Shown one piece after another: positions 1 to 64,000 of a DNA stretch of 64,000 bases (position 1 is its first letter; each line of letters starts with the position of its first letter). The stretch comes from Psammoneis japonica. Its lineage: Eukaryota. The position numbers were made by a program, and so were the translations under genes. The DNA is taken from positions 62,001 through 126,000 of the forward strand of contig QPGO01000087.1 of assembly GCA_008632985.1 (NCBI GenBank), written 5' to 3'. The notes under the pieces were generated by a model. The model was not told the origin of the DNA. It worked only from the letters and a program-made list of their open reading frames with translations, and ran no database searches.

Positions 1-1779
1 CGTGCACGTGTCTAACCAAGGACTTTAGGTTGGCTCGATCACCGCGATTCCAACCTGTAGAGGAGCCTTCGGGGAGCTCCGCTTCAAAGTTGGCGTATCT
101 GGCGTGTGAAGAAGGATACGATACGTAAGTTCAGAGAGTTTTTTCTTTTTGTTGGTTGTTAATGTTCGATCCTTCGTACTTGTAGTATGCTCAACTTATC
201 CCATTGGTTGACTTTGCTTCCTTTCGTTGTCTCCTACGTCAAACATAGACACGGTGGTGCTGTCTCGTTATACATGATGGATTGGAAAATCGAGAAGTAT
301 ATTGGTGCTCCTGTGATGGATAGTAATTGTGAACTAGTGAAAATGGTGGATCTCCCATCATTCTCCACCGACCAACAAGCAGACAATGTTGAGAGTGTCG
401 CAGGCATGACCTTTCCTGGACTCTTCTTGAACCAGCTACCCGATTCATGTTTTCCTCCCAACAATCACGAGTACATTCTGCTGAATACGAAGTGGGGATC
501 TGTTGCAAAGGTTGTTCGAGTGTCACTAGTGGACAGGAAGCTCACCGTGCTGGACCTGGACATTGACCAAGGAACTGCAAAAGCCACGGCAAAGGAGAAC
601 CTCGCGAGTCAATCATTTCTTTGCTTCACTAGGAATGGTGGAGCAATAGTGTCAGAGAGCGCTTCGAATCAACCGGCTGTGATTGGATATGTTTCGCCTG
701 AATCAATGTCTTCCTATTCGACACTACTTCGCGCTCGCTTGATATCAAACATGTCACCCATTGCGACATCCAGTGTGTCGAGTATTGACACCGTAGGGAA
801 AATGAAGGAGTCATTTGACTACAAAGTGTTCAGTGTTCCAGCACCGACGTTGCCAGGTGCTGCGGAAACTCGTATTCAATGTATCCTGCTTACTCCCACG
901 TCCGCGTCTGACAAGGGCAAGCCGCCGCTTCTCGTGGTGCCACATGGTGGCCCGCATTCGTCTTCTGTCACCACGTATATTGCCAGCTATGCCTTTTTGT
1001 GTGCTCACGGGGGGTACGCCGTCTTGTTTGTGAATTATCGCGGCTCGGACGGATTCGGAATGGACGCTCTCAACTCCTTGCCGGGCAATATTGGTGTAGT
1101 GGATGTGGCGGATGTAGTTCAAGCAACAAGGGCGGTTTGTGATTCAGGTCAAGTGGATGCTTCTTGGGTTGGCATTTGTGGAGGTTCGCATGGTGGATTT
1201 CTCGCCGGACATCTTTTAGGGCAATATCCAAACTTGTTTCAAGCAGCTGCAATGAGGAATCCAGTGACCAACATTGCAACCATGGTTTCCTCTACTGATA
1301 TTCCTGACTGGTGTTATGTGGAGACCTTTGGACACAAGGGAAAATATGATTGGACCAAGTTCAGTGGCCCTACCGCGCAACAATTGGAGGAAATGTACAG
1401 GGCTAGTCCGATTGCACACGTAAAGAATGTTGTTGCGCCCACGTTAATCGCAGTTGGGATGAGTGACAAGAGGGTGCCGCCATCACAGAGTCTCGAGTAT
1501 TATCATACGCTGCGATCCGCTGGGATCAAAACAAAGCTATTGATGTATGATGAGGATGATCATGCTATTGATCGTTCTGCGAGCCAAGCCGACCATTGGA
1601 TCAATGTAAGAAAAACTGCACTGGACGTGACATCCTGGTGTTTTTCTTTATACAGTACTGTAGTCTCTGGCTGGCTCACCCCTGAATCGTCTTCTTCTCT
1701 TCCTTCTTGCAAAACCACCTCGAATCTATTGTAGATCAAACGTTGGTTCGATGAACATTTGAGAGGAGGTGAGTGTTGA
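1..1779 (+). CDS. Acylamino-acid-releasing enzyme (S9C peptidase, APEH-like), 5' end outside the window; introns about 125-248 and 1606-1734
   Basis: PLLVVPHGGPH, VNYRGS, nucleophile motif GGSHGG, catalytic Asp (SDKRV) and His (DDHAI). GTAAG...AG introns restore the frame to IKRWFDEHLRGGEC*. Confidence 0.9.
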
Positions 1780-2307
1780 GCAACATTGTTTTCTGACATC
1801 GAGTTTGGAAGAGGATCGACAAGATGATCCATTCAATTAGAATATAGTATTCTAAAGTTCGGAATACATTCAGAGCTGGGCATAAGTCATCCGTGAAATT
1901 CAAGGGTTTCGATTGGATTGAACTTTTTTGCGAAGGACCAAACGAGAGTTTGTGACGAGGACTGCTACGGAACTTTCTCTCTTTACGTAGTATTTTTAAA
2001 AGTAAAATTCTTTTTTGGCATTAGAATGGTGAACTTTCAGAGAAACGGAGTCTATCGCAGTGCTTTTCTTGGCCGTGATGTGGGATGACATGGATTCGTT
2101 CCCTCCTGCTCACATTTTTTGTGAGCATGGTTTTTGAAATTTTGATGACGTCATACCTGCCCAAGTTGAATGGGCGTATGGTACCCATATTGTACTTCAC
2201 AACTACGTATGTAGAAGCGTACCACGAATGTCCTATGTACGTCATTTTGAGAAGGTTTGGGATTAGCTCTTTTCAATCGGCACTTTCTGCTTTCTGCGAC
2301 CTCGACC

Positions 2308-4942
2308 ATGGCAGGTTCCCAATCGACGGCGCAATCTCCGACCGCAATTGGAGGCGATGATGATCGTGTGACAAAGAAACTCAAAATCTCTAACGATAGA
2401 TTCAGCGACGACAGCACTGCAGAGAAGTCTCTACCGCCTGGATTTGTCTCATGTCAGAAACTCTTGCTATCCAAACCTTCCAACACCGGCTCGTCTCTTT
2501 TGCCAGAGTCGCTCCTCCAGTCTAGTCAAACAAAAAACAATTTGGGTCGCCTCAAAGCGTTGTTTGATGCACATGGCTTTCGTACGGCTGTGATTCAGTC
2601 CCCACGTGCCGCGCTCTCGGTCTACAAAGACTCTTGCCGTGATGACAGCGCCGCTGATGATGGAAAACGGTTTATTCTAACAATGTTGGGTATGCACCCG
2701 GATCAAACAGACATGGAACAATGGTATGCGTCATCAATCAAGAGTGTACACTGCTTGTTACTCTTTTGCCGACGAATCCGGGCCCTTTGTCCAAAGGCTG
2801 CGACAACGGATGAGGTAAAGAACTTGTTGGAGACCAATGTAGCTCTGTGCGGTGAAATCGCTCCGAGTTCCGATTCCTCGTCGAGAATCATGGAGAAAGC
2901 TCAAAGCTTGGCAGCTTCACTTTCAAAACGTGTTGCGCAATTAAATTCTTCGATTGTCAAGGCTGATCCTCGACTTCGTATTGAACAATTGGAACACGAA
3001 TTCGAACGTCTGTCTCTCTGGAATTCTACATTGGCTAATGCTACACTTCAACTCTTTCTGGATAGAAACGATTGTTGCATTCAAAACATTTATTTCAAAC
3101 GGAGCCATATGAGCAAATACGAACGCATCACGATATATTTGTACGATCCCGAGGTTGATTTGCTCAAGCCGCCACGGTTCACATTTTTACCGTCCTTGCG
3201 ACGAGCGTTGGAAGACGGGGCTGAAGCCGTTGCCGAGGACATGGTCAACTCGTTCTGGCAGAATCTGTTGCGCCATGGATATTTTGCAACGAGTAGAATC
3301 AAGGCAGACTTAACTCCGCATCTGACCCAGTATTTCCTTTCGGGTATTGCGTCGGATCCTACTATTCCGCTTTTGCTGTGAGTTGTTGTTTGCTCGAGTG
3401 TTATTCTTTCGCATCTTTCTGCTGCCATTTCCTCTCGGCGTTGACATTTGTTTCTTTTTTATTTTTCTGCAACAGCAGTTCACACTTTACGCCGACCTAT
3501 CCCTTGTCGTTTTACCTCTTTGGGCGTGCTGGTGTTGGGAAGAGCTCCTTGGTGCGACACTTTTCACCAGCGCTCAATCGCAGCATTGAGCAGCACGTTG
3601 ACCCGGAACTCATGGTTCGCTTTGTCAAGCAAAATCTCAACAAACCAATGAAAGACCTGAGGTTGGAACTCGAGCTGCGACCAAACAATAATGATTTGAG
3701 TGTCATGAGTATAATTCAAGGCCGTCGAATGACCATGACGCAAACCAAGCCAGGATTGGTAGTTATCGATATGGAAGAGATGTCGAGTAACGCTGCAAAT
3801 GCCAATCCGAATCAACTTGAGACAGCACAGTTGCTCAGTCAACGCTTTTCTGGGCGAAATAGTGACTACAAGGATGGAAACGCTGCCGCCCCGAGGAATT
3901 CTACGAAACGAGGTATGTCTTTACAGGAGTGAATCTCCCGGACCCAACAGTGGCTTGGCTGACGCTTCCGTCGCTTTCTGTTGTTAAAGGTATAAGTGGC
4001 GATGCTTCTCTCATTGTGCTCTTCACATCCAACTACGACCTTGAAGCTCCCTGTCAAGATGCTTTGAAACGACTCAAAATGTTCGCCAACTTACAAGTTG
4101 TTCATATGACGGCTGTCGAAGGCGACGATCGCCGAGACTTTGCTCATTCCTATATAATACAGTGCGTTCAGGATCGATTTCCTGGCATGACTAAATCTTG
4201 TGATATTGATCTTGCAATTCCATTTGGGCAGGGAGACACGAGACCGTTGGTACGACATTTGAGAATGCTTGCCTTTTACGTTTATGCCTTGGTTCGTACC
4301 GATACGTCGGGGTCCAGAATCGAAGCCAAAGCAGTCCAACGGGATGATGAAAGTCATCTGTGCACTGTCAGTACGAAAGAAAAGTCCATTGAACTGCGGG
4401 TGGGAACCATGGATAATCTTTTTCCGGTGACGCATCAGGTGTTTGATGACCGTACGGAAAAGGCCATGGACGAGATCCGAAAGAGGAGCTCATGTTCTCC
4501 GCAGATGCTGGATGAGTTGTCCCAAATTATTGATTTTTGGTTTGCAAAGACACTTGCGCCAGCTGTTGTTCTATCCAAAGACGCGTCTCTTATTTCTACG
4601 CTCGTTGAAGCAGTGAGCCACCAGCATGATGTGCACTCCATCCAAGGAGTACAAGCCGGAAGTTACAAGATGATGAAGAGTTTGTATGATCCAACGGATA
4701 CTCCTAACCTAAGAGACGACATTCTAAGTCTCGGAAGAGGGGCGTTTGTGGCAATAGAATTGCAGTGTCCTTCGATTGACGCCCAGTTGTGCGTTAGGGA
4801 GATCATTGAAGACAGTCCATCCATGACCGCTTTCTCGACTCAGAAGTCGGCGTTGTACAAAACAGGGTTGATCTTCTTCGTTCACATCGGAGGTGAGCTG
4901 GTTACGCCAGAGGTAGAAAGTCGAGCTTCGTTGATATTGTAA
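2308..4942 (+). CDS. Uncharacterised P-loop/AAA+ ATPase-domain protein; introns 3378-3475 and 3913-3989
   Basis: Three ORFs join in frame through GT-AG introns. Walker A GRAGVGKS, Walker B-like LVVIDMEE and sensor-1-like LFTSNY. Confidence 0.7.
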
Positions 4943-5075
4943 CGCAGTGGACAGTAACGCATTTCCCGGGAGCATTGCACCATTCTTAACACCGCTAGAG
5001 GGGGGCCTACAAGTCTAGATTCTGGTAGACGTGCAACACGCAGCTATCCAAACAGAAAAAACTTAATGCAAAATT

Positions 5076-7399
5076 CTATATTATGAGATTTCCTACTTTT
5101 TCCTTTTGGATGAGCGCCAATTTTTTTGGCTTGTGCACACCGTTAAAGGCTTCGGTTCCATCCTTTCCAGCGACATCTGTGATAAGGCTTGATCCGCCTG
5201 GGTGACTTGCGGCGAAGTTTGTCACGTCGAAGACTTCTCCGTGGAAAGCTACCCAACAATCTTCAGGATCGTTGTGCTGCTCCAATTCCTCCAAAGTCAC
5301 AACACGTTCGTCAACACCAGTCTCGTCTGCTGTACCTGATTCGACTAGAGTCCCTATTCTCTCGTCATCAAAATCGCCAAGCATGTTGGTGTTGTGGACC
5401 GCGCTAAACGCCTCCGTGCCATCCTTCCCGGCAAGGTCATGGATTGACTTTGCGCCAGCAGGGTGCTCTTCAGCAAAGTCAGTAAAGTCGTACACGACGC
5501 CATTTACCGCTACCCAACAGTCATCTGGAGTGTTGTGCTTGGACAACTCTTCCGTCGTCACCTGTGGGAGTGCTTTCGTTTCTTTCTTCACGTTCCTTGT
5601 TGCAGCAGGTGAAAGAGCTTGCGCAACAGATCGAGTCTTTATTGGGATCTTTTTACCGACAATTGTTCCGTAGACGGTGCATTCGAGAAGAGAATTGCCA
5701 CCGAGTCTGTTGTTTCCGTGAACGCCACCAGCAACCTCTCCAGCAGCGTGAAGACCGGGAATCACATTCCGATCTTCGTCCAGAACATTTCCTTCATTAT
5801 CTATCGTAATACCGCCCATGCAGTAGTGAAGTACAGGCGTAACCTTGCCTGCGTAGAAGATTTCATTTTCCAAATCATCCTTCGGAACGCCACGGAAAAA
5901 CTCTTTGCCCCACTGGTCACTTCCTTTCTTGGCGTCCGTCTGGTACTGCACCAGAGACTTTCGTACCGTCTCGACTTCCAAACCCATCCATGACGCAAGT
6001 TCCGGGAGCCCTTCGATTCTCGTCAGAAGACCCTTGTGAGTGTACAAGTCCACATGCTTTCTCCCCGCATCAGCAGCAGTAGAAGCCAAGACTAGAGAGA
6101 ATGTTGGAATCTCATCAGCTACATCCCATTTCCCAACCTCGGCAAAGTGAGGGGCGTGCGAAAGCATCTTATTGGTTACATAGGCTCTGGTTCCAAGTTC
6201 GTTACAAAATCTGAGGATAATCGTGGCAGTCAATAATTAGGGCGGCATCCTTTCAACACGCAGCAGTTGCTATCCAATGATCTACTTACCGGTTGCCATC
6301 CTTGTTCAACAAAATGCCGCCGACACCACGCATTAGCTCCGCAGCGAGAATCTTGCTTGGGTTTGAAGGGTCCGACGGATCTATCCATCCTGTTGGATGA
6401 ATTTGAACCTTGTCCATGTCTGTGGTACCAGCGCCAAGCTCGGTGGCAAGAGTTATTCCATCCCCTGTTGAGAAATCTCCGGCCGTTGCAGGCATGGTCA
6501 TGAATTCAGGACGATGCTTTGACAAGTAGGAGCCGCTGGATCGGTCAGACGCAAAGCCTCCCGTAGCAAGAACAACGTTGGGTGTTCTTATTTCTGTTGT
6601 GGTACCTTCATCATCCAATGTACTTGCGTATTCAACCCCAACAACTGCGCCGTTCTCGTCCTTGAGCAACTGTGTGACACGCGAGTCAACAAGAATTTTC
6701 ACCTTTCCCTCTTTCTCATAGGCGCGAACAGCCTTTTGCATTCCATAAATAATTTCTGCACCAACCATGCCGTTGTTCGGTCGATGTGTTCGTTTGTGTG
6801 AGTGACCGCCCAGTTGCGCCAAGAGGGACAGGTCGACACCAACACGATCTTTCAACCAGTTGACTGCATCTGCGCTGTTGCGCACTAGGGTGTCAATCAG
6901 AATAGGCTGTGCCGCTTCCCCAGCAGACTTAGTGGTGTCCCGACGAAAGGTTTCCAACGCATCCCCATATGTGTCATTGTGTGGACAACACGCGTTAATA
7001 CCGGAAGAAGCCTTATTCGAGTTACCACCGAGGCGATGTTCCTTTTCAATGACAACGACTCTTCCACCGCGATCGAGAATGTTTAGAGTTGCCGCTAATC
7101 CCGCAAGTCCACTGCCCACCACCACCGCATCTGGTTCGTCGTCCACTACCTCTCCTAGCTCACCAATCGACGCTGACATTCTCAAAAACTTTTCCGAGTC
7201 CGTGCCGTAGTACTTGGCCAAGACAAGAAGGTCGGCGTCCCTCGCCAAGGCTAGTCGCACAAGTTCTGCTTCTCTCTCGGGACTGATGTAGCCCCCACTC
7301 GCCAAAGACGCTGCCAATCCCACTGTAACATCCACAAGATTTGTTGAAGAGTCTGAATTCGGCGATGGCAACTCGTCACGTCCCTTGCTGCCCAAAAGA
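5076..7399 (-). CDS. Soluble FAD-dependent fumarate reductase (Osm1/flavocytochrome c type) followed by two cytochrome b5 domains; intron 6211-6289
   Basis: VVVGSGLAG, GGNSNKASSGIN, GGHSHKRTH, VLATGGF, VQIHPTG, RFCNELGTR (across the intron), HYCMGG, AAGEVAGGVHGNNRLGGNSL. Two b5 repeats with DCWVA..G.V.D plus HPAG and HPGG heme motifs. Confidence 0.9.
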
Positions 7400-8939
7400 G
7401 GTTGGTTAAATCTCGAACCTCCTTGATGGACTCAGAAAACTTCGCAACGGTATTGATAAAGGCAACAATCTCGTTCCGTTCTAGCGACGTCGGAATCAAA
7501 TCTGTCCGTGTAAAAAGAATCTTAAGTGCCGTGCCATATCCCAGCATTGCCATTTTGCCGTGCAGTTTGCACTGTTGACACTGGACGCAATCCAGAATCG
7601 AGCTGATATTGTGAAAAACACCCTTGAAATTCTCTTGCAGCGAAACGGCATCATCACCTTCGTCGGGTTGAAACATGAGTGACTCATCAAAAGCTGAAAA
7701 GACTTCATGACAAGAGCGCAGAATCGTAGAGTCCAACAGCCGCTTCAACAAAATGGTGGCAGTCTCGTCTTCGACAATGTTTCCGGTTCGGATTTCATAA
7801 TTGTGCAAAAAGGTGGATGCCTTTTGCAAGGCCCGTAAGAGGACAACATAGCTAAAGTGTAGGTTTCGAATATGCTCCGGATTGCTTTCAAACTTTTCCA
7901 TAAAGTATTGCGGGTTGGGTTCCCAATCTTTTCGATTCTTTCGTTTCGACGGTGCATAATAATTCTTGGCAATCGACAGAGTCGTGGACGAGTGCAGCCC
8001 CGACAGTAGCCTGTAAAGGACTCGTTCTTCAAAACACATGGGTGCTGACGCCGATCCATCCACCGAAATACAATTCTCTTCATAAATGGCCTTCCAAATG
8101 TGCGTCCCGTTGTATCCCGTATTGCGTTCGGGATTGAGTGCTAAATTCACCAGCTTGACACCCTCGCCCGTTTTGATGTTGGAGCACATGTCCAACCAAA
8201 AATTATCCGATAAACCTCCATCACAATCATCCTCTTTGTTTGGCATAACCACAATGGGATCGGTCGATTTGGACCAAGAAAAAGTGTTTCGCTGTTCATC
8301 GTCTTCCCAACTCGTGAGTTTGGCAATGGAGCGGAGCGCTGAGGAAATCAAATCACGAATGGGCGTCGTTGGAACAAAATCGTCCTCTTTTAAATTACAA
8401 AGCGGTTCTGCATCCTCATCCATTTCATCCTTGTCTCCACCGTCGCATTCAAAGTCATCGTCGTCGTCTTCGTAATCGTCTTCAGGAATTGAGGCTTCTT
8501 CTGGAGGCGGTGCGCTCATGGCCGAGCTCGTGGCTGATGACGAAGAGAACATTCCTTGGTCCGTATCTTGAACGCTACAGGCAGGCTCCGCATCTGGATC
8601 CAGATCTGGTAAGCCACTCGATGCACACTGTGTCTCTTCTTCGTCGTCGTGGTCGTCCTCTTCAGGCGGTTCTGGAGTCTCTGTTTCATGTTTCACTTTT
8701 CCCCGTTTTCTCCACTCCACCAAGGGACATTTGTGATCCAGATCTACAGCAAAAGACCGGAAAAAGGCTGTCTGCTTTAATTCTTGCAATATCGAGTGTA
8801 GCTGTGAGTCATTGGCTTCTTCCAGCTGTTCGACATTGCAGCTGGCGTCTTGAATCGGGCCACTGGGTGTCGGGAACAATGGCACTTCTTGCGCGACAAC
8901 GGACGCCGACAAGAGCAGCAACAGGGCTGTTCGTTTCAT
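7400..8939 (-). CDS. ERO1: ER oxidoreductin 1 (ERO1) domain with signal peptide; probably the N-terminal part of a fusion with the downstream fumarate reductase
   Basis: Signal peptide MKRTALLLLLSASVVA, FFRSFAVDL..KCP, NPERNTGYNG, CFEERVLYRLLSGLHSS and the C-terminal CxxCxxC motif DCVQCQQCKLHGK. Confidence 0.9.
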
Positions 8940-9704
8940 TCTAAAAGCAAAATCACAATAGTAAGAGTTCAGATGGTGTGAATGCTCTCGCTTCTCTGTC
9001 AACAAGAGTGATAATGATTTAAGTTGTCGAAACTTTTCTTTTTGAAAAATGACCGTAAAAGAAAGGGAAAGAAAGGCATGCATGCAGGCGGGCAGAGTCT
9101 CAAAAATTGCGAGCCGCGTGTCATCATGTCGCAGGAATGACCGTCGCGGGGCGTCTGACGCGGGAATCAAAAAGATCAACTTCCACGTGGCATTATCATG
9201 CATGTGTTTGTGTGGTCGGTTTCGCTGTTCTGTGTTGGTTCTTTCACTCGTTGTGTGTGTCTGGCCCTGGCCACCAACACTGCACAAAGCTTCTTTTCCT
9301 TGTTCTGTGTGCCAGCAGTGTGACACACAGAAAAGGAACGCTGGTTAGAGACCAGATCAAAGTGGAGACTGGCAGACTGTTGGAGCGGGTGTGGCCTCAG
9401 ATTTTTTGCATGGCCAGGCATTTTCACATTTGCCCAATGCAGAAAGACCAGGGTTCAAAGTTTCCTTGAGATGGCCAACACTCTAACAAACAAGGCAGCA
9501 ATCCATGGCCAGGTTGAGAGAGCAACAATGTGGGCTGTCCACATCTCTCAAAGACCCCCTCTCTCTCCCCCTCCTGAGCATGAGAGAGACAACAGCGTGC
9601 CAGCTGGGTGATGTGTTGTGTGTGCCTTAGATGCTCGCTCAAAGCACAGCACATGGAGAATCAAGGACACAAGGCATGAGAGCTGGCCCTGATCAGCTGT
9701 GCAG

Positions 9705-10300
9705 CATGTGGTGACATGTCAATGCAGGTGATGTGCTCCAGGTGATTCAATGAATGAGACGCAAAAGTGCCCACTGAGCAAGCGAGATGGCAAAGCCTCT
9801 TTGCCAGCAACCATTCAGGCTGCATGACAGCCTCTCATCTGTTCATGGAGCTTGCACTTTGGGCAGGATGCATGAAATGGTGAGATGCCTGCATGTCTTC
9901 CTGACACAGCAAGTGCAAGAAGAGATCTGAGCAGCTGAAAGCTCCCACTGACAGTGAAGTCAAAAGAGGTCAAAGGTTCCAAATTCAAAAAGAGATTTTC
10001 TGTCTGACTTGGCAATCAGGGATCTCAGAGGAGTTGTCATGACCTGGGAATGAGGAGGATCGAAGAACTCTGATTCGATCTCTGTTGAACAAAGAACATT
10101 GAAGTCACTGGCTGGCAAGGACGAGGATGTCACATGTGGCAACATGTCAACGCAGGCAATGCACTCCAGGTGATTCAATGAATGAGACATGCAAGTGCCC
10201 ACTGAGCAAGTGAGATGACAAAAAGGCTTGCCAGCAACCATCAGGCAGCATGACGCATCTCATCTGTCTGTTTGTGGAGCTCGCACTTTGGGCGGGACAC
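9705..10300 (+). repeat. Diverged direct repeat of about 165 bp (about 9705-9870 and 10133-10300)
   Basis: Shared core ctccaggtgattcaatgaatgagac...aagtgcccactgagcaag...gcactttgggc. Confidence 0.8.
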
Positions 10301-10423
10301 ATGACACAGCTGATCCTTCTGTTTGAGGGTCATTTGCAAAAAACATGTTCACAAGCTCTGGAGACAAGAACCTCAGCTGCCACCTGTCTCCTCACTTTCT
10401 TTTGTACAAGACAAACAGCAGCT

Positions 10424-12074
10424 TGGCAGGTTGGCTGGTCAATTGCACCAAAAACACCCAATGATGACATTTTAAGGATTGGCTCCTGTCACCCTCACCA
10501 GCAGGACCACCAGCACATTAAGACCTCCAGGTCACTGTCCACGAAAGACACTGTGTGGGATGATGCAAACACAAATGCACAAAATGATTTAAGTCTGCCA
10601 GTGTGATGCTCTGCTGAACACACTGAAATCCATCTTCATTCACAGACCCTTCCACCACCGCTGCAAATCACCGTGTTGTCGACAAGAACGAACTTTGCGT
10701 TGCCACCGCTGAATGCACAATGAGAGCCAAATGTTCTGATGCCACAGATTGACAGATGTCACTGTGAATTGACTGTGTCTGATGCCAGAAGCTTTGGTTG
10801 GTTGCAATCCGAATGACATTGAACCAAAGAAAAACACACCGGCTCCAACAACAATGCCAATGCAACGCCAAACCAACATGAACAAGTGCAAACAGAAAGA
10901 AACAGAATGAACGTGCATTCATGTGTTTTACACAGCAATTGCAACAACACGCTCACACCTTTTTTGCAATGCTGCTGCTCTTTGTTCTTTCAGAAGCCAA
11001 AGAGAAAATGACATCCGGAAGAGCTGCAGTGTCCTTTGGGAGCAGTTGAAACAAAGTGAGAAAAGAAACAGAATGAATGAGTGTTCCCACATTTCACGCA
11101 GCAATTCCAACAACACACTTGCACCTTTTTCCCCCAATGATGCTTCTCTTTGTCCTTCCAAAGTTTCAAAGAGAAAAAAAAAACCATTGCTGTCCACACA
11201 AGCTGTTGTGTCCTTTGGGAGCAGATGCAGAAAAGAAACAGAATGAATGAGCATTCACATGTTTCGTGCATCAATTCTAATGACACGCTCACACCTTTTT
11301 TGCCAACACTGCTGCTGTTTGTTCTTCCAAAGCTTCAAAGAGAAGCAAAGCCATCGACTTGGAGATCCCAAACCATGAATGCCACAGCCAACAGAGTGAG
11401 CTGTAAGACCACGCCGGAGCATCTCCATGTCCCATGAATGATGCCATTCCATGTTGAGTCAGCAACTTCATTTTTTGAATTGAGCTCGTACAGTTGTCAT
11501 TTTCATCAGCCATCCAACAACACACTTTGTTGGATCAATGAAGACAGCACCTTCAATTGCCAATGCTGCAACATCATGTGCAGAGATGGTCTGAAAAACA
11601 ACATGAACGGCCTTTGGCAAGAGATGTGGACACAGAAATGTGCAGCGGCCTTAAAATGACACTTGCCAAGTGAATGTTCTCTCACAATCATTCTGCACAT
11701 GCTGCTTTTACCTTGTGCTGCTTTTGGTTCATTGCCACTTTCATGATGCAATGAGCGATGAGCGATGAGCGAGATTTGTTGGATCATTTGCTTGTCTGCC
11801 TGCAGTGCTGCACGTAGAAACCACACTGGCTTCACCCAAGTGATGTCATGGTGATCTCACAATGATCTCACACTGCTGCAAAAAAGGACAACAAACATCC
11901 GCATCACTGAAGGTGGTGCAAATCCATTTGAAAGTTCAGGTCAGGTCTCCTCAACAAGATGATCTCAAATCCGGTCTCAAATGGATTTGCACCACCTTTG
12001 GTCATGAAGTTAAATGTGTGTGCACCCATCTCTAAAAATGTCGCATTTGGTGCAATTGACCAGCCAACCTGCCA
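10424..12074. mobile_element. Putative non-autonomous DNA transposon of about 1.65 kb with terminal inverted repeats
   Basis: tggcaggttggctggtcaattgcaccaaa at 10424 is the reverse complement of tttggtgcaattgaccagccaacctgcca ending at 12074. No recognisable transposase. Confidence 0.65.
10891..11345 (+). repeat. Tandem repeat of about 170 bp, roughly 2.7 copies
   Basis: Recurring aaagaaacagaatgaa...caccttttt...gtgtcctttgggagcag. Confidence 0.8.
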
Positions 12075-13247
12075 CTTTTCCCACAGTGAAAGTGGCTCAT
12101 TTTGACTCACACATGTTGACTCACCAATCTCAAAGAGAGTTGTCCTCCCCACTCTTCACATGATCTTGGCTGTTGAGGTCATCAAAGCAATGGTTTCTTT
12201 GTGTGACTTGGCAGCAATCGTGTGTGCTGGTGGCAGCTTCTACAGTTTTGACTTGGTGCACCCATCATCAGGATCTTGCTTTTTTTGTCTGACCTGCAGC
12301 CACATGACAGCTTGTTTTTGGCGTGCAGCACCACATCTGCTCCTTGGCTCTGCAAAGCATGCCACATGTCCAATGCAAGAATCTTGCCTGCCAGAGAGCA
12401 AAACACAGAAACAAGAGGACAGCAGGCTTTCATCATTTTTGTCGCAGTGACAGTGAAGCCATTTGTTTCTGCTTGCTCAGGCAGAAAAGAGCTCTCAAAC
12501 AAATGACTGCACTTGTTCCCACCATGTTGAAGGGCAGGGTTGTGGCACTGGACAATTGGAAAAGAGGAGAGGATCGCTGGAGTTTGCCCCCACAATCTTG
12601 ACCTGTTTTGTGTGAGGCTGGACCCACACTCAAGAGCACTTGAAAGATCTCATTTTGGTCCCAGCCCACAGAGGCAGCCACTGTCACATCAGTGCAGCAG
12701 CAAATGAGAATGATGGGGATGAGCAATGATCCTTCACAACATCTGATGAATCAGAGGAAAGTTGGATGAAGGATCGGTGTTGGCTGCTGAGCTTGGAAAA
12801 AGAAAGGGTTGCTCCAGTCTGTGTCAAGAGAGGGCTCTTGACCCTTTCTGGTTTCCATGATTTGTTCCTGAAAGCTCAAAATTGCAGAGTGGGTGGTGAT
12901 CTTGTTTCCGCCACCACAGAAGAGTTGCACATGGAACACTTCTTCAAATCTCCCCCCCCTGTCCTTTGCATGATGAGTCAGTGTTGGCTTTGAAGAACGT
13001 TGTTGCTCACCTTGCTTGTTCACCACACAGCAGCACTTGGTCAGGGGCAAACATCAAATGGCACAATGACAACATGCAGAATGCACTCGTGTTGAGCATG
13101 AGACAAGCCAGTTGCAGCTGGCAAGGCAATTGAAGCTGGAGCCACTCTTTTTCATTGAGAGAATCCAGGCCACGAGTGACGATGGTGATTGCCCCTCTTT
13201 TTCATTCTATGATGACATTGCTTGTTTGTCACTTGAACAACTTCATC

Positions 13248-13531
13248 TTGTCCGTGCAACTTCTGGTTTGCACAGGGACAGATTCCTTGGATGCTTCGTG
13301 ATGGACATCTCCCTCATGGCACACACACCCAAGGGCAAGTCAAGAAAACTGCATTGTCAAGCAGAGCACAAAAGCTGCCCAGGTCACACTTCTGTTTGTC
13401 TGATGCTGCATGGACAGCAGCAAACATTGTGCCAATGTAAAGGAGGGCAGTGGCCAGCAGAACAGTTGACAGTCACCTTCCATGATTTGGTGCCATGAAA
13501 GAGCGGCACCAGAATCAGGTTGAAGCGGAGC
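13248..13531 (-). pseudogene. Hypermutated, internally deleted copy of the NIPA-like gene at 25258-26560; 3' flank homology extends to about 12500
   Basis: 13250-13320 aligns to 25240-25310, 13322-13531 aligns to 26088-26296, and about 12500-13170 aligns to about 24500-25205. Confidence 0.9.
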
Positions 13532-13956
13532 TCTCACCTCATTTGTTGTCTGTGCCGCTGTCATGTCACCATGACAATGGCAAAGGACTGAGACAATGAG
13601 AGTGTTGTTTTTACATTCTTTTATCATTTACGAGTCGCATTAAAAATGGGATTGATGCACACAGGGCTCAAAATTCGATTCAAAATTCAAAACATCACAT
13701 TACAACGGCGAGAAACAAAATAGTCGCGCTCTCTAGCTAGCGGTCACAGAAGCTCTAAGTATTATCAAGAAACGTTCGCACCAGTAATTAACGACTATGG
13801 AGCATAAAATATATTAGTGTCATTATAACTCCCAATCTAACCATCTCCAAATCGCCAACAACTCGCTTCGCCAAACAGCCAAACATCCACACCATACAGT
13901 GAGAACACCGAGAATCATCAATCATCACACTTTTTTGGTCGTAAACTTCATCAACA

Positions 13957-15219
13957 ATGGCTTTCGTTAAAGTCGTCGATGAAAATTATCCACCAGCTCC
14001 AGTGTTGCTGCTTTCGAAAAGCATAGATGTGATCTGCGGCAGCGCAAATTTTTTTCACTGCCAAAACTGGCGTGATTTGCTTCCGTCTCAGCTGTTGGAA
14101 GTCAGTGGACTGTCTTACAGAGTCGGCGATCTTTCAGAGACTTTTCCTGACACGCTCTCGTATGTGATTTTTTTGGAATCAACTGGTGCGGAGCACTCGC
14201 TCGGTAGCGTATGGAAATATGCCTTTGAGACGCCATCAACCGATTTATCGGTGGTTACAACCCCGCTCGCAATGATGGTGCTATTGTTTCTTGTGTTGCT
14301 ATTACGGGCAATTAAGGGTGTCCTTCTGCCTTACTTCTCGAGGCATGGTCGCCGAGTGGGTCGTGATACGCATGGATTGGATTGGGAGAAGAAAAACGAG
14401 GATCGCATCGTCAAGTTCGGTGAATACAGTTTTCGTCTCTTGTTCCACACGGTCATGAGTGTGGTTGGGATCTGGTATTTTTGGGACAAGGAGTGGTTGG
14501 ATGCGACCCGTGGAGGAACCAAGAACTTATTCGATAACTACCCGCTTGATAGCATTGATGTAGGGATGACTTGGTATTATTTGGTCCAATGTGCTTACAA
14601 TTTGGACGCACTTGTTTCACTCTTGGAACTTAGCTTTTCGGTCGAAAGGAAGTACCCTTTCAGTTCTGGTGGCACCTTTTCAAGTCCTGTGAGCATTGGT
14701 TGGTCCAAGACAGTTCGAGGGGACTTTCGAGAAATGGCGATTCATCATGTACTGACAAATCTATTGGTGATTGGTAGCTCTCACTTCCGTTTAACAAGGA
14801 TTGGATCATTGGTTTTTTTGGTTCATGATATCAGCGATGTATCTGTTGATCTTAGCAAACTTGCTAACTTCATGAAATGGATGAAATGCACCATTGTTGC
14901 ATTCACCAGCACCGTACTTTCATGGCTCACCCTTCGATTGGGCGTTTTCCCATTTGTTATCATCAAGTCGCTTTCCCGGGAAAGTTGGACTACGACAAAG
15001 AATTTTGACGCCAGCTGTTATCATTGTTACCTCCCATTTTTCCTTTGTTTCTGCCAGCTCCTAGCCTTTTTACATCTCTTTTGGTTCTTCACACTTCTGA
15101 AGATAGGTTGGCTCTTGTTGACCAAGGGCGAACGTCATGACTTGACTGAACATAAGAACGGGGAGACCACTCAAGATGCCGAACCACATTCTTTTGCCAA
15201 GAAGCAAGCGTCAAGCTAA
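13957..15219 (+). CDS. Ceramide synthase (LAG1/TLC family), copy 1
   Basis: KFGEYSFR, YYLVQCAY, Lag1 motif RGDFREMAIHH...RIGSLVFLVHDISD, and HLFWF. Confidence 0.9.
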   Translation: MAFVKVVDENYPPAPVLLLSKSIDVICGSANFFHCQNWRDLLPSQLLEVSGLSYRVGDLSETFPDTLSYVIFLESTGAEHSLGSVWKYAFETPSTDLSVVTTPLAMMVLLFLVLLLRAIKGVLLPYFSRHGRRVGRDTHGLDWEKKNEDRIVKFGEYSFRLLFHTVMSVVGIWYFWDKEWLDATRGGTKNLFDNYPLDSIDVGMTWYYLVQCAYNLDALVSLLELSFSVERKYPFSSGGTFSSPVSIGWSKTVRGDFREMAIHHVLTNLLVIGSSHFRLTRIGSLVFLVHDISDVSVDLSKLANFMKWMKCTIVAFTSTVLSWLTLRLGVFPFVIIKSLSRESWTTTKNFDASCYHCYLPFFLCFCQLLAFLHLFWFFTLLKIGWLLLTKGERHDLTEHKNGETTQDAEPHSFAKKQASS

Positions 15220-18200
15220 ATCGCAGGCACACATGATGCCTGTGCAATGCAGCGCATTTTGAGCAAGACTAATTGTGCCGACCGATTGCCAACAAGTCTT
15301 GGTTAAGATTACCTTTAGTTAAGAATGGAGATTAGAGAGTTTCAATTGTCGCTTAGAGCACTGGCAGCTTCAAAAGCTTTGAAGAATTGGCACACACCTA
15401 CTGCCACCACATCAGAGGGGGGGGGGGGGGGGGCAAATTAGCTGGTGCTCAATTGAATCATGCAGGTCAAACCTAGATTTTGCCTGCAGGTCGAACCTGC
15501 AGTGCAATGTGTGTCCCGGTTCATTTTAATTTGGGTTTGCCACATGCACCGGTGCGCTAAATTGACCATGCAGCCATGCCATTGTTCATGCAGCTGAGCA
15601 TGTCATTTCTGGTCTTCACATCACATGAATGGTTTTGATGCAACCCCGTTGTGCAGTGCACTCTTGTTTCATTTGTTGATTGCTGTTCGCACCCCTTTCC
15701 ACACTGGCAATTGGTTGTTTCTTGTCTCATCTTTCATTGTAAATCATTGCCAACAGCAGAGTGACCACACTGTCATCTGCAATGCTTCTGCACACCACAG
15801 CTGCTCTTCATTGATGTCACCATTGTCCTTCATTGTCATCTCATTGCCCACTGTGTCCATTGTGGCTCCCAGGCTGTCAAAGCATTCCCAGAATTCCTTG
15901 GACCACACTTCATTGAATTGCTCTGCACCCTTGCTCATTCTCTTCTTGTGTGCATGTCTTCTTCCCCAACTCTCAGCACCTGTTGAGTCCTTGTTTGTTC
16001 TAACCTTGGTTCCTTCTTGCTTGTTTTCCTTTTTCAGCACTGCACTTTGAGGCAGGAATGAGTCTCTTGTCCTGGAGCTCTTCCTTGGTTTCCCAATGGA
16101 TGTGTGCCCACCTGCCCCAATTGTTTTCTGATGCCAACAGACCAAATGCCTCTTCGCTTGCGAACACCAGCTTGCTCAAACAATGTCACATGGTCTTTCC
16201 AATGACGATGGGTGTGAAATGGTGGGTGCAGCATCTGCGAGCCTTCGTGCCATTCCTCCTCTCCAGCATTTCTTCCAAGGATGGCATCTGCTCCTTGTCA
16301 TGATCCAGCTGACCTGATTGTTCATGAGGTGCAACAAGGCAATGCAAGTTGGTGTTTTTTTTGTCAATGCTCTGCACTTCCTCTTGCAATGACATTTGCG
16401 GAAGAATTCCTTTTTTGGCTCTCCACAGGCATGGCTCCGCTTTTTTCTTTTTTTTGTCACACCTTGTCCTTTGGCATGTCCCACGTCCATGCCCTGTTGA
16501 CTTGTGGCATGTTGATCTCAGACAAAACAATCCTTGCCACCCTTTTCTTGTGGCCCCTTGCAGCCTTTTTGTTCAGAAACTTGTGCTGATGGAAAAGTGT
16601 GTTCTTGCTGCAGTTTTCCAAAACAATCTTGCCCCTGTCACCCACTCATGTTGTTGTTGAATCATTTTTTCTTTCATTTGTCACTCATTGCATTCAGCCC
16701 TTCATTTGCAATGGAGGTGGTGAGAGTCCTGTTTGTCACAACCCCTCCATTTGTTCCCTGGTGCTCTGCCATTGATGCGGGTGCATCTGTTTCTGTTTCT
16801 TGTGCTCTCCCTGTTGTGCCTGCTTGTTTCACAATCCACTGCACTGTCAGCTGGTTCAATTCAAGCAGTGTGAGCAGCTTGCACTTTGTTGCTTGCCTCT
16901 TTTCTCTCATTGGGCTTTGGGGTGGTTGGTTTTGCCATGCAGTTTGTCTTGGCAGCATGGCACTGTTTGCATTTTTTCTGGTTTCTGGAGAAGCAAGACT
17001 TTTGTTGTTCTGGGATGCATTGCAGTCACAGCACTGCCATGTGCTGCATTTGTTTGCAGATGCAACTGACAACCTTGCACTGGAACCTGCTGTCTTGTGT
17101 GTCCCTTCTGCAATTTTCAAATCTGTTGTGCATTGTGATTGGTCAATTGTTTTGAAACCAAAACACCAACACACATGCACACATGATGCAACATCCATTC
17201 AAACATGATGTCTGTCATTCATTTGCTCATGACTCCACCTTGCCACCGCATGTCACTGCACTCTTTTTCTGCACATGAGGCTGTGCAGTTTGTCCAACAT
17301 GTGGCAACAAATCATCTCCCAATTTGTTCCACTGGGCCTGCTGTTGCACACCTCTGGCTGGTGCATTCTTCTGTGGTGCACCACAATGTTGTCTTCCATT
17401 TTGTTGTCCAGGTTGGAGAGGCACCTGTCCAACTTTTGCCAGTCACATTGTCATGGTGTTGTGGCCATTTTGGTGATGGGGAATGTGCAACAGACAACCA
17501 TCCTTCTGTCACATTCAAGGAGCTTCCCATGGTGTTGGACAAAGCTGAGTTCAAGAAACATTTCAGAGTCATCTGCTTGCTTCTGTTGCATCTTTGCTCC
17601 ATTCTCACAAGAGCAGCACAACCATCATGGACAAATTCAACTAGGACAAAGCACCTGATTTAACATGTTTTTGGATGTCAACACTGACGTGCTCAGCCCA
17701 GACAATGCTGGTTCATCCATGGATTCATTGACACACTTTTCTTGCAAAATGACAGCACATCTCCTGCTCTTCATTGTTGTTGTGGGCTCTGCCTTGCAAC
17801 ATTCAATTGTCCACAGCAGCAGTCCTTTCCTCCCCTGATGCATCTGTTGTCAGGAAGTCACCATTGATCAACCCCCCAGAGTGCAACAAATCACTGTGGC
17901 AAAGGGAAGCTCTGAACAAGAACTGCCTGCACAAGAGGGGTGTTGGCAACCTTTTGCATCATGGATTGGACTGCAGTGTGCAATCATGCCAAAACAACAG
18001 AGTGCTGCAATGAAGCTTCCTTTTTTGTGGGACAGCTGCGTGCTGTTCATTCAAAGCAACCAAAAATGGGAAGTGGAAAAACCCATTGTCGTGGACAATG
18101 CAAAGTTGGACATGGTCCATGACACACAATTGGATGCATCCATCAACACTGGTTCAAGGGGGCTGCCATCAGCTTGTTGGGTGTGGATTGCTTGTCCTTG

Positions 18201-19277
18201 CATGACACTCAGCGGAGCTGTTGAAATTAACCAAGAAGAGTGTGGGTGGAACAGATGAAAAAAAAACTTTCTGCAAAAGGAAAGAAAGCAGACAAAAAGT
18301 CCAAGAAAAGCCAAGTCCATTTTGGGAACAGGAACAATCCAAGGTTGAGTGGTCTTGTTGTTCACACTCCCAGAAACATGGACATGCACAGGTTTTGCTC
18401 AGTGAAGCTGATCCAAAAGTGTTCAGAAAGCAAGGACAAGGACATGACAGAGTCCACCCATGTCATCATTGAGCATTTGGGTGAGTCAATGCCAACACCC
18501 TCTGCAAGATCTGGTGTTTGCATGTGAAGAGCTGACACAGAGTGGCAGAGGAAGTGGCAGAAAACCACCAGAAATCTTCGCAGAAGGGCAAAGGAGTTGC
18601 CAAATGGAGACCAAGCATTGTGCTCTGCTGTGGATGACATGCTGCACAGCACCCTCATGGTTGGAAGTGGCTGCAGGGGTGGGTTGCCGAAATTCATGTC
18701 AACAGCTGCATTGCTTCCATGCAATGGAGAGGTTTGGCAGACTTCTGTTGCAACCTCGCTGGTGACAATGCAAACATTGTCCTTCTTGTGTGTGTGTTCC
18801 AGTTGCAAGTGGCATGTTGCAACCCATCTAAATTTTGCAATGGGCAAAAACCACAAGTTCCTTTCATGCTGGATTGTTTTGTCATGGAGCAGCTCATGTG
18901 GGGACTTGCCCAACTCATTTGAATGACTTGTTCAACCGTGCAAGTGAAATGACAAAATTGCTTGTGCCAAAGCCAGAGTGGACATGTGAGTGTGACAATG
19001 ACAGTGGTTGTCTTTTCATTGCTTGGTGCACCAAGCAAAACTTGCCAATGGTGCATGCAGAACCTCTCATCTCTTTGTGGTGAAGATTGGAAATGGACCC
19101 AATGACCCAATGAGTGTTGGTTCAGACAAGGATTGGTTCAATCTTCATGAAAAGTTGGATGAGATGGAACCAATTCATGATTTTGGTGAGATGTCAAAAA
19201 TTGTGTAAACAGAAAAGAGATGATCCCAACAACAATGGAACAGTGCTGAAAAAAAAACAGATGCTGTCACCACAGCA

Positions 19278-19867
19278 GTTGGAATGCTTCGCCAGTTGCA
19301 AAACCAGAAGGGATCAAACTCTGCTGGGGTGGTGGATCCCTGAGCTTGGGACAAAAACACATTGTCGTTGTTGCCTGAGTCACTCGGCTCCATTTGGTGG
19401 TCATTTGTCTTGTCCTTGTCCTGTGCAGAGAGTGGGAAATCAATTTGTTCCACAGGGACAAGGCCACCATTGCTTGTTCTTTCATTGCAGCACAAAAAAT
19501 CAAGAGTGGGTCTGACCAGCATTCCATTGCCAGTGCTCCAGTCCTGCTCCCATGGTGGCAGCTGGCTGAGTTGGAATGCTGCCAGTTACAAAACTAGAAG
19601 GCATCAAACTCTGCTGGCAGTGGATCCCTGAGCTTGGGACAAAAACACATTGTCGTCATTGCCTGGGTCACTTGGCCCCATTTGGCGGTCATTTGTCTTG
19701 TCCTTGTCCTGTGCAGAGGGTGGGAAATCAATTGGTTCCATGGAGACAAGGCTGCCATTGCCTGTTCCTTCATTGCAGCACAAAAAATCAAGAGTGGGTC
19801 TGACCAGCATTCCATTGCCGGTGCTCCAGTCCCCAGTCCCCACTCCCATGGTGGCAGCTGGCTGACT
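19278..19867 (+). repeat. Tandem duplication of about 290 bp
   Basis: tggatccctgagcttgggacaaaaacacattgtcgt...cagcacaaaaaatcaagagtgggtctgaccagcattccattgcc...cccatggtggcagctggctga occurs twice in tandem. Confidence 0.9.
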
Positions 19868-22800
19868 TGGTTCTTCCAAAGCATTGTTCAACAAATGATG
19901 TGCTGGTGGCCCACACACACAATTTGGTTTTCTGGCATCATTCAGGGTGCCATTCAATGCCCTGGTGGATGAGATGACAATGTTCTTGTGACACTTCATT
20001 GAAGAGAGAACATCCTGAGCAGCACACTTTTGCTTCAAATGTGACAACAGAACCTTTGTGATGAAACGATTTTTGCAGACGAGAGTGTTTGTGTCATCAG
20101 CATTGTCTGCACCAGCCTGCTGGCCACTGTTTTCAGGTGCAGTGGGCACCTCAGCAAGGTTTTGCAGGTTGTCAATCAAATCATCACAGTGACCCGGGAA
20201 CACACCAGTGAGGAGAAACTTGACACAGATCAACTGTGTGAGTGCCTGTGGCACAGCACTGTTCATGACATGGCGCACAGTTCACCCAGCATTCTTGTCA
20301 CAGATGGTGGCACAGCTCTGGTCAAGGTCACACATTGGTGTTCAAGTGTGATGCAGGCAGACAGCAGCCACAAAAGACACAGGAAAAACTCCACCCACAA
20401 AGATGGAGCCAATCTTCCAAAGTGTGGCAGGTTTTGCAGAGACGGGCTGCATCACAACAACAAGCCACAGCTTTGTGTTCTTCATCCACAAATTTGACAC
20501 CAGTGTCACAAACAAGTTCAGAGGAGTGCACTGACCCATTGAAGACAGATCACAGAAGAAATGCTGTCACAAAGTTGGGAAAAGAACCTTCACAGAGGAG
20601 CAGCACCTCAACAACAACAACAATGTCACCTTCAACATCTGGATGGGCAGTGTGCACATGGCTGTGTTGGTTGAAGATGCTGTCCAGGGCAGCTGAAAAC
20701 AAGGCACTGCTGGCCTTTGGCAGGAGAATGTGATCAATTTGGGATCAAAAATGAGCTGCAAATGCGTTTCAACAGACAACACCATGGGGCCTGCCTTCTC
20801 CCAAAACTTTGCATGAATGGAAGGAGCGTTGCAACAACCAGTCTTCTTGTCTGTGAAAACACATTCCTCAGACATCATTGCAAAGGGAGACTCAGAGTTT
20901 ACACCAGCATCAAGGAGTGATTGGAAATTCATGGTGTTCCCTGTCTCTTGTTTTGATGGAAAACCAAGAAAAAAGAAGGGCTTGACCAACCTTTGAGCTC
21001 CCCACTGTTTTCACAAGGTTGGACTCCAAATTGTTCATTTTGCTGACATGAGGACACGTTTTTCTGAGCTTTCTGGAGAGATGCTGTCATGGTGCTGGCG
21101 GCAGTGATTTTTCCCCCTTGTTGGCATTGCACTTGCTTGGCAAAAGGTTGCAGAGCTTTTCCTGTTGGTTTCTGCACAGGCCATGCATCCACCAGTGAAA
21201 CAACAACAGCCACATTTTGCAATCCTTGTGGGACAAGTTGTTTGGGTCAAGAGCGTGCATTTTGCTTGGATGCTTCTAGCAACTCAGCATCCTTGAAGGA
21301 AGGAACTTTGTCACAATGCATGAGAAATTTGAGACATTTGGGTGGAAGAATGGCCAGAGAGAATGCAAGCAATCTGCCACATTGGCAGCAGTGGCAGCTT
21401 TGTTGTTGATGGAGGCAGCAGTGACAGCAGCTGCTGGGTTGTTGGCAGGTGCTGTGGTGGCAGTGGCTGGTTGTTGGCAAGGGCTGATCCTGAGTGGCTG
21501 CATGAGAGGCCAAGCTTGAGAGGCAAAGTTTGAGATTGGCCACCCTTGCCTTTGCCACCATGGCCATGACCACCGGCATTGGAATGGTTGGCACCACAAC
21601 TGCCTGCATCTCCATGAGAGTTCTTGTCCTTGCAGCACACCATTGTGATGATGCACCAAAAAGCAAATTTGGTTGTGAGGGCATCAACTGGTTGGGAAGA
21701 TTGAAAAGATGGCACCTGAAGTCCCAGAACAATTGAAAGAAGATGGAGCAAGCCAGCATGACTATGAAAATTTCCATCTCAACAAGAACACATTGATGTG
21801 ACAAAAAATGAGACATTGACCTGCTGCGGACACAAATGCAATGAATCTCACTCAAGCAGTCCTTCACACACAGCTGTGAATTGCATGACATCTTGTGAAT
21901 CAAAAATGTTAAATTGGTGCAAAACCTCAACAACTTGACAATTCATTCAAGTCATTTCAAATTGTTCAAACCTTCAAAAGTGAGTGTGAACATGGAATTT
22001 TGAAACAAAAATGCCATTTGCAAAGCAACACAGACAGCAATCACCAGGCAGACATGCTCAACATTGCCACAAAAAGAAATCACCATTGCCTCACAAGACA
22101 CAAAATACAACACACAGGACTCATCCAACATCTTGACAACAATGACAGTGTGGGAAGGCAGTGGCAGAGCAGAGTGCAGGCACAATCCGAGGAAGAAAAT
22201 GTGGGCACAAGGTGAGAGAGAGAGGAAGTTGCAAACTGTTGACTCTCCTGCCAATCTTTCCACTCAGACACATTGACATGCAAGAGGAGCCAGAAGGGAA
22301 GAAGATGATGCTGGGATGCCACAAAAGTGAGCAGAAGCACCATGTGCACCAAGCTGATTAAAAAAAAGCACATGCAAAACTCTGATCTGTTGCACACTCT
22401 TTTCTCTTCTTGCAGCCAATGATTTGGCCACCCGAACATGACAAACAAAAGAGAGGTCACAATGTAGAGTGAATGGCGATCATGGAGAGCAGTTGTGAGG
22501 GACAACACCATGACTGCAACAGGATTCCATCATTGTGCAGACAGCCAAGGGCAATGGGAGCACTGGTGGAAGATGTGGCAAAATGATGGGGAAGAAAGAG
22601 CAGGAAACAGGAAGCAAAGAAAGCAGATTCAGTGCAGAAAAAATGAATTGCAACAGGTGCAAATCAAATTGCACATGTGCAGCACCACACAGCCAACACA
22701 CAAGCACATCAATGAGATGAATGAATGTTGTTGTTGTTGTCAGCAATGAGCAGTGTTGGAAATTTGTTGCAATTGTGCGGTTGTTCAGAAGAATCAATTG

Positions 22801-22999
22801 CAAGCCACAAGTTTTGTTCATTGTCATTTCCTGCTTTGCTGAGGATGACATTTGTTGCAAACAGAAATTGAGTCATGTCAAAACAATTCTTAATGTGCAC
22901 ACAGATTGTCTTGTCAAGATGACATGCATTGCAGGGCCAACTGACATTGAGCATCACCTCCTGCTTTGCTGATCACATCAATTGTGAGTGGCCCTGCAA

Positions 23000-24070
23000 T
23001 CGCAATGAATTGGCCCTTGCCAAGCAGACAGCATTTTGATCTGGTGCAGATGAATTCTGAGCAAGAGCAACAACATTTTTCAGACAAGAAAGCTGTTGAG
23101 GGTCTGGCAAAAGAGGGTGGGACAAGGTTGTGTGGGGCTGGGACAATGTGGGTGACAACACAACTGAGTGCAGAAGCCTCAAAGATTGAATGGGTGCATG
23201 ACACCATTGACAAGTCGGGATGACAGGCAGATGGCTGCACGCAAAGAACCACAAGGAAGATTGGCAAGCATGTCAGAAGAATGTTTGGCCCGGAGATGCA
23301 GCTGCTGGTGTCCCTGAGGCAGGAGAGCACACCAAAAGAGCCAGAGCATCCATCGGGAGACACTGCATTAGAGAAGGACAAGGCAATCTGGGGCAAGCAA
23401 TGTGATCACTGTGCAAAACATAGTGTGATCTACAAGATGCAGAAGGCAAAGGTGTTTGGTGAAAATGTGGGACAGTGCACAAACATGCCATTCATCACAA
23501 GGTTGAAGGAGTGACAGAGTTCACAAGAGTTGCAAAGGAGTGGAATGTGGTGGCACTGTTGGAAATTCTCAAAGACCTTGTTTGATGCAAATGAGAAGAT
23601 GTGCTGCTTGCATGTTCAGGTGGTCAAGGCTTGGAAGCGCTTGGTGCTCATTCATCAAGATGAAGGAGAGTGACTTCAAGATTGTTGTGATTGGTTCATT
23701 GGTGTTGTTGAGATGGTGGAAGGGTCCTGCGGCAGGATCATCCTGGAAGGAATTGCCAAGAAAGCAGACAGGTTCAGCTGGGATGCTGATGACACCCAGA
23801 AGAAAGAAAAGAACAAGTTGTCAGTGGTGTTGCCAATGGAAGGTGCCAAGGAATGTTGGCATGTCTTAAAAGGCCTGGATCAACAGTTTGCACTGGGGGC
23901 TGACAATTGCCCCAATTCAGCCAAGGAGGCATTGCAGGTGTTGAACATGCATGGTGCCAATGAGAAACCTGAGAGGGTGCAAGTTTTGCACAAAATGAGA
24001 AGAAGCAGATCAAATGCTGGAAATGTGGAAGGCTGGGCATGTGAAAAAGGATTGTGCTTTGCTCAATGAT
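23000..24070 (+). mobile_element. Degenerate Ty1/Copia (diatom CoDi-like) gag relic
   Basis: Fragments EKDKAIWGKQCDHC..KAKVFG..GQC and LDQQFALGADNCP.SAKEALQVL resemble diatom Copia gag (W.KQYD.Y; G.DNYP) with Tyr replaced by Cys. Recognised from memory, not from a search. Confidence 0.6.
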
Positions 24071-25257
24071 GACAACAATGATCATTGCAATTGGAGTTGA
24101 GTGATGCAGGCCACAGGATTTGGTGTGGCAGTTGAAGTGGTGTTTGGCATGGTTTCCAAGTGTCATGCTCCTGTGCTTGGTGCATGTGAGGTCAATCTGT
24201 GGATGGCTTGCATGAAGGAGTGTGTTGGAACATTGGGGTGAGAGGCAGATTTCAAATAACAGACAGACAACAATGCAGTGTGCAAGATGTGTGGATGGCT
24301 CTCTGGGTGATGTGGTGAATTTCTGCTTGCAACTCAGGTTGAGTTGCATGTCTTGTGCTCACTTTTTAGCTTCTGCACCCACAGTCAACATGACAACAGT
24401 GGTCAACAACATTGGGAATGTGTTTGCAAGCCATGTGGTGAGTTTGGGGTTGGCATGACACCAAGTGTCTGTCAGTCGGCAAGCCATGAAACTCCAACAC
24501 CACTTGCTCCCAAATTTAAAGGTGGGCTGCAGCATGAGACAAGTGGAAAAGAGGAGGAATGCTTGAGTTGGCATTGTGATCTTGACAAGCTTTGTGGAAG
24601 ACTGGACTGGCACAAGCATTTGAAAGACCCTGCTTTTGTCCCAGCCCACAGGGGGGCCCACATGATCAATGTGGCTGAAACTGAGAGCAGTGTGCAAACA
24701 ATGGAAATGACAGAGATCAGGGAACATTTGCAACATCTCACAAGTCAGAGAAACACCTGTGTCAGTGAAGGCTTGCCAGGTGACAGCAAACAATGTCCCC
24801 ACCCACAACTTGAAGAATTGACATTGGCTGCTGAGCTTGGACAATGAAGGGATTCTAGCCTCTGTGTTTTTTAAACAGATTGGCCCTTTCTGCTTTCCAT
24901 GATTTATTCCTGAAGGCTCAAAAAGCCCTGAATGGGTGGTGATCTTGTGGCCACCACCATCCTGCAATGGCAGAGTTCTTGCACAGAGGACCCTTCAAAT
25001 CTCCCCCCCTTGTCCTTCACATTAGTCTGTGATTCCTTTGAAGGACGTTGTCACTCATCATTCTTCACCAAAAAACAGCGCTTGATCGGGCAAACATCAA
25101 ATGGCACAATGATGACTTGCAGAATGCACTAATGTTGAGTACAATAAGCTTATCGTAGCAAGGCAATGGAACCTGGAACTGTTCTATTTTAATTGAGAGA
25201 ATCTAAACCAGGAGTTCGTCACATGAACGACTTCAACTCATCCGTGTAACTTCTGGT

Positions 25258-26560
25258 TTACGCAGCGACGGATGCCTTGGTCGCTCGGTGACGGATCTCT
25301 CCCTCATGGTAGTCTTCGTGGGGATCGGTTGCCCCACCGAATGCCGTCGTCGTATCATGGCACTCCTCCAACAATAAGTCATCACTCCCTGCGGAGGCGG
25401 CGGCGAGGTCCGGAGGCAAGAGCTCGTCGTAAGAAACACGAACACCACTTTTCCATGTTGCCTTTTCTATTTGCTCGGGGCTTGGACTGCCGGATTTGAC
25501 GCTCACTGTCATATTCCCCGGGGCGGCTGTTTCGTCATTGATGCCATCCATATTCTGCTGCCGGCTTCTTTCATTAACGAGCATCGCGATTCCGGCAAGG
25601 GCCGTGATAAGTCCGAATGAATAAGATACGGCATCCGCAGGTAGGTTCATTTGCCGGTACTCTCCAAAGTAAAGCATGCCACCGGCAATGTTCAAACCGT
25701 TCAAGAAAGTTTGGTAGATAGGAACGGCTATCAACGCCTCATACCCGGCGAGGGCCTTGTTGAGGTACCCTACCTGCGTAAGCACACAACATACCGTCCC
25801 CGTCAAGAAGAAACAAGGCAACAAGCTGAATTCTCCCGTCGATGGGTAGTGCAGCAATCTGTTCAGAAATGCAAATGTGCCTCCTCCGTTATTATTTCCG
25901 TCCACGATCGCGTTCTTGATGAGTTCTGATAGGCTCTTGGCGCACAAGACGCTTTGACCACCGAAACAACCTGCCAACCCACAAAAGTCGACGACACCGT
26001 ACTTGTCATGCCCACCGTTAGTTCCGCCAAGTCTACCTTTTCTTCTTCGCTGTTTTGTCCTTTTGTACAGAAATGTTTGAAACACTATACACACCCCAAG
26101 GTAAGTCAAGAAGACTGCGTTGGTAAGCAGGGCGTAAAAGCTGTCTAGGTCATACTTCTGTTCGTCTGACGCCGCGTGGACAGCAGCAAAGATTGTGCCG
26201 ACGTAAATGAGGGCGGTAGCCAGCAGCACATTGACAGTCACCTTCTCTGATTTGGTGCCGTGAAAGAGCGGCGCCAGTACCAGGTTGAAGCCGAGCGAGA
26301 GAGATCCAAGGGGTCCCAGCAGAGACTGTGGCGCCAATCCTATCAATACAAAGTCACCACAAGCGTCTAATACCAAAATCGTCATCCCCAACACCCACAG
26401 CGGCTGCCTGTGAGGAGGGCGAGGTTTGTTCGCGGATTCTTTCTTCTTGGCCGCTACATGGTTCTTCCTCGCGCCCCATGCTGAACTTTTGCAGGTTGAC
26501 GCCGACGGCCCCCATGAATGACAGAGTCACGCTCCACGTTACCGCTAACCAAACTCTCAT
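25258..26560 (-). CDS. NIPA-family Mg2+ transporter (DMT superfamily); one frameshift near 26460
   Basis: N-terminal GAVGVNLQK, then in the other frame RQPLWVLG..GDF....APQSLLGPLGSLSL.FN, QVGYLNKAL, VPIYQT, GGMLYFGEY. Confidence 0.85.
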
Positions 26561-27328
26561 TTTGCCTGAGCTACTCTTACTGTATGGTTTCGCTTATTCT
26601 CGTACGGTACGGTATATTGTGAGATTGTTCTCACTATTATTTGTATACCATATAATGTTCAGCACTGGCTGTTTTGATGCTTTTTGTGCTTTTCGTCTGT
26701 ATTCTTTCGTTGCACTTTGTTGGCCCTATCTTTGAATTTGTCTATGAGGTTGTTGTCGTCCCGAAATCGTTTCGGCAAACGACGGCATCATTCTTCATCT
26801 AATTGTATGAGCGCGCAGAAAAGAGCCAAGCAAAACGGCCCCCACCAAAACTTAAATTCAATTTTTTATTATTTACTGAATAGAAGCTGAATATTTCAAA
26901 TGGTTATAGGCTTCTTGCTATTGAATGACTGAATAACTTTAAACGACGATAGTCAAAACAAAAAGATACACTAATAAATTTAATAGAGCATTGCAACAAA
27001 AAACGGCGGTAAAACTAGTGGTCGTGCCGAAAAACTAGAAATAAGTATATACGTACTTATGATTTTAGTTTCCATTTGTATGAGCGATTATGAACAAAGA
27101 TAGTATACTCAAGTATAAAGAATAAATAAGCTCAACGTACATTAGGAGGATCAATAATTGTCTAATTTTTTGAACTACTACGTAAGGGCGGCCCTTCCGA
27201 GAACCCTACAGTCAGTATGTACCGGTACTGTAGGCCTACCGGTAGATAATAAAAAATTGGAAAAATACGAGAACAATAATTTTCTTCTTGTAACTGTATG
27301 GGGTAGGGCCCACTAAACTTCATCAACA

Positions 27329-28579
27329 ATGGCTTTCGTTACAGTCGTCGATGAAAATTATCCACCAGCTCCAGTGTTGCTGCTATCGAAAAGTATAGAT
27401 GTATTCTGCGGCAGCGCAAATTTTTTTCACTGCCAAAACTGGCGTGACTTGCTTCCGTCTCAGCTGTTGGAAGTCAGTGGACTGTCTTACAGAGTCGGCG
27501 ATGTATCAGAGGCTATTCCTGACACGCTCTCGTATGTGAATTTTTTGGAATCAACTGGTGCGGAGCACTCGCTCGGTAGCGTATGGAATTATGCCTTTGA
27601 GACGCCCTCAACAGATTTGTCGGTGGTTACAACCCCGCTCGCAATGGTGGTGCTATTGTTTCTTGTGTTGCTATTAAGGGCAATTAAGGGTGTCCTGCTG
27701 CCTTACTTTTCGAGCCATGGTCGCCGAGTTGGTCGCCATACGCATGGAGTGGATTGGGAGAAGAAAAACGAGGACCGAATCGTCAAGTTTGGTGAATACA
27801 GTTTTCGTCTCTTGTTCCACACGGCCATGAGTGTGGTTGGGATCTGGTATTTTTGGGACAAGGAGTGGTTGGATGCGACCCGTGGAGGAACCAAGAACTT
27901 ATTCGATAACTACCCGCTCGATAGCACTGATGTAGGGATGACTTGGTATTATTTGATCCAGTGTACTTACAATTTGGACGCACTTGTTTCACTCGTGGAA
28001 CTTAGCTTTTCGGTCGAAATGAAGTACCCTTTCAGTTCTGGTGGCACCTTTTCAAGTCCTGTGAGCATTGGTTGGTCCAAGACAGTTCGAGGTGACTTTC
28101 GAGAAATGGCGATTCATCATTTACTGACGAATCTATTGGTGATTGGTAGCTCCCACTTCCATTTCACAAGGATTGGATCCTTGGTTTTTTTAGTTCATGA
28201 TATCAGCGATGTATCTGTCGATCTTTGCAAACTTGCCAACTTCTTGAAATGGAAAATATGCACCATTGTTGCATTCACCAGCACCTTACTCTCATGGCTC
28301 ACCCTTCGATTGGGCGTTTTCCCATTTGTCATAATCAAGTCGATTGCCCGGGAAAGTTGGATGACGACAAAGAATTTTGACGCCAGCTGTTATCATTGTT
28401 ACCTCCCGTTCTTTCTTTGTTTCTGCCAGCTCCTGGCCTTGTTACATCTCTTTTGGTTCTTCACACTACTGAAGATCGGTTGGCTCTTGGTGACCAAGGG
28501 CGAACGTCATGACCTGACAGAGCATAAGAACGGGGAGACGACTCGAGACTCCGAACCACATTCTTTTTCCAAGAAGTAA
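27329..28579 (+). CDS. Ceramide synthase (LAG1/TLC family), copy 2
   Basis: Near-identical paralog of 13957-15219 with an intact Lag1 motif (HH...HDISD). Confidence 0.9.
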   Translation: MAFVTVVDENYPPAPVLLLSKSIDVFCGSANFFHCQNWRDLLPSQLLEVSGLSYRVGDVSEAIPDTLSYVNFLESTGAEHSLGSVWNYAFETPSTDLSVVTTPLAMVVLLFLVLLLRAIKGVLLPYFSSHGRRVGRHTHGVDWEKKNEDRIVKFGEYSFRLLFHTAMSVVGIWYFWDKEWLDATRGGTKNLFDNYPLDSTDVGMTWYYLIQCTYNLDALVSLVELSFSVEMKYPFSSGGTFSSPVSIGWSKTVRGDFREMAIHHLLTNLLVIGSSHFHFTRIGSLVFLVHDISDVSVDLCKLANFLKWKICTIVAFTSTLLSWLTLRLGVFPFVIIKSIARESWMTTKNFDASCYHCYLPFFLCFCQLLALLHLFWFFTLLKIGWLLVTKGERHDLTEHKNGETTRDSEPHSFSKK

Positions 28580-28779
28580 ATGTCAAGGTAAATTGCTGGC
28601 ATTCATGATGCCTGTGCAATGCGGCGCAGTTGGAGTACGACTACTAAAGATAGCCTTAAGTTAAGAATGGACATTAAAGAATTTCCTTCTTTTTCAACAA
28701 CATTGAAGGGAACTATCACAAGTCATGCCTTGCCGATGCATTGAAGTCGGTCGAAAAGATTAGCACAAAGTATCGGTCG

Positions 28780-29571
28780 TCAAGCTATTTTGTTGCGAAT
28801 TTTACTCTTTCCCATGTGTGCATTACTTGACTCATCACAAGAAATGAGGGGAACTACATCGCACCAATAGTCCACCTTAAAAGGAATCTGTAAGGCTTCA
28901 CATCGACAGCACACGATAAACATGCCAGCGCAGTATGCACCACAGCCAGAGCACAAGTGCCAAATGATATGAGGGGTAACGCCAAATTTCGAGTACTTCA
29001 ACACCAGATCACAAAATAGCATGTCTAGAACCCAGCATGAGGTGGCCACCATCACATAAATTGTGAATGAGGTTCGAAAGATTCGCTTTGCGTCTTCTCC
29101 CGCAACTGCCATTAGTCGGTACGTTTTGTAAAGAAAGTAGGTCACCATGCTTGTAAATGTCGAAAGAAAGACCCAATAGAGGTCTTGCCAGCCATAGTAG
29201 ATCACAGTATACACCACTGCAATTCCAAACCCAGTGTATGCGAGCCATGGCCGATAAGTTGTGGTTTCCAAGTCAAGCATGCAATAGAGAAGACTAATCA
29301 TAATGTAAACCATTGGGATTTCGTCGCTGCTTTGCCACATCCAGTGCAGGGTTGCGTGCAAGAAACTGCTTCCGATCCCCGTCACTATCAATAGTATATG
29401 AAATATGCGAAAGCGCCACAGATGCAATGGGTCCTGGATTAATCCAAGAATTCCAAAGCCCGTAATCAGCCAACTAGACCAGGTGTTGTGAAACTCCACC
29501 ACGTAGTCGCTAAACCTGTGATTTTCCTCACAGAAATCAATGCTTGACGAGAAGGGCTCCCAGTACCCCAT
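28780..29571 (-). CDS. Alkaline ceramidase (ACER3/YPC1-like, CREST family)
   Basis: MGYWEP..SSIDFCEEN, EFHNTWS, GIGSSFLHATL, DEIPM, HIIWH zinc-ligand motifs. Confidence 0.9.
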   Translation of the reverse strand: MGYWEPFSSSIDFCEENHRFSDYVVEFHNTWSSWLITGFGILGLIQDPLHLWRFRIFHILLIVTGIGSSFLHATLHWMWQSSDEIPMVYIMISLLYCMLDLETTTYRPWLAYTGFGIAVVYTVIYYGWQDLYWVFLSTFTSMVTYFLYKTYRLMAVAGEDAKRIFRTSFTIYVMVATSCWVLDMLFCDLVLKYSKFGVTPHIIWHLCSGCGAYCAGMFIVCCRCEALQIPFKVDYWCDVVPLISCDESSNAHMGKSKIRNKIA

Positions 29572-29969
29572 GATGACGTTCCTACAGCCCAGCAACAAGA
29601 CGACGACGAAGCTCTTGACCGAAAGAAAAAGACAACAACACCAGTGATGGTTGGATGTACAATACACGAGTACAACGGCAGAAGAGAGAAGCAATAGCCA
29701 ATGCAAATACGGTAGCAAAAATAATAAAAAAAGCAAAAAAATGCGCGGTGTGCGGTGTGGCGCGGTATAATCAAATAATACAATGCTGGAGGAGTCGTCG
29801 TCGACCGCGGACCCGCGCTTTTTTGGTCGCACTTCCTTTCAGCACAGCACACAAGGGGGCAAATCTAGAGCCTACGATGTGTCGAAATGTGTGGCGTGGC
29901 GCGGACGTCAGATTTATTGAGTGGCTTGTTCTCGAAGATAATCGATGTTCAAAACAAAATAAATTCAAT

Positions 29970-32830
29970 GCCTGACATGAACAAAAAGTGACACATGGCA
30001 CAGCTCATCTCACTGACCACCTGGTCAAGTGACACCAAACTTTCATTTGTGAGTGAGTGTGTGGCTCAGTGCCAAGATCGGTCGCAGGAATGTGGCAGTT
30101 TGTTGCGGACCACCCGGGTTCTGACCAGAGTTTGCATGTTGCAATGTGCAGTGATTTTGGCATCGACTTGTGCAAAAGTGTTGTGAGGGGGCTGGGACCT
30201 CTCGTGTGATGACTCCGCTGCACACTTTGTGCTGTCCCCGCTGCTGTGTCACATGATCCTTCATGCACACACACCACATGGCATTGGCACACAAATCAAC
30301 TGCTGCTTGTTTCCATTCTCGTTTCTGCACATTTCTCATGTTCTGCATGAGCATGGTGGTCAGCACCCCCCGAACCCGAAAGCTTGTTTTCTTGCCGCCA
30401 ACTGTGCTGCAGAGATGCACAAGAAATCTGGGAACAAATTCCAAGATGCAACAAGAAGAGGGAACACCAAAAACAAAGAATTCATTTAAGGTCAAGGAAT
30501 TTCTGCCATGCGCAGGGGGGAAAGTCCTGCAAAATGCTCCACATGAGGATGAAGAAGATGAGGATGATGCCACTTCGTGCTCATTTGTTGAAAAGGTGCC
30601 AAGCAAACTGGGAGGAAACCAAAGCACAGGCACAAGCATTTGAACTGGCAGCAGCCAACACTTGGAAAAGCTGGGCCATGCTGGGGAGCTCCACTCTCAA
30701 CCCTTCAACCACCAGGGGAGTGAGGGCTTGTGGTGTGTCGTGCACTTTTGCAATGACACAATGGACACAGCACAAAAATGTCATGTCGTGCAGAATCCAC
30801 GCAAAGTGTGCCACGTGCATTTGCTCATTGGGAGCAAATCTCCACCGGCAGAGATAATTTGCTCCAAGGGTGTGGCATTGTTGCTCTGTTTGTGACAGCA
30901 GCTCATGACACAACCTCCATTGTCAAAGGTTGAGATTTAGCTCCCTTGTGTTCGCCAATGAAGCTTGCAAAAAATCCGGTGTTAAAAGTCGACATTGAAC
31001 TTTCTAAATTGCAAAAAGGGTTCCCCCAGATTTTCGGCGATGCATGTTCCAAAACAAAATTGGGCGAATGAAATGTCACCCATGTCTGCAATTGTTTCAT
31101 TTGCTGTGTTTGTGACACAAGGGAGCAAATCTCCACCCATGGAGATTTGCTCAAGTCTGGTGGTTGAAGGGTTGGCATGTCACATGCCACTGGAATCACC
31201 ATTTGTGAGTCCAGCGAGTGAGCTTCGTCCACATCTCCTGGCATTCAACTGACCAAACATGGCACAAACAAAGTCAACAAACTCAAGCAATGGAGACATC
31301 CTGATTGGCTCAATTTGTGTCATCATGGTTGGACTTTAATTCTGGGTTGGCAAATGAAAAAACATTTGCGATGTCTTTGGAATGTCAGCGAACTCAGAGT
31401 CAAACATGTGGATGATGTCACAAGTTTCTTGAAGCCACAGTGTCAACAACACAGGGTTGCTTGCACTCAATTTGACTGTTTTTCATCCTGGCTCAGAAGA
31501 ATCTGAAAACACCAGCAGCAATCACATGGAAACAAAAAGCAACAGCAGCAATGATTCTCTGAGAGGGTTGTGCCAGCCTGGTGGCTGATCTGTGCGATGA
31601 TCTTTCTTTCCAGCTTGGCCGCCCTGCTGAAGGCCCTGACAATGTGAGCACAGCCAGAGAGCACCTTTTTCTGCACTCAACAGGTGCCAATGCACAGATC
31701 AACAAGCTTGGGCAGCTCCACCTTGGAAAAAACAAGAGTTCACATGATGCACAATTTGTGTCTTGCAGCAAAGCAGTGCAGCACATCTGGCATGAGCTGA
31801 CAAGCTGGACATTGGAGCCAAACAAAATCATGAGTGCCAACAAAAACAAAGCATGAAGCCACACATCTGACAAAAAGTGCAAAGTGTTTCTGGCAAAAGC
31901 GGGTCATCAAATTGTCTCAATGTGCCATTGCAAGCACAATTTTTAGGGTGCTTGCATTGGCTCACAAAAAGGACTCTGAAAGAGGAGCAGATGAGGATCT
32001 CCAGCAGTTGACCAAGACTTTCATCTTGCAAATGTCCCTGTTTTGTGCTGCCCCAAGATGTCAGTGACATTCAAAGGTGACAAAGAAGCTTCGGTTGGAG
32101 AGCAGCACAGCTGGCCGCCACATCAACAACTGTCACTCTGCAAAATTGCAAAAGAAGAAAAAACAAACAAAATTTCTCCAGCTTCTTCAAAAATGCAGAC
32201 AACCAAAAACCCACAAGAACAACAAATGCAAGATTGAGTGTTTGGCTGCTGACAATGACCACACAGCAAGGCACAGCACTGTCAGCCAGTGCTGTGTTGT
32301 TTGTGAGCAACTGAGCCGCTGTCTTGATCAAAAAAGCTCAAGCTCTGCATGCAATGACAAAACCAAGTTTGCAAAAATGTGATTTGCTGCCAGTTGATGT
32401 GCAACAAAGCTTTTCCAATGTTGTGCCACTTTGGATGACACCCACCTTCTCAAGCCTCAACAAACATGGCTCTCACATGAGCACCCGCCCTTTTGTCCAA
32501 TGATTGGGCAAAAGCCCTGTCACATTGGAAAGCTTTTGACATGTTTTTTTTTTTCATTTAGCATTTTGTGCAATGACATGAGTGTTTTAGATGTCAAATT
32601 GTCTCATGGGTTTGGATGCCAAAATGACAGCAAGTTGAGAGACTGCGAGTCTCAGAAATTGACACACGCACACGCACACACACGCACACACTGCCTGCAC
32701 ACACCACACACACACCTGGTGGTGCAGTCAACTCTGACAGCCACATCTTGTGTGCATCACTTGGGATTCCCAAACCCTGCCCTTTGCAGACAGTTGAGGC
32801 TCAGAGGAATCGACCTGCATGCCCTAGAAG
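29970..32830. repeat. CpG- and TpA-depleted degenerate block C
   Basis: Same dinucleotide signature. Fragmented ORFs of unidentified origin. (CA)n-like tract at about 32663-32715. Confidence 0.75.
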
Positions 32831-33526
32831 CTCAAAGGAAGGAGGGACAATCTTTCGATTGAACGATGATTCGCCAAAATTTCCGCGAGGAAGTGCAAAG
32901 CACCGCAGTCGTACGTGCAGCAGTACCGGTAGTCGCGTACATCTGGCGTACATGCTGCTATTACTATCATATCTTCTGTACTCGCTCTCCCTCGCTAATT
33001 ATTATCTACACTCGCATATACAACATAGAGTCTGTACCGGGCGATAGAGGTGCGCTACATTATCAGAATGCACGATAGTATTGAAAGAATGTTTTTAATG
33101 TAGAGAAAAGACGCAAATACCGTTCAATTTCAAGTATCAAATGTACAGTACAAAATGTCCGTTGACAAAGAATCCCACATATTATTGTTTCTTCATGCAT
33201 GATGTATTGATGCTATTAGTAAACGAAGCAAACGAATACTATGATAATGACGACGACGACTCTCATCTCCTCAAGTGCGCGCGCAAAACAAAAGAATGAC
33301 GGTAAAAAGACGTTATCCTTAAAAATTTAGCCTATGTACCAGGATTTGCTGTAGATTCTACGGGAGACTGCTACCGGTCAACCACGCACACACCAGGGCG
33401 GGAGCGAGGATGAAGTGGCAGTTGTTGGTTGTTGTTGCCCGTCGATCGAGCCGCTGATAAAGCAAGTCGTTAGAATATACCATAGTTCGCTTTCAACATA
33501 TCGTCTTTTAGTGCAGCTCGGTTATA

Positions 33527-36500
33527 ATGTCTACTAGCAATAGCGAGCCCGATTTCGTTTGCAGCGAATCGCTAGATCCATTATTCCTTGAATGGCTGTC
33601 TTCGGGAAGGGGCTCTGGGCGTCTTGTTGAGAATGGAGGTCAAAACTCAGGAGACCGTGTTAAAGGAGTCCATGGAGAACAGACCGACGCTGTTGAGAAC
33701 AGCGAGCGTGTCTCGGCACCGCCTCAGTGCGAACATCCTGGTGTCGAGGAGCAGTTCTCAGTGGAATGGACAACGGAAAGCTCCTGTGAAGAGGCGAAAC
33801 AGACCAGCTCTTTGGGACTGAGCGACGTGAGTCTTTCTGAGGATCGAGGTCAATGTATCAGAGGCCAAAGAGAACAAATCGACGCTGTAGAAACAGCCAG
33901 CGCTCCGCGGTACCGCTGCAGACAGAGCAAACTGGATCTGAGGGACTCTCCGTCGAAGTAACAAAGGAAGCATTTTACGACGAGCGAAGCGATGAAGAAA
34001 CGCAGATTACATCCAGCAACAACAGCTTGTCGTCTGAAGAGGAAGAAGAAAGGGACTGTTGGAAGTAGGCGGAAGTCGATGTCGATATTCGCGGTGTCTC
34101 GAAGCCTACGCAAGGATTGTCCTTAAGTTACACAGCTGGATTAACAACAAGTGGCTGATACCAATGGTTACACATGTTGTATTGAATCCAATGTTGTACA
34201 TTGTGATTGTTCTATCCATAAGTTTCGCTATCCCGGTTTCGCGGTGGCAACAGGATCCGTTACTACGGAAGTCGTGGTGGATAAAATGGCTCTTTCTCAG
34301 CAATCGTATCCGATTCGCCAACAGAATTGGATCCAAGAAACTTTCAAGTTAGAGAGGTATACCCAAGTCTTGATTCATGACTCTGGGCGAAGTGTACTGA
34401 CGTACGAAGCGGTGCAGCGAGCTTTTCAACTTCTCGATGGAATCGTTGGAACAGAGAGCTATGCCGAGATTTGTGAAACCCAAAAGCGCTGTCAAGTAGG
34501 CTCAGTGACACGCTTTTGGGACAGCAGAGAAGACTTTGAAAGCATGAGAGAAGAGGCCATAAGCGCTTCGGAACTGGACAGAGCTGTCCGGCTTGGCCTC
34601 TCTTCGTCTACTTTGGCGGATGGCCGTCCAGTGACTCGATCGCTCTTCTTTGGTCGCCCAGAAACAGCAAACTCTACCTCACAAGACCAACGGGAAACGG
34701 TCCCTGATGAACTGCTGTACGCGGCTTCCTTGCGCTTTATTTTGTCTGCCGACTTCTCCAACAAGGCGGAGGAAGAAGAAATCAAATACATGGAGGAAGC
34801 TTTTGGCCATGTTGTGGAGAACTTGCAGAAACAGTTTGCGGAGGAAGGCTCCGCACTGAAGATTGAAATTTCTGCTCGCCGAATCGAGGACAATGAGTTG
34901 GAGGGGCCGATCTTTGATGACATGCCACTTGTTTACGGCACTTTTGCAATCATGGCAGTGTTCACCATGTTGGCATTCTCTCGCTTTGGACGGAACAAGA
35001 AGGGGCAGCGATTTGTTGATTCCTCGGCGCTTCTGGGACTTGGAGCAGTTGTTACTGTTGCGCTTAGCATGGTCACCGGCTATGGAATCTGCGCTCTGTG
35101 TGGATACCCACTGACGATGCTGACTCAGTTGCTTCCTTTCGTGTTGCTAGGCATCGGCCTGGACGACGCATTTGTAATCGTAGGGACTTTTGAAGTCACG
35201 GACAAGAAACTATCGATCGAGAAGAGATTTCAAAAAATGACAGAGTTTGCCGGACTAAGCATCCTCGTTACAAGCTTGACAGACTGCACGGCCTTTGCTC
35301 TCGGCGCCGCCCTCACAACGATGCCGAGTCTTCGTTGGTTTGCTTTTTATGCCTCAATGTCTATCTTGATTGATTTTCTTTACCAGTTGACCTTCTTCAT
35401 TGCACTGATGGCTTTGGATGAGAAGCGGAAGGCGTTGGAGCGATATGATTGCCTTTTCTGTTTGAAGGCCCCGATGGCAAAACTATCCGTCGAATCTTTT
35501 GATGCTTGTACAACGAAAACCGAGAAGAAAGAAAGCTGGCAGACGAGGGCGATGCGGGCCTATGCTCGCTTCCTATTCAAGCCATTGACGAAAGTTGCAG
35601 TGCTTCTCGGTTTCTTTGGGTTGTTTGGATACCTGGCGTACTCCGCGTCAACTGTGGCCGTTCGCTTTGACATGACAGAGCTAATGGCCGACGACTCTCC
35701 AATAACTGCGTACATCAACGCCGACCTTAACTATTTTCAAAAAGACGGGGGAGCCAGCCTGGTGTCGCACGTCTATTTTCATGATTTGAACCAGTCTAGC
35801 GCCTTGGTTCGTCAAGAAATGCATGACTTTGTTCAAGACCTATACGATCTTGGGTACGCGGAAGAGTTCCCAGCTCGTTTATGGACGAAAGACTTTGAAG
35901 CTTTTGTGGCATCTCGGTCAGACCTTTCTGATCTGCCATTTGATATGCAGCTGGACGCCTTCCTCAGCATTGATGCATTCAAGTCCTTGTATGCTAAAGA
36001 CATTGTGTTTGACGAAGAAGGATCCATCCTCGCTTCGCGAGTTGGAATGACTCTTGATGTGGGAAGGTACGATACAGTGCGCCAGGTTGACTTGCTCATG
36101 GATCAGCGCAAGGCAACAACGGAGAACCCGGTTAACGCGGAGAACCCTCCCCCGAAAAGTGGTGTAGACAGAATGTGGTTATTCTTCAGTGAATTCCCGC
36201 TCTACTACCATTATTCTATACTTACGTCGGAGTTGGTATCCGCCATAGTGATGGAGCTCGTGGCAATTGCGATCATTGCCGCTTGTTTCTTTCCCCATCC
36301 TTCCGGCACGGTTCTTTCAGTCGTTGTCGTTGCAATGGTGAATGTGGAGCTGGTCGGAATTCTTCCCATTGCTGGTTTTTATTTCAACACGTTGACATTT
36401 GCTCTTCTCATCATGGCTATTGGGCTTGTTATCGACTACTGTTTGCACGTGATTGATGCATACTTGCGAGTGCCACTGCACCATTGTTACTGCCGAAGAA

Positions 36501-36729
36501 AGAGGATGGAAGAAGCTCTGGTGGAAATTGGATGGCCGGTAATGTTGGGCGCTTTCTCCACGTTGCTGGAGTTATGGCTCTGTCATTGTCCGAAAGTGCG
36601 GTGTTCCGAACCTTCTTCATAATGTTTTTGTCAATGGTACTCCTTGGTGCCGGGCACGGATTGATCTTCATTCCCGTGGTTCTGAGCATGTGTGGGCCAA
36701 AGAAAGATGTTATAGCTTATAGCACATGA
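33527..36729 (+). CDS. NPC1/Patched-family sterol-sensing-domain RND protein; about four frameshifts (near 33940, 34060, 34235, 36560)
   Basis: PFVLLGIGLDDAFVI, SILVTSLTD..AF, DFLYQLTFFIALMALDE, MAIGLVIDY..H. The terminal helices (FRTFF...GAGHGLIFIPVVL) and the first TM helix lie in other frames. Confidence 0.8.
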
Positions 36730-36759
36730 AACTCCATAGAAAATAGAAAAGGTTCTGTC

Positions 36760-39230
36760 ACTGTGGTTTTCATCATAATGTGTTTAGTGTTTTCACAGAA
36801 CCCATGCTAGTTGCTGAAGCAAACAACCAAGAGTGAAAACGACAAGACCTCGCGCTCGGCCAAGGACACAAGGAGAGTCATCATTTGCACACAGCTGTGC
36901 GGCACAACCAAAGATATTTCAAAGGATTACCTTCTGCTTCTTGGGGTGTTTTCCCTTGAGGTGCGCATCTGCGAGAAAAGCAAAGCTTTTCCTTGGCACA
37001 CCAGGGTGATGACCCATCCACCCTAGAGTGAGCAGGGGAGGGTTTGCAGCACAATTGAGAGAGGTGGGAAGCATGCAAGCTCTTTGGTTCTGTGTGAGTT
37101 GAGTTGTCATTGTGGTGTCATGCTGCATGCTCACCCTTCTGGCACAGCTCAATTCTCACCAAGTGCTCTCTTTCTCAGAAGCTTGGCAGCAGAAGGCTTG
37201 TTTTTGTTCAGTTGTGCAATGGCACAATTTGTCTTGATGCCTGCCCCGCCGGGTGCTCCAGGGTCAAGCACTTTGTCATGATGCCACAAACCACCACACA
37301 GAGCTCCTGCAAGGCTGTCAAAAGGTGGGCAGGACTGTGGGCTGGCAAAAGGCTCTGTTGTCATTGATCAAAAAGCACTTCCTGGCAAGCCTCTCAGCAG
37401 TTGTCAAGTTGTGCCATGGCTGCATGTGTGCCCAAAAGTGGCAGAAAGGCTTGATCCTGAACAGCAAGCTCCGGGCATTGCACGTGCTCTTTTCAATGAG
37501 AAAGGTCACACTTTCTCCACTCAAACTGCAAAAACTGGCTTTGATGCAATGAGGTGTGCCATGCAAAACACAAGAGCTCTTCATCACAAAGACATCTTGC
37601 CGCATTGAGACAGGCAGCATCACATCACTGGAGAGCATGCACCTGCTTCATCATGCAATGCCAAGTCATGGCCCAAAACTTGCTTCTGGTTCAGAACAAA
37701 AAAAAAACTGGACAACGCACAAGAATGATGGAACACACAACTGCAGGAGAAGTGTGCAAAGTCATTTTTGATGCCCTGATTGTTTTGACAATGTGCAACA
37801 AGTTCACACCATGCAAGCTGCAACATGTTGGCGAGATGGTGCAGATTGTTCAGAGCACACAGTGTGCACCAAACTGGCGTCAAACAAATGACCAAACAAA
37901 CCAAGGCACCTTTTCTTTTGACTTTTCTCTTGACAACTCATGTCAGTGAAGAGCTCATGTTGCTGAAGAAATGAGATCTAGCACAATGCCAGCCATGCAC
38001 TGGGACGTCGTGTTGGAGACATCACCCAAGTGTTGTGGCAATGGCAACAACAAGGGAGATGGGCGCATTGCTGAAAATTCAAAAATGTGGCACCTTGTTG
38101 GCAAAAGTCTAAGTTGGAGTTGAGGCTCACTGCCACCTCTCAATCTCTTGCACACTGGGGATTTTCTCATGCCTGCTGGTGCCATCACATTGCCTTGCTG
38201 GTTTTTGCTCTCATGCTGAGTTCGATGTGTTTTGGTTGCTGTGCTTGTGACACAGGATTCTTTGCTGTGAGCTGCTCTCTTCTTGATCTCATTTTGCCTT
38301 TTTGAGCAGAGGACCTTTCCTGCAACCACTGCTTTGAAGTGGCCACCGCGCTTGTGCTGGAGGCCCTGAACATCCATCTTTCCCTCCTTCAGGAAGAACA
38401 CAGCAGCCATTGGCAAGAACCAAGAACCGCCAGCCCCAGGCCAGACATGCTCAAGCCCAGAGCAGCCAAGCAAGACATTGGCACCACTTTGTGGCACATC
38501 TGTTGCATGTTTGCCTCATCTTCTGTGAGCAGTTTTTCTGTCCCCTTTGCTCTCTTGCAGGCTTCTTCATCAAGCGCAGCTCCCTTTGAAGACGCAGCTG
38601 TGGCGCTTTGTTGTGCATCAAGGGGGGGGCACAATCTGCCATCACAGAAAACTTCATGCCTGTGTCTCTGCATGCCATGCAACAGTGACATCCCAGTGTT
38701 GCATTTTGCCTCTTTCTTGCAGCAAACAAAACAGTCAGAAAAAATCTGCGCAACTTGAGCCAGCTTGTGCCAACTTTTTTTGTTTCTTCAAGAGCTTTTC
38801 TTGCACTTTTCCCTGAGAGCCCTCTTTTTCTTTGCATTGCACGCAATGACCTTTTTTTGTTCATTGCTGCAGCCCACAAGAAGCAGCAGCACAGCCAAAG
38901 CTGGAGCAAGTGTCGCTAGCCCTTGTTGTGTGCAGGAGGAGGCAGCAGAAGCACGCCTGTTGCAAAAGAGCATGTGCCACGGCACAGCTTCTTTTGACCT
39001 TTTCCTTTGGCCATGGCACACATTTTGCAGAGTGCAAGCCACTGTGCGCATCAAAGACTTTTCGTCTTGTTGCCAACCACTCAAAGACAGCTGGCTGCAC
39101 CTGGGGTCTCCCAATCTCCAAAGTTCCAACTTCAAGAACCTGAGGCAGGGTGGGGGGTTGTATTGAACCCAAACATGTGAGACCAACTGCTGTGCTCTCC
39201 ACACCCACCACCCCACTGCAACAAAGTGGA
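36760..39230. repeat. CpG- and TpA-depleted degenerate block D
   Basis: Same dinucleotide signature, starting immediately after the stop of the NPC1-like gene. Confidence 0.75.
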
Positions 39231-39232
39231 AC

Positions 39233-39526
39233 CACAGGCTCAGAGCAAACCTGGGTGTAACACCTGGCTACCCCGCAAAAGAACTCTGGAAAACCAAATT
39301 TACGTAGAAGAAGTGCCAGGGACCCAGCAGAAATGCCAAACAAGTCCGGAATTTCGTGATTTTTTTGACAGCCCTGGTGCTGATTCTACGATGGATTCTA
39401 CGCAGTTTCTGGATGTTTATTCCGGACTTATTTGGCATTTCTACTGGGGCCCTGGTGCTCCTTCTACGTAAATTTGGTTTTCCGGAGTTCTTTTGCGGGG
39501 TAGCTGGGTTTAACTCTGAGCCTGTG
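39233..39526. mobile_element. MITE of 294 bp with long (about 110-120 bp) inverted arms and a 7-bp target-site duplication GTGGAAC
   Basis: cacaggctcagag...gtccggaat (39233-39352) pairs with attccggac...ctctgagcctgtg (39419-39526). gtggaac lies at 39226-39232 and 39527-39533. Confidence 0.85.
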
Positions 39527-39588
39527 GTGGAACAGACGTACGGGTGCAGCAGCAGGCAGGGCGACGGGCGGATTGACCTCTGCTCCAC

Positions 39589-39660
39589 CGTGCGTGCGTG
39601 CGTACGTGCGTACGTGCGTGGCTGTCTCCACTCCTTCCGTCCATCCATCCATCCATCCAC
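39589..39660 (+). repeat. Tetranucleotide microsatellites (CGTR)n and (CCAT)n upstream of the U2AF gene
   Basis: cgtgcgtgcgtgcgtacgtgcgtacgtgcgtg and ccatccatccatccatccac. Confidence 0.7.
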
Positions 39661-39857
39661 CCGACTGCATGCCTCGCACCGCGCACAGCGCACACCCGCC
39701 CACAAACGCCAAACGCATAACGCATAGTCTACACGGTAACGCAAAGCCCAAAGCCCACAAAGTGAAGGGATTGTGACTTGTGTTTGAGAGCGGTTGCAAT
39801 CCGGTTGTTGCCACTGACTATTGTTTTTGTTTTACAGTACCCTCCTCTTGTATAACC

Positions 39858-41146
39858 ATGAGTAGTGCGTATGGTGATCGAAGCAGGCGTTCACGGTCCA
39901 GATCCCGCGAGAGAGCTCCGGATCCTCATTCCTACTACGCTCCACAATCATCACAGGTATGTTGAATCCGTTGAAACAGTTTTTCGGTGAAGCAAGCTCT
40001 TCTAACTTGCTATTATATTCCGCTCTCATTGTACAGCCTGTCATGCCCCCGCTTGCCGGCTTGGCAGCATCGGGTCTACCAAACGTTTTAATGGGTGCGC
40101 AGCAGGCGGCTCAAGAAAAGATCAACCGCGAGCTCTTTGTGGGCAACACTCCCCCGGGAACGTCCGAAATGCTGCTTATGCAGTTTCTCAATGGTGCCAT
40201 GCGTCGGGTCGGACTCTGCGAACCCAACGCCACCCCAATCATCAATTGCCGTGTCAACCAAAAATTTGCGTTTATTGAATGCACTTCAGCTGATATTGCA
40301 AACAAGGCCTTGGATATGAATGGAATCCCGTTCTTGGGTGCGCTACTCAAGATATCGCGTCCCTCCAAGTATGTCGGTCCACCGACGCCTTCTCGGACGT
40401 GGCAAGAATTGACGGGTCAAGAGGTACCCGCCAATGCTGTTTTAGATGCGTCGGCCCAAGACAAGGTGAACCGCGAATTGTTTGTTGGCAACACAACGCC
40501 CGAAATGACCGAGAGCATGCTGAAGGAGTTTTTGGGCAACGCCTTGCAACAAGTCGGTTTGACACAGGCCCCTGGAAATCCCATTCTCACGTGCCGAGTG
40601 TCAGGAAAGTTCGCCTTTATTGAATTGCGTACCCCCGAAGAAGCTGCCAAGGCGCTGAATCTCAACAACATACCCTATCTGGGAGCGCAGCTTCGTGTTG
40701 GACGTCCCAGCAAGTACACGGGCCCCGTGACGCCTCATGGCAATTGGGATGATATTCTGGCAAAGTACATGTCGGGCGAATTGCAGCTACCAAATAACGA
40801 GGGTGGTGCCGCCGCTGCTGCTGCTGCCCCGGCTGCAGTGACGAGGCCTCCCTCCAAGGTGGTGGAGCTCAAGAATATGCTCACGATTCAAGACCTCGAA
40901 GCCGAGGACGAATACAATGACATTATTGAGGACACCAGGGAGGAGTGTTCTCAGTTTGGTGTCCTCAAGGAAGTTATTATCCCCCGCAAGGACGAAACGG
41001 GTGCCACCAAGGTGTTTCTGGAATACATGTCAAACGACGACGCTGCCAAGGCGATTCAAGGACTGGCTGGCAGGACCTTTGATGGACGCAAAGTGGAGGC
41101 TGATTATTTCGATGAAACCAAGTTTGCAAACAAGGATTATTCGTAA
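39858..41146 (+). CDS. U2AF large subunit (U2AF65/U2AF2)-like splicing factor; intron 39957-40036
   Basis: Short RS tract (RSRRSRSRSRER), two RRMs (RELFVGN...FAFIE) and a C-terminal UHM (L.NML...EY.DI.ED.REEC.QFG...GRTFDGR). Confidence 0.85.
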
Positions 41147-41741
41147 ATGAGATGCGGGGCACAGTGGTTGTGGGAGAGAAAAGAGATGATATTGGTAGGA
41201 AAGAGCACCACATTTGACCCACCAGGATAATTGCTCAACCGTTTCGTTTCTGCTCTCCTTTTGTCTTCTGCCTTCATTCGTTTGCTTTAGGATATATGGA
41301 GCATAGCCTACAAGTGTATACGAATGTGTCATTATGTGCAGCTATCACACCCTCTGTCTTTTTGTCCTTTTTACTTTTCTCTTAGAACTACTTCTTCTAC
41401 CACCGCCTGTATCAAGAGCGAGAGCCAACGTTATGGCTGGTCGTACTCTGCACGTTGATCATAAGGTCATACCATGTACCGATTCTCTCTCACTTGCTAG
41501 CCGTTGCTCTCCCTTTCCATTTGCTACTACTCCGTCTTTGGTGCGCATCTTGTGCCATGATGCGGATGCTGAGCAGGTGTCCTTCGACACTTCTGAATGA
41601 AAATCCGTTGTACGCACGGATTCGTAGACGAATCTTTTCGTGCAACAGATCTTTGCCTGTTCAAAGTAATGTTCAACAAATACGAGAAGAAAAGATTGAA
41701 GACGCAACAATTTTATAGCAATGTTGTGCATTATCTATTCT

Positions 41742-43320
41742 CTATGCGGGTCCTGCAGCGACAGCCATATCCGGCTTTTCTACCGTCTTTTCGTTATCAT
41801 CGTTTTCCTCTTGAACCTGCTGTTCTTTCTCACCTGCGTCGTCTGGATTTACCTGGTGTGCATGGCTGTGGTGCATTATTCCCTCCTTCAATCCACCCCC
41901 TTCAGGCCAAAAGCAGGCATATCCCATTTGTGCCAGCCCGGCGGGTCGCGAACTCCTTCCCGAGATGGAAGATACCATTTCAGTCCGTTCTGGTGGTGCC
42001 GGAAGGTTTTGAACATTCTTGTTTATTTTGTAAAATAGCTTGAAAGGCTCAATTGGAGCCAACGCGTTGACTGCGGTCCTGCATGCCCAAGGTGGAAGTC
42101 CACCAGGATTCGCGTGTGCCAATAGATAGAATCGAGTCTTGTTGGGATCATCTGGGTCTTTCGAAATGACTGTCGATGAGAGGTAAGGAAAAACAAAATA
42201 AGAGTCTGATGATGGTGCCACACATGAAACGTTACAACTTCAAAAACGCAACAAGCAAAGGTAACTTACAATTAGCACCTCTCAAAGCGTAAGCTCGACA
42301 GGCTTTGCCTTCTTTCTCGGTCGTCACAGCTGGCGCATCCGGATGTTCTACAGCCTGATTGACAACCACCTGTGTTCCGTCTCGCAACCATCGATGATGG
42401 CAGTAGGTAACAAAGTCACGCGGTTTGATAAAGAGAATCTTTGGGCATTGTCCCCAACATATTTTTGAGTGCGGCGTAATTTCCTCCAAGTCTCGACTCT
42501 TCTCCATCAAATCATTGTATTCGTCCATGCGACTTTTGTCCGACAAATAGGCACACACGTGCTCAATAGGTGCGTCTATTGTGGCATAAACCTTCACACA
42601 AGGGTATTCCTTTTCGTCGTCTGAGTGGCCTTCTCGTGAATCAGGCATCCACTTTATGTAGCATCTCGTAGTGCTGTCAGGGTTGAACTTTTTTCGAAAC
42701 ATTTTTTGACATTCGACTTCTCTCCATCCGTCTTGTTCCCCGGCTTGCTCAAACAGCATCTTCTCTGCCCACTTTTCTACTTCCGTGGCAATCTTTTCCA
42801 ATTCTCGTTGGCGCTGCTTCCGATGAAGCAACCCCGAGATTCCCGTCTCGTCGTGATGATCCTCCACACCGCCCTGGCGCTTTAGCCTCTGGATCTCTCT
42901 CCTAAGAGTTTCAATCTCAAGCCTCATGCTTTTTAGCTCATTCAACGTTTCACTCATAACATCTGCCATTTTTGGCCGTCTTGGTGACGGGGTGAGTAGG
43001 TTTTCTCGAATTCCATAAAAGAATCCCACGTCGCTCGGCAACTTTTTTAAACGACTTGATACTTGTTCTGCTGTGTTAAATATTGCTGATAACGAAAACC
43101 GAGTTTTGCTTCTTGTCTTGGATGTTCGTCTCGTGTACAAGGCTGGGGTTGCTCGCGTCAAGGTCGAAGATAGCGACGGATAATGCATTGCGTTAGTTGC
43201 TGAGGAAATAACCTGGAACTTCAAAGACACCAACAAAATCAAAAAGTACCGAGGTATCCGCGAATGAATTATCAGTTGCCGGCATTTTCTTATTCGTGAT
43301 GACTTGATGTGATTCGACAT
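41742..43320 (-). CDS. START/SRPBCC lipid-binding domain protein with N-terminal coiled coil; intron 42170-42269; start codon uncertain
   Basis: VKVYATIDAP, RMDEYND, IKPRDFV, RAYALRGAN|FIS, AHANPGGLPPW. Confidence 0.8.
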
Positions 43321-44010
43321 GGTGTAAAAAAAGTCGACCGTAGAGGTTTCGGTACTTATGTGAAGGAGTGCAACTGTTGATAATGCAGAAAGGAGAGAAG
43401 CAATTTCACCGCTATTCGTTTCCAAGTACTTTGCCGTCAAATATCGCAAACTGTTGATAACGCAGAAGGAAGAGAGGAAACGTCACCTTTCTTCGCCTGC
43501 TAGTTGCTTAGCTTCTTTGGCTGTTGATGGCATCAGCAATCAGCACGGAGCACGGCGAAAATCGAGAGATATCCGCATCGTCGGTCTGAGGTCTGAGCAG
43601 CAGCCAGGTCGGAACGGCATCGGCATCGGATCAAAAACCTCAATGGCACGCGCGCGATGCGCGATGCCGCATGCCGCACGAAACAGTAAAGGCTCCCGTC
43701 TGCGGTGGGACCACACAGGCTACGGTATGAAGATGAGAGCGGAAGTATGGTAGGGTAGGCCCTGTGTGACGACGACACTGGTTTTTGTGCTGGAAGGTGA
43801 TCGACTCCGACTCTTCTGGCTGGAAATGTGACGGACGGCTGCATACCGGCAGCTATTGGAGGGCAAGAAAGTGCGCCCAAAGCGAACTCTTCCCACGCGC
43901 AAAATAGTGTGCTAGACTATCCTTGATCCACCTTTTTGAAATCCTGTAGGAACCCTAGACTAAGCAGCAGGAGGGGAAAAGATAACTTCTCTATAATTGC
44001 CCAGACGGCT

Positions 44011-44560
44011 TCAACAGTTGGGACTTGAGTTTACTTCAACCACGGGGGGTTCTCTAAAAGAAATTATGCCGTCAGTCAGGCATCTATTTCCGTCTCGCAA
44101 GAAGGCGTCGTTGTCTCCTGCCTTTGGATTGTCTATCATTCTCTCAATGTTAGCCACCTCTTCTTGTTGTTGCTGTCGCTTGACGACTAGTATCTCTTGA
44201 CGCAACATGTCAATTTCAGATCTGGCTTCTCGCAATTCATCAAGAGTTGCCGTCATAATCTCATTCAAGCGGGGCGCCCTCGGCGGAGACTTGAGCAAGT
44301 CGTGTCGAATGCCATAAAAGAATCCAACTTGCGAATTTTTCAATCTATTCGAAACTTGTTGACAGATTTGTTACTATCATCGTTGTGCTTGTTCTGTTCC
44401 GCAACCAAAGATGGGACCGATCGTGTCAAGGCGAATAATCCGTCGATGCTGAAGCAACGCGTGCCTCAAACGAAACCAATGCAACTAAAATGCACCAGAA
44501 AAGTCGCAAATTCACTGCAGGACGTCTTTCTCGCCTTCTTGCGTTATTGCTTGAAGACAT
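44011..44560 (-). pseudogene. Truncated, frameshifted paralog of the START protein N-terminus (no START domain)
   Basis: QVSNRLKNSQVGFFYGIRHDLL.SP.R.P...IM..TL.EL...R.EI..LR.EI matches QVSSRLKKLPSDVGFFYGIRENLL..SPRRP.M..VM..TL.EL...R.EI..LRREI. A signal-peptide-like segment lies in another frame. Confidence 0.65.
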
Positions 44561-45168
44561 GATACAAAATACTGACACTTTTTCGGAAATGCTGCAGCAG
44601 GCGCAATCGTGAATGTTTTCCCGCCAATATACTGTATTTTTTGAGCCTTGAGAAACCGCAACTGAAACAATGATCAACGCCGCTCAATTCGAAATTTCGA
44701 ACAGAAAGAAGGACGAAGATGATTCTTGTGAGATTCCAATTAACAACAATCGCGTTGTTGAGAACCTTTGTTGTTTGAGTTTCAAGTTGTCTTTCTCGTT
44801 TTCTTTTTCTTTGGCAGCTGGAGATGGAGGGGGGCGGGGGGAGACAAAATCCGAAAATGATCCACCATCCAAACAACCTCAACATCGACGTGGCACATCG
44901 TAGTACGGGAATACGTAGAAATCTACACAATCAAAATGACATCATGTCAACATACAAGTATTCGTGGTGCATATCAGATAGTGAGACCCTTTTGATTGTA
45001 TGAAACCACACGAGAACAAGACACACACAACTACTTTTCTCTCCCTCGCAGACATCACTCATCCCTCGCCCGTTGTCCCGGCGGCGTGTGATGTTGTTGT
45101 TGCTGCTGTCGGCAACGCCAATGCCACATTGTGAGAGCGTGAGAGCCTGAACGTTGATAGAGAGCACC

Positions 45169-48100
45169 ATGAGCCCCGACACTAACTCTATAATACCGCA
45201 ATGGATCGTCAGAATACATGAATTCCGAGAAACCTTCATACGGACACGGATAGATCCGGTGGCAGAGATTCTTTTTGGACCGCTCGAAGAAGAGGGAGAC
45301 GAATTCGTTGTTGCGTATGGATCGACGTTTGATGACGGCCACAGACGACTCAACTTTCTTCCCAGTTATGTAGAGGACGTGTCGAAATTTCGAGAAGCAA
45401 GCATGTCCTTTGCGTCGCTTGTCATGCTGTTTGTGGTGATGAGTTGTTTGTTTTTGGTCTTTGTCAGTTGCTTTTATCATAATCAGAAAACGAGTCCGCT
45501 GTTTATTTCTCCACGACGTCATCGATTACCAAAGCTTGTTCCACCGCCATTACCAGTTGACGGATTTTTTAGTTGGGTAAGGAACACGAGATACTTGTAT
45601 GGTCGCGAAGCGTTCTAGTCGTAGCATTGTGCTCAGCCGTCCTTTCTTCTTACGATGCGTCAATAGGTCAAGGTTTGCTTCTACATATCAGATGAGGAGG
45701 TGAGACTTACTTTGTGCATTCTCCTCTTGTTGTTTTCTGTATTGTTTCTCAAATCAAATTTTGCGTGACTGTTTCATCTTCTGAAACCATCTACACAGAT
45801 TATAAGCCGCATTGGATACGACTCGCTCATTTTCTTGAGATTCCACCGCCTCGCTCTCCGATGCATTGTAAAAATGTCTGTCTTTAGCTTTGTGGTGCTC
45901 TTGCCACTGAATTTTACAGGCGGTGGACATGCCAATGCCAGTGACTTTCAGGGTTACATGGGATCCTTGCTTTTTACGGATTTCTTGCGTTTTACCATGG
46001 CGAACGTGACGGGCGGATCACCGCGCTTGTGGGTGCACTGCTTTGCGGCCTACCTCTTGACGGGAATTGTCGTAAAGGAGTTGCTTGTCGAATACGAAGC
46101 CTTCAACAACATCCGGCATCGTTATCTGCTATCGAGAGAGCCTCATTTGAGGAGTGTATTGGTGACAAACATTCCGAGACACTTACGAACTCCGAACAAG
46201 ATTGAGAACTATTTCAAACACATGTATCCCGATGCCGTCAAGTCTGTAGACATGTGTCAGAATCTCATTTACTTGGAGGGGCTCATCCAGCATCGCACAG
46301 TCTTGCTTGCTACGATTGAGAGCGAGCTTTTGCTCTTGTGCCGTTACGAGAAACGAAAGCTCTTTCAGCAGTCGAGATGGCAGAGTTTCAAGACTGCCAT
46401 TCTTGCGTGCAAGTGCTTTGAACGTTTCGGAATTGTGGGTGGGTCACAAGAACGATTAACCTCGCTGTACTCTCAATTAGAAGATATGAATGAGCAAATT
46501 GTTTACGAGATGAAAAGACGGAGGCGCGTAATGAAGAAATTGGACAAGATGGAAGCTTGGGAAGGGAGGGGAGATATTGATTATGTTTTGGCTTCCCCGT
46601 TTGTTGATGATCCCAGGGAAACCGAACCAAAGAAAGCTGAGAGCCAAGGATACCACCCGCCAACGATCGACGCTCGCCTGAACCCTGACGGAACCACCAA
46701 GGCCGATTCTTCAGACCCAGAAGCCCATGGTCTTCCGAGCGATGCCAAGGTTCACTTTGCGACGATGCATGCTGAAAAGTCGTCTGACGGACCGGTTCTT
46801 AGAGCAGGCTCGCCTTCGGCTGAAGCAAAAGTCCATGGGGGAGGAGCAACTCAAATCAGAGGCGATGGTTCGGAAGAAGACGATGATGTGTTCGACAAGA
46901 AGAAAAGGAAGAAGTCTTCAAGGGCGAGGAGCGCAATCAAACGCTACGTCAAAACGGTTCGAGGTGTCACCCTTTTCGGCGGGGTGTCACAGAGCTCCGT
47001 CGAAGGACATATCGAAGCTCATATCAATGAAGTCACTGATAAGGCATTTGTCACTATGAATACTTTCACAGCATCGACCATTGCTATTCAATCTCTTCAC
47101 TCTTCCAGGCCTGGCTCTATGCAAGTAAAGACCGCACCCGAACCGAGAGACATTCTTTGGAACAACATCTATATATCAAAGGGTGCTCTTCGCACTCGCT
47201 CTTACATTGGCGAGTCGCTGGTGCTATTGTTGATTGCGTTCTACGTAGTGCCTATGGCATTTGTGTCGCTCATGGTGAGCGAGTCCGCGTTGGTCTCATC
47301 GTCACCTCGACTGAGACAGTTGGCACAGGCGTCGGCTTTCTTTTCTTCGGCGATATCAACTGTTCAGCCACTGTGCATTGTTGCTCTCCAGCAGCTTTTG
47401 CCACCTTTGTTTATTTTTATTGGACGAGCAGAGGGCCTCGTGTCTTTTAGTGAAGTCCAGATGAGAGCCTTTTCGCGGTACTTTCTCTTTCAGGTCGTCA
47501 ATGTGTTTCTTGTTACTACAATTGCCGGTTCCATATTTGATACTATTGCGATTATTGCGGAGAACCCAGAGACCATGTTTGAGATGCTGGGAAACTCTCT
47601 GCCAAAAATGTCTTCTTTCTTTATCACGTTTGCGACCATCAAGACATTCCTTGGGCTGGGGATGGAATTGGTTAGAATAATGTGTCTTGTACAGGCCTCG
47701 CTTCGGTACATTCTATTTCCCAACGCTACTTTGAGGACTCAGAGAAGCGTCAAACTGGGAATGAGAGCGATCGATGACCCTGGATGGTTTCCATTTCACA
47801 AGATCCTTGCCCAAGATATGCTTGTTGTGGTCATCAGCATTGTGTTTGCGATTGTGGCCCCTCTGGTGTTGTTGCCATGTGCCCTATTTTGTGGTTTCAG
47901 TCGTATCTTGTGGACTCATCATCATCTCTACGTTTACGAAAGTGTGTTTGAGACTGGCGGACAATTCTTTCCCAAGATATTTAGACGATTCGTGTTCGGG
48001 TTGATTATTGCGCAAATGACAATCACTGGGCAATTCATTCTGAAAGAAGCCAGGCATGAAGCGTACGCAACAATCGCGCTCATGTTCATGACGTACTTTT

Positions 48101-48720
48101 TTCTTCGCTCTACAAGAGCACGGTATGATCCGTCGAGCTCGACACTTCCGCTTGAGGTTGCTACTGTGATGGACATCAGCCTGGTTCAAGAGCAAGAGGC
48201 CGTGAGTAGAGCTCAGAAGAAACACGACAAGCAAAAAGGCAAGGTACCCACTCCATTAGAAGCTCAGCCTAGTGACTCGAAATCACAGACGAATCCTGAA
48301 AGTGCCGACTCAGACCATGAGACATACGAGCAACTATTGGGAACACGAATAGGCGGATTTGATCCTTTTGAGCATGCCTATTTGCAACCGACTCTCCGTG
48401 CAAATCCACGGGCAAAACCGGAACAGCCTTTCCCGCCGGCTCAACTCGGTCGAGAAGAGTGGTTGGGGCGCCCACCGCAAGGCGTTGATGGCGACAACTT
48501 TGGATTCGGCGACGATGGTGTTTGTGACAACGGCGCAACTGTTCGCCTCAAGTCTTTGAATCAGCAAGATCGTCGTCTTGTGAACAGATGGTGGAATGAT
48601 CAACTACAACGGTGTGGAAAGCAAAACATTTGGGGAGTTCTAGTGGGAACAGAATGTGGGACGCTGACGTTGGGTAACAAAACTCATCATGTTGAAATGC
48701 GTGGCCACCAGTTTGTGTGA
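45169..48720 (+). CDS. OSCA/CSC1/TMEM63 mechanosensitive channel; two introns flank a 33-nt exon (45667-45699)
   Basis: IGYDSLIFLRF, TMANV, LWVH, SVLVTNIP, APEPRDILWNN, LPKMSSFFITF, YVY...FETGG.FFP. Confidence 0.9.
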
Positions 48721-49080
48721 ACTAATAGGACTTCACTGTGCTTCAGGTTGCGTAGTATCATACACTAACTCGCAAGTCGATGTTCGATCTCCATACCTTC
48801 ACATTCATCATTTCACCATTGTTTGGATATACTCGCCCTCCGGTCCATCCAGCTTTCACAATCGCTCAGAGCGATGCCGTTGCTTCAGCACATGTAAAGC
48901 TTCTGAAAAGCGCAGGAAACTTAACATAAGATGAACGGAACACTTGTCGATTATGGGTTGCGTTTGATTAATATTTTTACTGGAATGAACGATGTGATGC
49001 CCTCCGACATTTCATCCGTGACTCTACCTCTAATTTCTACTACTAGGCAGTAAGTGAGAGCTGCTGTGACGTACAACGAT

Positions 49081-52000
49081 TCAGTAAGAATTGTCCCGGG
49101 TTTGCCGCACTTCCGTGTAGATGCGAGTGCTAATGCACATGGCTTGCATCTCCTGGAAAAGCAGTTTGCAAGCATAAGGGATCTCAATCTGACAAATCTT
49201 GTACGGCCTACCCACGCACATGGGCGTGCGGCATTCATAAGTCATCTTTTTGAGATTCGACTGCGCCGTTAGTCCACAACGTTCACAAATATGAATTCGA
49301 TATTGATCTGAATTACAGAAGAAACGGTCGCGGATGAAGTTCGCACAACCATGTGTGATGAGACAATCACGTTCCATCTCTCCCATACGAAGACCTCCAT
49401 CACGAGAGCGACCCTCGAGAGGCTGGCGGGTCAACATCGCAACCGGTCCACGAGCTCGTGAGTGGACCTTGTCATCGACCTATAACGAAAGAAAACGTAA
49501 GACATCATCAATTTCAAATGCACAACCAAACCAACAAACGAGCTAGTCTTACCAAATGTTTTAGGCGCTGATAAAAGGTCGGACCGATGAACACTCTTGC
49601 ATTCAAGGGCCTTCCCGTATGTCCTTGATAGAGCGCCTCGTTTCCGTGACGTTGATAACCCATTGCATGCAAACGCATACTGATATCTTCCACAGTCACA
49701 TCAGTAAACGGTGTAGCATCACCCTCGCAACCCTGAAACACAACCACCTTACCCAAAAGACACTCAATCAACTGTGCGATTGTCATACGCGACGGGATGG
49801 CGTGGGGGTTGACAATAATGTCAGGAACAATACCCTCAGCTGTAAACGGCATGTCTTCCTGGCGATACGTCATTCCGATCGTACCCTTTTGCCCGTGCCT
49901 CGAGGCCTACATCAACAACAAGAGAACGGTTATGTCAAAACATTTGACAGAGAAACGAAAAAACAGCCAACAACGGCACTTACAAACTTATCTCCGACCT
50001 GCGGCACGCGAACATTTCGTATGCGAACCTTAGTGAACCGGTAGCCTTCTTTTGTTGTGCTGATGAGAACGTTATCCACAATCCCGTTCTCGTTCGCCTT
50101 CATTGAAGTACTGCAATCCCGTTTGGTGTACCTCGACGGCATTCCGGCCGTAGCATCCAGCGGGGCCGTTTTTCCAATCAACACATCATCTCCAGAAACA
50201 CGTGAGCCAGGTTGTACGAGTCCATCGTCGTCAAGCTTGCCGTATTCGCCGTGTTTCATTCCGCGTGTATTATCCATGGACGGCTTTTCAAACAACTCCG
50301 ATGAGAGCGATCCAACTGTACCCACCGTGCTTGCCTTTTCTTGGTCAATATAGCATCGGTAGTAGGAGGAACGGAACAATCCTCGATCAATAGCGGACTG
50401 ATTGAGAATAAGAGAATCCTCCTGGTTGTAGCCAGTGTAAATCATAATGGCCACAACGCAATTCACGCCACTGGGCAATTCACGAAAGTGAAGGAACTCC
50501 ATGGCACGAGTCGTACACAGAGGCTTTTGCGGATAATGCAAAACATGCGCCATGGTATCCATTCGCACTTGATAATTCGAAGCGTAGATTCCCATTGCCT
50601 GCTTCCCCATTGCACTCTGATAGGTATTACGAGGGGATTGGTTGTGATCTGGGAACGGAATAATCGATGCGCAAACGCCCAGAATCATGGAAGGGTGGAT
50701 TTCACAATGAGTATAGGTTGATGAATAGGAGTCCTCCGATTCGAGATCCTTTGGTTCCATAGCAATCATGGTTGTTTCCTCTTCTTCGGTGTCAATGTAC
50801 TCCACGAGTCCCTCCATCAATAGATCGGACCACGTGAGTCGCTGCTGCTCGTGAGCATCACCCTCCGAAAAGATACCCTGAAGCTGAGAAATGTGATGCT
50901 TCTTGATTGCCAACTTTTGGTCTTGTACAATAAACAAGGGTCGACAGATACGACCAGCGTCCGTGTAGATTCGCACTTCCTGCGCTGCAATGTCTCGGAC
51001 AATACTAACTTCTGCATCAATATCCACCATACGACGAAGAGACCGGAAGGTATCCACCAGGGCTTTTGGGTCACGATGAATACCGACCCAATTTCCATTG
51101 ACAAATACTTTGCACGTCGATGGTTCGGCAATAACAGACGGCAAAATGTCGGTAAGATTCTCCGTACTAAACTCCTCCAGAAACTCCATGACTGGCACCT
51201 GCGCTGTTCCAGTCGTAATGTATGCCATGAGCGCCAGATTCTTCACCAAGCCCACAGCTTGACCTTCTGGTGTTTCTGCGGGACACACCATTCCCCAATG
51301 TGTGTTGTGCAACTGTCGCGGCTTTGCTTGCTTTCCGGTTCGCGCAAGAGGCGTGTTGCAGCGTCTCAAATGCGACAATGAGGACGCATACGTGAGTCGA
51401 TTGAGCACTTGAGATACACCAGCCTTTGATGCGGCCCCCTTGTCACCCCCTGATATTCGACAGGAATATCGAGAGCATAGATGAGCGAGAGAACAAACAC
51501 GAGGCAACACGAGGCACACCCCGTTATACTTACAGTTACCAGTGGCAAGACTATATTTGAGTCCGTCCGTAATGTGGTTACTCTTGATTGCTGTGCCGAT
51601 ATTAAAATGCTTGCCCTCGTCCAAACACCGTTGCAGGTGCCTGCGAACGTCCTTGGTTAGCTTACGAAACAACAGTCGAAAGAGACCACCCAACAGTGGA
51701 CCCGCTAAATCTAAACGCTTCTTTCCAAAATGATCACGATCATCCTCTTCGGACCTCCCTAGCTTGCACATGAGTAGCTTGTGAACGGCATACCCCAGGA
51801 AGAATCCCTTTTTTGTTTCACAGTGCTCTTCCGTTCCAACATGAGGTAAGACTTCCTTTTGAAGAATCCCCGATGCGTATCGGATACGGTCGTCCTTGGT
51901 CACGTCTCGCGCGCTGCCTCGTCTTCCGATAAAATCCAAAGCAACATCCTGTCGTTGAATGACAAACGCTTCCTCCAGACTTGGTCGGAACAAATCCATC

Positions 52001-53076
52001 ATCTCCCCATCGGTCAAATCGTAAACCACGTGCTCGATAATGTCCCGATCCGCCACGTAACCCAGCGCACGAAAGATAATCACGACTGGAATGTCCGTTC
52101 TGATATAGGGCAGGGTGGCACGAATTTGATTTCCTTCAATCGCGCCCCTTCCTCCCTTATCGTACATTTGAATATACAAGGTGCTCACGGGTCTCGTTGA
52201 ATTCTCCACTTGACTCCTCGTTTCAATTACCCACGAGAATTTGCTCGGTTGTTTCTTTTGAAAGGCATATACATGGTTGTTGCTGAGTCGCTCTTGTGCA
52301 ATAATCACTTTCTCACTCCCATTAATCACAAAGTACCCGCCCTGATCGTAAATACACTCTCCCAAATCACTCAAATCTGCATCGTCCTTATCTCCCAGAA
52401 CACAAAACAAACTCCGCAACATGATTGGCACATAGCCCAAAAATTCCTTCCGGGCATGATCCGTAGAAACGGGTTGTCCCATCTCGGCCGCCGGGTCACC
52501 AACATTGAGCTCGTGCGGCACTTGATACTGATTCATGGTCACATCCACATAGAGCGGTGCCGAGTAAGTTAAATTCCGCAACCGCGCTTCGTGCGGAAAC
52601 ATATTCGTCACGGTGCCATCCTTCTCTACCGTGGTGGGTTTCGACAGATAGACTTGCCCGAATTGAATCTCAAACACGCGCTTGGTCAGACTGGCCGCAG
52701 CGTGATCAAACGCGTCTTCGTCATAGCCCACCATGTGTTGCATTTCCGGAGTCACTCGGATATCACCAGAGTCGTCCACCAATTCTTGCATTGTGTTTTG
52801 AATGAATTCATCAAACGAATCGAGTTGTTGCCGTACCAAACCCTTTTCTTCAAAATACGAACTAAAAACAAGAAACAAAGAAGTGAGAACATTTGCACGT
52901 AGATTTCTCGTAGAAACCAGTAGTAGCACGGACCTAATGACGGCCCAAGCATCTTCTTGGGTCACCGGAACATCATCCCCCTCGATTCCATTGTATTGAC
53001 CGTTTTCAACACCCTCTTGCGAATAATCTGTTTGTGAGGGTTGCTCCTCGTACTCGTAGTCCATGGTGTTTGACAT
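49081..53076 (-). CDS. RPB2: RNA polymerase II second-largest subunit; four short introns
   Basis: [91 protein letters not shown]. Confidence 0.97.
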
Positions 53077-53329
53077 TATGGTGGTGTTGACTACAGTGAT
53101 TGCTGTCGCAACAAACAACAACTGTGTGCGTTTGGACGGAGGAAAGCGACGAGAAAGATCGGACGGCCGGGCGAGAGAGGACATACAGACTGACTGCTGC
53201 TGCGGAGGTGTGAGCACCGCATGACAGATGTGAGAAAATGCCCCACGACCGAGATGGCTGAGAAATGTGGACAAAGAGAACGAAGATGCGACAATCAATG
53301 CGTTCTACAATCATTGAGAGAGTGTTTAT

Positions 53330-54450
53330 GTAGTCTGCTCATCTGTTGGTGACAGTGGCGGTTGTTGCTGAACACAAAATTGTGCACAGCACATGCGGGC
53401 TGGCGCCGCACCCGGCACACAACAGCAGCTGTCTCTTTGTCCTTGTCCTCTCTGCAGCAGGCCCTGTCTGAGAATGACCAGTGTCAAATGGGAGGTCATC
53501 ATGTTCATCTCATGCCTGTTGTCATCAAACTGGCAGAGCCACCACCGTCATCTGCCACGGCTGCAGCAGAGCTGCAGGCATGCTGCCCGTCATGAGTCAA
53601 AGGAAAGGTTGAGCATGCCTTTCTTACAATGCCATCACAACATGTGAGTGTGTCAGCATGGTGGCAGCAGCACACAGACAGGTGACTCTCCCCACTCTTT
53701 TTGTTCATCAGATCATCCAAGCTTTGAAAGTGCATGGTTGTTTTCTGAATCACCAGGTGCAATGGTCTGAAAGAGTGGCTGGCAACCCAGGTGCAAGATG
53801 CGCCCATGGTGCAAGCAAGAAGACTGGCACTGGTTGGCATGTTTGGGCAGGGGTCCTGCACCTTTTCTTGTGGTTGCACTGGGGCATCATCCCAAGTTGG
53901 AAGTGGTGCCAACAAACAATGTTCTGTGATTGTGTGCTCAGCCCCAGCTCCTGCAAACACACTTCTCATCAAGACTTCACAGTGCACACATGGCAGCAAA
54001 AGAGAGATGGTTTGTGGCTGTGGAAAGACAAGGATTGGCAGAGTCTGTGAGGCTGGTGGGAGGACTGACATGTCTAAGCCCAACCTGCAGAAGACTCCAG
54101 TGACATCACACTCAGAATGCAGTGTCACTGCTTTGCCCAAGCCAGCACAACAAGTGTCTCCTTGCCTCCACAGAGCCAGAATCCACAGGAACTCAACCAC
54201 ACAGCATCACCTTCTGTCAAACTCTTGACCCAGGGGATTGGTGGTTCAAAGCTCCCAAGAAAGCCTCTGCTGATTGCCTTCTCAACACTCAACAACATGC
54301 CAAAAGTTTGCAGCAAGCAAGGAAGCCCTGCAACTGAGGAGGAAGCTGCAAAGCTGTGCAACACCTGCAAGACCAAGCCAATGGCAGATGTGGAGTGGCC
54401 TGTGCAGCTTCATCACAATTTTGTTCTTTGAAGCTTGATTTCAAAGTGGC
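53330..54450. repeat. CpG- and TpA-depleted degenerate block E
   Basis: Same signature, lying between RPB2 and the TatD-family gene. Confidence 0.7.
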
Positions 54451-54714
54451 AAAACAACATGCAAATGTCTTGCGCGTTTGAGTTCAATTGTGGATGCGGT
54501 GCTTCAATCAGCGGACAACAACAACGATCGAATTGTCACTTTGGCGCTGCAGCACTTGCTCACCCGCGCATTGAACGCATCACGAAGAAAGTCGCTCTTG
54601 TCTCTAAGCGAGTGAGCGCGGCATCAAAAGAACGAAAATCACAGAGGCAACTGTAAAAACCACAGAAAGCACTGTTTCATTTTTTGAGTGTTATATTATG
54701 CCTGTGTCACTCCG

Positions 54715-55557
54715 TCAGGGCTCATTTGGTGGCAAGCCAAAGAATCGCATTGCATTCCGGGTCGTGGCCGTGCAAACTTCCTCCGGTGTTTCACCGCGCA
54801 ACTCCGCAATCTTTCGTGCTACTCCAGCAACATGAGATGGTTCGCTATTCCTCTTTCCTTTGTGAAATCCCATGAACGGAGCATCGGTCTCAATCATGAT
54901 TCGATCCAGCGGTAGCTCCGCTAAAAAGGCCCGGACGTCACGCCCTCGCTCAAGCTTGCAAATAAACCCCGTAAACCCAAGATAATAGCCGCGATTGATA
55001 TAGGTCAATGCCTCCTCACGAGTCCCGGTAAAGCAGTGAACCACCACTGGCGGTAAATCCTCACCAAATTCGTTCAAAACACAGACGAGGTCCGCGTGCG
55101 CCTCTCGTTCATGCAGAAAAAGCGGTAACTTGAGCTCACAAGCCAACTTGACTTGGGCACGGAATGCTAAAAGCTGCTCTTCCTTTGTGCTAAAGTTTCG
55201 GTTAAAGTCCAGTCCACATTCTCCCACCGCCACGGCGAGCGGGTTGATCGTCAGCAGTTGGCGCATCTCGTCGATTGTTTTCGTTTCGTCAAAGCGTTTT
55301 GCATCATGCGGATGGACACCAACTGTGCAATACAGATTTGCTTTTAAATTCTCCTTGCGCCAGGTTTCCGCTAACGCGAGGCTCTGCTTTGATTTTTGAA
55401 TGGAAGTACCCGTCAGCAACATGGTATCCACATTCGCAGCAACGGCGCGGTTCACGACGTCGCGCCAATGTTTCTTAAAGGTGCCGTGCGTCAGATTGAT
55501 CCCAATGTCGATACATTGCGCCTTAATTATATCGTTTTGATCCGTTACTGTAGCCAT
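54715..55557 (-). CDS. TatD-family DNase
   Basis: IDIGINL, TVGVHPH, AVGECGLDFNR, PLFLHEREAH, VVHCFTG, IETDAPF. Confidence 0.92.
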   Translation of the reverse strand: MATVTDQNDIIKAQCIDIGINLTHGTFKKHWRDVVNRAVAANVDTMLLTGTSIQKSKQSLALAETWRKENLKANLYCTVGVHPHDAKRFDETKTIDEMRQLLTINPLAVAVGECGLDFNRNFSTKEEQLLAFRAQVKLACELKLPLFLHEREAHADLVCVLNEFGEDLPPVVVHCFTGTREEALTYINRGYYLGFTGFICKLERGRDVRAFLAELPLDRIMIETDAPFMGFHKGKRNSEPSHVAGVARKIAELRGETPEEVCTATTRNAMRFFGLPPNEP

Positions 55558-56297
55558 GTTGATTTGCTGTATCGTTTTTGGTTGTCGTATTGGAATGTGT
55601 TGTGACGAATGATAAGAACGGACCGAAAACGGCAGGTCGACACGATGTTGCATTCGTCCAGACCCGCTTTGAAATTGATGTTCCAAGAGGGTATGCGTCT
55701 GAACAAAAGATCCCGCTTGACGCGTGACTGAGGTTGCACCATACACAACAACAATCTCGTTCACACAAAAATCCTTTCACTGAGAAATGAGAAATCGCAT
55801 CCAACAAATCCCAGCTGGTCAGCAAGATTGAATAGCAGCAGCGAAGGATTCTTGGGACCACAATTCACACTTTTCAGATTTCAGTCTCTCTAAAAGTCTC
55901 TTTAATGCTTCGTTCTTTTCCTTTCATCAATCTCTCTAGTCTCTAGTGCTATTCGATTGATACCGTAGCTCATCGCTGGCGTCGATGATGTTGGATGCGA
56001 GAACGAAGAACGACCAATATATCCAAAATTTGTGTTTTTCTATTCATCTCAGATCCTCTTATTTTTCTTCCACCTTTTCCTTATTAATTTCTATCCTTTT
56101 CTTTATTCGTTCTCCCGCTTTTCTCTTTTGTACCGCATTGCGCGCGCAAAATATTAATGCTGACACGAATCACTCGACTCGATTCATCGACGCACCATGA
56201 CATCGTCGTCAAATCACTGAAGACCTCAAGACATCAGAAGTTGCGATGTTGTTGGGTTAGACATCAGCACTTGATCATCAACCGAAATTATTCATTG

Positions 56298-57293
56298 ATG
56301 ATTTCTGTTCGCTCTTTCTTGATACGGCACTCTGTTTTTTCTCAACGGCAACGACGTGTTGTTGGCTGTTTTTCAACAGATGCTCCGTCTTCGTTTCCAT
56401 GGCGCCACTCGGACGCGCCGTTGGATCGAGTTGTAAACCAGGATGACCTGAGTGGCTTTCCCAATACTCGCAGGGGACGTTATATTCGAACCAGTCTGGC
56501 GGCTCGAGAGCTAGGCTTTGGTGTTTTTAGTATCTTCATAACATCGGGTTGGAAAGAATCCTTAGCAAAAGACTTTGCGTATGCCTTTCAAAAAGGAGTT
56601 GCGGGGCTCTTGTCGAAAACCTTTCAAGGTGAGCGAATAGGATACTTGAAATGTGTATTCGGTCTCATCGTCCACACTCTATTAATCTTGACATTCTTGA
56701 TCGGTTCAGTATCTCTGGAGGACATTGATAAGGAAGATGATGGTGTTAATTTTTCTTTGCCGGCATCCAAAGATAGCAAATCTACTTGGGACACAGAACT
56801 TGAAGAAGAAACGGATAATTACGTAAAGGACATGCTCGATCAAGAATTGATTGACTTGTACAAGAACGTTGATCCCACCTTGTCGCTCTGTCTCAGACTA
56901 AAACCCATTGGGTATCGATTCGAAAACGCCTTTGTGGTCCCCATGTTGACTAGAGAGATGGTTCGCAAGGATCCGTCTCTTAAGGGTCAGTACCAAGCCA
57001 TTGAGCAAGAGTATCTGAAATCCCAAGACATGGCCAAGGTGCGAGAAATGGGACAGGAACTGTTGAAAAAGACAAAGTTTAGTGGTATGCGGAGCGTGAT
57101 TTGTGATGTATCGATTGATTGTATGGAAACGTTTGGTGAAAAGAACCAAGACGAAGGAGAAGAGAAGTTGGTGACGCATGTGGTTCGTTTTGAAACTGTG
57201 CGTGCCCGACAAGAAAGTAATCCAGACAAGCAGTTGGGAAACTGGAAGATTGTTGATTGGGATGATTTGTTAGGTGGTAATATATGGTACTGA
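56298..57293 (+). CDS. Hypothetical protein, possibly mitochondrial and Tim44-like; one intron near 56629-56709
   Basis: Arg/Ser-rich presequence-like N-terminus. C-terminal THVVRFE...WKIVDWDD. Confidence 0.55.
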   Translation: MISVRSFLIRHSVFSQRQRRVVGCFSTDAPSSFPWRHSDAPLDRVVNQDDLSGFPNTRRGRYIRTSLAARELGFGVFSIFITSGWKESLAKDFAYAFQKGVAGLLSKTFQGERIGYLKCVFGLIVHTLLILTFLIGSVSLEDIDKEDDGVNFSLPASKDSKSTWDTELEEETDNYVKDMLDQELIDLYKNVDPTLSLCLRLKPIGYRFENAFVVPMLTREMVRKDPSLKGQYQAIEQEYLKSQDMAKVREMGQELLKKTKFSGMRSVICDVSIDCMETFGEKNQDEGEEKLVTHVVRFETVRARQESNPDKQLGNWKIVDWDDLLGGNIWY

Positions 57294-57469
57294 GAACATG
57301 AAACGAATGATTTCAACATGCAAGAAGTTTCTTCTCAGAATCTGAAAGAAACACTTCTGGTACGAAAAGGTGCGCTGCCGCAATGCTCTAGTCAAATTCT
57401 GTGAATCTGAAACTAGTTGGATAATTCCTAAATGCTACAATGGGATCTTCTAGTATCTTGTTTTTTCTC

Positions 57470-60400
57470 AACAAGGTGCCAAGACGTGCTCTGCTGTGGG
57501 TGGTTCAGTGTCCTTCAGCACAGGCTAGCTGAGACATCATCATCTGCACATCATGATGGAGAAGATCAAGTTACAAACAAAGGGAAACTGAAAGGAGAAT
57601 GGTCCAAGGGGCACAAGCTCTCACAGTGTGTGTGTTTTTCTTTCACAACCTGGGGCCCACAGAGTGCAGGAATCACAAACATGGCCAATCCCGTTGTGTG
57701 CAGATGATCTTGTGCTGTTGATGGGGTCCATGATGGAAAGCCCTGGTTGTCTCAAGACTGCCCCTTTTTCACCTGTGGCTGACTCTCTGTGCTGGGATGG
57801 TGGTGGTTGATGATGAGAATCATCAAAGGTTTCTTTTGCTCAAACACCTCTGCCATTTCTTGCACCATCCACACTCCTGCTGTGCAGCAAGGACAATTTC
57901 CCAATGCTCACAAAGATGCCTCAAAATGCACAGTTGGGTCTCCAACATCTGCAAGGGAAAAAGCACATGCACTTGCTGTCAGCCTCAAAGAATTGTTTCT
58001 TTGATGACATCACCACCACTTGGCAAACTGCACAGAGTGCGCGGTGCTTTTGATTTGTCATCCCCACTCATGAAAACTGCTGGAAAAACCAATTTTTGTG
58101 CTGTGGGTGCACACCAAATGCATGTTCTTTGAACCTTGTGCAGCGCCATTGCAGCAAGAGATGTTTTGTGCAAAATTGCTCACACACACCATTGCCTGTC
58201 ACATGAAATGCTTGACTGAGTCAGTTTTGGCTCTTGCTGTGATGATGACCCATGCGAGAATTGCCCAAACAAGGTCTTCCACAAGATGCCGGCATGTGCG
58301 CACACAGCACACACCACTGTGAAGCTGGAAAAATTCTCAGCAACAAAAAAGCAACCCCCTCCCAGAGGCCAGAGGGCTAGAAAGAAAAGAAAGCAAAAGA
58401 GAGGCATGCTGCTGCCATGGGACACAGACCAGTGTGAGTGCTGTCTGCCTGCTCTTTTCTTTCATGTTACCATGCTCACAAGATGAGTGGGCTGTGCAAC
58501 ACACATTGCAAGAGGAGCATCATTGTCCCAACAGAGAGCTGTTTGCAATGAATTTTTTCTTCTGCCCCTGTGGCACTTGAGAGCTGCATGGCTGCTCAGA
58601 TGATCATTGTCCATCCAGGCAGTTGGGCCATGACCAAGCACTGCATCCATGCTCATGTGAAGACATTTGTGAGCAAGGATGACACTCCTCTGATGTGGCT
58701 GCACCATGCCCACATTGCAATGCCCCCCCCCCCCCCCCCCCCTTTGCACATGGCTTGCCAGATGCAGTCTCTGGGTGGAGCACGAGGGTGGGTGTGATGG
58801 CGCCCATGATGAAAATGCCCTGTTTAATGCAGCACCAAGAGAGGTCTGTTTTGCATGTCACCTTGATTTGCAAAGGAAAAGCGCAACACTCAACAGCTGG
58901 TCTTGGTTGAGCCACAAACTGCAGAGTCAAGTCATGCCAGAAGAGGGCCAAGCAGTCTCACAATTTTTGGAGTGGAGCTCAGCACCCCAGTCATTTTTCT
59001 TTGCACTGAATCTCTTCATTAAGAAGGCATCATGATGGAGTGTGCAGAGACTTGAAATGTGGGCAGGGGGGGAGGAGCAAGGACTTGCTTGGCTGGCTTT
59101 GTGCACAGTGGGCAGCCAAGCCATGCTGTTGGGTGCTGCAGGCTACAATGGCCAAACTGCACCCAACTGGCACCCACCCCTTTCCATTTTGGAAGTCATG
59201 GGGCAAGACTTCCCTCAGCCTCATGGTTGCCATGAGGGAGTTTTTTGCAGGATGAGGAGACAACACTCTTTTGAAAATGGCTGGGTCTTGTGTGCAGTGC
59301 ATGCAGGCACAGCAAAATTGTTGAACTGCAAACCTCAGGCAAACGAACATGTGAACTTGCCAACCAACCATCAACACACAAGATCTGGCAAACACCACAC
59401 AATGATCAGTGCATGCAAGAACACAGTGTGCACACAGCACCTGCTGCGCATGTGCAACCAAGTGCTTCAAAAAGAAAATCAGCACACTTTTCCAATTTCC
59501 AGCACCTTGAAAAATTTGCATTTCCAGGCTGCTGCCTGCACTTGGCACCTCAGGTCTCAGCACTTTGAAGGAAACCTCTCCAGCTGTCTTCATCTGTTGT
59601 TCTTTTCAGCATGCGGTGATTGTGCATGAGCTCCTGTGGCATTGACAGAGCATCACACACATGGCTGTGATCTTCTCACAACAACATGCTTTTGCCTGTG
59701 TCACCCTGCTCTTGTTGCTGTTGTTGCCAGATGCAAATGATGATGTGCCAGCAAGCATGACCCTGTTGTCATTGTTGCTGCTGCTGCTGCACTTGTGATT
59801 TTGTTCTCACCTGATTGTGCTGCTGCCTCTTGGCACCTCTGTGTGATGGTGCCACCAATCTTCAAGAAGTGCTCAGCCGCAAAAGATGATGTCTCCTGTT
59901 GACAGCAACTGGGGTGTGTTGTTTCATGTTTGGTCAGAGTTGCTTCTGTTTGATGACAACAATCTCACACTTCTGCATTTTGTCCATCTCTTGTCATCCT
60001 TTGTTGCACTGCTGCCACAAGATTTGCTCTCATGCAGGTGGTGCTGCTGCTCAACCCGTGCCACACATGATTTGGGGGGGGGGGGGGAGTGCGCAAGCAG
60101 CATTGCCTCATCTCTGCTGCACAAAGTTGCCTCCTCCAATGCTGCTGTCAAGGCCTCACCATTTGGGAATGCTCTGTCCAGGATGCCCCACATGAGACTT
60201 TTCCTCTTGCTCTTTAAAAAGGCAGCAGATGATGACTGCAAGCACTGATGAGAACAAAGTTGTTGGCTTGGAAGTGGAAAATTTGGTCGACGAGTTGACA
60301 CAGTTGGAGGAGGCTTGACTCTGGTTGTGTTTTGTTTGTTTGTAGCAGCAAGAACTGCATCAGTTTGGACAAAGCATTTTGACTGTGGCGCGCCACAGTT

Positions 60401-60960
60401 TCGGCTGTTTCTGCAAAATGGTCTGAATGAGGGTTGAAATCAAAAGAGGCTGCAGGCAGTTGAAAGAATGAAAGAAGCAGGTGCCACTGACATTGCAACC
60501 AGCGCACTTTTTTTCTCTTCAATTTTTCTGTGCTCACAAGATGAGTGGGCAGTGTGGCTCAGGCTGCAGCAGGAGCAGAGGGGGGGGGCACAGTCTCGGA
60601 GCTGCCAGTGCCGCCGCTTTAAGAGACCTTTCTTGTGTGCCGCTGTTGTCTGCCCACTTTTTTCTCTCCCATTGCTCTGTGCCCAGCTGCAAAATGAGCA
60701 GGCAAAGCAGCTCATGTTGCGCCATGGGCAGAGGGGCACCACAGTCACAGAGAGCCACCAGAAGCGGCTGCCCCGAGAGATCTTTCTCTTGCACCCCTGG
60801 CAGCACACACTTGAGACTTGAGATGGCGCGGTTTTGCACAGCTGGTTTTTTGCACACAGTGGACTGTGCCGTGCTGCTGGGTGCAGCCCACAATGGCCAA
60901 CCCCCACGTCCAGTGGCACCACCATGGTGGCTGGGCCAGTGGCCGCGGGACGAGAGAAAA
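57470..60960. repeat. CpG- and TpA-depleted degenerate block F with a diverged internal direct repeat
   Basis: Same signature. Segments within about 58470-59330 resemble 60530-61015 (gctcacaagatgagtgggc; tgggtcttgtgtgc). Poly-C and poly-G runs present. Confidence 0.75.
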
Positions 60961-61388
60961 GACGACTCAAAAACGGTTGGGTCTTGTGTGCGCGCGCAGG
61001 CGTGTCAGAATTGTTACATTATTTGAAACTTTCAACAACGGATGTCTGCTATCACCAGCTAACTGCCAACAGACAAGAATCGGCGAATCATATGCATACA
61101 AAATGTACAATGCGCGTGAATCTAAGATCTACATGCGTAGAGAATTAATACCATTGCCTTCCGTATCGTAAACACGACCAACTCATCTCGCTCTCACATC
61201 TTTTTCTTCGAGAGCGCTCGGTAGGACTACTCGCTACTACTCGCGTTGATAGTTGATACTCTCTATGCATACAGCAGGCTCTAGCTAGTTGGAGTGGATG
61301 GGAATGGATGGCAATACGACGGAGTTGTTGCCACCCTTGACTTTGCCGCTTGCCATACATCCTATTGAAACACCTTCCTACATGTACG

Positions 61389-62699
61389 ATGATCGACAGA
61401 GACGAGGAGGTGAAAACGACTCTAGCAGAAAAACCAGATGGTCCATCAGAACAAGAAGTTGTTGTGCAAGTGACAATTGTTGCACGACGCCCACGAGCCA
61501 TTGTCGTCTTGTTGGGATGGATTGAAGGCGAGCAAGAGCAGCTTAGTAACTGTACTCATCTCTATCACAAACTTGATTGCTGTACAGTTGTGGTGCCAAG
61601 TCAACAAGAACAAAAAGTACCGCTTGCTACCGTTGCATGCCGTGAAGTGGCTCGTCTTGTACGGATGTCCGAAATGAGTGAAATGGGGTTCGGCACCGTT
61701 CCGTTATTGCTTCACGTGTGTGGTAACAGTGGAGCCGTTTTGCTGGAACAAGTCGAGCTGCTCATCAAGGATTGGGTGTCGCAACGAGACTTGGAGGATG
61801 TACGGCATCAAACACGGGTCTCGCCTTGCCCCGTGCCACTGCGCACCTTGAAACCCATGGGCAGTCTCAAGAGCATCCCATCCATGACAAGCACTGTCAA
61901 TGACGAATCTGACGGAGAAGACGCCGTTGACGAATCTCCGATTGCCAAGGACCCCATGTGGACACCACTGAATCATATGAGATCCAGCTTATCCGTGATG
62001 ACACCGAAGCGACTGCCATTTGATCCGTGCAGAACTCAGCAACCTCAGCCACAGCAACAGAAATTGAGCTCTACTTGTGATCACATTAAAGTACAGCGAA
62101 TCGACATAGAACGACCAGCCGCCGTTTCGCCCTTATCTCTTACGCCAAGGTACAACATGGAGCCCAGGGCCATTCGCGGGGATTTTTCACTGATTGCATC
62201 AAGGCTATTTGCAGGATGCATTCTATTGGATTCAGTTCCTCTAAACAACGATTTGATCGAGAACCCACTCAAGCGTCTTTTTGCCAAGAGCGCCACGCTG
62301 TTTTCAAGACGACAAGTGCAAAGCGCGGACGAGCGACGCGGCCGTAGTGACCAACTCTGGAATGTTGCGGAGGAAACCAGTCTTTCGAAACGACTTGTCC
62401 ATATCAACAACAGTGTCTACTCCTCGCTGAGGTTCAGAAAAGCTTTGTCGTTGCAACGAGAAAAGGGGACGCTCGTGACGGAATGTGTCGTCAGGGAAAC
62501 ACGGCCTGTCAAGAGACTTGCGGCATACTCCAACGTGTTGGAGGATATTTTTGAGACTCAAGTCAAAAAGTTGCCATCACCAGACGATGACGAAAAGGAT
62601 GACTGGAGCTCGGATGATGAGGAGAGTTGCGTCGGCATCGAGGAGGAAACGTGGTATGACGCCGTCGAAGAAGCTTCGCGCTTGAAGCTTTCCGGATAG
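61389..62699 (+). CDS. Hypothetical protein, possibly DUF829/TMEM53-like alpha/beta hydrolase fold
   Basis: Long ORF with AIVVLLGW, LLHVCGNSG and ILLDSVP, resembling DUF829 motifs. Confidence 0.5.
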   Translation: MIDRDEEVKTTLAEKPDGPSEQEVVVQVTIVARRPRAIVVLLGWIEGEQEQLSNCTHLYHKLDCCTVVVPSQQEQKVPLATVACREVARLVRMSEMSEMGFGTVPLLLHVCGNSGAVLLEQVELLIKDWVSQRDLEDVRHQTRVSPCPVPLRTLKPMGSLKSIPSMTSTVNDESDGEDAVDESPIAKDPMWTPLNHMRSSLSVMTPKRLPFDPCRTQQPQPQQQKLSSTCDHIKVQRIDIERPAAVSPLSLTPRYNMEPRAIRGDFSLIASRLFAGCILLDSVPLNNDLIENPLKRLFAKSATLFSRRQVQSADERRGRSDQLWNVAEETSLSKRLVHINNSVYSSLRFRKALSLQREKGTLVTECVVRETRPVKRLAAYSNVLEDIFETQVKKLPSPDDDEKDDWSSDDEESCVGIEEETWYDAVEEASRLKLSG

Positions 62700-62783
62700 T
62701 CTACCTACACATAGCCAAATTATACAGTACATTCACAAGTGACGACCACTGTGAACTAAAACAACCATTTTTAAGTTATTTTC

Positions 62784-63479
62784 TTAATACAAAAATCCCA
62801 AATAGTGAAAGGAAGACACGATCATGATGTAGATGAAACTCAAATACATCTCTTGGTACATTCCCATCTTCTGCAATAGGCTTAGTCTACCGTACGTGAT
62901 CTTTGCGTCTTTAGCCTCAATCCATTTGCCGGCAAAAAAGGGAATGGGGCCAATTACAGCCAGGGTAATAATGATCGGAGCTCCGTAAAAGCCATGCTTG
63001 GTGTAGACGCGGTAGAGGAGCGTGAAGCCGAGAATGTAGCCAAAAACGTGGTCGGTGAAGTGGTCGAGCCAGCCGCCAAACTCGCTTCCCAGCCCATAAC
63101 GACGAGCCATTTGGCCGTCCGTGCAGTCGAGCATCTGGCTGAGTGGCAATAGAAGCATCTGAATCAAGAAACCAGGTTCACCACCCCAAGCAAGCAGTAC
63201 AACGGAGAGCGTGCGTACAGAAAGACAGTTCAGAATGGTGACCTTGTTGGGTGTATTGACACCGACCTCATATAAATACGGAGTCAATTGGTCCGCGATC
63301 AGGTATTCAAGGTTTGCAGGACACAAGATGAGATTCGAAGTGATTGCATTTGGCTTGTACCCCGGAGCCGCGCAATTGAGGCAGCAGGGGTATTTTGGCT
63401 TCCAACACTTTTCGGCGGCACGCTGCTCCTTAACTGACTTGTCCGCACCAAAAAGCTTATGGATGAGTGAAGTAGACAT
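62784..63479 (-). CDS. CDP-alcohol phosphatidyltransferase family protein
   Basis: TPNKVT and the signature DCTDGQMARRYGLGSEFGGWLDHFTD. Confidence 0.85.
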   Translation of the reverse strand: MSTSLIHKLFGADKSVKEQRAAEKCWKPKYPCCLNCAAPGYKPNAITSNLILCPANLEYLIADQLTPYLYEVGVNTPNKVTILNCLSVRTLSVVLLAWGGEPGFLIQMLLLPLSQMLDCTDGQMARRYGLGSEFGGWLDHFTDHVFGYILGFTLLYRVYTKHGFYGAPIIITLAVIGPIPFFAGKWIEAKDAKITYGRLSLLQKMGMYQEMYLSFIYIMIVSSFHYLGFLY

Positions 63480-63689
63480 TGGATGCAGTGATGAACATTC
63501 TCTTCTTGCGCCTTGTCGATATGTCATGAACATTCTCTTCGTGCACACAAGTTTTGAGGCGCTCTTTGGCATGCAGAAAAATCGTTGTCTTTGGCCTCTT
63601 TGCAAGAAGCGAGCTGGCACGTCCTGCGCAACGTCAACGTTCAACATTCGTTCATGCTGGCGTGGGTTCGCGCGCGCGTACCTACAGCA

Positions 63690-64000
63690 CACCTGTCAGA
63701 GGGGGCGGCGGGGGTGGTCATCATCTTTCTGTCTCTCCAGTCTACTCTCTACGGCAGCAGAGAGTGCAGTGCCGGCACGCATGATGCAGTGCTGCCGGTG
63801 ACCCACAGAGCACAGGGGTTGTGGGTTGTGGCAGCAACACCAGTGTGCAACTGCAGAGCAGGAAGATCCAAATCCCAACCCACTGCCATGCCACAGCAAG
63901 CCAGTCAGAAGGGCAGAGAAGGAAAGGGTTGGTGTCAAAAACGGGTTAATCTCATGTGTTGCTGGCGCTGCGGCCAGCATGGCTGAGCCCCGCACAAAAC
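63690..64000. repeat. Start of CpG- and TpA-depleted block G
   Basis: TA nearly absent and a TG/CA excess up to the window end. Confidence 0.55.

What the first reader, a model, noticed from the sequence alone, without database searches (positions are those of the whole stretch)
5076..8939. Probable ERO1 + fumarate reductase + two cytochrome b5 fusion: a self-contained anaerobic disulfide-forming enzyme
Seen: a signal peptide and a complete ERO1 domain run directly into a helical linker, an Osm1-type fumarate reductase and two heme b5 domains. The two frames overlap at about 7251-7430, with no intergenic space or intron and a single-base offset near ctcttttgggcag. Known: Ero1 normally passes electrons to O2, and in yeast the soluble fumarate reductase Osm1 reoxidises flavin for Ero1 under anaerobiosis. 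Inference: the fusion relays electrons from PDI through ERO1-FAD (possibly via b5 heme) to fumarate in the ER lumen, allowing oxidative folding without O2 or H2O2. This would suit benthic or dark-anoxic growth.
Basis: partly seen in the sequence, partly recalled or inferred. Interest (0 to 1): 0.82.

Follow-up and report, generated by a model that had tools for sequence, protein, structure and literature searches.

The report
ERO1-fumarate reductase-haem b5 fusion enzyme
A diatom gene joins, in one secretory-pathway protein, a disulfide-forming ERO1-type enzyme, a fumarate reductase and two small haem domains; many marine protists share the design, which probably lets them make protein disulfide bonds by passing electrons to fumarate instead of oxygen.

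Summary
Real, intact minus-strand gene. The one-base offset is an assembly error: two contig sets from one sample (possibly this DNA's source) carry an extra base behind 7389, one as a single spliced 3839-nt piece spanning all modules. With the 79-nt intron removed the frame gives 1261 residues: signal peptide, ERO1-type domain, helical linker, Osm1-type fumarate reductase, two cytochrome b5 domains. 156 of 411 fetched proteins have ERO1>reductase>b5 in this order, from diatoms, dinoflagellates, Chromera, a labyrinthulomycete, diplonemids and an Ostreococcus cluster; only 10 have two b5. The benthic reading is not supported. All six reductase catalytic residues and both haem ligands are conserved. 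Fused ERO1s form their own branch (100/100) and lack the canonical CX4C shuttle, carrying wider cysteine pairs instead. Likeliest mechanism (inferred, untested): thiol to ERO1-FAD to b5 haem to reductase-FAD to fumarate in the ER, a one-chain version of yeast Ero1+Osm1, with a haem that could bridge the >20 A gap left open there. Ten literature searches showed no paper on it. The scan found this fusion before in three other diatom genomes.

The parts
6290..8939 (-). exon 1 (ATG at 8939); window lacks one base between 7390 and 7389
8892..8939 (-). probable signal peptide, aa 1-16 (cleavage site judged by eye)
   Evidence: hydrophobic stretch; 77 of 88 assessable homologues also have an N-terminal hydrophobic region
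7416..8804 (-). ERO1-type domain, aa 46-508
   Evidence: Pfam PF04137 E 2.5e-86; human Ero1alpha 3ahr E 1.5e-43, yeast 3m31 E 8.5e-37
8577..8627 (-). first CX15C pair (C105-C121) in an acidic loop; candidate shuttle or regulatory pair
   Evidence: Cys in 96 and 98 of 120 homologues
8397..8447 (-). second CX15C pair (C165-C181); candidate shuttle pair
   Evidence: Cys in 120 of 120 homologues at both positions
7569..7589 (-). CxxCxxC inner active site (C451, C454, C457), followed by His460 where most unfused ERO1 have Trp
   Evidence: 120 of 120; H in 66 of 67 fused-side rows, W in 36 and H in 11 of 49 unfused rows
7389..7390 (.). site of the missing base (assembly error) that breaks the frame in the window
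   Evidence: extra C behind 7389 in contigs of runs X1 and X2
7147..7338 (-). conserved four-helix linker, about aa 535-598, no Pfam family
   Evidence: helices 531-599 in the P0024 model; no family
5637..7128 (-). Osm1-type soluble fumarate reductase domain, about aa 605-1075, interrupted by the intron; H848, E868, R871, R892, H1012, R1052 match Osm1 H281, E301, R304, R326, H435, R477
   Evidence: homologue model vs 5glg Z 52.2, rmsd 1.7 over 455 residues
6211..6289 (-). 79-nt GT..AG intron
   Evidence: skipped by the X2 contig; ends; 13 of 24 b5-less homologue models end within three residues of this position
5076..6210 (-). exon 2, stop TAG at 5078-5076; no ER-retention tetrapeptide
5343..5564 (-). 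cytochrome b5 domain 1 (H1133, H1156)
5079..5300 (-). cytochrome b5 domain 2 (H1220, H1243); 39 of 77 aligned positions identical to domain 1

Best explanation
One soluble ER-lumen protein that works as a disulfide-generating dehydrogenase. Shown: single reading frame and transcript-like contig, domain order, conserved catalytic and haem-ligand residues, wide distribution. Inferred: (1) a thiol partner, most likely PDI, reduces one of the wide CXnC loop pairs; (2) electrons pass to the CxxCxxC site and ERO1-bound FAD; (3) the tethered b5 haem, a one-electron carrier, takes them from the ERO1 FAD to the reductase FAD in two steps, doing the job of the haem domain of Shewanella Fcc3 (a second b5, as here, could hold both electrons); (4) fumarate is reduced to succinate. 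Disulfides would then form without O2 and without H2O2. Because many carriers are plankton of oxygenated water, it may run in air as well as in anoxia. It requires fumarate entry into, and succinate exit from, the ER, for which no carrier is identified here.
For: Single gene. Order ERO1>FRD>b5 in 156 of 156 three-module proteins. Six Osm1/Fcc3 catalytic residues in 81-84 of 84 aligned fusions, both b5 His in 82 of 84, CxxCxxC in 84 of 84. ERO1 and reductase trees of 59 fusions are broadly congruent (patristic Spearman 0.83, pairs not independent), so the modules have been kept together for a long time. [quoted passage not shown] Yeast Ero1p reduces cytochrome b5 anaerobically in vitro, though b5 was said not to be in the ER (review PMC2672033; primary paper not held). 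The aromatic residues of Osm1's free-flavin pocket (W295, F297, F362) are mostly replaced in the fusions, which fits a different electron entry route. Secretory targeting: hydrophobic N-region in 77 of 88 assessable homologues, no internal hydrophobic segment in 118 of 120; 4 of 156 end in xDEL.
Against: No activity, localisation or expression-level data. The CX4C shuttle that oxidises PDI in canonical Ero1 (PMC3800646) is absent: 0 of 31 parsed fused-side rows vs 21 of 26 parsed unfused rows. FRD-b5 without ERO1 is common in fungi, so the b5 may serve the reductase with another donor. Some fused-type ERO1s seem to have lost the reductase (Corethron P0133/P0299; two Pavlovales proteins with linker only), so coupling to fumarate is not obligatory for this ERO1 type. 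Full-length AlphaFold2 models have pTM 0.59 and 0.62 and the cysteine loops are low-confidence: no fixed domain geometry was established. Part of the Osm1 flavin pocket is kept (K76 74 of 84, S78 84 of 84, L298 83, Y363 83). Whether the same genomes also hold a canonical ERO1 could not be checked (no genome held).
Confidence: 0.55

Rival explanations
1. ERO1 and the reductase are coupled to fumarate, but the haem is bypassed: electrons go FAD to FAD directly, through free flavin, or between two molecules, as proposed for yeast; b5 is an inherited accessory of the FRD-b5 module.
For: Yeast Osm1 has no haem and still couples to Ero1 (PMC6242907). K76, S78, L298 and Y363 of the flavin pocket are kept. 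FRD-b5 exists without ERO1 in fungi.
Against: Both haem ligands kept in 82 of 84; pocket aromatics mostly lost; b5 duplicated with ligands intact in 10 of 156.
Confidence: 0.2
2. The fusion only co-targets two enzymes to the ER: ERO1 stays an ordinary O2-consuming oxidase and FRD-b5 is a separate lumenal electron sink for flavins or other reductants.
For: Fused-type ERO1s without reductase appear to exist; many carriers live in oxygenated water; linker and loops are long.
Against: Fixed order, a conserved helical linker and a separate ERO1 branch with its own diagnostic residues suggest the ERO1 domain was remodelled with the fusion; yeast precedent for real coupling.
Confidence: 0.14
3. The relay exists but its ends differ: the donor is not PDI (the wide CXnC loops act on another thiol protein or are only regulatory), or the acceptor is an enoate other than fumarate.
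For: CX4C absent; urocanate reductase is structurally close (Z 46.1).
Against: All six fumarate-site residues match Osm1/Fcc3; Osm1 is the best sequence and structure match; yeast Ero1 without the shuttle pair keeps some activity by other cysteines (PMC3308690).
Confidence: 0.1
4. Two separate genes, or a frameshifted pseudogene, in this organism.
For: The window shows a one-base offset; the runs are one sample and may be the source of the assembly; X2 is not on record as RNA.
Against: Both covering contigs carry the missing base; one is spliced and spans 9029-5114 in one record; complete single-ORF homologues come from transcriptome sets.
Confidence: 0.01

Closest known systems
Yeast Ero1p plus Osm1 (Kim et al. 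2018, PMC6242907; PDB 5glg)
   Same: ERO1-type thiol oxidase and Osm1-type soluble fumarate reductase in the secretory pathway; six catalytic residues identical; homologue model vs 5glg Z 52.2.
   Different: Two weakly binding proteins without haem in yeast; here one chain with a helical linker and one or two b5 haem domains, no CX4C shuttle, and the flavin-pocket aromatics mostly replaced.
Fungal FRD-cytochrome b5 proteins (Atlas clusters named 'fumarate reductase (NADH)' and 'Osmotic growth protein')
   Same: FAD_binding_2 followed by Cyt-b5.
   Different: No ERO1 domain in those clusters.
Shewanella flavocytochrome c3 (Fcc3)
   Same: Soluble fumarate reductase fed by tethered haems; same active site.
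   Different: N-terminal tetrahaem c domain in a periplasmic bacterial enzyme; here C-terminal b5 haem(s), with ERO1 at the N-terminus.
Canonical Ero1 (yeast Ero1p, human Ero1alpha, plant ERO1)
   Same: Full Pfam ERO1 match, CxxCxxC, N-terminal signal.
   Different: CX4C shuttle replaced by CX11-40C pairs, doubled in most diatoms; Trp three residues after CxxCxxC replaced by His; separate branch at 100/100.
Yeast Erv1 plus Osm1 (PMC5638582) and bacterial DsbB-menaquinone-fumarate reductase
   Same: Same logic: disulfide electrons end on fumarate.
   Different: Different oxidase, compartment and carriers; not fused.

Membership tests
Canonical Ero1 | ERO1 domain over its full length | tested here: met
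   PF04137 positions 1-354 of 354, E 2.5e-86; PDB Ero1 matches
Canonical Ero1 | Inner CxxC (within CxxCxxC) next to FAD | tested here: met
   C451/C454/C457, 120 of 120 homologues
Canonical Ero1 | CX4C shuttle pair (PMC3800646) | tested here: not met
   Window has two CX15C pairs; CX4C in 0 of 31 parsed fused-side rows vs 21 of 26 parsed unfused rows. Filed as an ERO1-type subfamily, not as canonical Ero1.
Canonical Ero1 | FAD-contact residues (W283, H316, ERxTGY; role recalled from Ero1 structures, not from a call) | tested here: met
   W 120 of 120, H 119 of 120, T 120 of 120; aligned to 3ahr
Canonical Ero1 | ER lumen localisation | tested here: inconclusive
   Only a crude hydrophobicity test and xDEL ends in 4 of 156 relatives
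Canonical Ero1 | Oxidises PDI with O2 as acceptor | not testable with these tools
   needs enzyme assay
Osm1/Fcc3 soluble fumarate reductases | Six catalytic residues H281, E301, R304, R326, H435, R477 (PMC6242907) | tested here: met
   All six in the window protein; 81-84 of 84 fusions
Osm1/Fcc3 soluble fumarate reductases | Flavin plus clamp domain fold | tested here: met
   Homologue P0024 model vs 5glg Z 52.2, rmsd 1.7, 455 residues; Foldseek E 5.4e-38
Osm1/Fcc3 soluble fumarate reductases | Fumarate reduction activity | not testable with these tools
   needs assay
Osm1 (yeast) specifically | Second, free-flavin pocket (K76, S78, P162, W295, F297, L298, N359, F362, Y363) | tested here: inconclusive
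   K76, S78, L298, Y363 kept; W295, F297, F362, P162 mostly replaced, N359 is His in 81 of 84
Flavocytochrome c3 | N-terminal tetrahaem c domain | tested here: not met
   Fcc3 matches start at about chain residue 119-130; the N-terminus is ERO1
Cytochrome b5-like haem domain | PF00173 match with two axial His | tested here: met
   Two stretches, E 1.6e-48; H1133/H1156 and H1220/H1243

The most novel reading that the evidence does not exclude
An old, separate branch of ERO1 in marine protists is not an oxidase but a fumarate-linked disulfide dehydrogenase with a built-in haem wire, and it is the main route of oxidative folding in diatoms, dinoflagellates and other carriers even in air. Their ER would then be coupled to carbon metabolism through an unknown fumarate/succinate carrier and would make little H2O2.
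Probability: 0.3. Interest if true: 0.88.

Novelty: new variant of a known kind. Interest (0 to 1): 0.7.

Why it matters
How eukaryotes form disulfides without oxygen is an open question outside yeast (no such system identified in Arabidopsis, PMC9516139), and in yeast the route across the >20 A gap between the two flavins is unresolved (PMC6242907). A natural single-chain version with a haem domain makes both questions testable with one purified protein and a few point mutants. It points to fumarate use in the ER lumen of major phytoplankton groups, defines an ERO1 subfamily with a different shuttle, and could serve as an O2-independent, peroxide-free folding catalyst for protein production.

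Tried and rejected
Programmed frameshift or short intron at the junction: rejected, both covering contigs carry the missing base. No RNA holder listed for the stretch; X2 is read as cDNA only because its contig skips the intron exactly and ends near the gene ends; X3 laid nothing. Complex prediction of ERO1 (aa 20-412) with FRD-b5 (aa 488-1048) of homologue P0154: no verdict (score 0.07, mark 0.34, alignments not used); not used either way. Full-length models gave no coordinates, so FAD-haem distances could not be measured. In one search the Fcc3 alignments reach back to model residue 181 (second cysteine loop) against Fcc3 residue 73 of the haem domain, but only a few residues are added: a weak hint, not relied on. 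P0375 (ERO1+linker+b5, no reductase) looked like support for ERO1-to-b5 transfer, but it is a singleton (1 of 28 hits; its close relatives are full fusions) and lacks the loop cysteines: not used. P0182 is labelled Batrachochytrium but groups with Chromera/labyrinthulomycete-side rows: label distrusted, fungi not counted among carriers. Whether a canonical ERO1 coexists in this genome could not be tested. Literature: searches (0 papers; 10; 19 of 20 listed; 5; 18 of 19 listed; 6; 15 of 18 listed; 2; 1), 84 (1); no title or abstract start described the fusion; most were seen as listings only, subscription journals are not covered and no supplements were read. PMC10407231 passages held nothing on diatom fumarate reductase.
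Full report
Observation. The gene lies on the minus strand. Three frames carry it: 8939-7251 (ERO1, Pfam PF04137 over the whole profile, E 2.5e-86), 7431-6289 (linker and first part of FAD_binding_2) and 6236-5079 (rest of FAD_binding_2 and two Cyt-b5 domains). Fused homologues aligned to the window change frame at about 7390 and at 6289/6212. The second change is a 79-nt GT..AG intron. The first is an assembly error: of three runs laid, the two that cover the gene both have one extra C behind 7389. X1 is an 11.6-kb contig with the intron; X2 is a single 3839-nt record spanning 9029-5114 that skips 6211-6289 exactly. The three runs are one sample and one study, may be the source of this DNA, and X2 is not on record as RNA, so they correct the assembly but are not independent support; I infer that X2 is cDNA. 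With a placeholder base and the intron removed the frame is 3786 nt, 1261 aa, without internal stop.

Distribution. A search among proteins of 985-2810 aa gave 316 hits among 7999 scored candidates; all 120 listed carry ERO1 and FAD_binding_2, and the named ones are diatoms (Cyclotella, Skeletonema, Thalassiosira, Mediolabrus, Stephanodiscus and others), several from transcriptome sets marked complete. Of these 120, 86 have one b5, 10 two and 24 none; 13 of the 24 end within three residues of the intron position and are probably truncated models. Among the 150 best representatives at 50% identity, 47 have ERO1 plus reductase (27 with b5 too), 5 ERO1 plus linker only, 98 ERO1 only. Thirty were looked up by name and 18 proteins checked by Pfam: full fusions in Chromera velia, Diplonema, Namystynia, Aplanochytrium, two Amoebophrya strains and a cluster that holds an Ostreococcus lucimarinus partial model; Perkinsus with a partial reductase. 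Later searches added full fusions in Polarella and Effrenium and partial ERO1+reductase proteins in Emiliania, Triparma and Hanusia, plus a Chrysochromulina fragment that NCBI names 'ero1-like protein precursor fumarate reductase'. Over all 411 fetched proteins (a redundant set), 156 have all three modules, always in the order ERO1>FRD>b5; 146 have one b5 and 10 two. The window groups with diatoms. A benthic adaptation is not supported.

A separate ERO1 branch. Of 161 candidate rows, 116 had a complete ERO1 core; FastTree splits them into a side of 67 (53 with reductase or linker, 14 ERO1-only, many probably fragments) and a side of 49 with no fusion, support 1.0. IQ-TREE on 56 hand-picked rows (25 fused, 31 unfused; P0351 and the ERO1-only rows of the fused side left out) gives the same split at 100/100, bootstrap not fully settled. 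The trees are unrooted and the sample is what resembles the query, so one origin is compatible, not proven. ERO1 and reductase distances across 59 fusions correlate (Spearman 0.83, pairs not independent). The fused side lacks the CX4C shuttle that defines canonical Ero1 (PMC3800646, passages): 0 of 31 parsed rows against 21 of 26 parsed unfused rows; the six CX4C strings among 145 full fusions lie at another cysteine site. Instead there is a wide CXnC pair (n about 11-40), doubled in most diatoms: C165/C181 are invariant in 120 of 120, C105/C121 present in 96 and 98 of 120. His replaces Trp three residues after CxxCxxC in 66 of 67 fused-side rows, though 11 of 49 unfused rows also have His. 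Against obligate coupling, a Corethron protein and two Pavlovales proteins of the fused type end before the reductase.

Reductase and haems. Osm1 is the best solved match by sequence and by fold (homologue P0024 model, pLDDT 81.9, pTM 0.59; Z 52.2, rmsd 1.7 over 455 residues). The six residues shown by mutation to be needed in Osm1 (PMC6242907) are all present in the window and in 81-84 of 84 aligned fusions; both b5 histidines in 82 of 84. Of the nine residues of Osm1's free-flavin pocket, K76, S78, L298 and Y363 are kept while W295, F297, F362 and P162 are mostly replaced and N359 is His. A crude hydrophobicity test finds an N-terminal region in 77 of 88 assessable homologues (32 of 120 not assessable) and no internal segment in 118 of 120; four relatives end in xDEL. 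The protein is therefore most likely soluble in the ER lumen; carriers without complex plastids argue against a plastid-import role (inference).

Mechanism. In yeast, Ero1 plus Osm1 plus fumarate oxidised thiols without oxygen; binding was weak (Kd 150-200 uM), Ero1 was proposed to dock where Fcc3 has its haem domain, and the two FADs were >20 A apart, too far for direct transfer (PMC6242907, parts 1-4 of 6 read). A review states that Ero1p reduces cytochrome b5 anaerobically in vitro but that such metalloproteins are not in the ER (PMC2672033, passages; the primary paper was not held). The fusion removes the weak binding and brings a b5 into the lumen. I therefore favour thiol > loop CXnC > CxxCxxC > ERO1-FAD > b5 haem > reductase-FAD > fumarate (0.55); coupling to fumarate by any route about 0.75. 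Every step is inferred. FRD-b5 without ERO1 is common in fungi, so the haem may belong to the reductase alone, and the models do not fix the domain geometry (pTM 0.59 and 0.62). Osm1 was reported to act in air as well as without it (PMC5638582, passages), and many carriers are plankton, so avoiding H2O2 is as plausible a benefit as surviving anoxia. How fumarate reaches the lumen is unexplained.

Novelty. The pathway logic is known from yeast; the single-chain, haem-bearing form and the altered ERO1 were not described in any title or abstract start returned by ten full-text searches; subscription journals and supplements were not seen, and automatic annotations already list the domains together. 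The scan reported the same fusion in three other diatom genomes and a reductase-b5-Erv fusion in two marine protists (the latter not tested here). Verdict: real, intact, a new variant of a known kind, interest 0.7.

Noticed in passing
window about 10001-13000, 16001-24000, 30001-32000, 58001-60000: Non-coding stretches with very low CpG (observed/expected down to 0.10) and TpA (down to 0.02), against about 1.0 and 0.5 in genes.
   Followed up: no
window 13945-15219 and 27317-28579 (+): Two near-identical TLC-domain (ceramide synthase-like) genes 13 kb apart; a ceramidase-like ORF (by eye) follows the second at 28780-29838 (-).
   Followed up: partly
window 2251-4942 (+): Convergent downstream neighbour in three long frames with no Pfam family except a weak P-loop/AAA match in 3297-3932; unexplained.
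   Followed up: partly
window 5368: Single-letter difference in run X1 only, in the end of b5 domain 1; possibly the other allele.
   Followed up: no
P0375: Singleton dinoflagellate-like protein with ERO1, linker and b5 but no reductase and no loop cysteine pair.
   Followed up: yes
P0133/P0299, P0152, P0380, P0172/P0386: Fused-type ERO1 proteins that end before the reductase (Corethron; Pavlovales with linker kept; two larger unnamed clusters): candidate secondary losses.
   Followed up: partly
P0182 (KAH9253608.1): Fusion labelled Batrachochytrium salamandrivorans groups with Chromera/labyrinthulomycete-side rows; probably a mislabelled or contaminant record.
   Followed up: partly
window 7338-7147 (-): The four-helix linker is conserved across supergroups and has no Pfam family; it was not folded or searched alone.
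   Followed up: partly

Follow-up and report, generated by a model that had tools for sequence, protein, structure and literature searches.

Does a dead gene copy that has lost nearly all of its CG and TA dinucleotides record the direction in which mutation has run, and was that copy struck because it is a duplicate? These questions are raised by a 64,000-nucleotide stretch of a Psammoneis japonica contig (hereafter, the window), which holds both an intact gene of the NIPA family and a shortened, altered copy of it. An initial annotation of this DNA had read the pair as giving the direction of mutation, from CG and TA to CA and TG, and had proposed that a host gene duplicate, not only transposons, can be hit by the process.

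We compared the window with itself by BLAST and found a segmental duplication in direct orientation, with copy A at 12510-15343 and copy B at 24501-28685. The homology extends further than initially annotated, and the duplication carries a second, intact gene with a TLC domain (Table 1). The parent NIPA gene, in copy B, is a member of the NIPA magnesium-transporter family: its larger frame scored 86.4 bits against the Pfam model (cut-off 26.2), and 13 homologs were found, the best with an E-value of 1.6e-66. An 8-bp gap in the window sequence at 26460 splits the frame of the parent; with the missing bases supplied by a contig of sequencing run X1, a single frame is recovered. The contigs of this run are Logan contigs of one DNA run, probably from the source sample, and are not an independent confirmation of the assembly.

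Table 1. Features of the window discussed in the text, with their positions in the window.
Feature	Position	Strand	Remarks
Parent NIPA-family gene (PF05653)	25258-26560	-	two frames in the window, 25258-26394 and 26354-26560
NIPA pseudogene fragment, middle block	13323-13531	-	matches 26089-26296, parent residues 33-102; 2 CG and 1 TA left; 1-nt insertion
NIPA pseudogene fragment, 3'-end block	13228-13319	-	matches 25218-25309, the parent's last 16 codons and 3' flank
Co-duplicated flank downstream of NIPA	12510-13177		matches 24501-25215 with 70-72% identity
Stretch of 410 bp without homology to the parent's 26297-27313	13532-13941		depleted domain ends inside it, at 13606/13612
TLC-domain gene, copy A	13957-15219	+	intact; normal-composition island 13612-15558 within depleted DNA
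TLC-domain gene, copy B (PF03798)	27329-28579	+	partner of copy A; dS 0.159, dN/dS 0.23
Depleted domain	9252-10656		joined to the next domain but for a 49-bp islet
Depleted domain holding the pseudogene	10710-13606		37 CG and 12 TA among 700 YR dinucleotides
Largest depleted domain	15563-25127		9.6 kb; 53 CG and 28 TA among 2316 YR dinucleotides; adjoins the parent NIPA gene's 3' flank
Depleted domain, two segments	29966-30931 and 31041-32802		101-bp islet between the segments
Depleted domain	36981-39256		from the hidden Markov model
Depleted domain	53416-54471		between the RPB2 5' end and the 3' end of a TatD gene
Depleted domain	57487-60940		from the hidden Markov model
Tandem pair	19277-19870		CA/TG doublets 5 of 5 adjacent double differences
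Repeat pair	9705/10133		CA/TG doublets 6 of 11 adjacent double differences
Repeat pair	10896/11062		CA/TG doublets 10 of 20 adjacent double differences
Flank pair	12767/24811		CA/TG doublets 5 of 22 adjacent double differences
Flank pair	12510/24501		CA/TG doublets 4 of 17 adjacent double differences
TLC gene pair (control, 1330 bp)			CA/TG doublets 0 of 7 adjacent double differences

The NIPA gene of copy A has been reduced to two fragments, a middle block of 209 bp that is 84.7% identical to the parent with one 1-nt gap and a 3'-end block of 92 bp that is 80.4% identical. Between the two fragments, three bases stand in the place of 779 bp of the parent (25310-26088), in agreement with the deletion of about 780 bp first estimated. 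On the other side of the middle block, 1017 bp of copy B (26297-27313), which comprise the 5' part of the NIPA gene and the shared promoter, have given way to 410 unrelated bases in copy A. A 95-aa frame of the NIPA copy (13343-13627) had no match in Pfam; the origin of the copy follows from its DNA homology to the parent. As expected of an unprocessed, duplicative pseudogene, homology runs into the flanks and the lesions are disabling: the 779-bp deletion, the missing 5' part, the 1-nt insertion, and the replacement of six residues that are invariant in 12 of 12 orthologs. The copy has no TAA or TAG stops, but with so little TA left in it this absence carries no information. We rejected a processed pseudogene or retrocopy, since homology continues for about 700 bp past the 3' end of the gene and the TLC gene was copied along with it, the order being kept. 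Together, these features support the identification of the NIPA copy as the dead remnant of a host gene. The two TLC genes are 93.5% identical over 1330 bp, with a dN of 0.036, and differ by 34 transitions and 40 transversions.

Almost every CG and TA of the parent is altered in the copy. In the middle block, 12 of 13 CG were changed (seven to CA, four to TG, and one to GG), as were 7 of 8 TA (five to CA, one to TG, and one to AA), and the replacement was CA or TG in 17 of these 19 cases. Other dinucleotides were seldom affected (CA 2/17, TG 1/15, and AA 1/15). The 3'-end block behaved similarly, with 7 of 8 CG changed, five of them to CA or TG, and both of its TA changed to CA or TG. When changes were counted per site in the middle block, 12 of 26 CG sites and 7 of 16 TA sites differed, compared with 12 of 166 other sites. 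Fisher tests against these other sites gave p values of 2.8e-6 for CG and 2.8e-4 for TA; therefore, the excess at CG and TA is well beyond chance. The initial counts of about 11 of 13 CG and about 6 of 8 TA turned into TG or CA proved to be exact, the low number of other differences bears out the remark that few other changes had occurred, and both example strings quoted at that time are present in the alignment of parent and copy. The loss of CG and TA in the NIPA copy is thus confirmed. Transitions account for 23 of the 31 differences in the block, and about nine of these are A:T>G:C. From parent to copy, CG never became TA, and no parental CA or TG became TA. Outside CG and TA, the divergence of the pseudogene block and that of the co-duplicated flank (62 of 358 sites) both fit a single duplication event.

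The direction of these changes was polarised at the protein level with 12 NIPA orthologs, 39-48% identical to the parent, at non-synonymous sites only. Seminavis robusta is the only named organism among the closest of these orthologs. Within the part of the block that encodes parent residues 33-102, 26 codons differ between parent and copy, 11 synonymously and 15 not. At the six differing columns that are invariant in all orthologs (G35, A41, E50, I63, I68, and Y81), the parent is conserved and the copy is derived; at Y98, which is conserved in 11 of 12 orthologs, the parent retains the residue and the copy does not. Derived codons in the copy include Tyr81 (TAT>TGT) and Tyr98 (TAC>TGC), both of which are TA>TG changes, and Ala41 (GCG>GTG), a CG>TG change. 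The parent carried the conserved residue at every polarisable site, and the opposite outcome, an ancestral TG/CA state, was looked for with the orthologous proteins and seen at no such site. Judged by these proteins, the direction from the parent state to CA/TG is confirmed at all polarisable sites. For most of the 17 CG or TA to CA/TG events in the block, the direction rests on parsimony and on selection acting on the parent, because the orthologs are only 39-48% identical and only non-synonymous sites could be polarised.

We regard it as close to negligible that the change ran the other way, the copy being ancestral in its CA and TG and the parent having gained CG and TA, or that an edited mRNA gave rise to the copy through retroposition. 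Read on the sense strand, five of the six TA changes are TA>TG, that is, A>G, as RNA editing would yield. However, a reversed direction is at odds with the agreement between the parent and the 12 orthologs, the co-duplication of the flank past the gene and of the neighbouring gene in order points to duplication at the DNA level and not to a retrocopy, and the flank, which is not transcribed within the gene, decays in the same way as the fragment itself.

The pseudogene lies in a compartment with the same peculiarity. Along the window, observed/expected dinucleotide values per kilobase are bimodal. We used a two-state hidden Markov model on pyrimidine-purine (YR) dinucleotides, which sets CG and TA jointly against CA and TG, and found that 23,538 of 63,935 bp are depleted, in eight main segments and a 157-bp stretch near the end of the window (63780-63936). 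CG and TA make up about 3.5% of YR dinucleotides in depleted DNA versus about 40% elsewhere. Pooled observed/expected ratios in depleted versus normal DNA were 0.15 versus 1.00 for CpG, 0.04 versus 0.56 for TpA, and 1.85 versus 1.18 for CpA/TpG. All TpA contexts are reduced in the depleted blocks, ATA and GTA the most. The base composition itself does not move: the frequency of A or T (each) is 0.261 in depleted and 0.262 in normal DNA, that of G or C (each) is 0.239 and 0.238, and G+C is 0.478 and 0.476. The mononucleotide frequencies are thus the same within 0.001, and the two losses cancel. Other dinucleotides show little of this contrast, with a depleted/normal ratio of observed/expected values of 1.04 for AA and 0.88 for ApT. 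CA and TG are about equally frequent in all eight depleted blocks, and no strand bias between them was found at the block level; the process is therefore strand-symmetric at that scale.

The boundaries of these domains are sharp. Across 12 boundaries, the density per 100 bp goes up within a single 100-bp bin, from 0.75 to 5.5 for CG and from 0.42 to 3.3 for TA, although the coincidence of the two steps is partly built in, as the model sets its boundaries on the summed signal. The domain holding the pseudogene ends 345 bp upstream of the start codon of the copy A TLC gene, which occupies a 1.95-kb island of normal composition. Depletion is not a contrast between coding and non-coding DNA, because 6.1 kb of non-depleted, non-coding spacers are normal (CG 1.03 and TA 0.66). 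Among spacers in the window longer than about 1.4 kb, the core is depleted in every one except 43449-45835 and 48720-49930. Normal composition is typically kept over 120-350 bp beside genes, and the start of the RPB2 ORF is only about 118 bp away from a depleted block; promoters are not always given wide clearance.

We next consider duplication as the reason for the loss. The co-duplicated TLC pair showed no asymmetry, with CG changed at 10 of 62 positions in one direction and 7 of 59 in the other, and TA at 12 of 52 and 8 of 48, respectively. Moreover, the parent NIPA gene is of normal composition. Because the TLC pair and the parent were spared, the process follows location in non-genic DNA and not repetition. 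The proposal that a host gene duplicate can be hit holds in that a host-derived sequence, the dead NIPA copy, was hit; duplication as the reason does not stand, given the TLC pair and the unaffected parent. The NIPA copy would owe its loss of CG and TA to its death and its place in a presumably silent domain, and not to being a duplicate.

A repeat-induced process resembling fungal RIP, in which a duplication is sensed and the copy is mutated, is what the initial annotation implied, and we consider it very unlikely. The affected sequence is indeed a duplicate, transitions dominate its differences, and diatom DNMT4 enzymes are described as related to fungal RID (PMC9998398). However, such a process is contradicted by the sparing of the co-duplicated 1.33-kb TLC pair and of the parent, by the destruction and not the creation of TpA, by the A:T>G:C share of the transitions (about 9 of 23), and by a G+C content that shows no AT enrichment. 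As a hint only, word depth in run X1 is the same over most of the depleted DNA as over genes. Three features of RIP were tested, namely C:G>T:A changes only, with TpA created; a duplication trigger that hits all copies; and AT enrichment; none was found.

We then scanned the depleted blocks for transposon domains. A first Pfam scan of 11 open frames found none, and a scan of 116 open frames of at least 90 aa revealed no reverse transcriptase, integrase, or transposase domain. The contrast with transposons drawn in the initial annotation therefore has no support from the depleted blocks of this window, in which no transposon could be demonstrated. The only Pfam matches in these frames were sub-threshold chance hits to KfrB (18.4 bits) and WI12 (19.7 bits). 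No Rfam families and no tRNAs were found. Tandem Repeats Finder returned no rows at a score of 80, and diverged tandem copies were seen by BLAST.

These scans bear on the idea of a dedicated mutator defence, in which one machine or coupled DNA deaminases (C>U at CpG and A>I at TpA) are aimed at DNA that is silent or foreign, with the pseudogene caught up in the attack. Both changes are deaminations of amino bases, the CpG and TpA losses share their exact domains and boundaries, the rates at the two dinucleotides are similar, and depletion is nearly saturated. Nevertheless, no deaminase gene or transposon remnant was found in the window; the base that defines the context follows the target in one case and precedes it in the other (C before G, A after T), which would be odd for a single enzyme; and an equilibrium-like composition fits slow, continuous decay equally well. 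We judge such a defence to be unlikely. Selection in place of mutation, by which CG and TA would be purged from spacers as harmful, for example as targets of nucleases or binding factors, is in our view highly improbable. It would account for a depletion that is extreme and bounded and for the retention of both dinucleotides in genes. However, the dead fragment lost about 90% of its CG and TA within a dS of about 0.16, so that strong selection would be needed at every junk site; the replacements are almost only the single-transition neighbours CA and TG, as mutation bias predicts; and non-depleted spacers exist.

In nanopore data, modified bases give rise to systematic miscalls of A/G and C/T, and errors of base calling or polishing at such bases in a long-read assembly could in principle have turned CG and TA into CA and TG. 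Several observations make such an artefact scarcely credible. The contigs of run X1, the library type of which is not on record, match the depleted blocks, with 0 differences in 1615 bases (11969-13583) and 1 difference in 3489 bases (15418-18906). The word depth of this run is about 57-93 in most bins, in depleted and normal DNA alike, and about 70 over the example blocks, as over genes. In addition, CG never became TA, indels and transversions are present in the copy along with the 779-bp deletion, and the doublets between repeats described below are an evolutionary signal. In the summed word depth, bins 10335-11668, 13003-13669, 20340-21006, 21674-22340, and 23008-25008 stand higher, several of them with many joints; these bins may be repeated in the genome, word depth not being the same as copy number. 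A total of 19 differences separate the window from the run X1 contigs. Exchanges between CG/TA and CA/TG account for 6 of 10 differences in depleted DNA and 1 of 7 in normal DNA, and for both of the differences in the 49-bp islet at 10659-10707. Set against a rough random expectation of about a quarter for depleted DNA, this excess is a weak hint of continuing activity.

Separate decay of one ancestral CG or TA in two copies of a sequence can leave CA in one and TG in the other, which appears as an adjacent double difference. Among adjacent double differences, this exchange ranked first in each of the five repeat pairs within depleted DNA (Table 1). These pairs include the flank of the NIPA gene, which is depleted in both copies and has nine such differences. 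Repeat pairs in depleted blocks are thus an independent witness of the same decay. From the divergence of the duplicated sequences, we infer a neutral divergence per lineage of about 0.07-0.08. The loss of 12 of 13 CG and 7 of 8 TA would then mean about 2.6 events per CG and 2.1 per TA, and the two dinucleotides would be lost at roughly 15-35 times the rate of other sites (about 15-fold relative to the overall rate per site and about 30-fold relative to a single background transition). A ratio of forward to backward change of that order, about 15-30 times, predicts the observed share of CG and TA among YR dinucleotides at equilibrium. The composition would fit a steady process, and a burst would be compatible with it as well.

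We also searched for similar DNA in other diatoms. The RPB2 ORF of the window, on the minus strand at 49930-53298, shares 76-88% identity with RPB2 proteins of diatoms; the relatives compared were from Thalassiosira, Skeletonema, Discostella, Ditylum, Rhizosolenia, Corethron, and Fistulifera, with no closer match in the collection searched. Around RPB2 relatives, 80 metagenome loci (678 kb) contained no comparable block, an absence that is weak evidence, repeat-rich DNA being under-sampled in metagenome contigs. The sole candidate among them, a marginal one, is a 396-bp stretch at the contig end of locus L023, with 10 of 94 YR dinucleotides. In 44 diatom-like loci (402 kb), none of 19 ORF-free stretches of at least 1 kb (28 kb in total) was jointly depleted. 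On one diatom-like contig (L014, 2412-3655), depletion was confined to CpG, with an observed/expected ratio of 0.18 versus 0.75 for TpA; CpG decay unaccompanied by TpA decay is therefore found in other diatoms. The joint loss of CpG and TpA looks lineage-specific, with the qualification that metagenome contigs under-sample such DNA. Word searches of open-access full text and bioRxiv did not find joint loss of CpG and TpA to CpA/TpG for diatoms or for other organisms.

The analysis shows a duplication, a direction of change, a context specificity, compartments with boundaries, and the sparing of genes. The best explanation of the whole, which we think is probably correct, is that a duplicated NIPA copy died and decayed within a silent compartment that loses CpG and TpA. 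A segmental duplication in the diatom copied the NIPA transporter gene together with the neighbouring TLC-domain gene. The TLC copy remained functional, and the NIPA copy, deprived of its 5' part and of 779 internal bases, died; the dead copy now lies within the non-genic DNA of a sharply bounded compartment. There, the two self-complementary pyrimidine-purine dinucleotides both turn into CpA/TpG by transitions, C:G>T:A at CpG and A:T>G:C at TpA, in a strand-symmetric manner and with losses that cancel in composition. The compartment is probably silenced, CpG-methylated DNA, and its CpG loss would be due to deamination of 5-methylcytosine, that is, to ordinary methylation decay; in diatoms, CpG methylation of repeats through DNMT5a has been described (PMC9998398). 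The TpA loss would stem from something confined to the same domains. The process as a whole would be a by-product of chromatin state and not a repeat-sensing defence.

Three kinds of activity are candidates for the TpA component. An oxidised thymine at TpA (5hmU, 5fU, or of the base-J type) could miscode and be read as C; a modified or deaminated adenine could be responsible, for instance through an adenine deaminase that acts on DNA and prefers a 5' T; or repair that is error-prone or biased, drawn in by damage at methyl-CpG, could over-correct T:G to C:G, by analogy with very-short-patch repair. The modified-adenine option is weakened by a preprint in which canonical eukaryotic 6mA is described at ApT, at the 5' ends of active genes and through the AMT1 pathway, as apparently non-mutagenic, and in which P. 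tricornutum is described as having 5mC only (bioRxiv 10.1101/2024.10.28.620566). Two candidates were rejected. Canonical 6mA does not suit an affected context that is TpA in non-genic DNA, with ApT little changed; nor does WA mutagenesis by polymerase eta, A>G at both TA and AA, suit a sequence in which AA was almost unaffected. We tentatively entertain the possibility that, in this diatom lineage, TpA bears a second DNA mark, symmetric and heritable, or is the target of an activity of its own. Mark or activity would extend over the same silent domains as CpG methylation, and its miscoding would drive A:T>G:C as fast as 5-methylcytosine deaminates. A TET/JBP-type enzyme that oxidises both 5-methylpyrimidines, or a DNA adenine deaminase, would be examples of such an activity.

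Context-dependent decay of silenced DNA is already known for CpG, through methylation, and from fungal RIP. A loss of TpA that is restricted to domains, runs by the opposite transition, and equals the loss of CpG in strength and extent would suggest that diatoms, which are major primary producers in the ocean, have a DNA modification, a deaminase, or a repair bias not known so far. The key evidence is the pseudogene with its parent: the two show that a third of the region acquired its unusual composition where it stands, through mutation of ordinary host sequence in a known direction, and not with the arrival of foreign or transposon DNA; they also provide a rate and, through the dS of the duplication, a time frame. 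Depleted DNA has almost no TAA or TAG and is filled with long, spurious ORFs that will mislead gene finders. A model of CG and TA against CA and TG splits the genome into gene-containing and silent domains at a resolution better than 100 bp. If a TpA mark is real, silent DNA would converge on a CA/TG-rich, stop-codon-poor sequence at constant GC; this would be a form of context-specific hypermutation not described before, and the compartment would be of a new type as well.

Compared with known systems, this decay has parallels in several and coincides with none of them. RIP in Neurospora and other fungi, and RIP-like CpG hypermutation in some basidiomycetes, likewise riddle non-functional DNA with context-dependent transitions and are revealed by comparison of a pseudogene with its parent. 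However, RIP turns CpA into TpA, lowers GC, requires repeats, and strikes both copies, whereas in the diatom TpA is destroyed, GC stays the same, and neither the co-duplicated TLC gene nor the parent was touched. Methylation-driven CpG decay, as in vertebrates and in the methylated repeats of many eukaryotes including diatoms, is similar in its transitions from CpG to TpG/CpA, its confinement to domains, and its sparing of genes and islands, and CpG changes of this kind are concentrated in the depleted domains. Unlike in that decay, which would leave other dinucleotides unaffected, TpA is lost here at least as completely, and because it is lost by the opposite transition, A:T>G:C, the GC content does not fall.

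Systems that couple cytosine deamination with A:T>G:C changes nearby are found in somatic hypermutation and in the mutagenesis of flanks by methyl-CpG repair. Somatic hypermutation has two phases, AID deamination and then error-prone repair by polymerase eta at WA, of which TA is the preferred motif; in the diatom, AA is unaffected, and the near-complete loss concerns TpA alone. In E. coli, very-short-patch repair depletes CTAG by over-correcting T:G to C:G, so that a system that undoes 5-methylcytosine deamination causes collateral T>C change at a TA-containing word. That system is bacterial, specific for the motif CTWGG, and genome-wide, whereas in the diatom every TpA context is reduced, and only inside domains. 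Thymine hydroxylation by TET/JBP enzymes, which yields 5hmU and base J in kinetoplastids and dinoflagellates, favours T before A. As a modification of T, it would, as a candidate here, place the 5-methylpyrimidines of CpG and TpA under one enzyme class; to our knowledge, mutagenicity of this kind has not been described for it, and a literature search for hydroxymethyluracil in diatoms gave, among the matches listed, only papers on dinoflagellates or other organisms. Together, these comparisons place the decay of the NIPA copy as a variant of the context-dependent decay of silent DNA, with a TpA component that is potentially new.

The background of substitution was read from the two copies of the TLC-domain gene, which stem from the same segmental duplication as the NIPA transporter gene and lie outside depleted DNA, that is, outside the bounded stretches in which CpG and TpA have nearly given way to CA/TG. 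This pair (13942-15271 versus 27314-28643) differs by 34 transitions and 40 transversions. The background spectrum is not transition-rich; therefore, the almost purely transitional decay of CG and TA stands out even more. Together with the neighboring alkaline ceramidase gene, the second TLC copy forms a small sphingolipid gene pair, of which the duplication took in the TLC gene only.

Because TA is almost absent from depleted DNA, TAA and TAG stops are missing from it. We found 116 open frames of at least 90 aa in all six frames of depleted DNA (9252-13606, 15563-25127, and other depleted blocks), and a Pfam scan of these 116 frames returned no family above threshold. Such spurious long open frames are a trap for gene prediction.

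Two islets of normal CG/TA content inside depleted domains may be patches that were recently inserted, protected, or converted. In the shorter one, both differences between the window and contigs of X1, a DNA sequencing run probably from the source sample, are exchanges of CG and TG/CA. Where X1 contigs cover 23008-25008, their summed word depth, which does not equate to copy number, is 4-9x that of neighboring DNA, and 78-346 bp are passed over at each of a dozen contig joints. This stretch of depleted DNA probably represents a genomic repeat family whose members differ in length.

Features in and around the depleted DNA
Feature	Position	Remarks
Flavocytochrome gene, FAD_binding_2 and two cytochrome b5 domains	5076-7395	adjacent ORFs 6286-7395 and 5076-6233
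Islet, normal CG/TA content	10659-10707	49 bp; inside depleted domain
TLC-domain (ceramide-synthase-like) gene and alkaline ceramidase gene (PF05875)	27329-29832	tail to tail, 200 bp between
Islet, normal CG/TA content	30938-31038	101 bp; inside depleted domain

The parent NIPA gene consists of two overlapping frames in the window (26354-26560 and 25258-26394). An X1 contig carries 8 additional bases behind window position 26460, which join the ATG at 26560 in frame to the main NIPA ORF without a stop and restore the N-terminus of orthologs. Since a single frame is thereby recovered, the 8-bp gap in the window reflects either an error of assembly or a NIPA allele that is broken at this point. 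The two flavocytochrome ORFs are probably a single gene with a short intron or frame break.

A useful contrast to the joint loss of CpG and TpA in the window comes from another diatom, in which an ORF-free stretch of metagenome contig L014 (2412-3655) has a CpG o/e of 0.18 and a normal TpA value of 0.75. This is classical CpG-only decay.

Follow-up and report, generated by a model that had tools for sequence, protein, structure and literature searches.

Seven sharply bounded blocks, together 23,892 bp or 37% of a 64,000-nt stretch of the Psammoneis japonica genome (the window), are short of both CpG and TpA, and it is very probable that two context-specific transition processes acted in situ on their DNA, one converting CpG to TpG or CpA and the other converting TpA to the same two products. 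As judged by comparison of sequences, the TpA half is demonstrably an A:T to G:C change that occurs solely at TpA and is strongest where a pyrimidine follows the mutated A (5′-TAY-3′). Our reading of the whole is chromatin-targeted DNA adenine deamination together with decay of 5-methylcytosine (5mC), to which we assign a probability of roughly 55%.

Extent and composition of the blocks

An initial annotation, made from the letters alone, had described seven blocks poor in CG and TA between normal genes, and observed/expected (o/e) ratios in sliding 1-kb windows bear this out. Inside the blocks CG o/e is 0.02–0.41 (0.18 over all blocks), TA o/e is 0.00–0.11 and TG and CA lie at about 1.5–2.4, compared with 0.8–1.3 for CG and 0.35–0.94 for TA in the flanks, and each transition from block to flank is at most 100 bp wide. 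The coordinates first given also hold, except that the start of the main block at 15360 was placed about 200 bp too early. The refined, approximate limits are as follows (no strand is assigned to a block).

9250–13600: block 1, with core survival of 0.24 for CG and 0.11 for TA
15560–25100: the main CG/TA-erased block, 9541 bp with 53 CG, 28 TA, 1138 TG and 1088 CA
29980–32810: block 3, with a TA-free left edge and no Pfam family above the cut-off
36810–39250: block 4
53420–54470: block 5, immediately upstream of RPB2 (gene at 49933–53184, minus strand)
57530–61005: block 6, whose right edge retains much CG and little TA
63800–64000: the start of a seventh block, which continues past the window end

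Lying between housekeeping genes, the blocks consist of non-coding, in part repetitive DNA that is probably silenced, on a chromosome that the flanking genes identify as that of a diatom. Within the main block, 15656–24946 (9291 bp) holds 49 CG, 27 TA, 1113 TG and 1055 CA, and the interval originally annotated, 15360–25130, holds 57, 33, 1162 and 1113, respectively. Across six block cores (21,536 bp), 62 TA were observed against 1472 expected and 190 CG against 1225, CpG being co-depleted in every block (S_CG 0.07–0.24 in cores). The two losses coincide closely: when 300-bp windows were scored (638 in all), both steps were normal in 323 and both depleted in 174, while five had lost TA with CG normal and two showed the reverse. 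The evidence for blocks comes from this one window, in which both steps are lost from 176 of 637 windows (400 bp each); the same was true of none of 5610 windows in 586 kb of control sequence, comprising 71 RPB2-bearing metagenome contigs, mostly diatom-like.

The total of pyrimidine–purine (YR) steps is the same in blocks and flanks (243.1 and 240.5 per kb), so CG and TA have been turned into TG and CA. In silico conversion of flank DNA, at 87% of its CG and 93% of its TA, brought TG and CA o/e to 1.84 and 1.87, against 1.83 and 1.84 observed in the blocks. GC content is alike in blocks and flanks (about 0.44–0.54). Decay of CG and TA is near saturation, such that all self-complementary YR steps now stand as TG or CA with base composition left flat. 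The earlier observation that AA runs persist, and that loss of A is specific to TpA, is likewise supported, with AA at 86 per kb in blocks versus 75 in flanks and an A share of 26.4% versus 25.3%, i.e. no general loss of A. Both processes acted on both strands of the block DNA: in blocks the two products are about equally frequent overall (TG 113.5 and CA 115.6 per kb) and show no more heterogeneity than in the flanks.

Direction of change in a duplicated gene

The direction of change can be read from a duplicated gene of which one member lies at the edge of block 1.

13224–13531, minus strand: degraded NIPA-type Mg-transporter fragment of the duplicated gene, at the block 1 edge; mutated member of the pair
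25261–26394, minus strand: intact NIPA-type gene (Pfam PF05653, E 2.5e-24); unmutated reference copy

The alignment uses parts 25214–25311 and 26086–26296 of the intact copy and covers 309 bases with 13 TA and 22 CG sites. Nine of the 13 TA appear as CA in the block fragment, two as TG and one is kept; of the CG, ten appear as CA, seven as TG and two are kept. In a segment of 211 bp the intact copy has 13 CG and 10 TA where the block copy has two and one, so that 20 of 23 such steps are gone, against a divergence of about 9% at other sites; by our estimate, change at CG and TA would be in 20- to 50-fold excess per step. The initial annotation had cautioned that its interpretation would fail if intact sources already lacked TA; the source copy here carries both TA and CG. 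Alignment of the two copies thus establishes, at the level of sequence, that host DNA, in the form of this fragment, was converted in place.

Resolution of sites between paralogues

Further paralogues lie both inside and between the blocks.

19277–19870 (19277–19574 and 19569–19870), no strand assigned: in-block tandem duplication, with identity of 92% in letters and 98% in purine/pyrimidine (R/Y) coding
13957–15219, plus strand: TLC-domain (ceramide-synthase-like) gene, copy A (Pfam PF03798), tandem duplication, between two blocks
27329–28579, plus strand: TLC-domain gene, copy B, duplicate of copy A

Paralogues compared in this way run at 72–88% identity in letters and 88–98% in R/Y coding. 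In five in-block pairs, at 31 of 223 conserved YR steps the two members are doubly discordant (CA in one, TG in the other), against 15 of 840 non-YR steps (Fisher p = 4e-12), which implies that ancestral sites were resolved independently in each copy. The right end of block 1 is paralogous to that of the main block (12767–13177 and 24811–25215), with 72% identity in letters and 88–91% in R/Y coding. The tandem copies at 19277–19870 differ by 21 transitions and three transversions, and their five CA/TG discordances indicate that conversion continued after the duplication. By comparison, the two TLC copies (1330 bp, 93.5% identity, 41 transitions and 46 transversions) are doubly discordant at none of 290 YR steps and are not hypermutated. 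The polarised NIPA pair, the in-block discordances and the conserved YR count all support the earlier proposal of a second, TpA-specific A:T to G:C process beside CpG decay.

Sequence context and separability of the two losses

Survival of TA relative to the flanks, where mostly coding DNA stands in for the ancestral block DNA, is 0.317 in YTAR (38 vs 199) and 0.011 in RTAY (3 vs 439), a difference of about 30-fold, with YTAY (0.052) and RTAR (0.043) between them; 5′-TAY-3′ is thus the worst affected context, and TAG and TAA survive best. The effects are additive in logs, which is the expectation if the A of each strand changes about four times faster before a pyrimidine. The contexts of the products agree with this bias: the R:Y ratio before CA is 1.41 in blocks against 0.99 in a context-free simulation, and the Y:R ratio after TG is 1.27 against 1.09. 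The TpA site reads the same on both strands, and a change of A>G on one is therefore indistinguishable from T>C on the other.

Survival of CG follows a different rule, tracking G+C in the flanking bases (0.32 in SCGS against 0.10–0.13), where that of TA tracks purines and pyrimidines. Loss of TA is at least as complete as loss of CG in all eight regions examined. At the left edge of block 3 (30000–30450) there is no TA, with 42% of the expected CG retained, and the right edge of block 6 (60250–61000) keeps 60% of the expected CG and only 7% of the expected TA. Two features are reproduced only partly by the TAY model, viz. an excess of GpC (72 per kb in blocks vs 57–60 in flanks) and a deficit of ApT (56 vs 63–66).

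Sequence support and identity of the blocks

Logan contigs from run X1 carry the same sequence as the blocks and have a depth similar to that of the flanks, matching 11969–13583 over 1615 bp without a difference and 15418–18906 over 3489 bp with one. Run X1 is possibly the assembly's own sample, and these matches therefore exclude an assembly artefact without being independent of organism or sample. They also answer the earlier concern that raw reads might not support the sequence. Part of the main block is present in many copies.

23000–25000, no strand assigned: multi-copy part of the main block, with summed contig depth of 646–770 against 56–80 in flanks
23777–24994, minus strand: 406-codon frame with one TGA, within the multi-copy part

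A phmmer search for relatives of the 406-codon frame gave no hits among 1.84 billion proteins, and six-frame scans of six blocks gave no Pfam family above cut-off and no transposon domain. The description of the process as repeat-targeted is consequently only partly sustained: only portions of the blocks occur in several copies at ≥90% likeness, and the TLC duplicate, at 1.3 kb and 93.5% identity, is untouched. Among the targets is a fragment of a host pseudogene (NIPA).

Relation to known mutational systems

The closest counterpart is found in the chlorarachniophyte Bigelowiella natans, in which Mettrop et al. (bioRxiv 10.64898/2026.01.13.699255) describe hypermutation of integrated viral DNA from TpA to TpG or CpA; of 231 de novo mutations recorded in its hypermutable regions, 230 were A>G or T>C, every one of these at TpA. 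The initial annotation's statement that no mechanism had been described is therefore outdated for the TpA half, while our literature searches found no report of TpA hypermutation for diatoms. Common to the two organisms are A:T to G:C transitions confined to TpA and yielding TpG or CpA according to strand, restriction to separate stretches of nuclear DNA with rates far above those of the surroundings, and an ADAT2-like DNA adenine deaminase as the proposed agent. They differ in that B. natans is a rhizarian, whereas the present organism is a diatom (stramenopile) from a different branch of the supergroup; in that live mutation is documented there in mutation-accumulation lines, whereas the change here is read from sequence comparison; and in that TA o/e is about 0.05 here, near saturation, against a Rho_TpA of 0.45 in the live-mutating viral region. 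Nor does TpA change stand alone here, since CpG is co-depleted in every block, although the edge zones have lost TA with much of their CG kept, and the main text of the preprint contains no occurrence of CpG. Relative to that main text, the TAY context bias and the action on a host pseudogene are likewise features of the present blocks.

Repeat-induced point mutation (RIP) of ascomycete fungi converts CpA to TpA and thus creates TA. It resembles the present process as a context-specific, transition-only hypermutation by which chosen DNA is put out of action for good and hidden from homology searches, but the signature here is its opposite, as first annotated: over the blocks TpA/ApT is 0.05 and (CpA+TpG)/(ApC+GpT) is 2.02, and GC does not drop. 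With the indices reversed and the long, similar TLC duplicate unmutated, fungal RIP was rejected.

Methylation-driven CpG decay, familiar from vertebrate transposons, likewise changes CG to TG and CA on both strands of silenced DNA (silencing being presumed in the blocks) and lets CpG outlast in G+C-rich contexts, in keeping with SCGS survival and with the 17 of 22 CG converted in the NIPA pair. It cannot remove TA, the loss of which here is at least as complete. CpG-targeted hypermutation of transposons reportedly occurs in basidiomycetes as well. A base modification from the SAR lineage, the 5-hydroxymethyluracil (5hmU) made by TET/JBP enzymes in dinoflagellates (PMC11572971), shares a reported TA preference and the silencing of repeats, but is described in that source as an epigenetic mark and not as a mutation process.

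Proposed mechanism and alternative explanations

In the reading that we favour, the CpG half would be deamination of 5mC in putatively methylated chromatin, and the TpA half would be hypermutation of the locally targeted sort seen live in the B. natans mutation-accumulation lines. Most likely, adenine would be converted to inosine on DNA by a candidate polynucleotide adenosine deaminase (ADAT2/TadA-like) recruited to the chromatin of the blocks, so that the two processes would share a target domain while using different enzymes. Adenine deamination as the chemistry of the TpA half is a tentative assignment, with somewhat less than an even chance of being correct. 5-Formyl-U is mutagenic, and a thymine-side route is an unlikely alternative: a TET/JBP-type dioxygenase might oxidise T at TpA in silenced DNA to 5hmU or 5-formyl-U, which would pair wrongly with G or undergo error-prone repair to give T>C, and the same enzyme class could oxidise 5mC at CpG. 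The palindromic nature of TpA would hide such a change, the context being equally readable as R-T-A, and a dinoflagellate TET/JBP homologue makes repeat-enriched 5hmU that silences transposons (PMC11572971). Older work cited in the same source has T replaced preferentially in TA and TC; in the blocks TC shows no visible conversion, though it stands at 57 per kb against 67–69 in flanks. A single bifunctional polynucleotide deaminase, with A at TpA and C or 5mC at CpG as its substrates, would suit the tight coincidence of the losses (seven clearly discordant windows of 638), their similar extent in the NIPA pair (11 of 13 TA, 17 of 22 CG) and the ADAT2 enzymes acting on both A and C in DNA that are cited by Mettrop et al. 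It is nevertheless the less probable of these two, given the edge zones that have lost TA yet keep 42–60% of CG, the differing flank rules for survival, contexts that are not parallel (5′-T before A, 3′-G after C) and the TpA-only mutation of B. natans.

Pol eta makes A>G changes at WA motifs, and error-prone patch repair of this kind, acting on T:G mismatches from 5mC deamination and changing nearby A to G, would place both signatures in one domain. This candidate of the initial annotation is disfavoured and we regard it as improbable: AA is not depleted, TA loss matches or exceeds CG loss in all eight regions and has gone to completion even where the greater part of CG persists, and in B. 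natans TpA mutates without C>T. Systematic consensus errors at methylated motifs occur in some long-read assemblies, and ADAR, for its part, prefers a 3′ G. The idea that the pattern was made off the chromosome, either by ADAR-type hyperediting of RNA and reverse transcription or by insertion of CG/TA-free elements with the CpG/UpA suppression of RNA viruses, is largely refuted. ADAR hyperediting of repeat-derived double-stranded RNA does share A>G change, a preference for 5′ U (cited in bioRxiv 10.64898/2026.01.13.699255) and an aim at repeats and viruses, but its target is RNA; here chromosomal DNA was changed in place on both strands equally, conversion reached a DNA-level duplicate of a host gene that adjoins an unmutated gene, the same sites were resolved differently in in-block paralogues, and a 3′ pyrimidine is favoured, TAG and TAA surviving best. 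ADAR hyperediting with retrocopying was accordingly rejected. An artefact of assembly, polishing or base calling at modified bases is hardly credible, as the X1 contigs match the blocks and the pattern follows an evolutionary logic between paralogues.

Implications and possible continuing conversion

A bolder extension, which we consider rather unlikely at present, is that an enzyme guided by chromatin and common to diatoms and chlorarachniophytes deaminates adenine in double-stranded chromosomal DNA at 5′-TAY-3′; with CpG methylation in diatoms it would form a two-pronged mutagenic defence erasing both self-complementary YR steps from any silenced DNA, host pseudogenes included, as a SAR-wide counterpart of RIP with opposite chemistry. 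Such an enzyme would amount to a naturally occurring adenine base editor for DNA and would appeal to genome engineers, whose present adenine base editors were evolved in the laboratory. If confirmed, the present findings would extend a hypermutation known from one 2026 preprint on a rhizarian alga to diatoms, major primary producers of the ocean, suggesting either an old SAR-wide defence or convergence; they would add to the preprint's main text the coupling with CpG decay, the TAY rule and the conversion of host DNA in place. There would also be a practical consequence for annotation: as 37% of the window goes unrecognised by homology search, the repeat content of such genomes is probably underestimated. 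R/Y recoding sees through the conversion damage.

Conversion is possibly still active: where the window and run X1 differ at full depth, six of nine differences in blocks interconvert CG or TA with TG or CA, two of them at TpA (TpA and TpG), against one of six in flanks.

Blocks of combined CG and TA loss

Seven stretches of the window, termed blocks here, have almost no CG or TA, and observed/expected (o/e) counts in 1-kb windows confirm this feature of the initial annotation. CG o/e in the blocks is 0.02–0.41, TA o/e 0.00–0.11 and TG and CA o/e approximately 1.5–2.4, compared to a CG o/e of 0.8–1.3 and a TA o/e of 0.35–0.94 in the genes between them, with G+C being equal in the two. The blocks total 23,892 bp, or 37% of the window, and their boundaries are sharp, with a width of at most 100 bp; the coordinates first proposed for them hold, except that the main block had been started about 200 bp too early, at 15360.

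Blocks (approximate boundaries)
9250–13600, block 1
15560–25100, block 2, the main block
29980–32810, block 3
36810–39250, block 4
53420–54470, block 5
57530–61005, block 6
63800 to the window end, seventh block

Positions 15656–24946 of the main block (9291 bp) hold 49 CG and 27 TA against 1113 TG and 1055 CA, and the six block cores together (21,536 bp) retain 62 TA and 190 CG, where base composition predicts 1472 and 1225, respectively. The two losses coincide closely: in 300-bp windows (638 in total), both dinucleotides are at normal levels in 323 and lost in 174, compared to five with TA loss only and two with CG loss only. Adenine is not generally depleted, since AA stands at 86 per kb in the blocks and 75 in the flanks, i.e. 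the DNA between blocks, and the loss of A is thus specific to TpA, as first proposed. In 400-bp windows, joint loss of CG and TA is seen in 176 of 637 for this stretch and in none of 5610 from 71 metagenome contigs bearing RPB2 relatives (586 kb), a set of few, gene-dense and mostly short loci that serves as a specificity control and not as evidence on other diatoms. Certain of these metagenome contigs with more distant RPB2 relatives (50–60% identity) contain windows that are poor in TA at normal CG levels, and other such contigs contain windows of the opposite kind, which is probably the ordinary genome-wide composition of other eukaryotes.

The neighbours of the blocks are intact housekeeping genes, among them ERO1, two TLC-domain genes, a NIPA-type transporter, a ceramidase, a sterol-sensing-domain protein, an RSN1-type channel, RPB2 and TatD. 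A FAD_binding_2 and cytochrome-b5 gene at 5079–7179 (minus strand) extends over two ORFs, 6289–7179 and 5079–6167, probably split by an intron.

Support from sequencing reads

An artefact is one possible source of such unusual sequence, and the initial annotation had named lack of read support as grounds for rejecting its reading. Public sequencing run X1 contains 94% of the words sampled from 13900–23899, and its read-derived contigs match the blocks with hardly any differences, their depth being similar to that of the flanks. X1 is possibly the sample behind the assembly, so that this agreement excludes an assembly or polishing artefact but does not amount to an independent sample.

X1 contigs compared with the window
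1615 bp on 11969–13583, 0 differences
3489 bp on 15418–18906, 1 difference
1162 bp on 19790–20951, 0 differences

Fifteen full-depth differences separate the window from the X1 contigs. Nine lie in blocks, of which six interconvert CG or TA with TG or CA (at CpG in four cases and at TpA in the other two, positions 9629 and 10771), compared to one of the six in the flanks, these being small numbers from a comparison that does not give direction; conversion may still be under way.

Conversion of CG and TA in place

Pyrimidine–purine (YR) steps are as frequent in the blocks as in the flanks (243.1 and 240.5 per kb). When 87% of CG and 93% of TA in flank DNA were randomly turned into TG or CA in silico, the resulting TG and CA o/e of 1.84 and 1.87 matched the observed 1.83 and 1.84, with G+C almost unaltered. 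The blocks therefore resemble ordinary DNA of the same genome in which CG and TA have been swapped for TG and CA.

The direction of this exchange can be read from a tandem segmental duplication of a unit made up of a block end, a NIPA gene and a TLC gene.

Parts of the duplication
12510–15271, first unit
13224–13321 and 13320–13531, NIPA fragments of the first unit, within the edge of block 1
13942–15271, TLC copy of the first unit
24501–28643, second unit
25261–26394, intact NIPA copy
27314–28643, TLC copy of the second unit

Both TLC copies are open (420 and 416 aa) and share 93.5% identity, with 41 transitions and 46 transversions. Of the first-unit NIPA copy about 300 bp remain, some 780 bp having been lost internally, and this copy can be polarised against the intact gene. 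Nine of the 13 reference TA have become CA and two TG, with one kept and one changed otherwise, while of 22 reference CG, ten became CA and seven TG, two were kept and three changed otherwise; in one 211-bp segment, 13 CG and 10 TA of the reference correspond to 2 CG and 1 TA in the block copy. Rival explanations are that the signature reflects RNA editing or that the blocks are inserts natively depleted in these dinucleotides. The polarised pair shows that a host-gene copy which arose by duplication of DNA, and which adjoins an unmutated TLC gene, underwent conversion at its present site, and the intact copy carries TA, so that the possibility raised at the outset, of source elements already lacking it, fails here.

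Paralogous segments within the blocks point the same way. Their identity is 88–98% in R/Y coding and 72–88% in letters, and they thus differ almost solely by transitions. Conserved YR steps are doubly discordant (CA in one copy, TG in the other) in 31 of 223 cases over five in-block pairs, compared to 15 of 840 other adjacent steps in these pairs (Fisher p = 4e-12) and 0 of 290 YR steps in the TLC gene pair; such discordance would be the expected outcome if ancestral CG or TA had been resolved on different strands in each copy. A young tandem duplication at 19277–19870 shows five double and five single discordances, indicating that conversion continued after it arose. Taken together, the polarised NIPA pair and the paralogue discordances support the core of the initial interpretation, namely that a second, TpA-specific process makes A-to-G changes alongside CpG loss.

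Context rules of the two losses

TG and CA occur equally often in the blocks (113.5 and 115.6 per kb), indicating that both strands are affected, and TG versus CA heterogeneity gives no large-scale strand asymmetry in the blocks (chi2 68.3, 45 df, p = 0.014) above that of the flanks (95.7, 64 df, p = 0.006). Survival of TA depends strongly on the neighbouring bases.

TA survival relative to flanks (counts, blocks vs flanks)
YTAR, 0.317 (38 vs 199)
YTAY, 0.052 (12 vs 381)
RTAR, 0.043 (9 vs 347)
RTAY, 0.011 (3 vs 439)

These values are near-additive in logs, consistent with a rule that applies to each strand separately, whereby A preceded by T is mutated about four times faster if a pyrimidine comes next (5'-TAY-3'). 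The purine:pyrimidine ratio before CA is 1.41 and the pyrimidine:purine ratio after TG 1.27, compared to 0.99 and 1.09 in a context-free simulation, and of seven polarised sites in asymmetric contexts (RTAR or YTAY) five changed as predicted, one in the opposite way and one was kept. TTAA makes up 20 of the 62 surviving TA; an origin of the survivors as newly made TA from the abundant CA and TG was rejected, as it predicts a TTAA share of 5.9% and 32% is observed.

The CG rule is unlike that of TA, with survival of 0.32 where G or C stands on both sides and 0.10–0.13 otherwise. Loss of TA is at least as complete as that of CG in all eight regions examined, and at two gene-facing block edges, 30000–30450 and 60250–61000, 42% and 60% of expected CG are retained, against 0% and 7% of TA. 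The two losses represent two transition processes, each with its own context rule, that have acted in place and on both strands of a single, sharply delimited domain.

Giving the context-free conversion model a TAY bias lowered the RMSE against the block dinucleotide profile from 6.82 to 5.95, only a partial gain in fit. All block cores have an excess of GpC (72 per kb vs 57–60 simulated) and low ApT (56 vs 63–66) and TpC (57 vs 67–69 per kb), for which the TAY-biased model accounts only in part; the remainder may be due to ancestral composition or a further process.

Candidate mechanisms and known systems

The CpG half of the signature would be explained by deamination of 5-methylcytosine, CpG methylation of diatom transposons being established. 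In Phaeodactylum, CpG-context methylation of an element is mentioned in the available text of PMC2806351. For the TpA half, the candidate activity is deamination of adenine to inosine on DNA, which would yield A>G. This is the simplest account, as the reaction is hydrolytic and has A>G as its product, and tRNA adenosine deaminases act in a U33–A34 context, which the 5' T matches. Thymine oxidation by a TET/JBP enzyme would instead place the lesion on the other base of the step, and is a rival for this half. A single bifunctional deaminase acting on CpG and TpA would suit the shared, sharply bounded domain, and Pol-eta-like patch repair is a further rival; the former is to be set beside the unlike neighbour preferences of the two losses, and both beside the block edges where TA has gone and much CG is retained. 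Adenine deamination on DNA, also proposed by the authors of the Bigelowiella natans preprint (Mettrop et al. 2026, bioRxiv 10.64898/2026.01.13.699255, main text), is the candidate favoured here.

This B. natans system is the closest known case. According to the main text of the preprint (bioRxiv 10.64898/2026.01.13.699255), two integrated viral regions received 231 of the 302 de novo mutations, A>G or T>C changes accounted for 230 of these 231, all lying at TpA, and 124 clusters genome-wide show a depletion of TpA and an enrichment of CpA+TpG. The view in the initial annotation that no mechanism had been described is therefore superseded for the TpA process. The same kind of process, first described only in 2026, is extended here to a different SAR lineage: the best named relatives of the RPB2 gene are from the diatoms Thalassiosira, Fistulifera, Discostella and Skeletonema (82–85% identity), compared to 69% for the bolidophyte Triparma and 57–64% for other stramenopiles, and the TLC protein agrees, placing the host among diatoms and not with Bigelowiella. 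Relative to the preprint's main text, which never mentions CpG, the present case adds coupling to CpG loss, near-saturation, the TAY rule and a host-gene target. Fungal RIP is the reverse, as first pointed out, with TpA/ApT here at 0.05 and (CpA+TpG)/(ApC+GpT) at 2.02. Beyond this preprint, a literature search covering only a minority of subscription journals found no report of TpA-directed loss in diatoms or of combined CG and TA loss; TpA-directed loss is not mentioned in the available text of PMC2806351, PMC4504042 or PMC6604790, the last of which reports CG as most mutable and a GC>AT bias in Phaeodactylum mutation-accumulation lines.

Nature of the blocks

Pfam searches of block ORFs and six-frame translations detected no protein domain typical of transposons or viruses: 24 block ORFs gave only WI12 (19.7 bits, cut-off 27), and six-frame read-throughs with X at stops gave no family in blocks 1, 2, 4, 5 and 6 and only Lig_chan in block 3 (18.9 bits, cut-off 30.8). 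The whole window gave no hits with ARAGORN, with Rfam at its gathering threshold or with Tandem Repeats Finder at a minimum score of 80. R/Y-recoded self-BLAST gave no long terminal or inverted repeats around the main block, and the families shared between blocks were limited to paralogies such as that of the right ends of block 1 and the main block (12767–13177 vs 24811–25215). Summed contig depth over most of the main block is flank-like (79–110 vs 56–80 in flanks), rising to 646–770 over 23.0–25.0 kb and 359 over 21.7–22.3 kb, and 263 of the 503 contigs placed on the window are only 90–95% alike. From site densities, the difference between two independently saturated copies is calculated as about 9.5% of positions, which would put repeat families right at the 90% threshold; on this sequence-based argument the blocks are likely to be repeat-derived. 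Duplication alone is not the trigger, given the unmutated, 93.5%-identical TLC duplicate, and chromatin state would be a more likely address for targeting, as a candidate signal.

Stop codons in the block cores are distributed as 32 TAA, 15 TAG and 553 TGA. With TA gone, TAA and TAG are nearly absent and TGA is effectively the sole stop, so that chance ORFs of 100–230 codons are plentiful and could be mis-annotated as genes. The longest frame, at 23777–24994 (minus strand) where the main block is multi-copy, spans 406 codons with a single TGA, which is long even for TA-free DNA, where about 11 TGA would be expected by our estimate; phmmer gave no match for its 406 residues among 1.84 billion proteins.

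Block 1 contains a unit of about 118 bp in three copies (10894–11011, 11059–11176 and 11229–11348, with starts about 165–170 bp apart) and a 178-bp repeat, 428 bp apart, at 9704–10310, which are visible mainly in R/Y coding and were missed by Tandem Repeats Finder at score 80. A 91-bp inverted repeat (39262–39352 and 39419–39509), 98.9% identical in R/Y coding, lies immediately beyond the right edge of block 4 and may be either a hairpin or a terminal inverted repeat.
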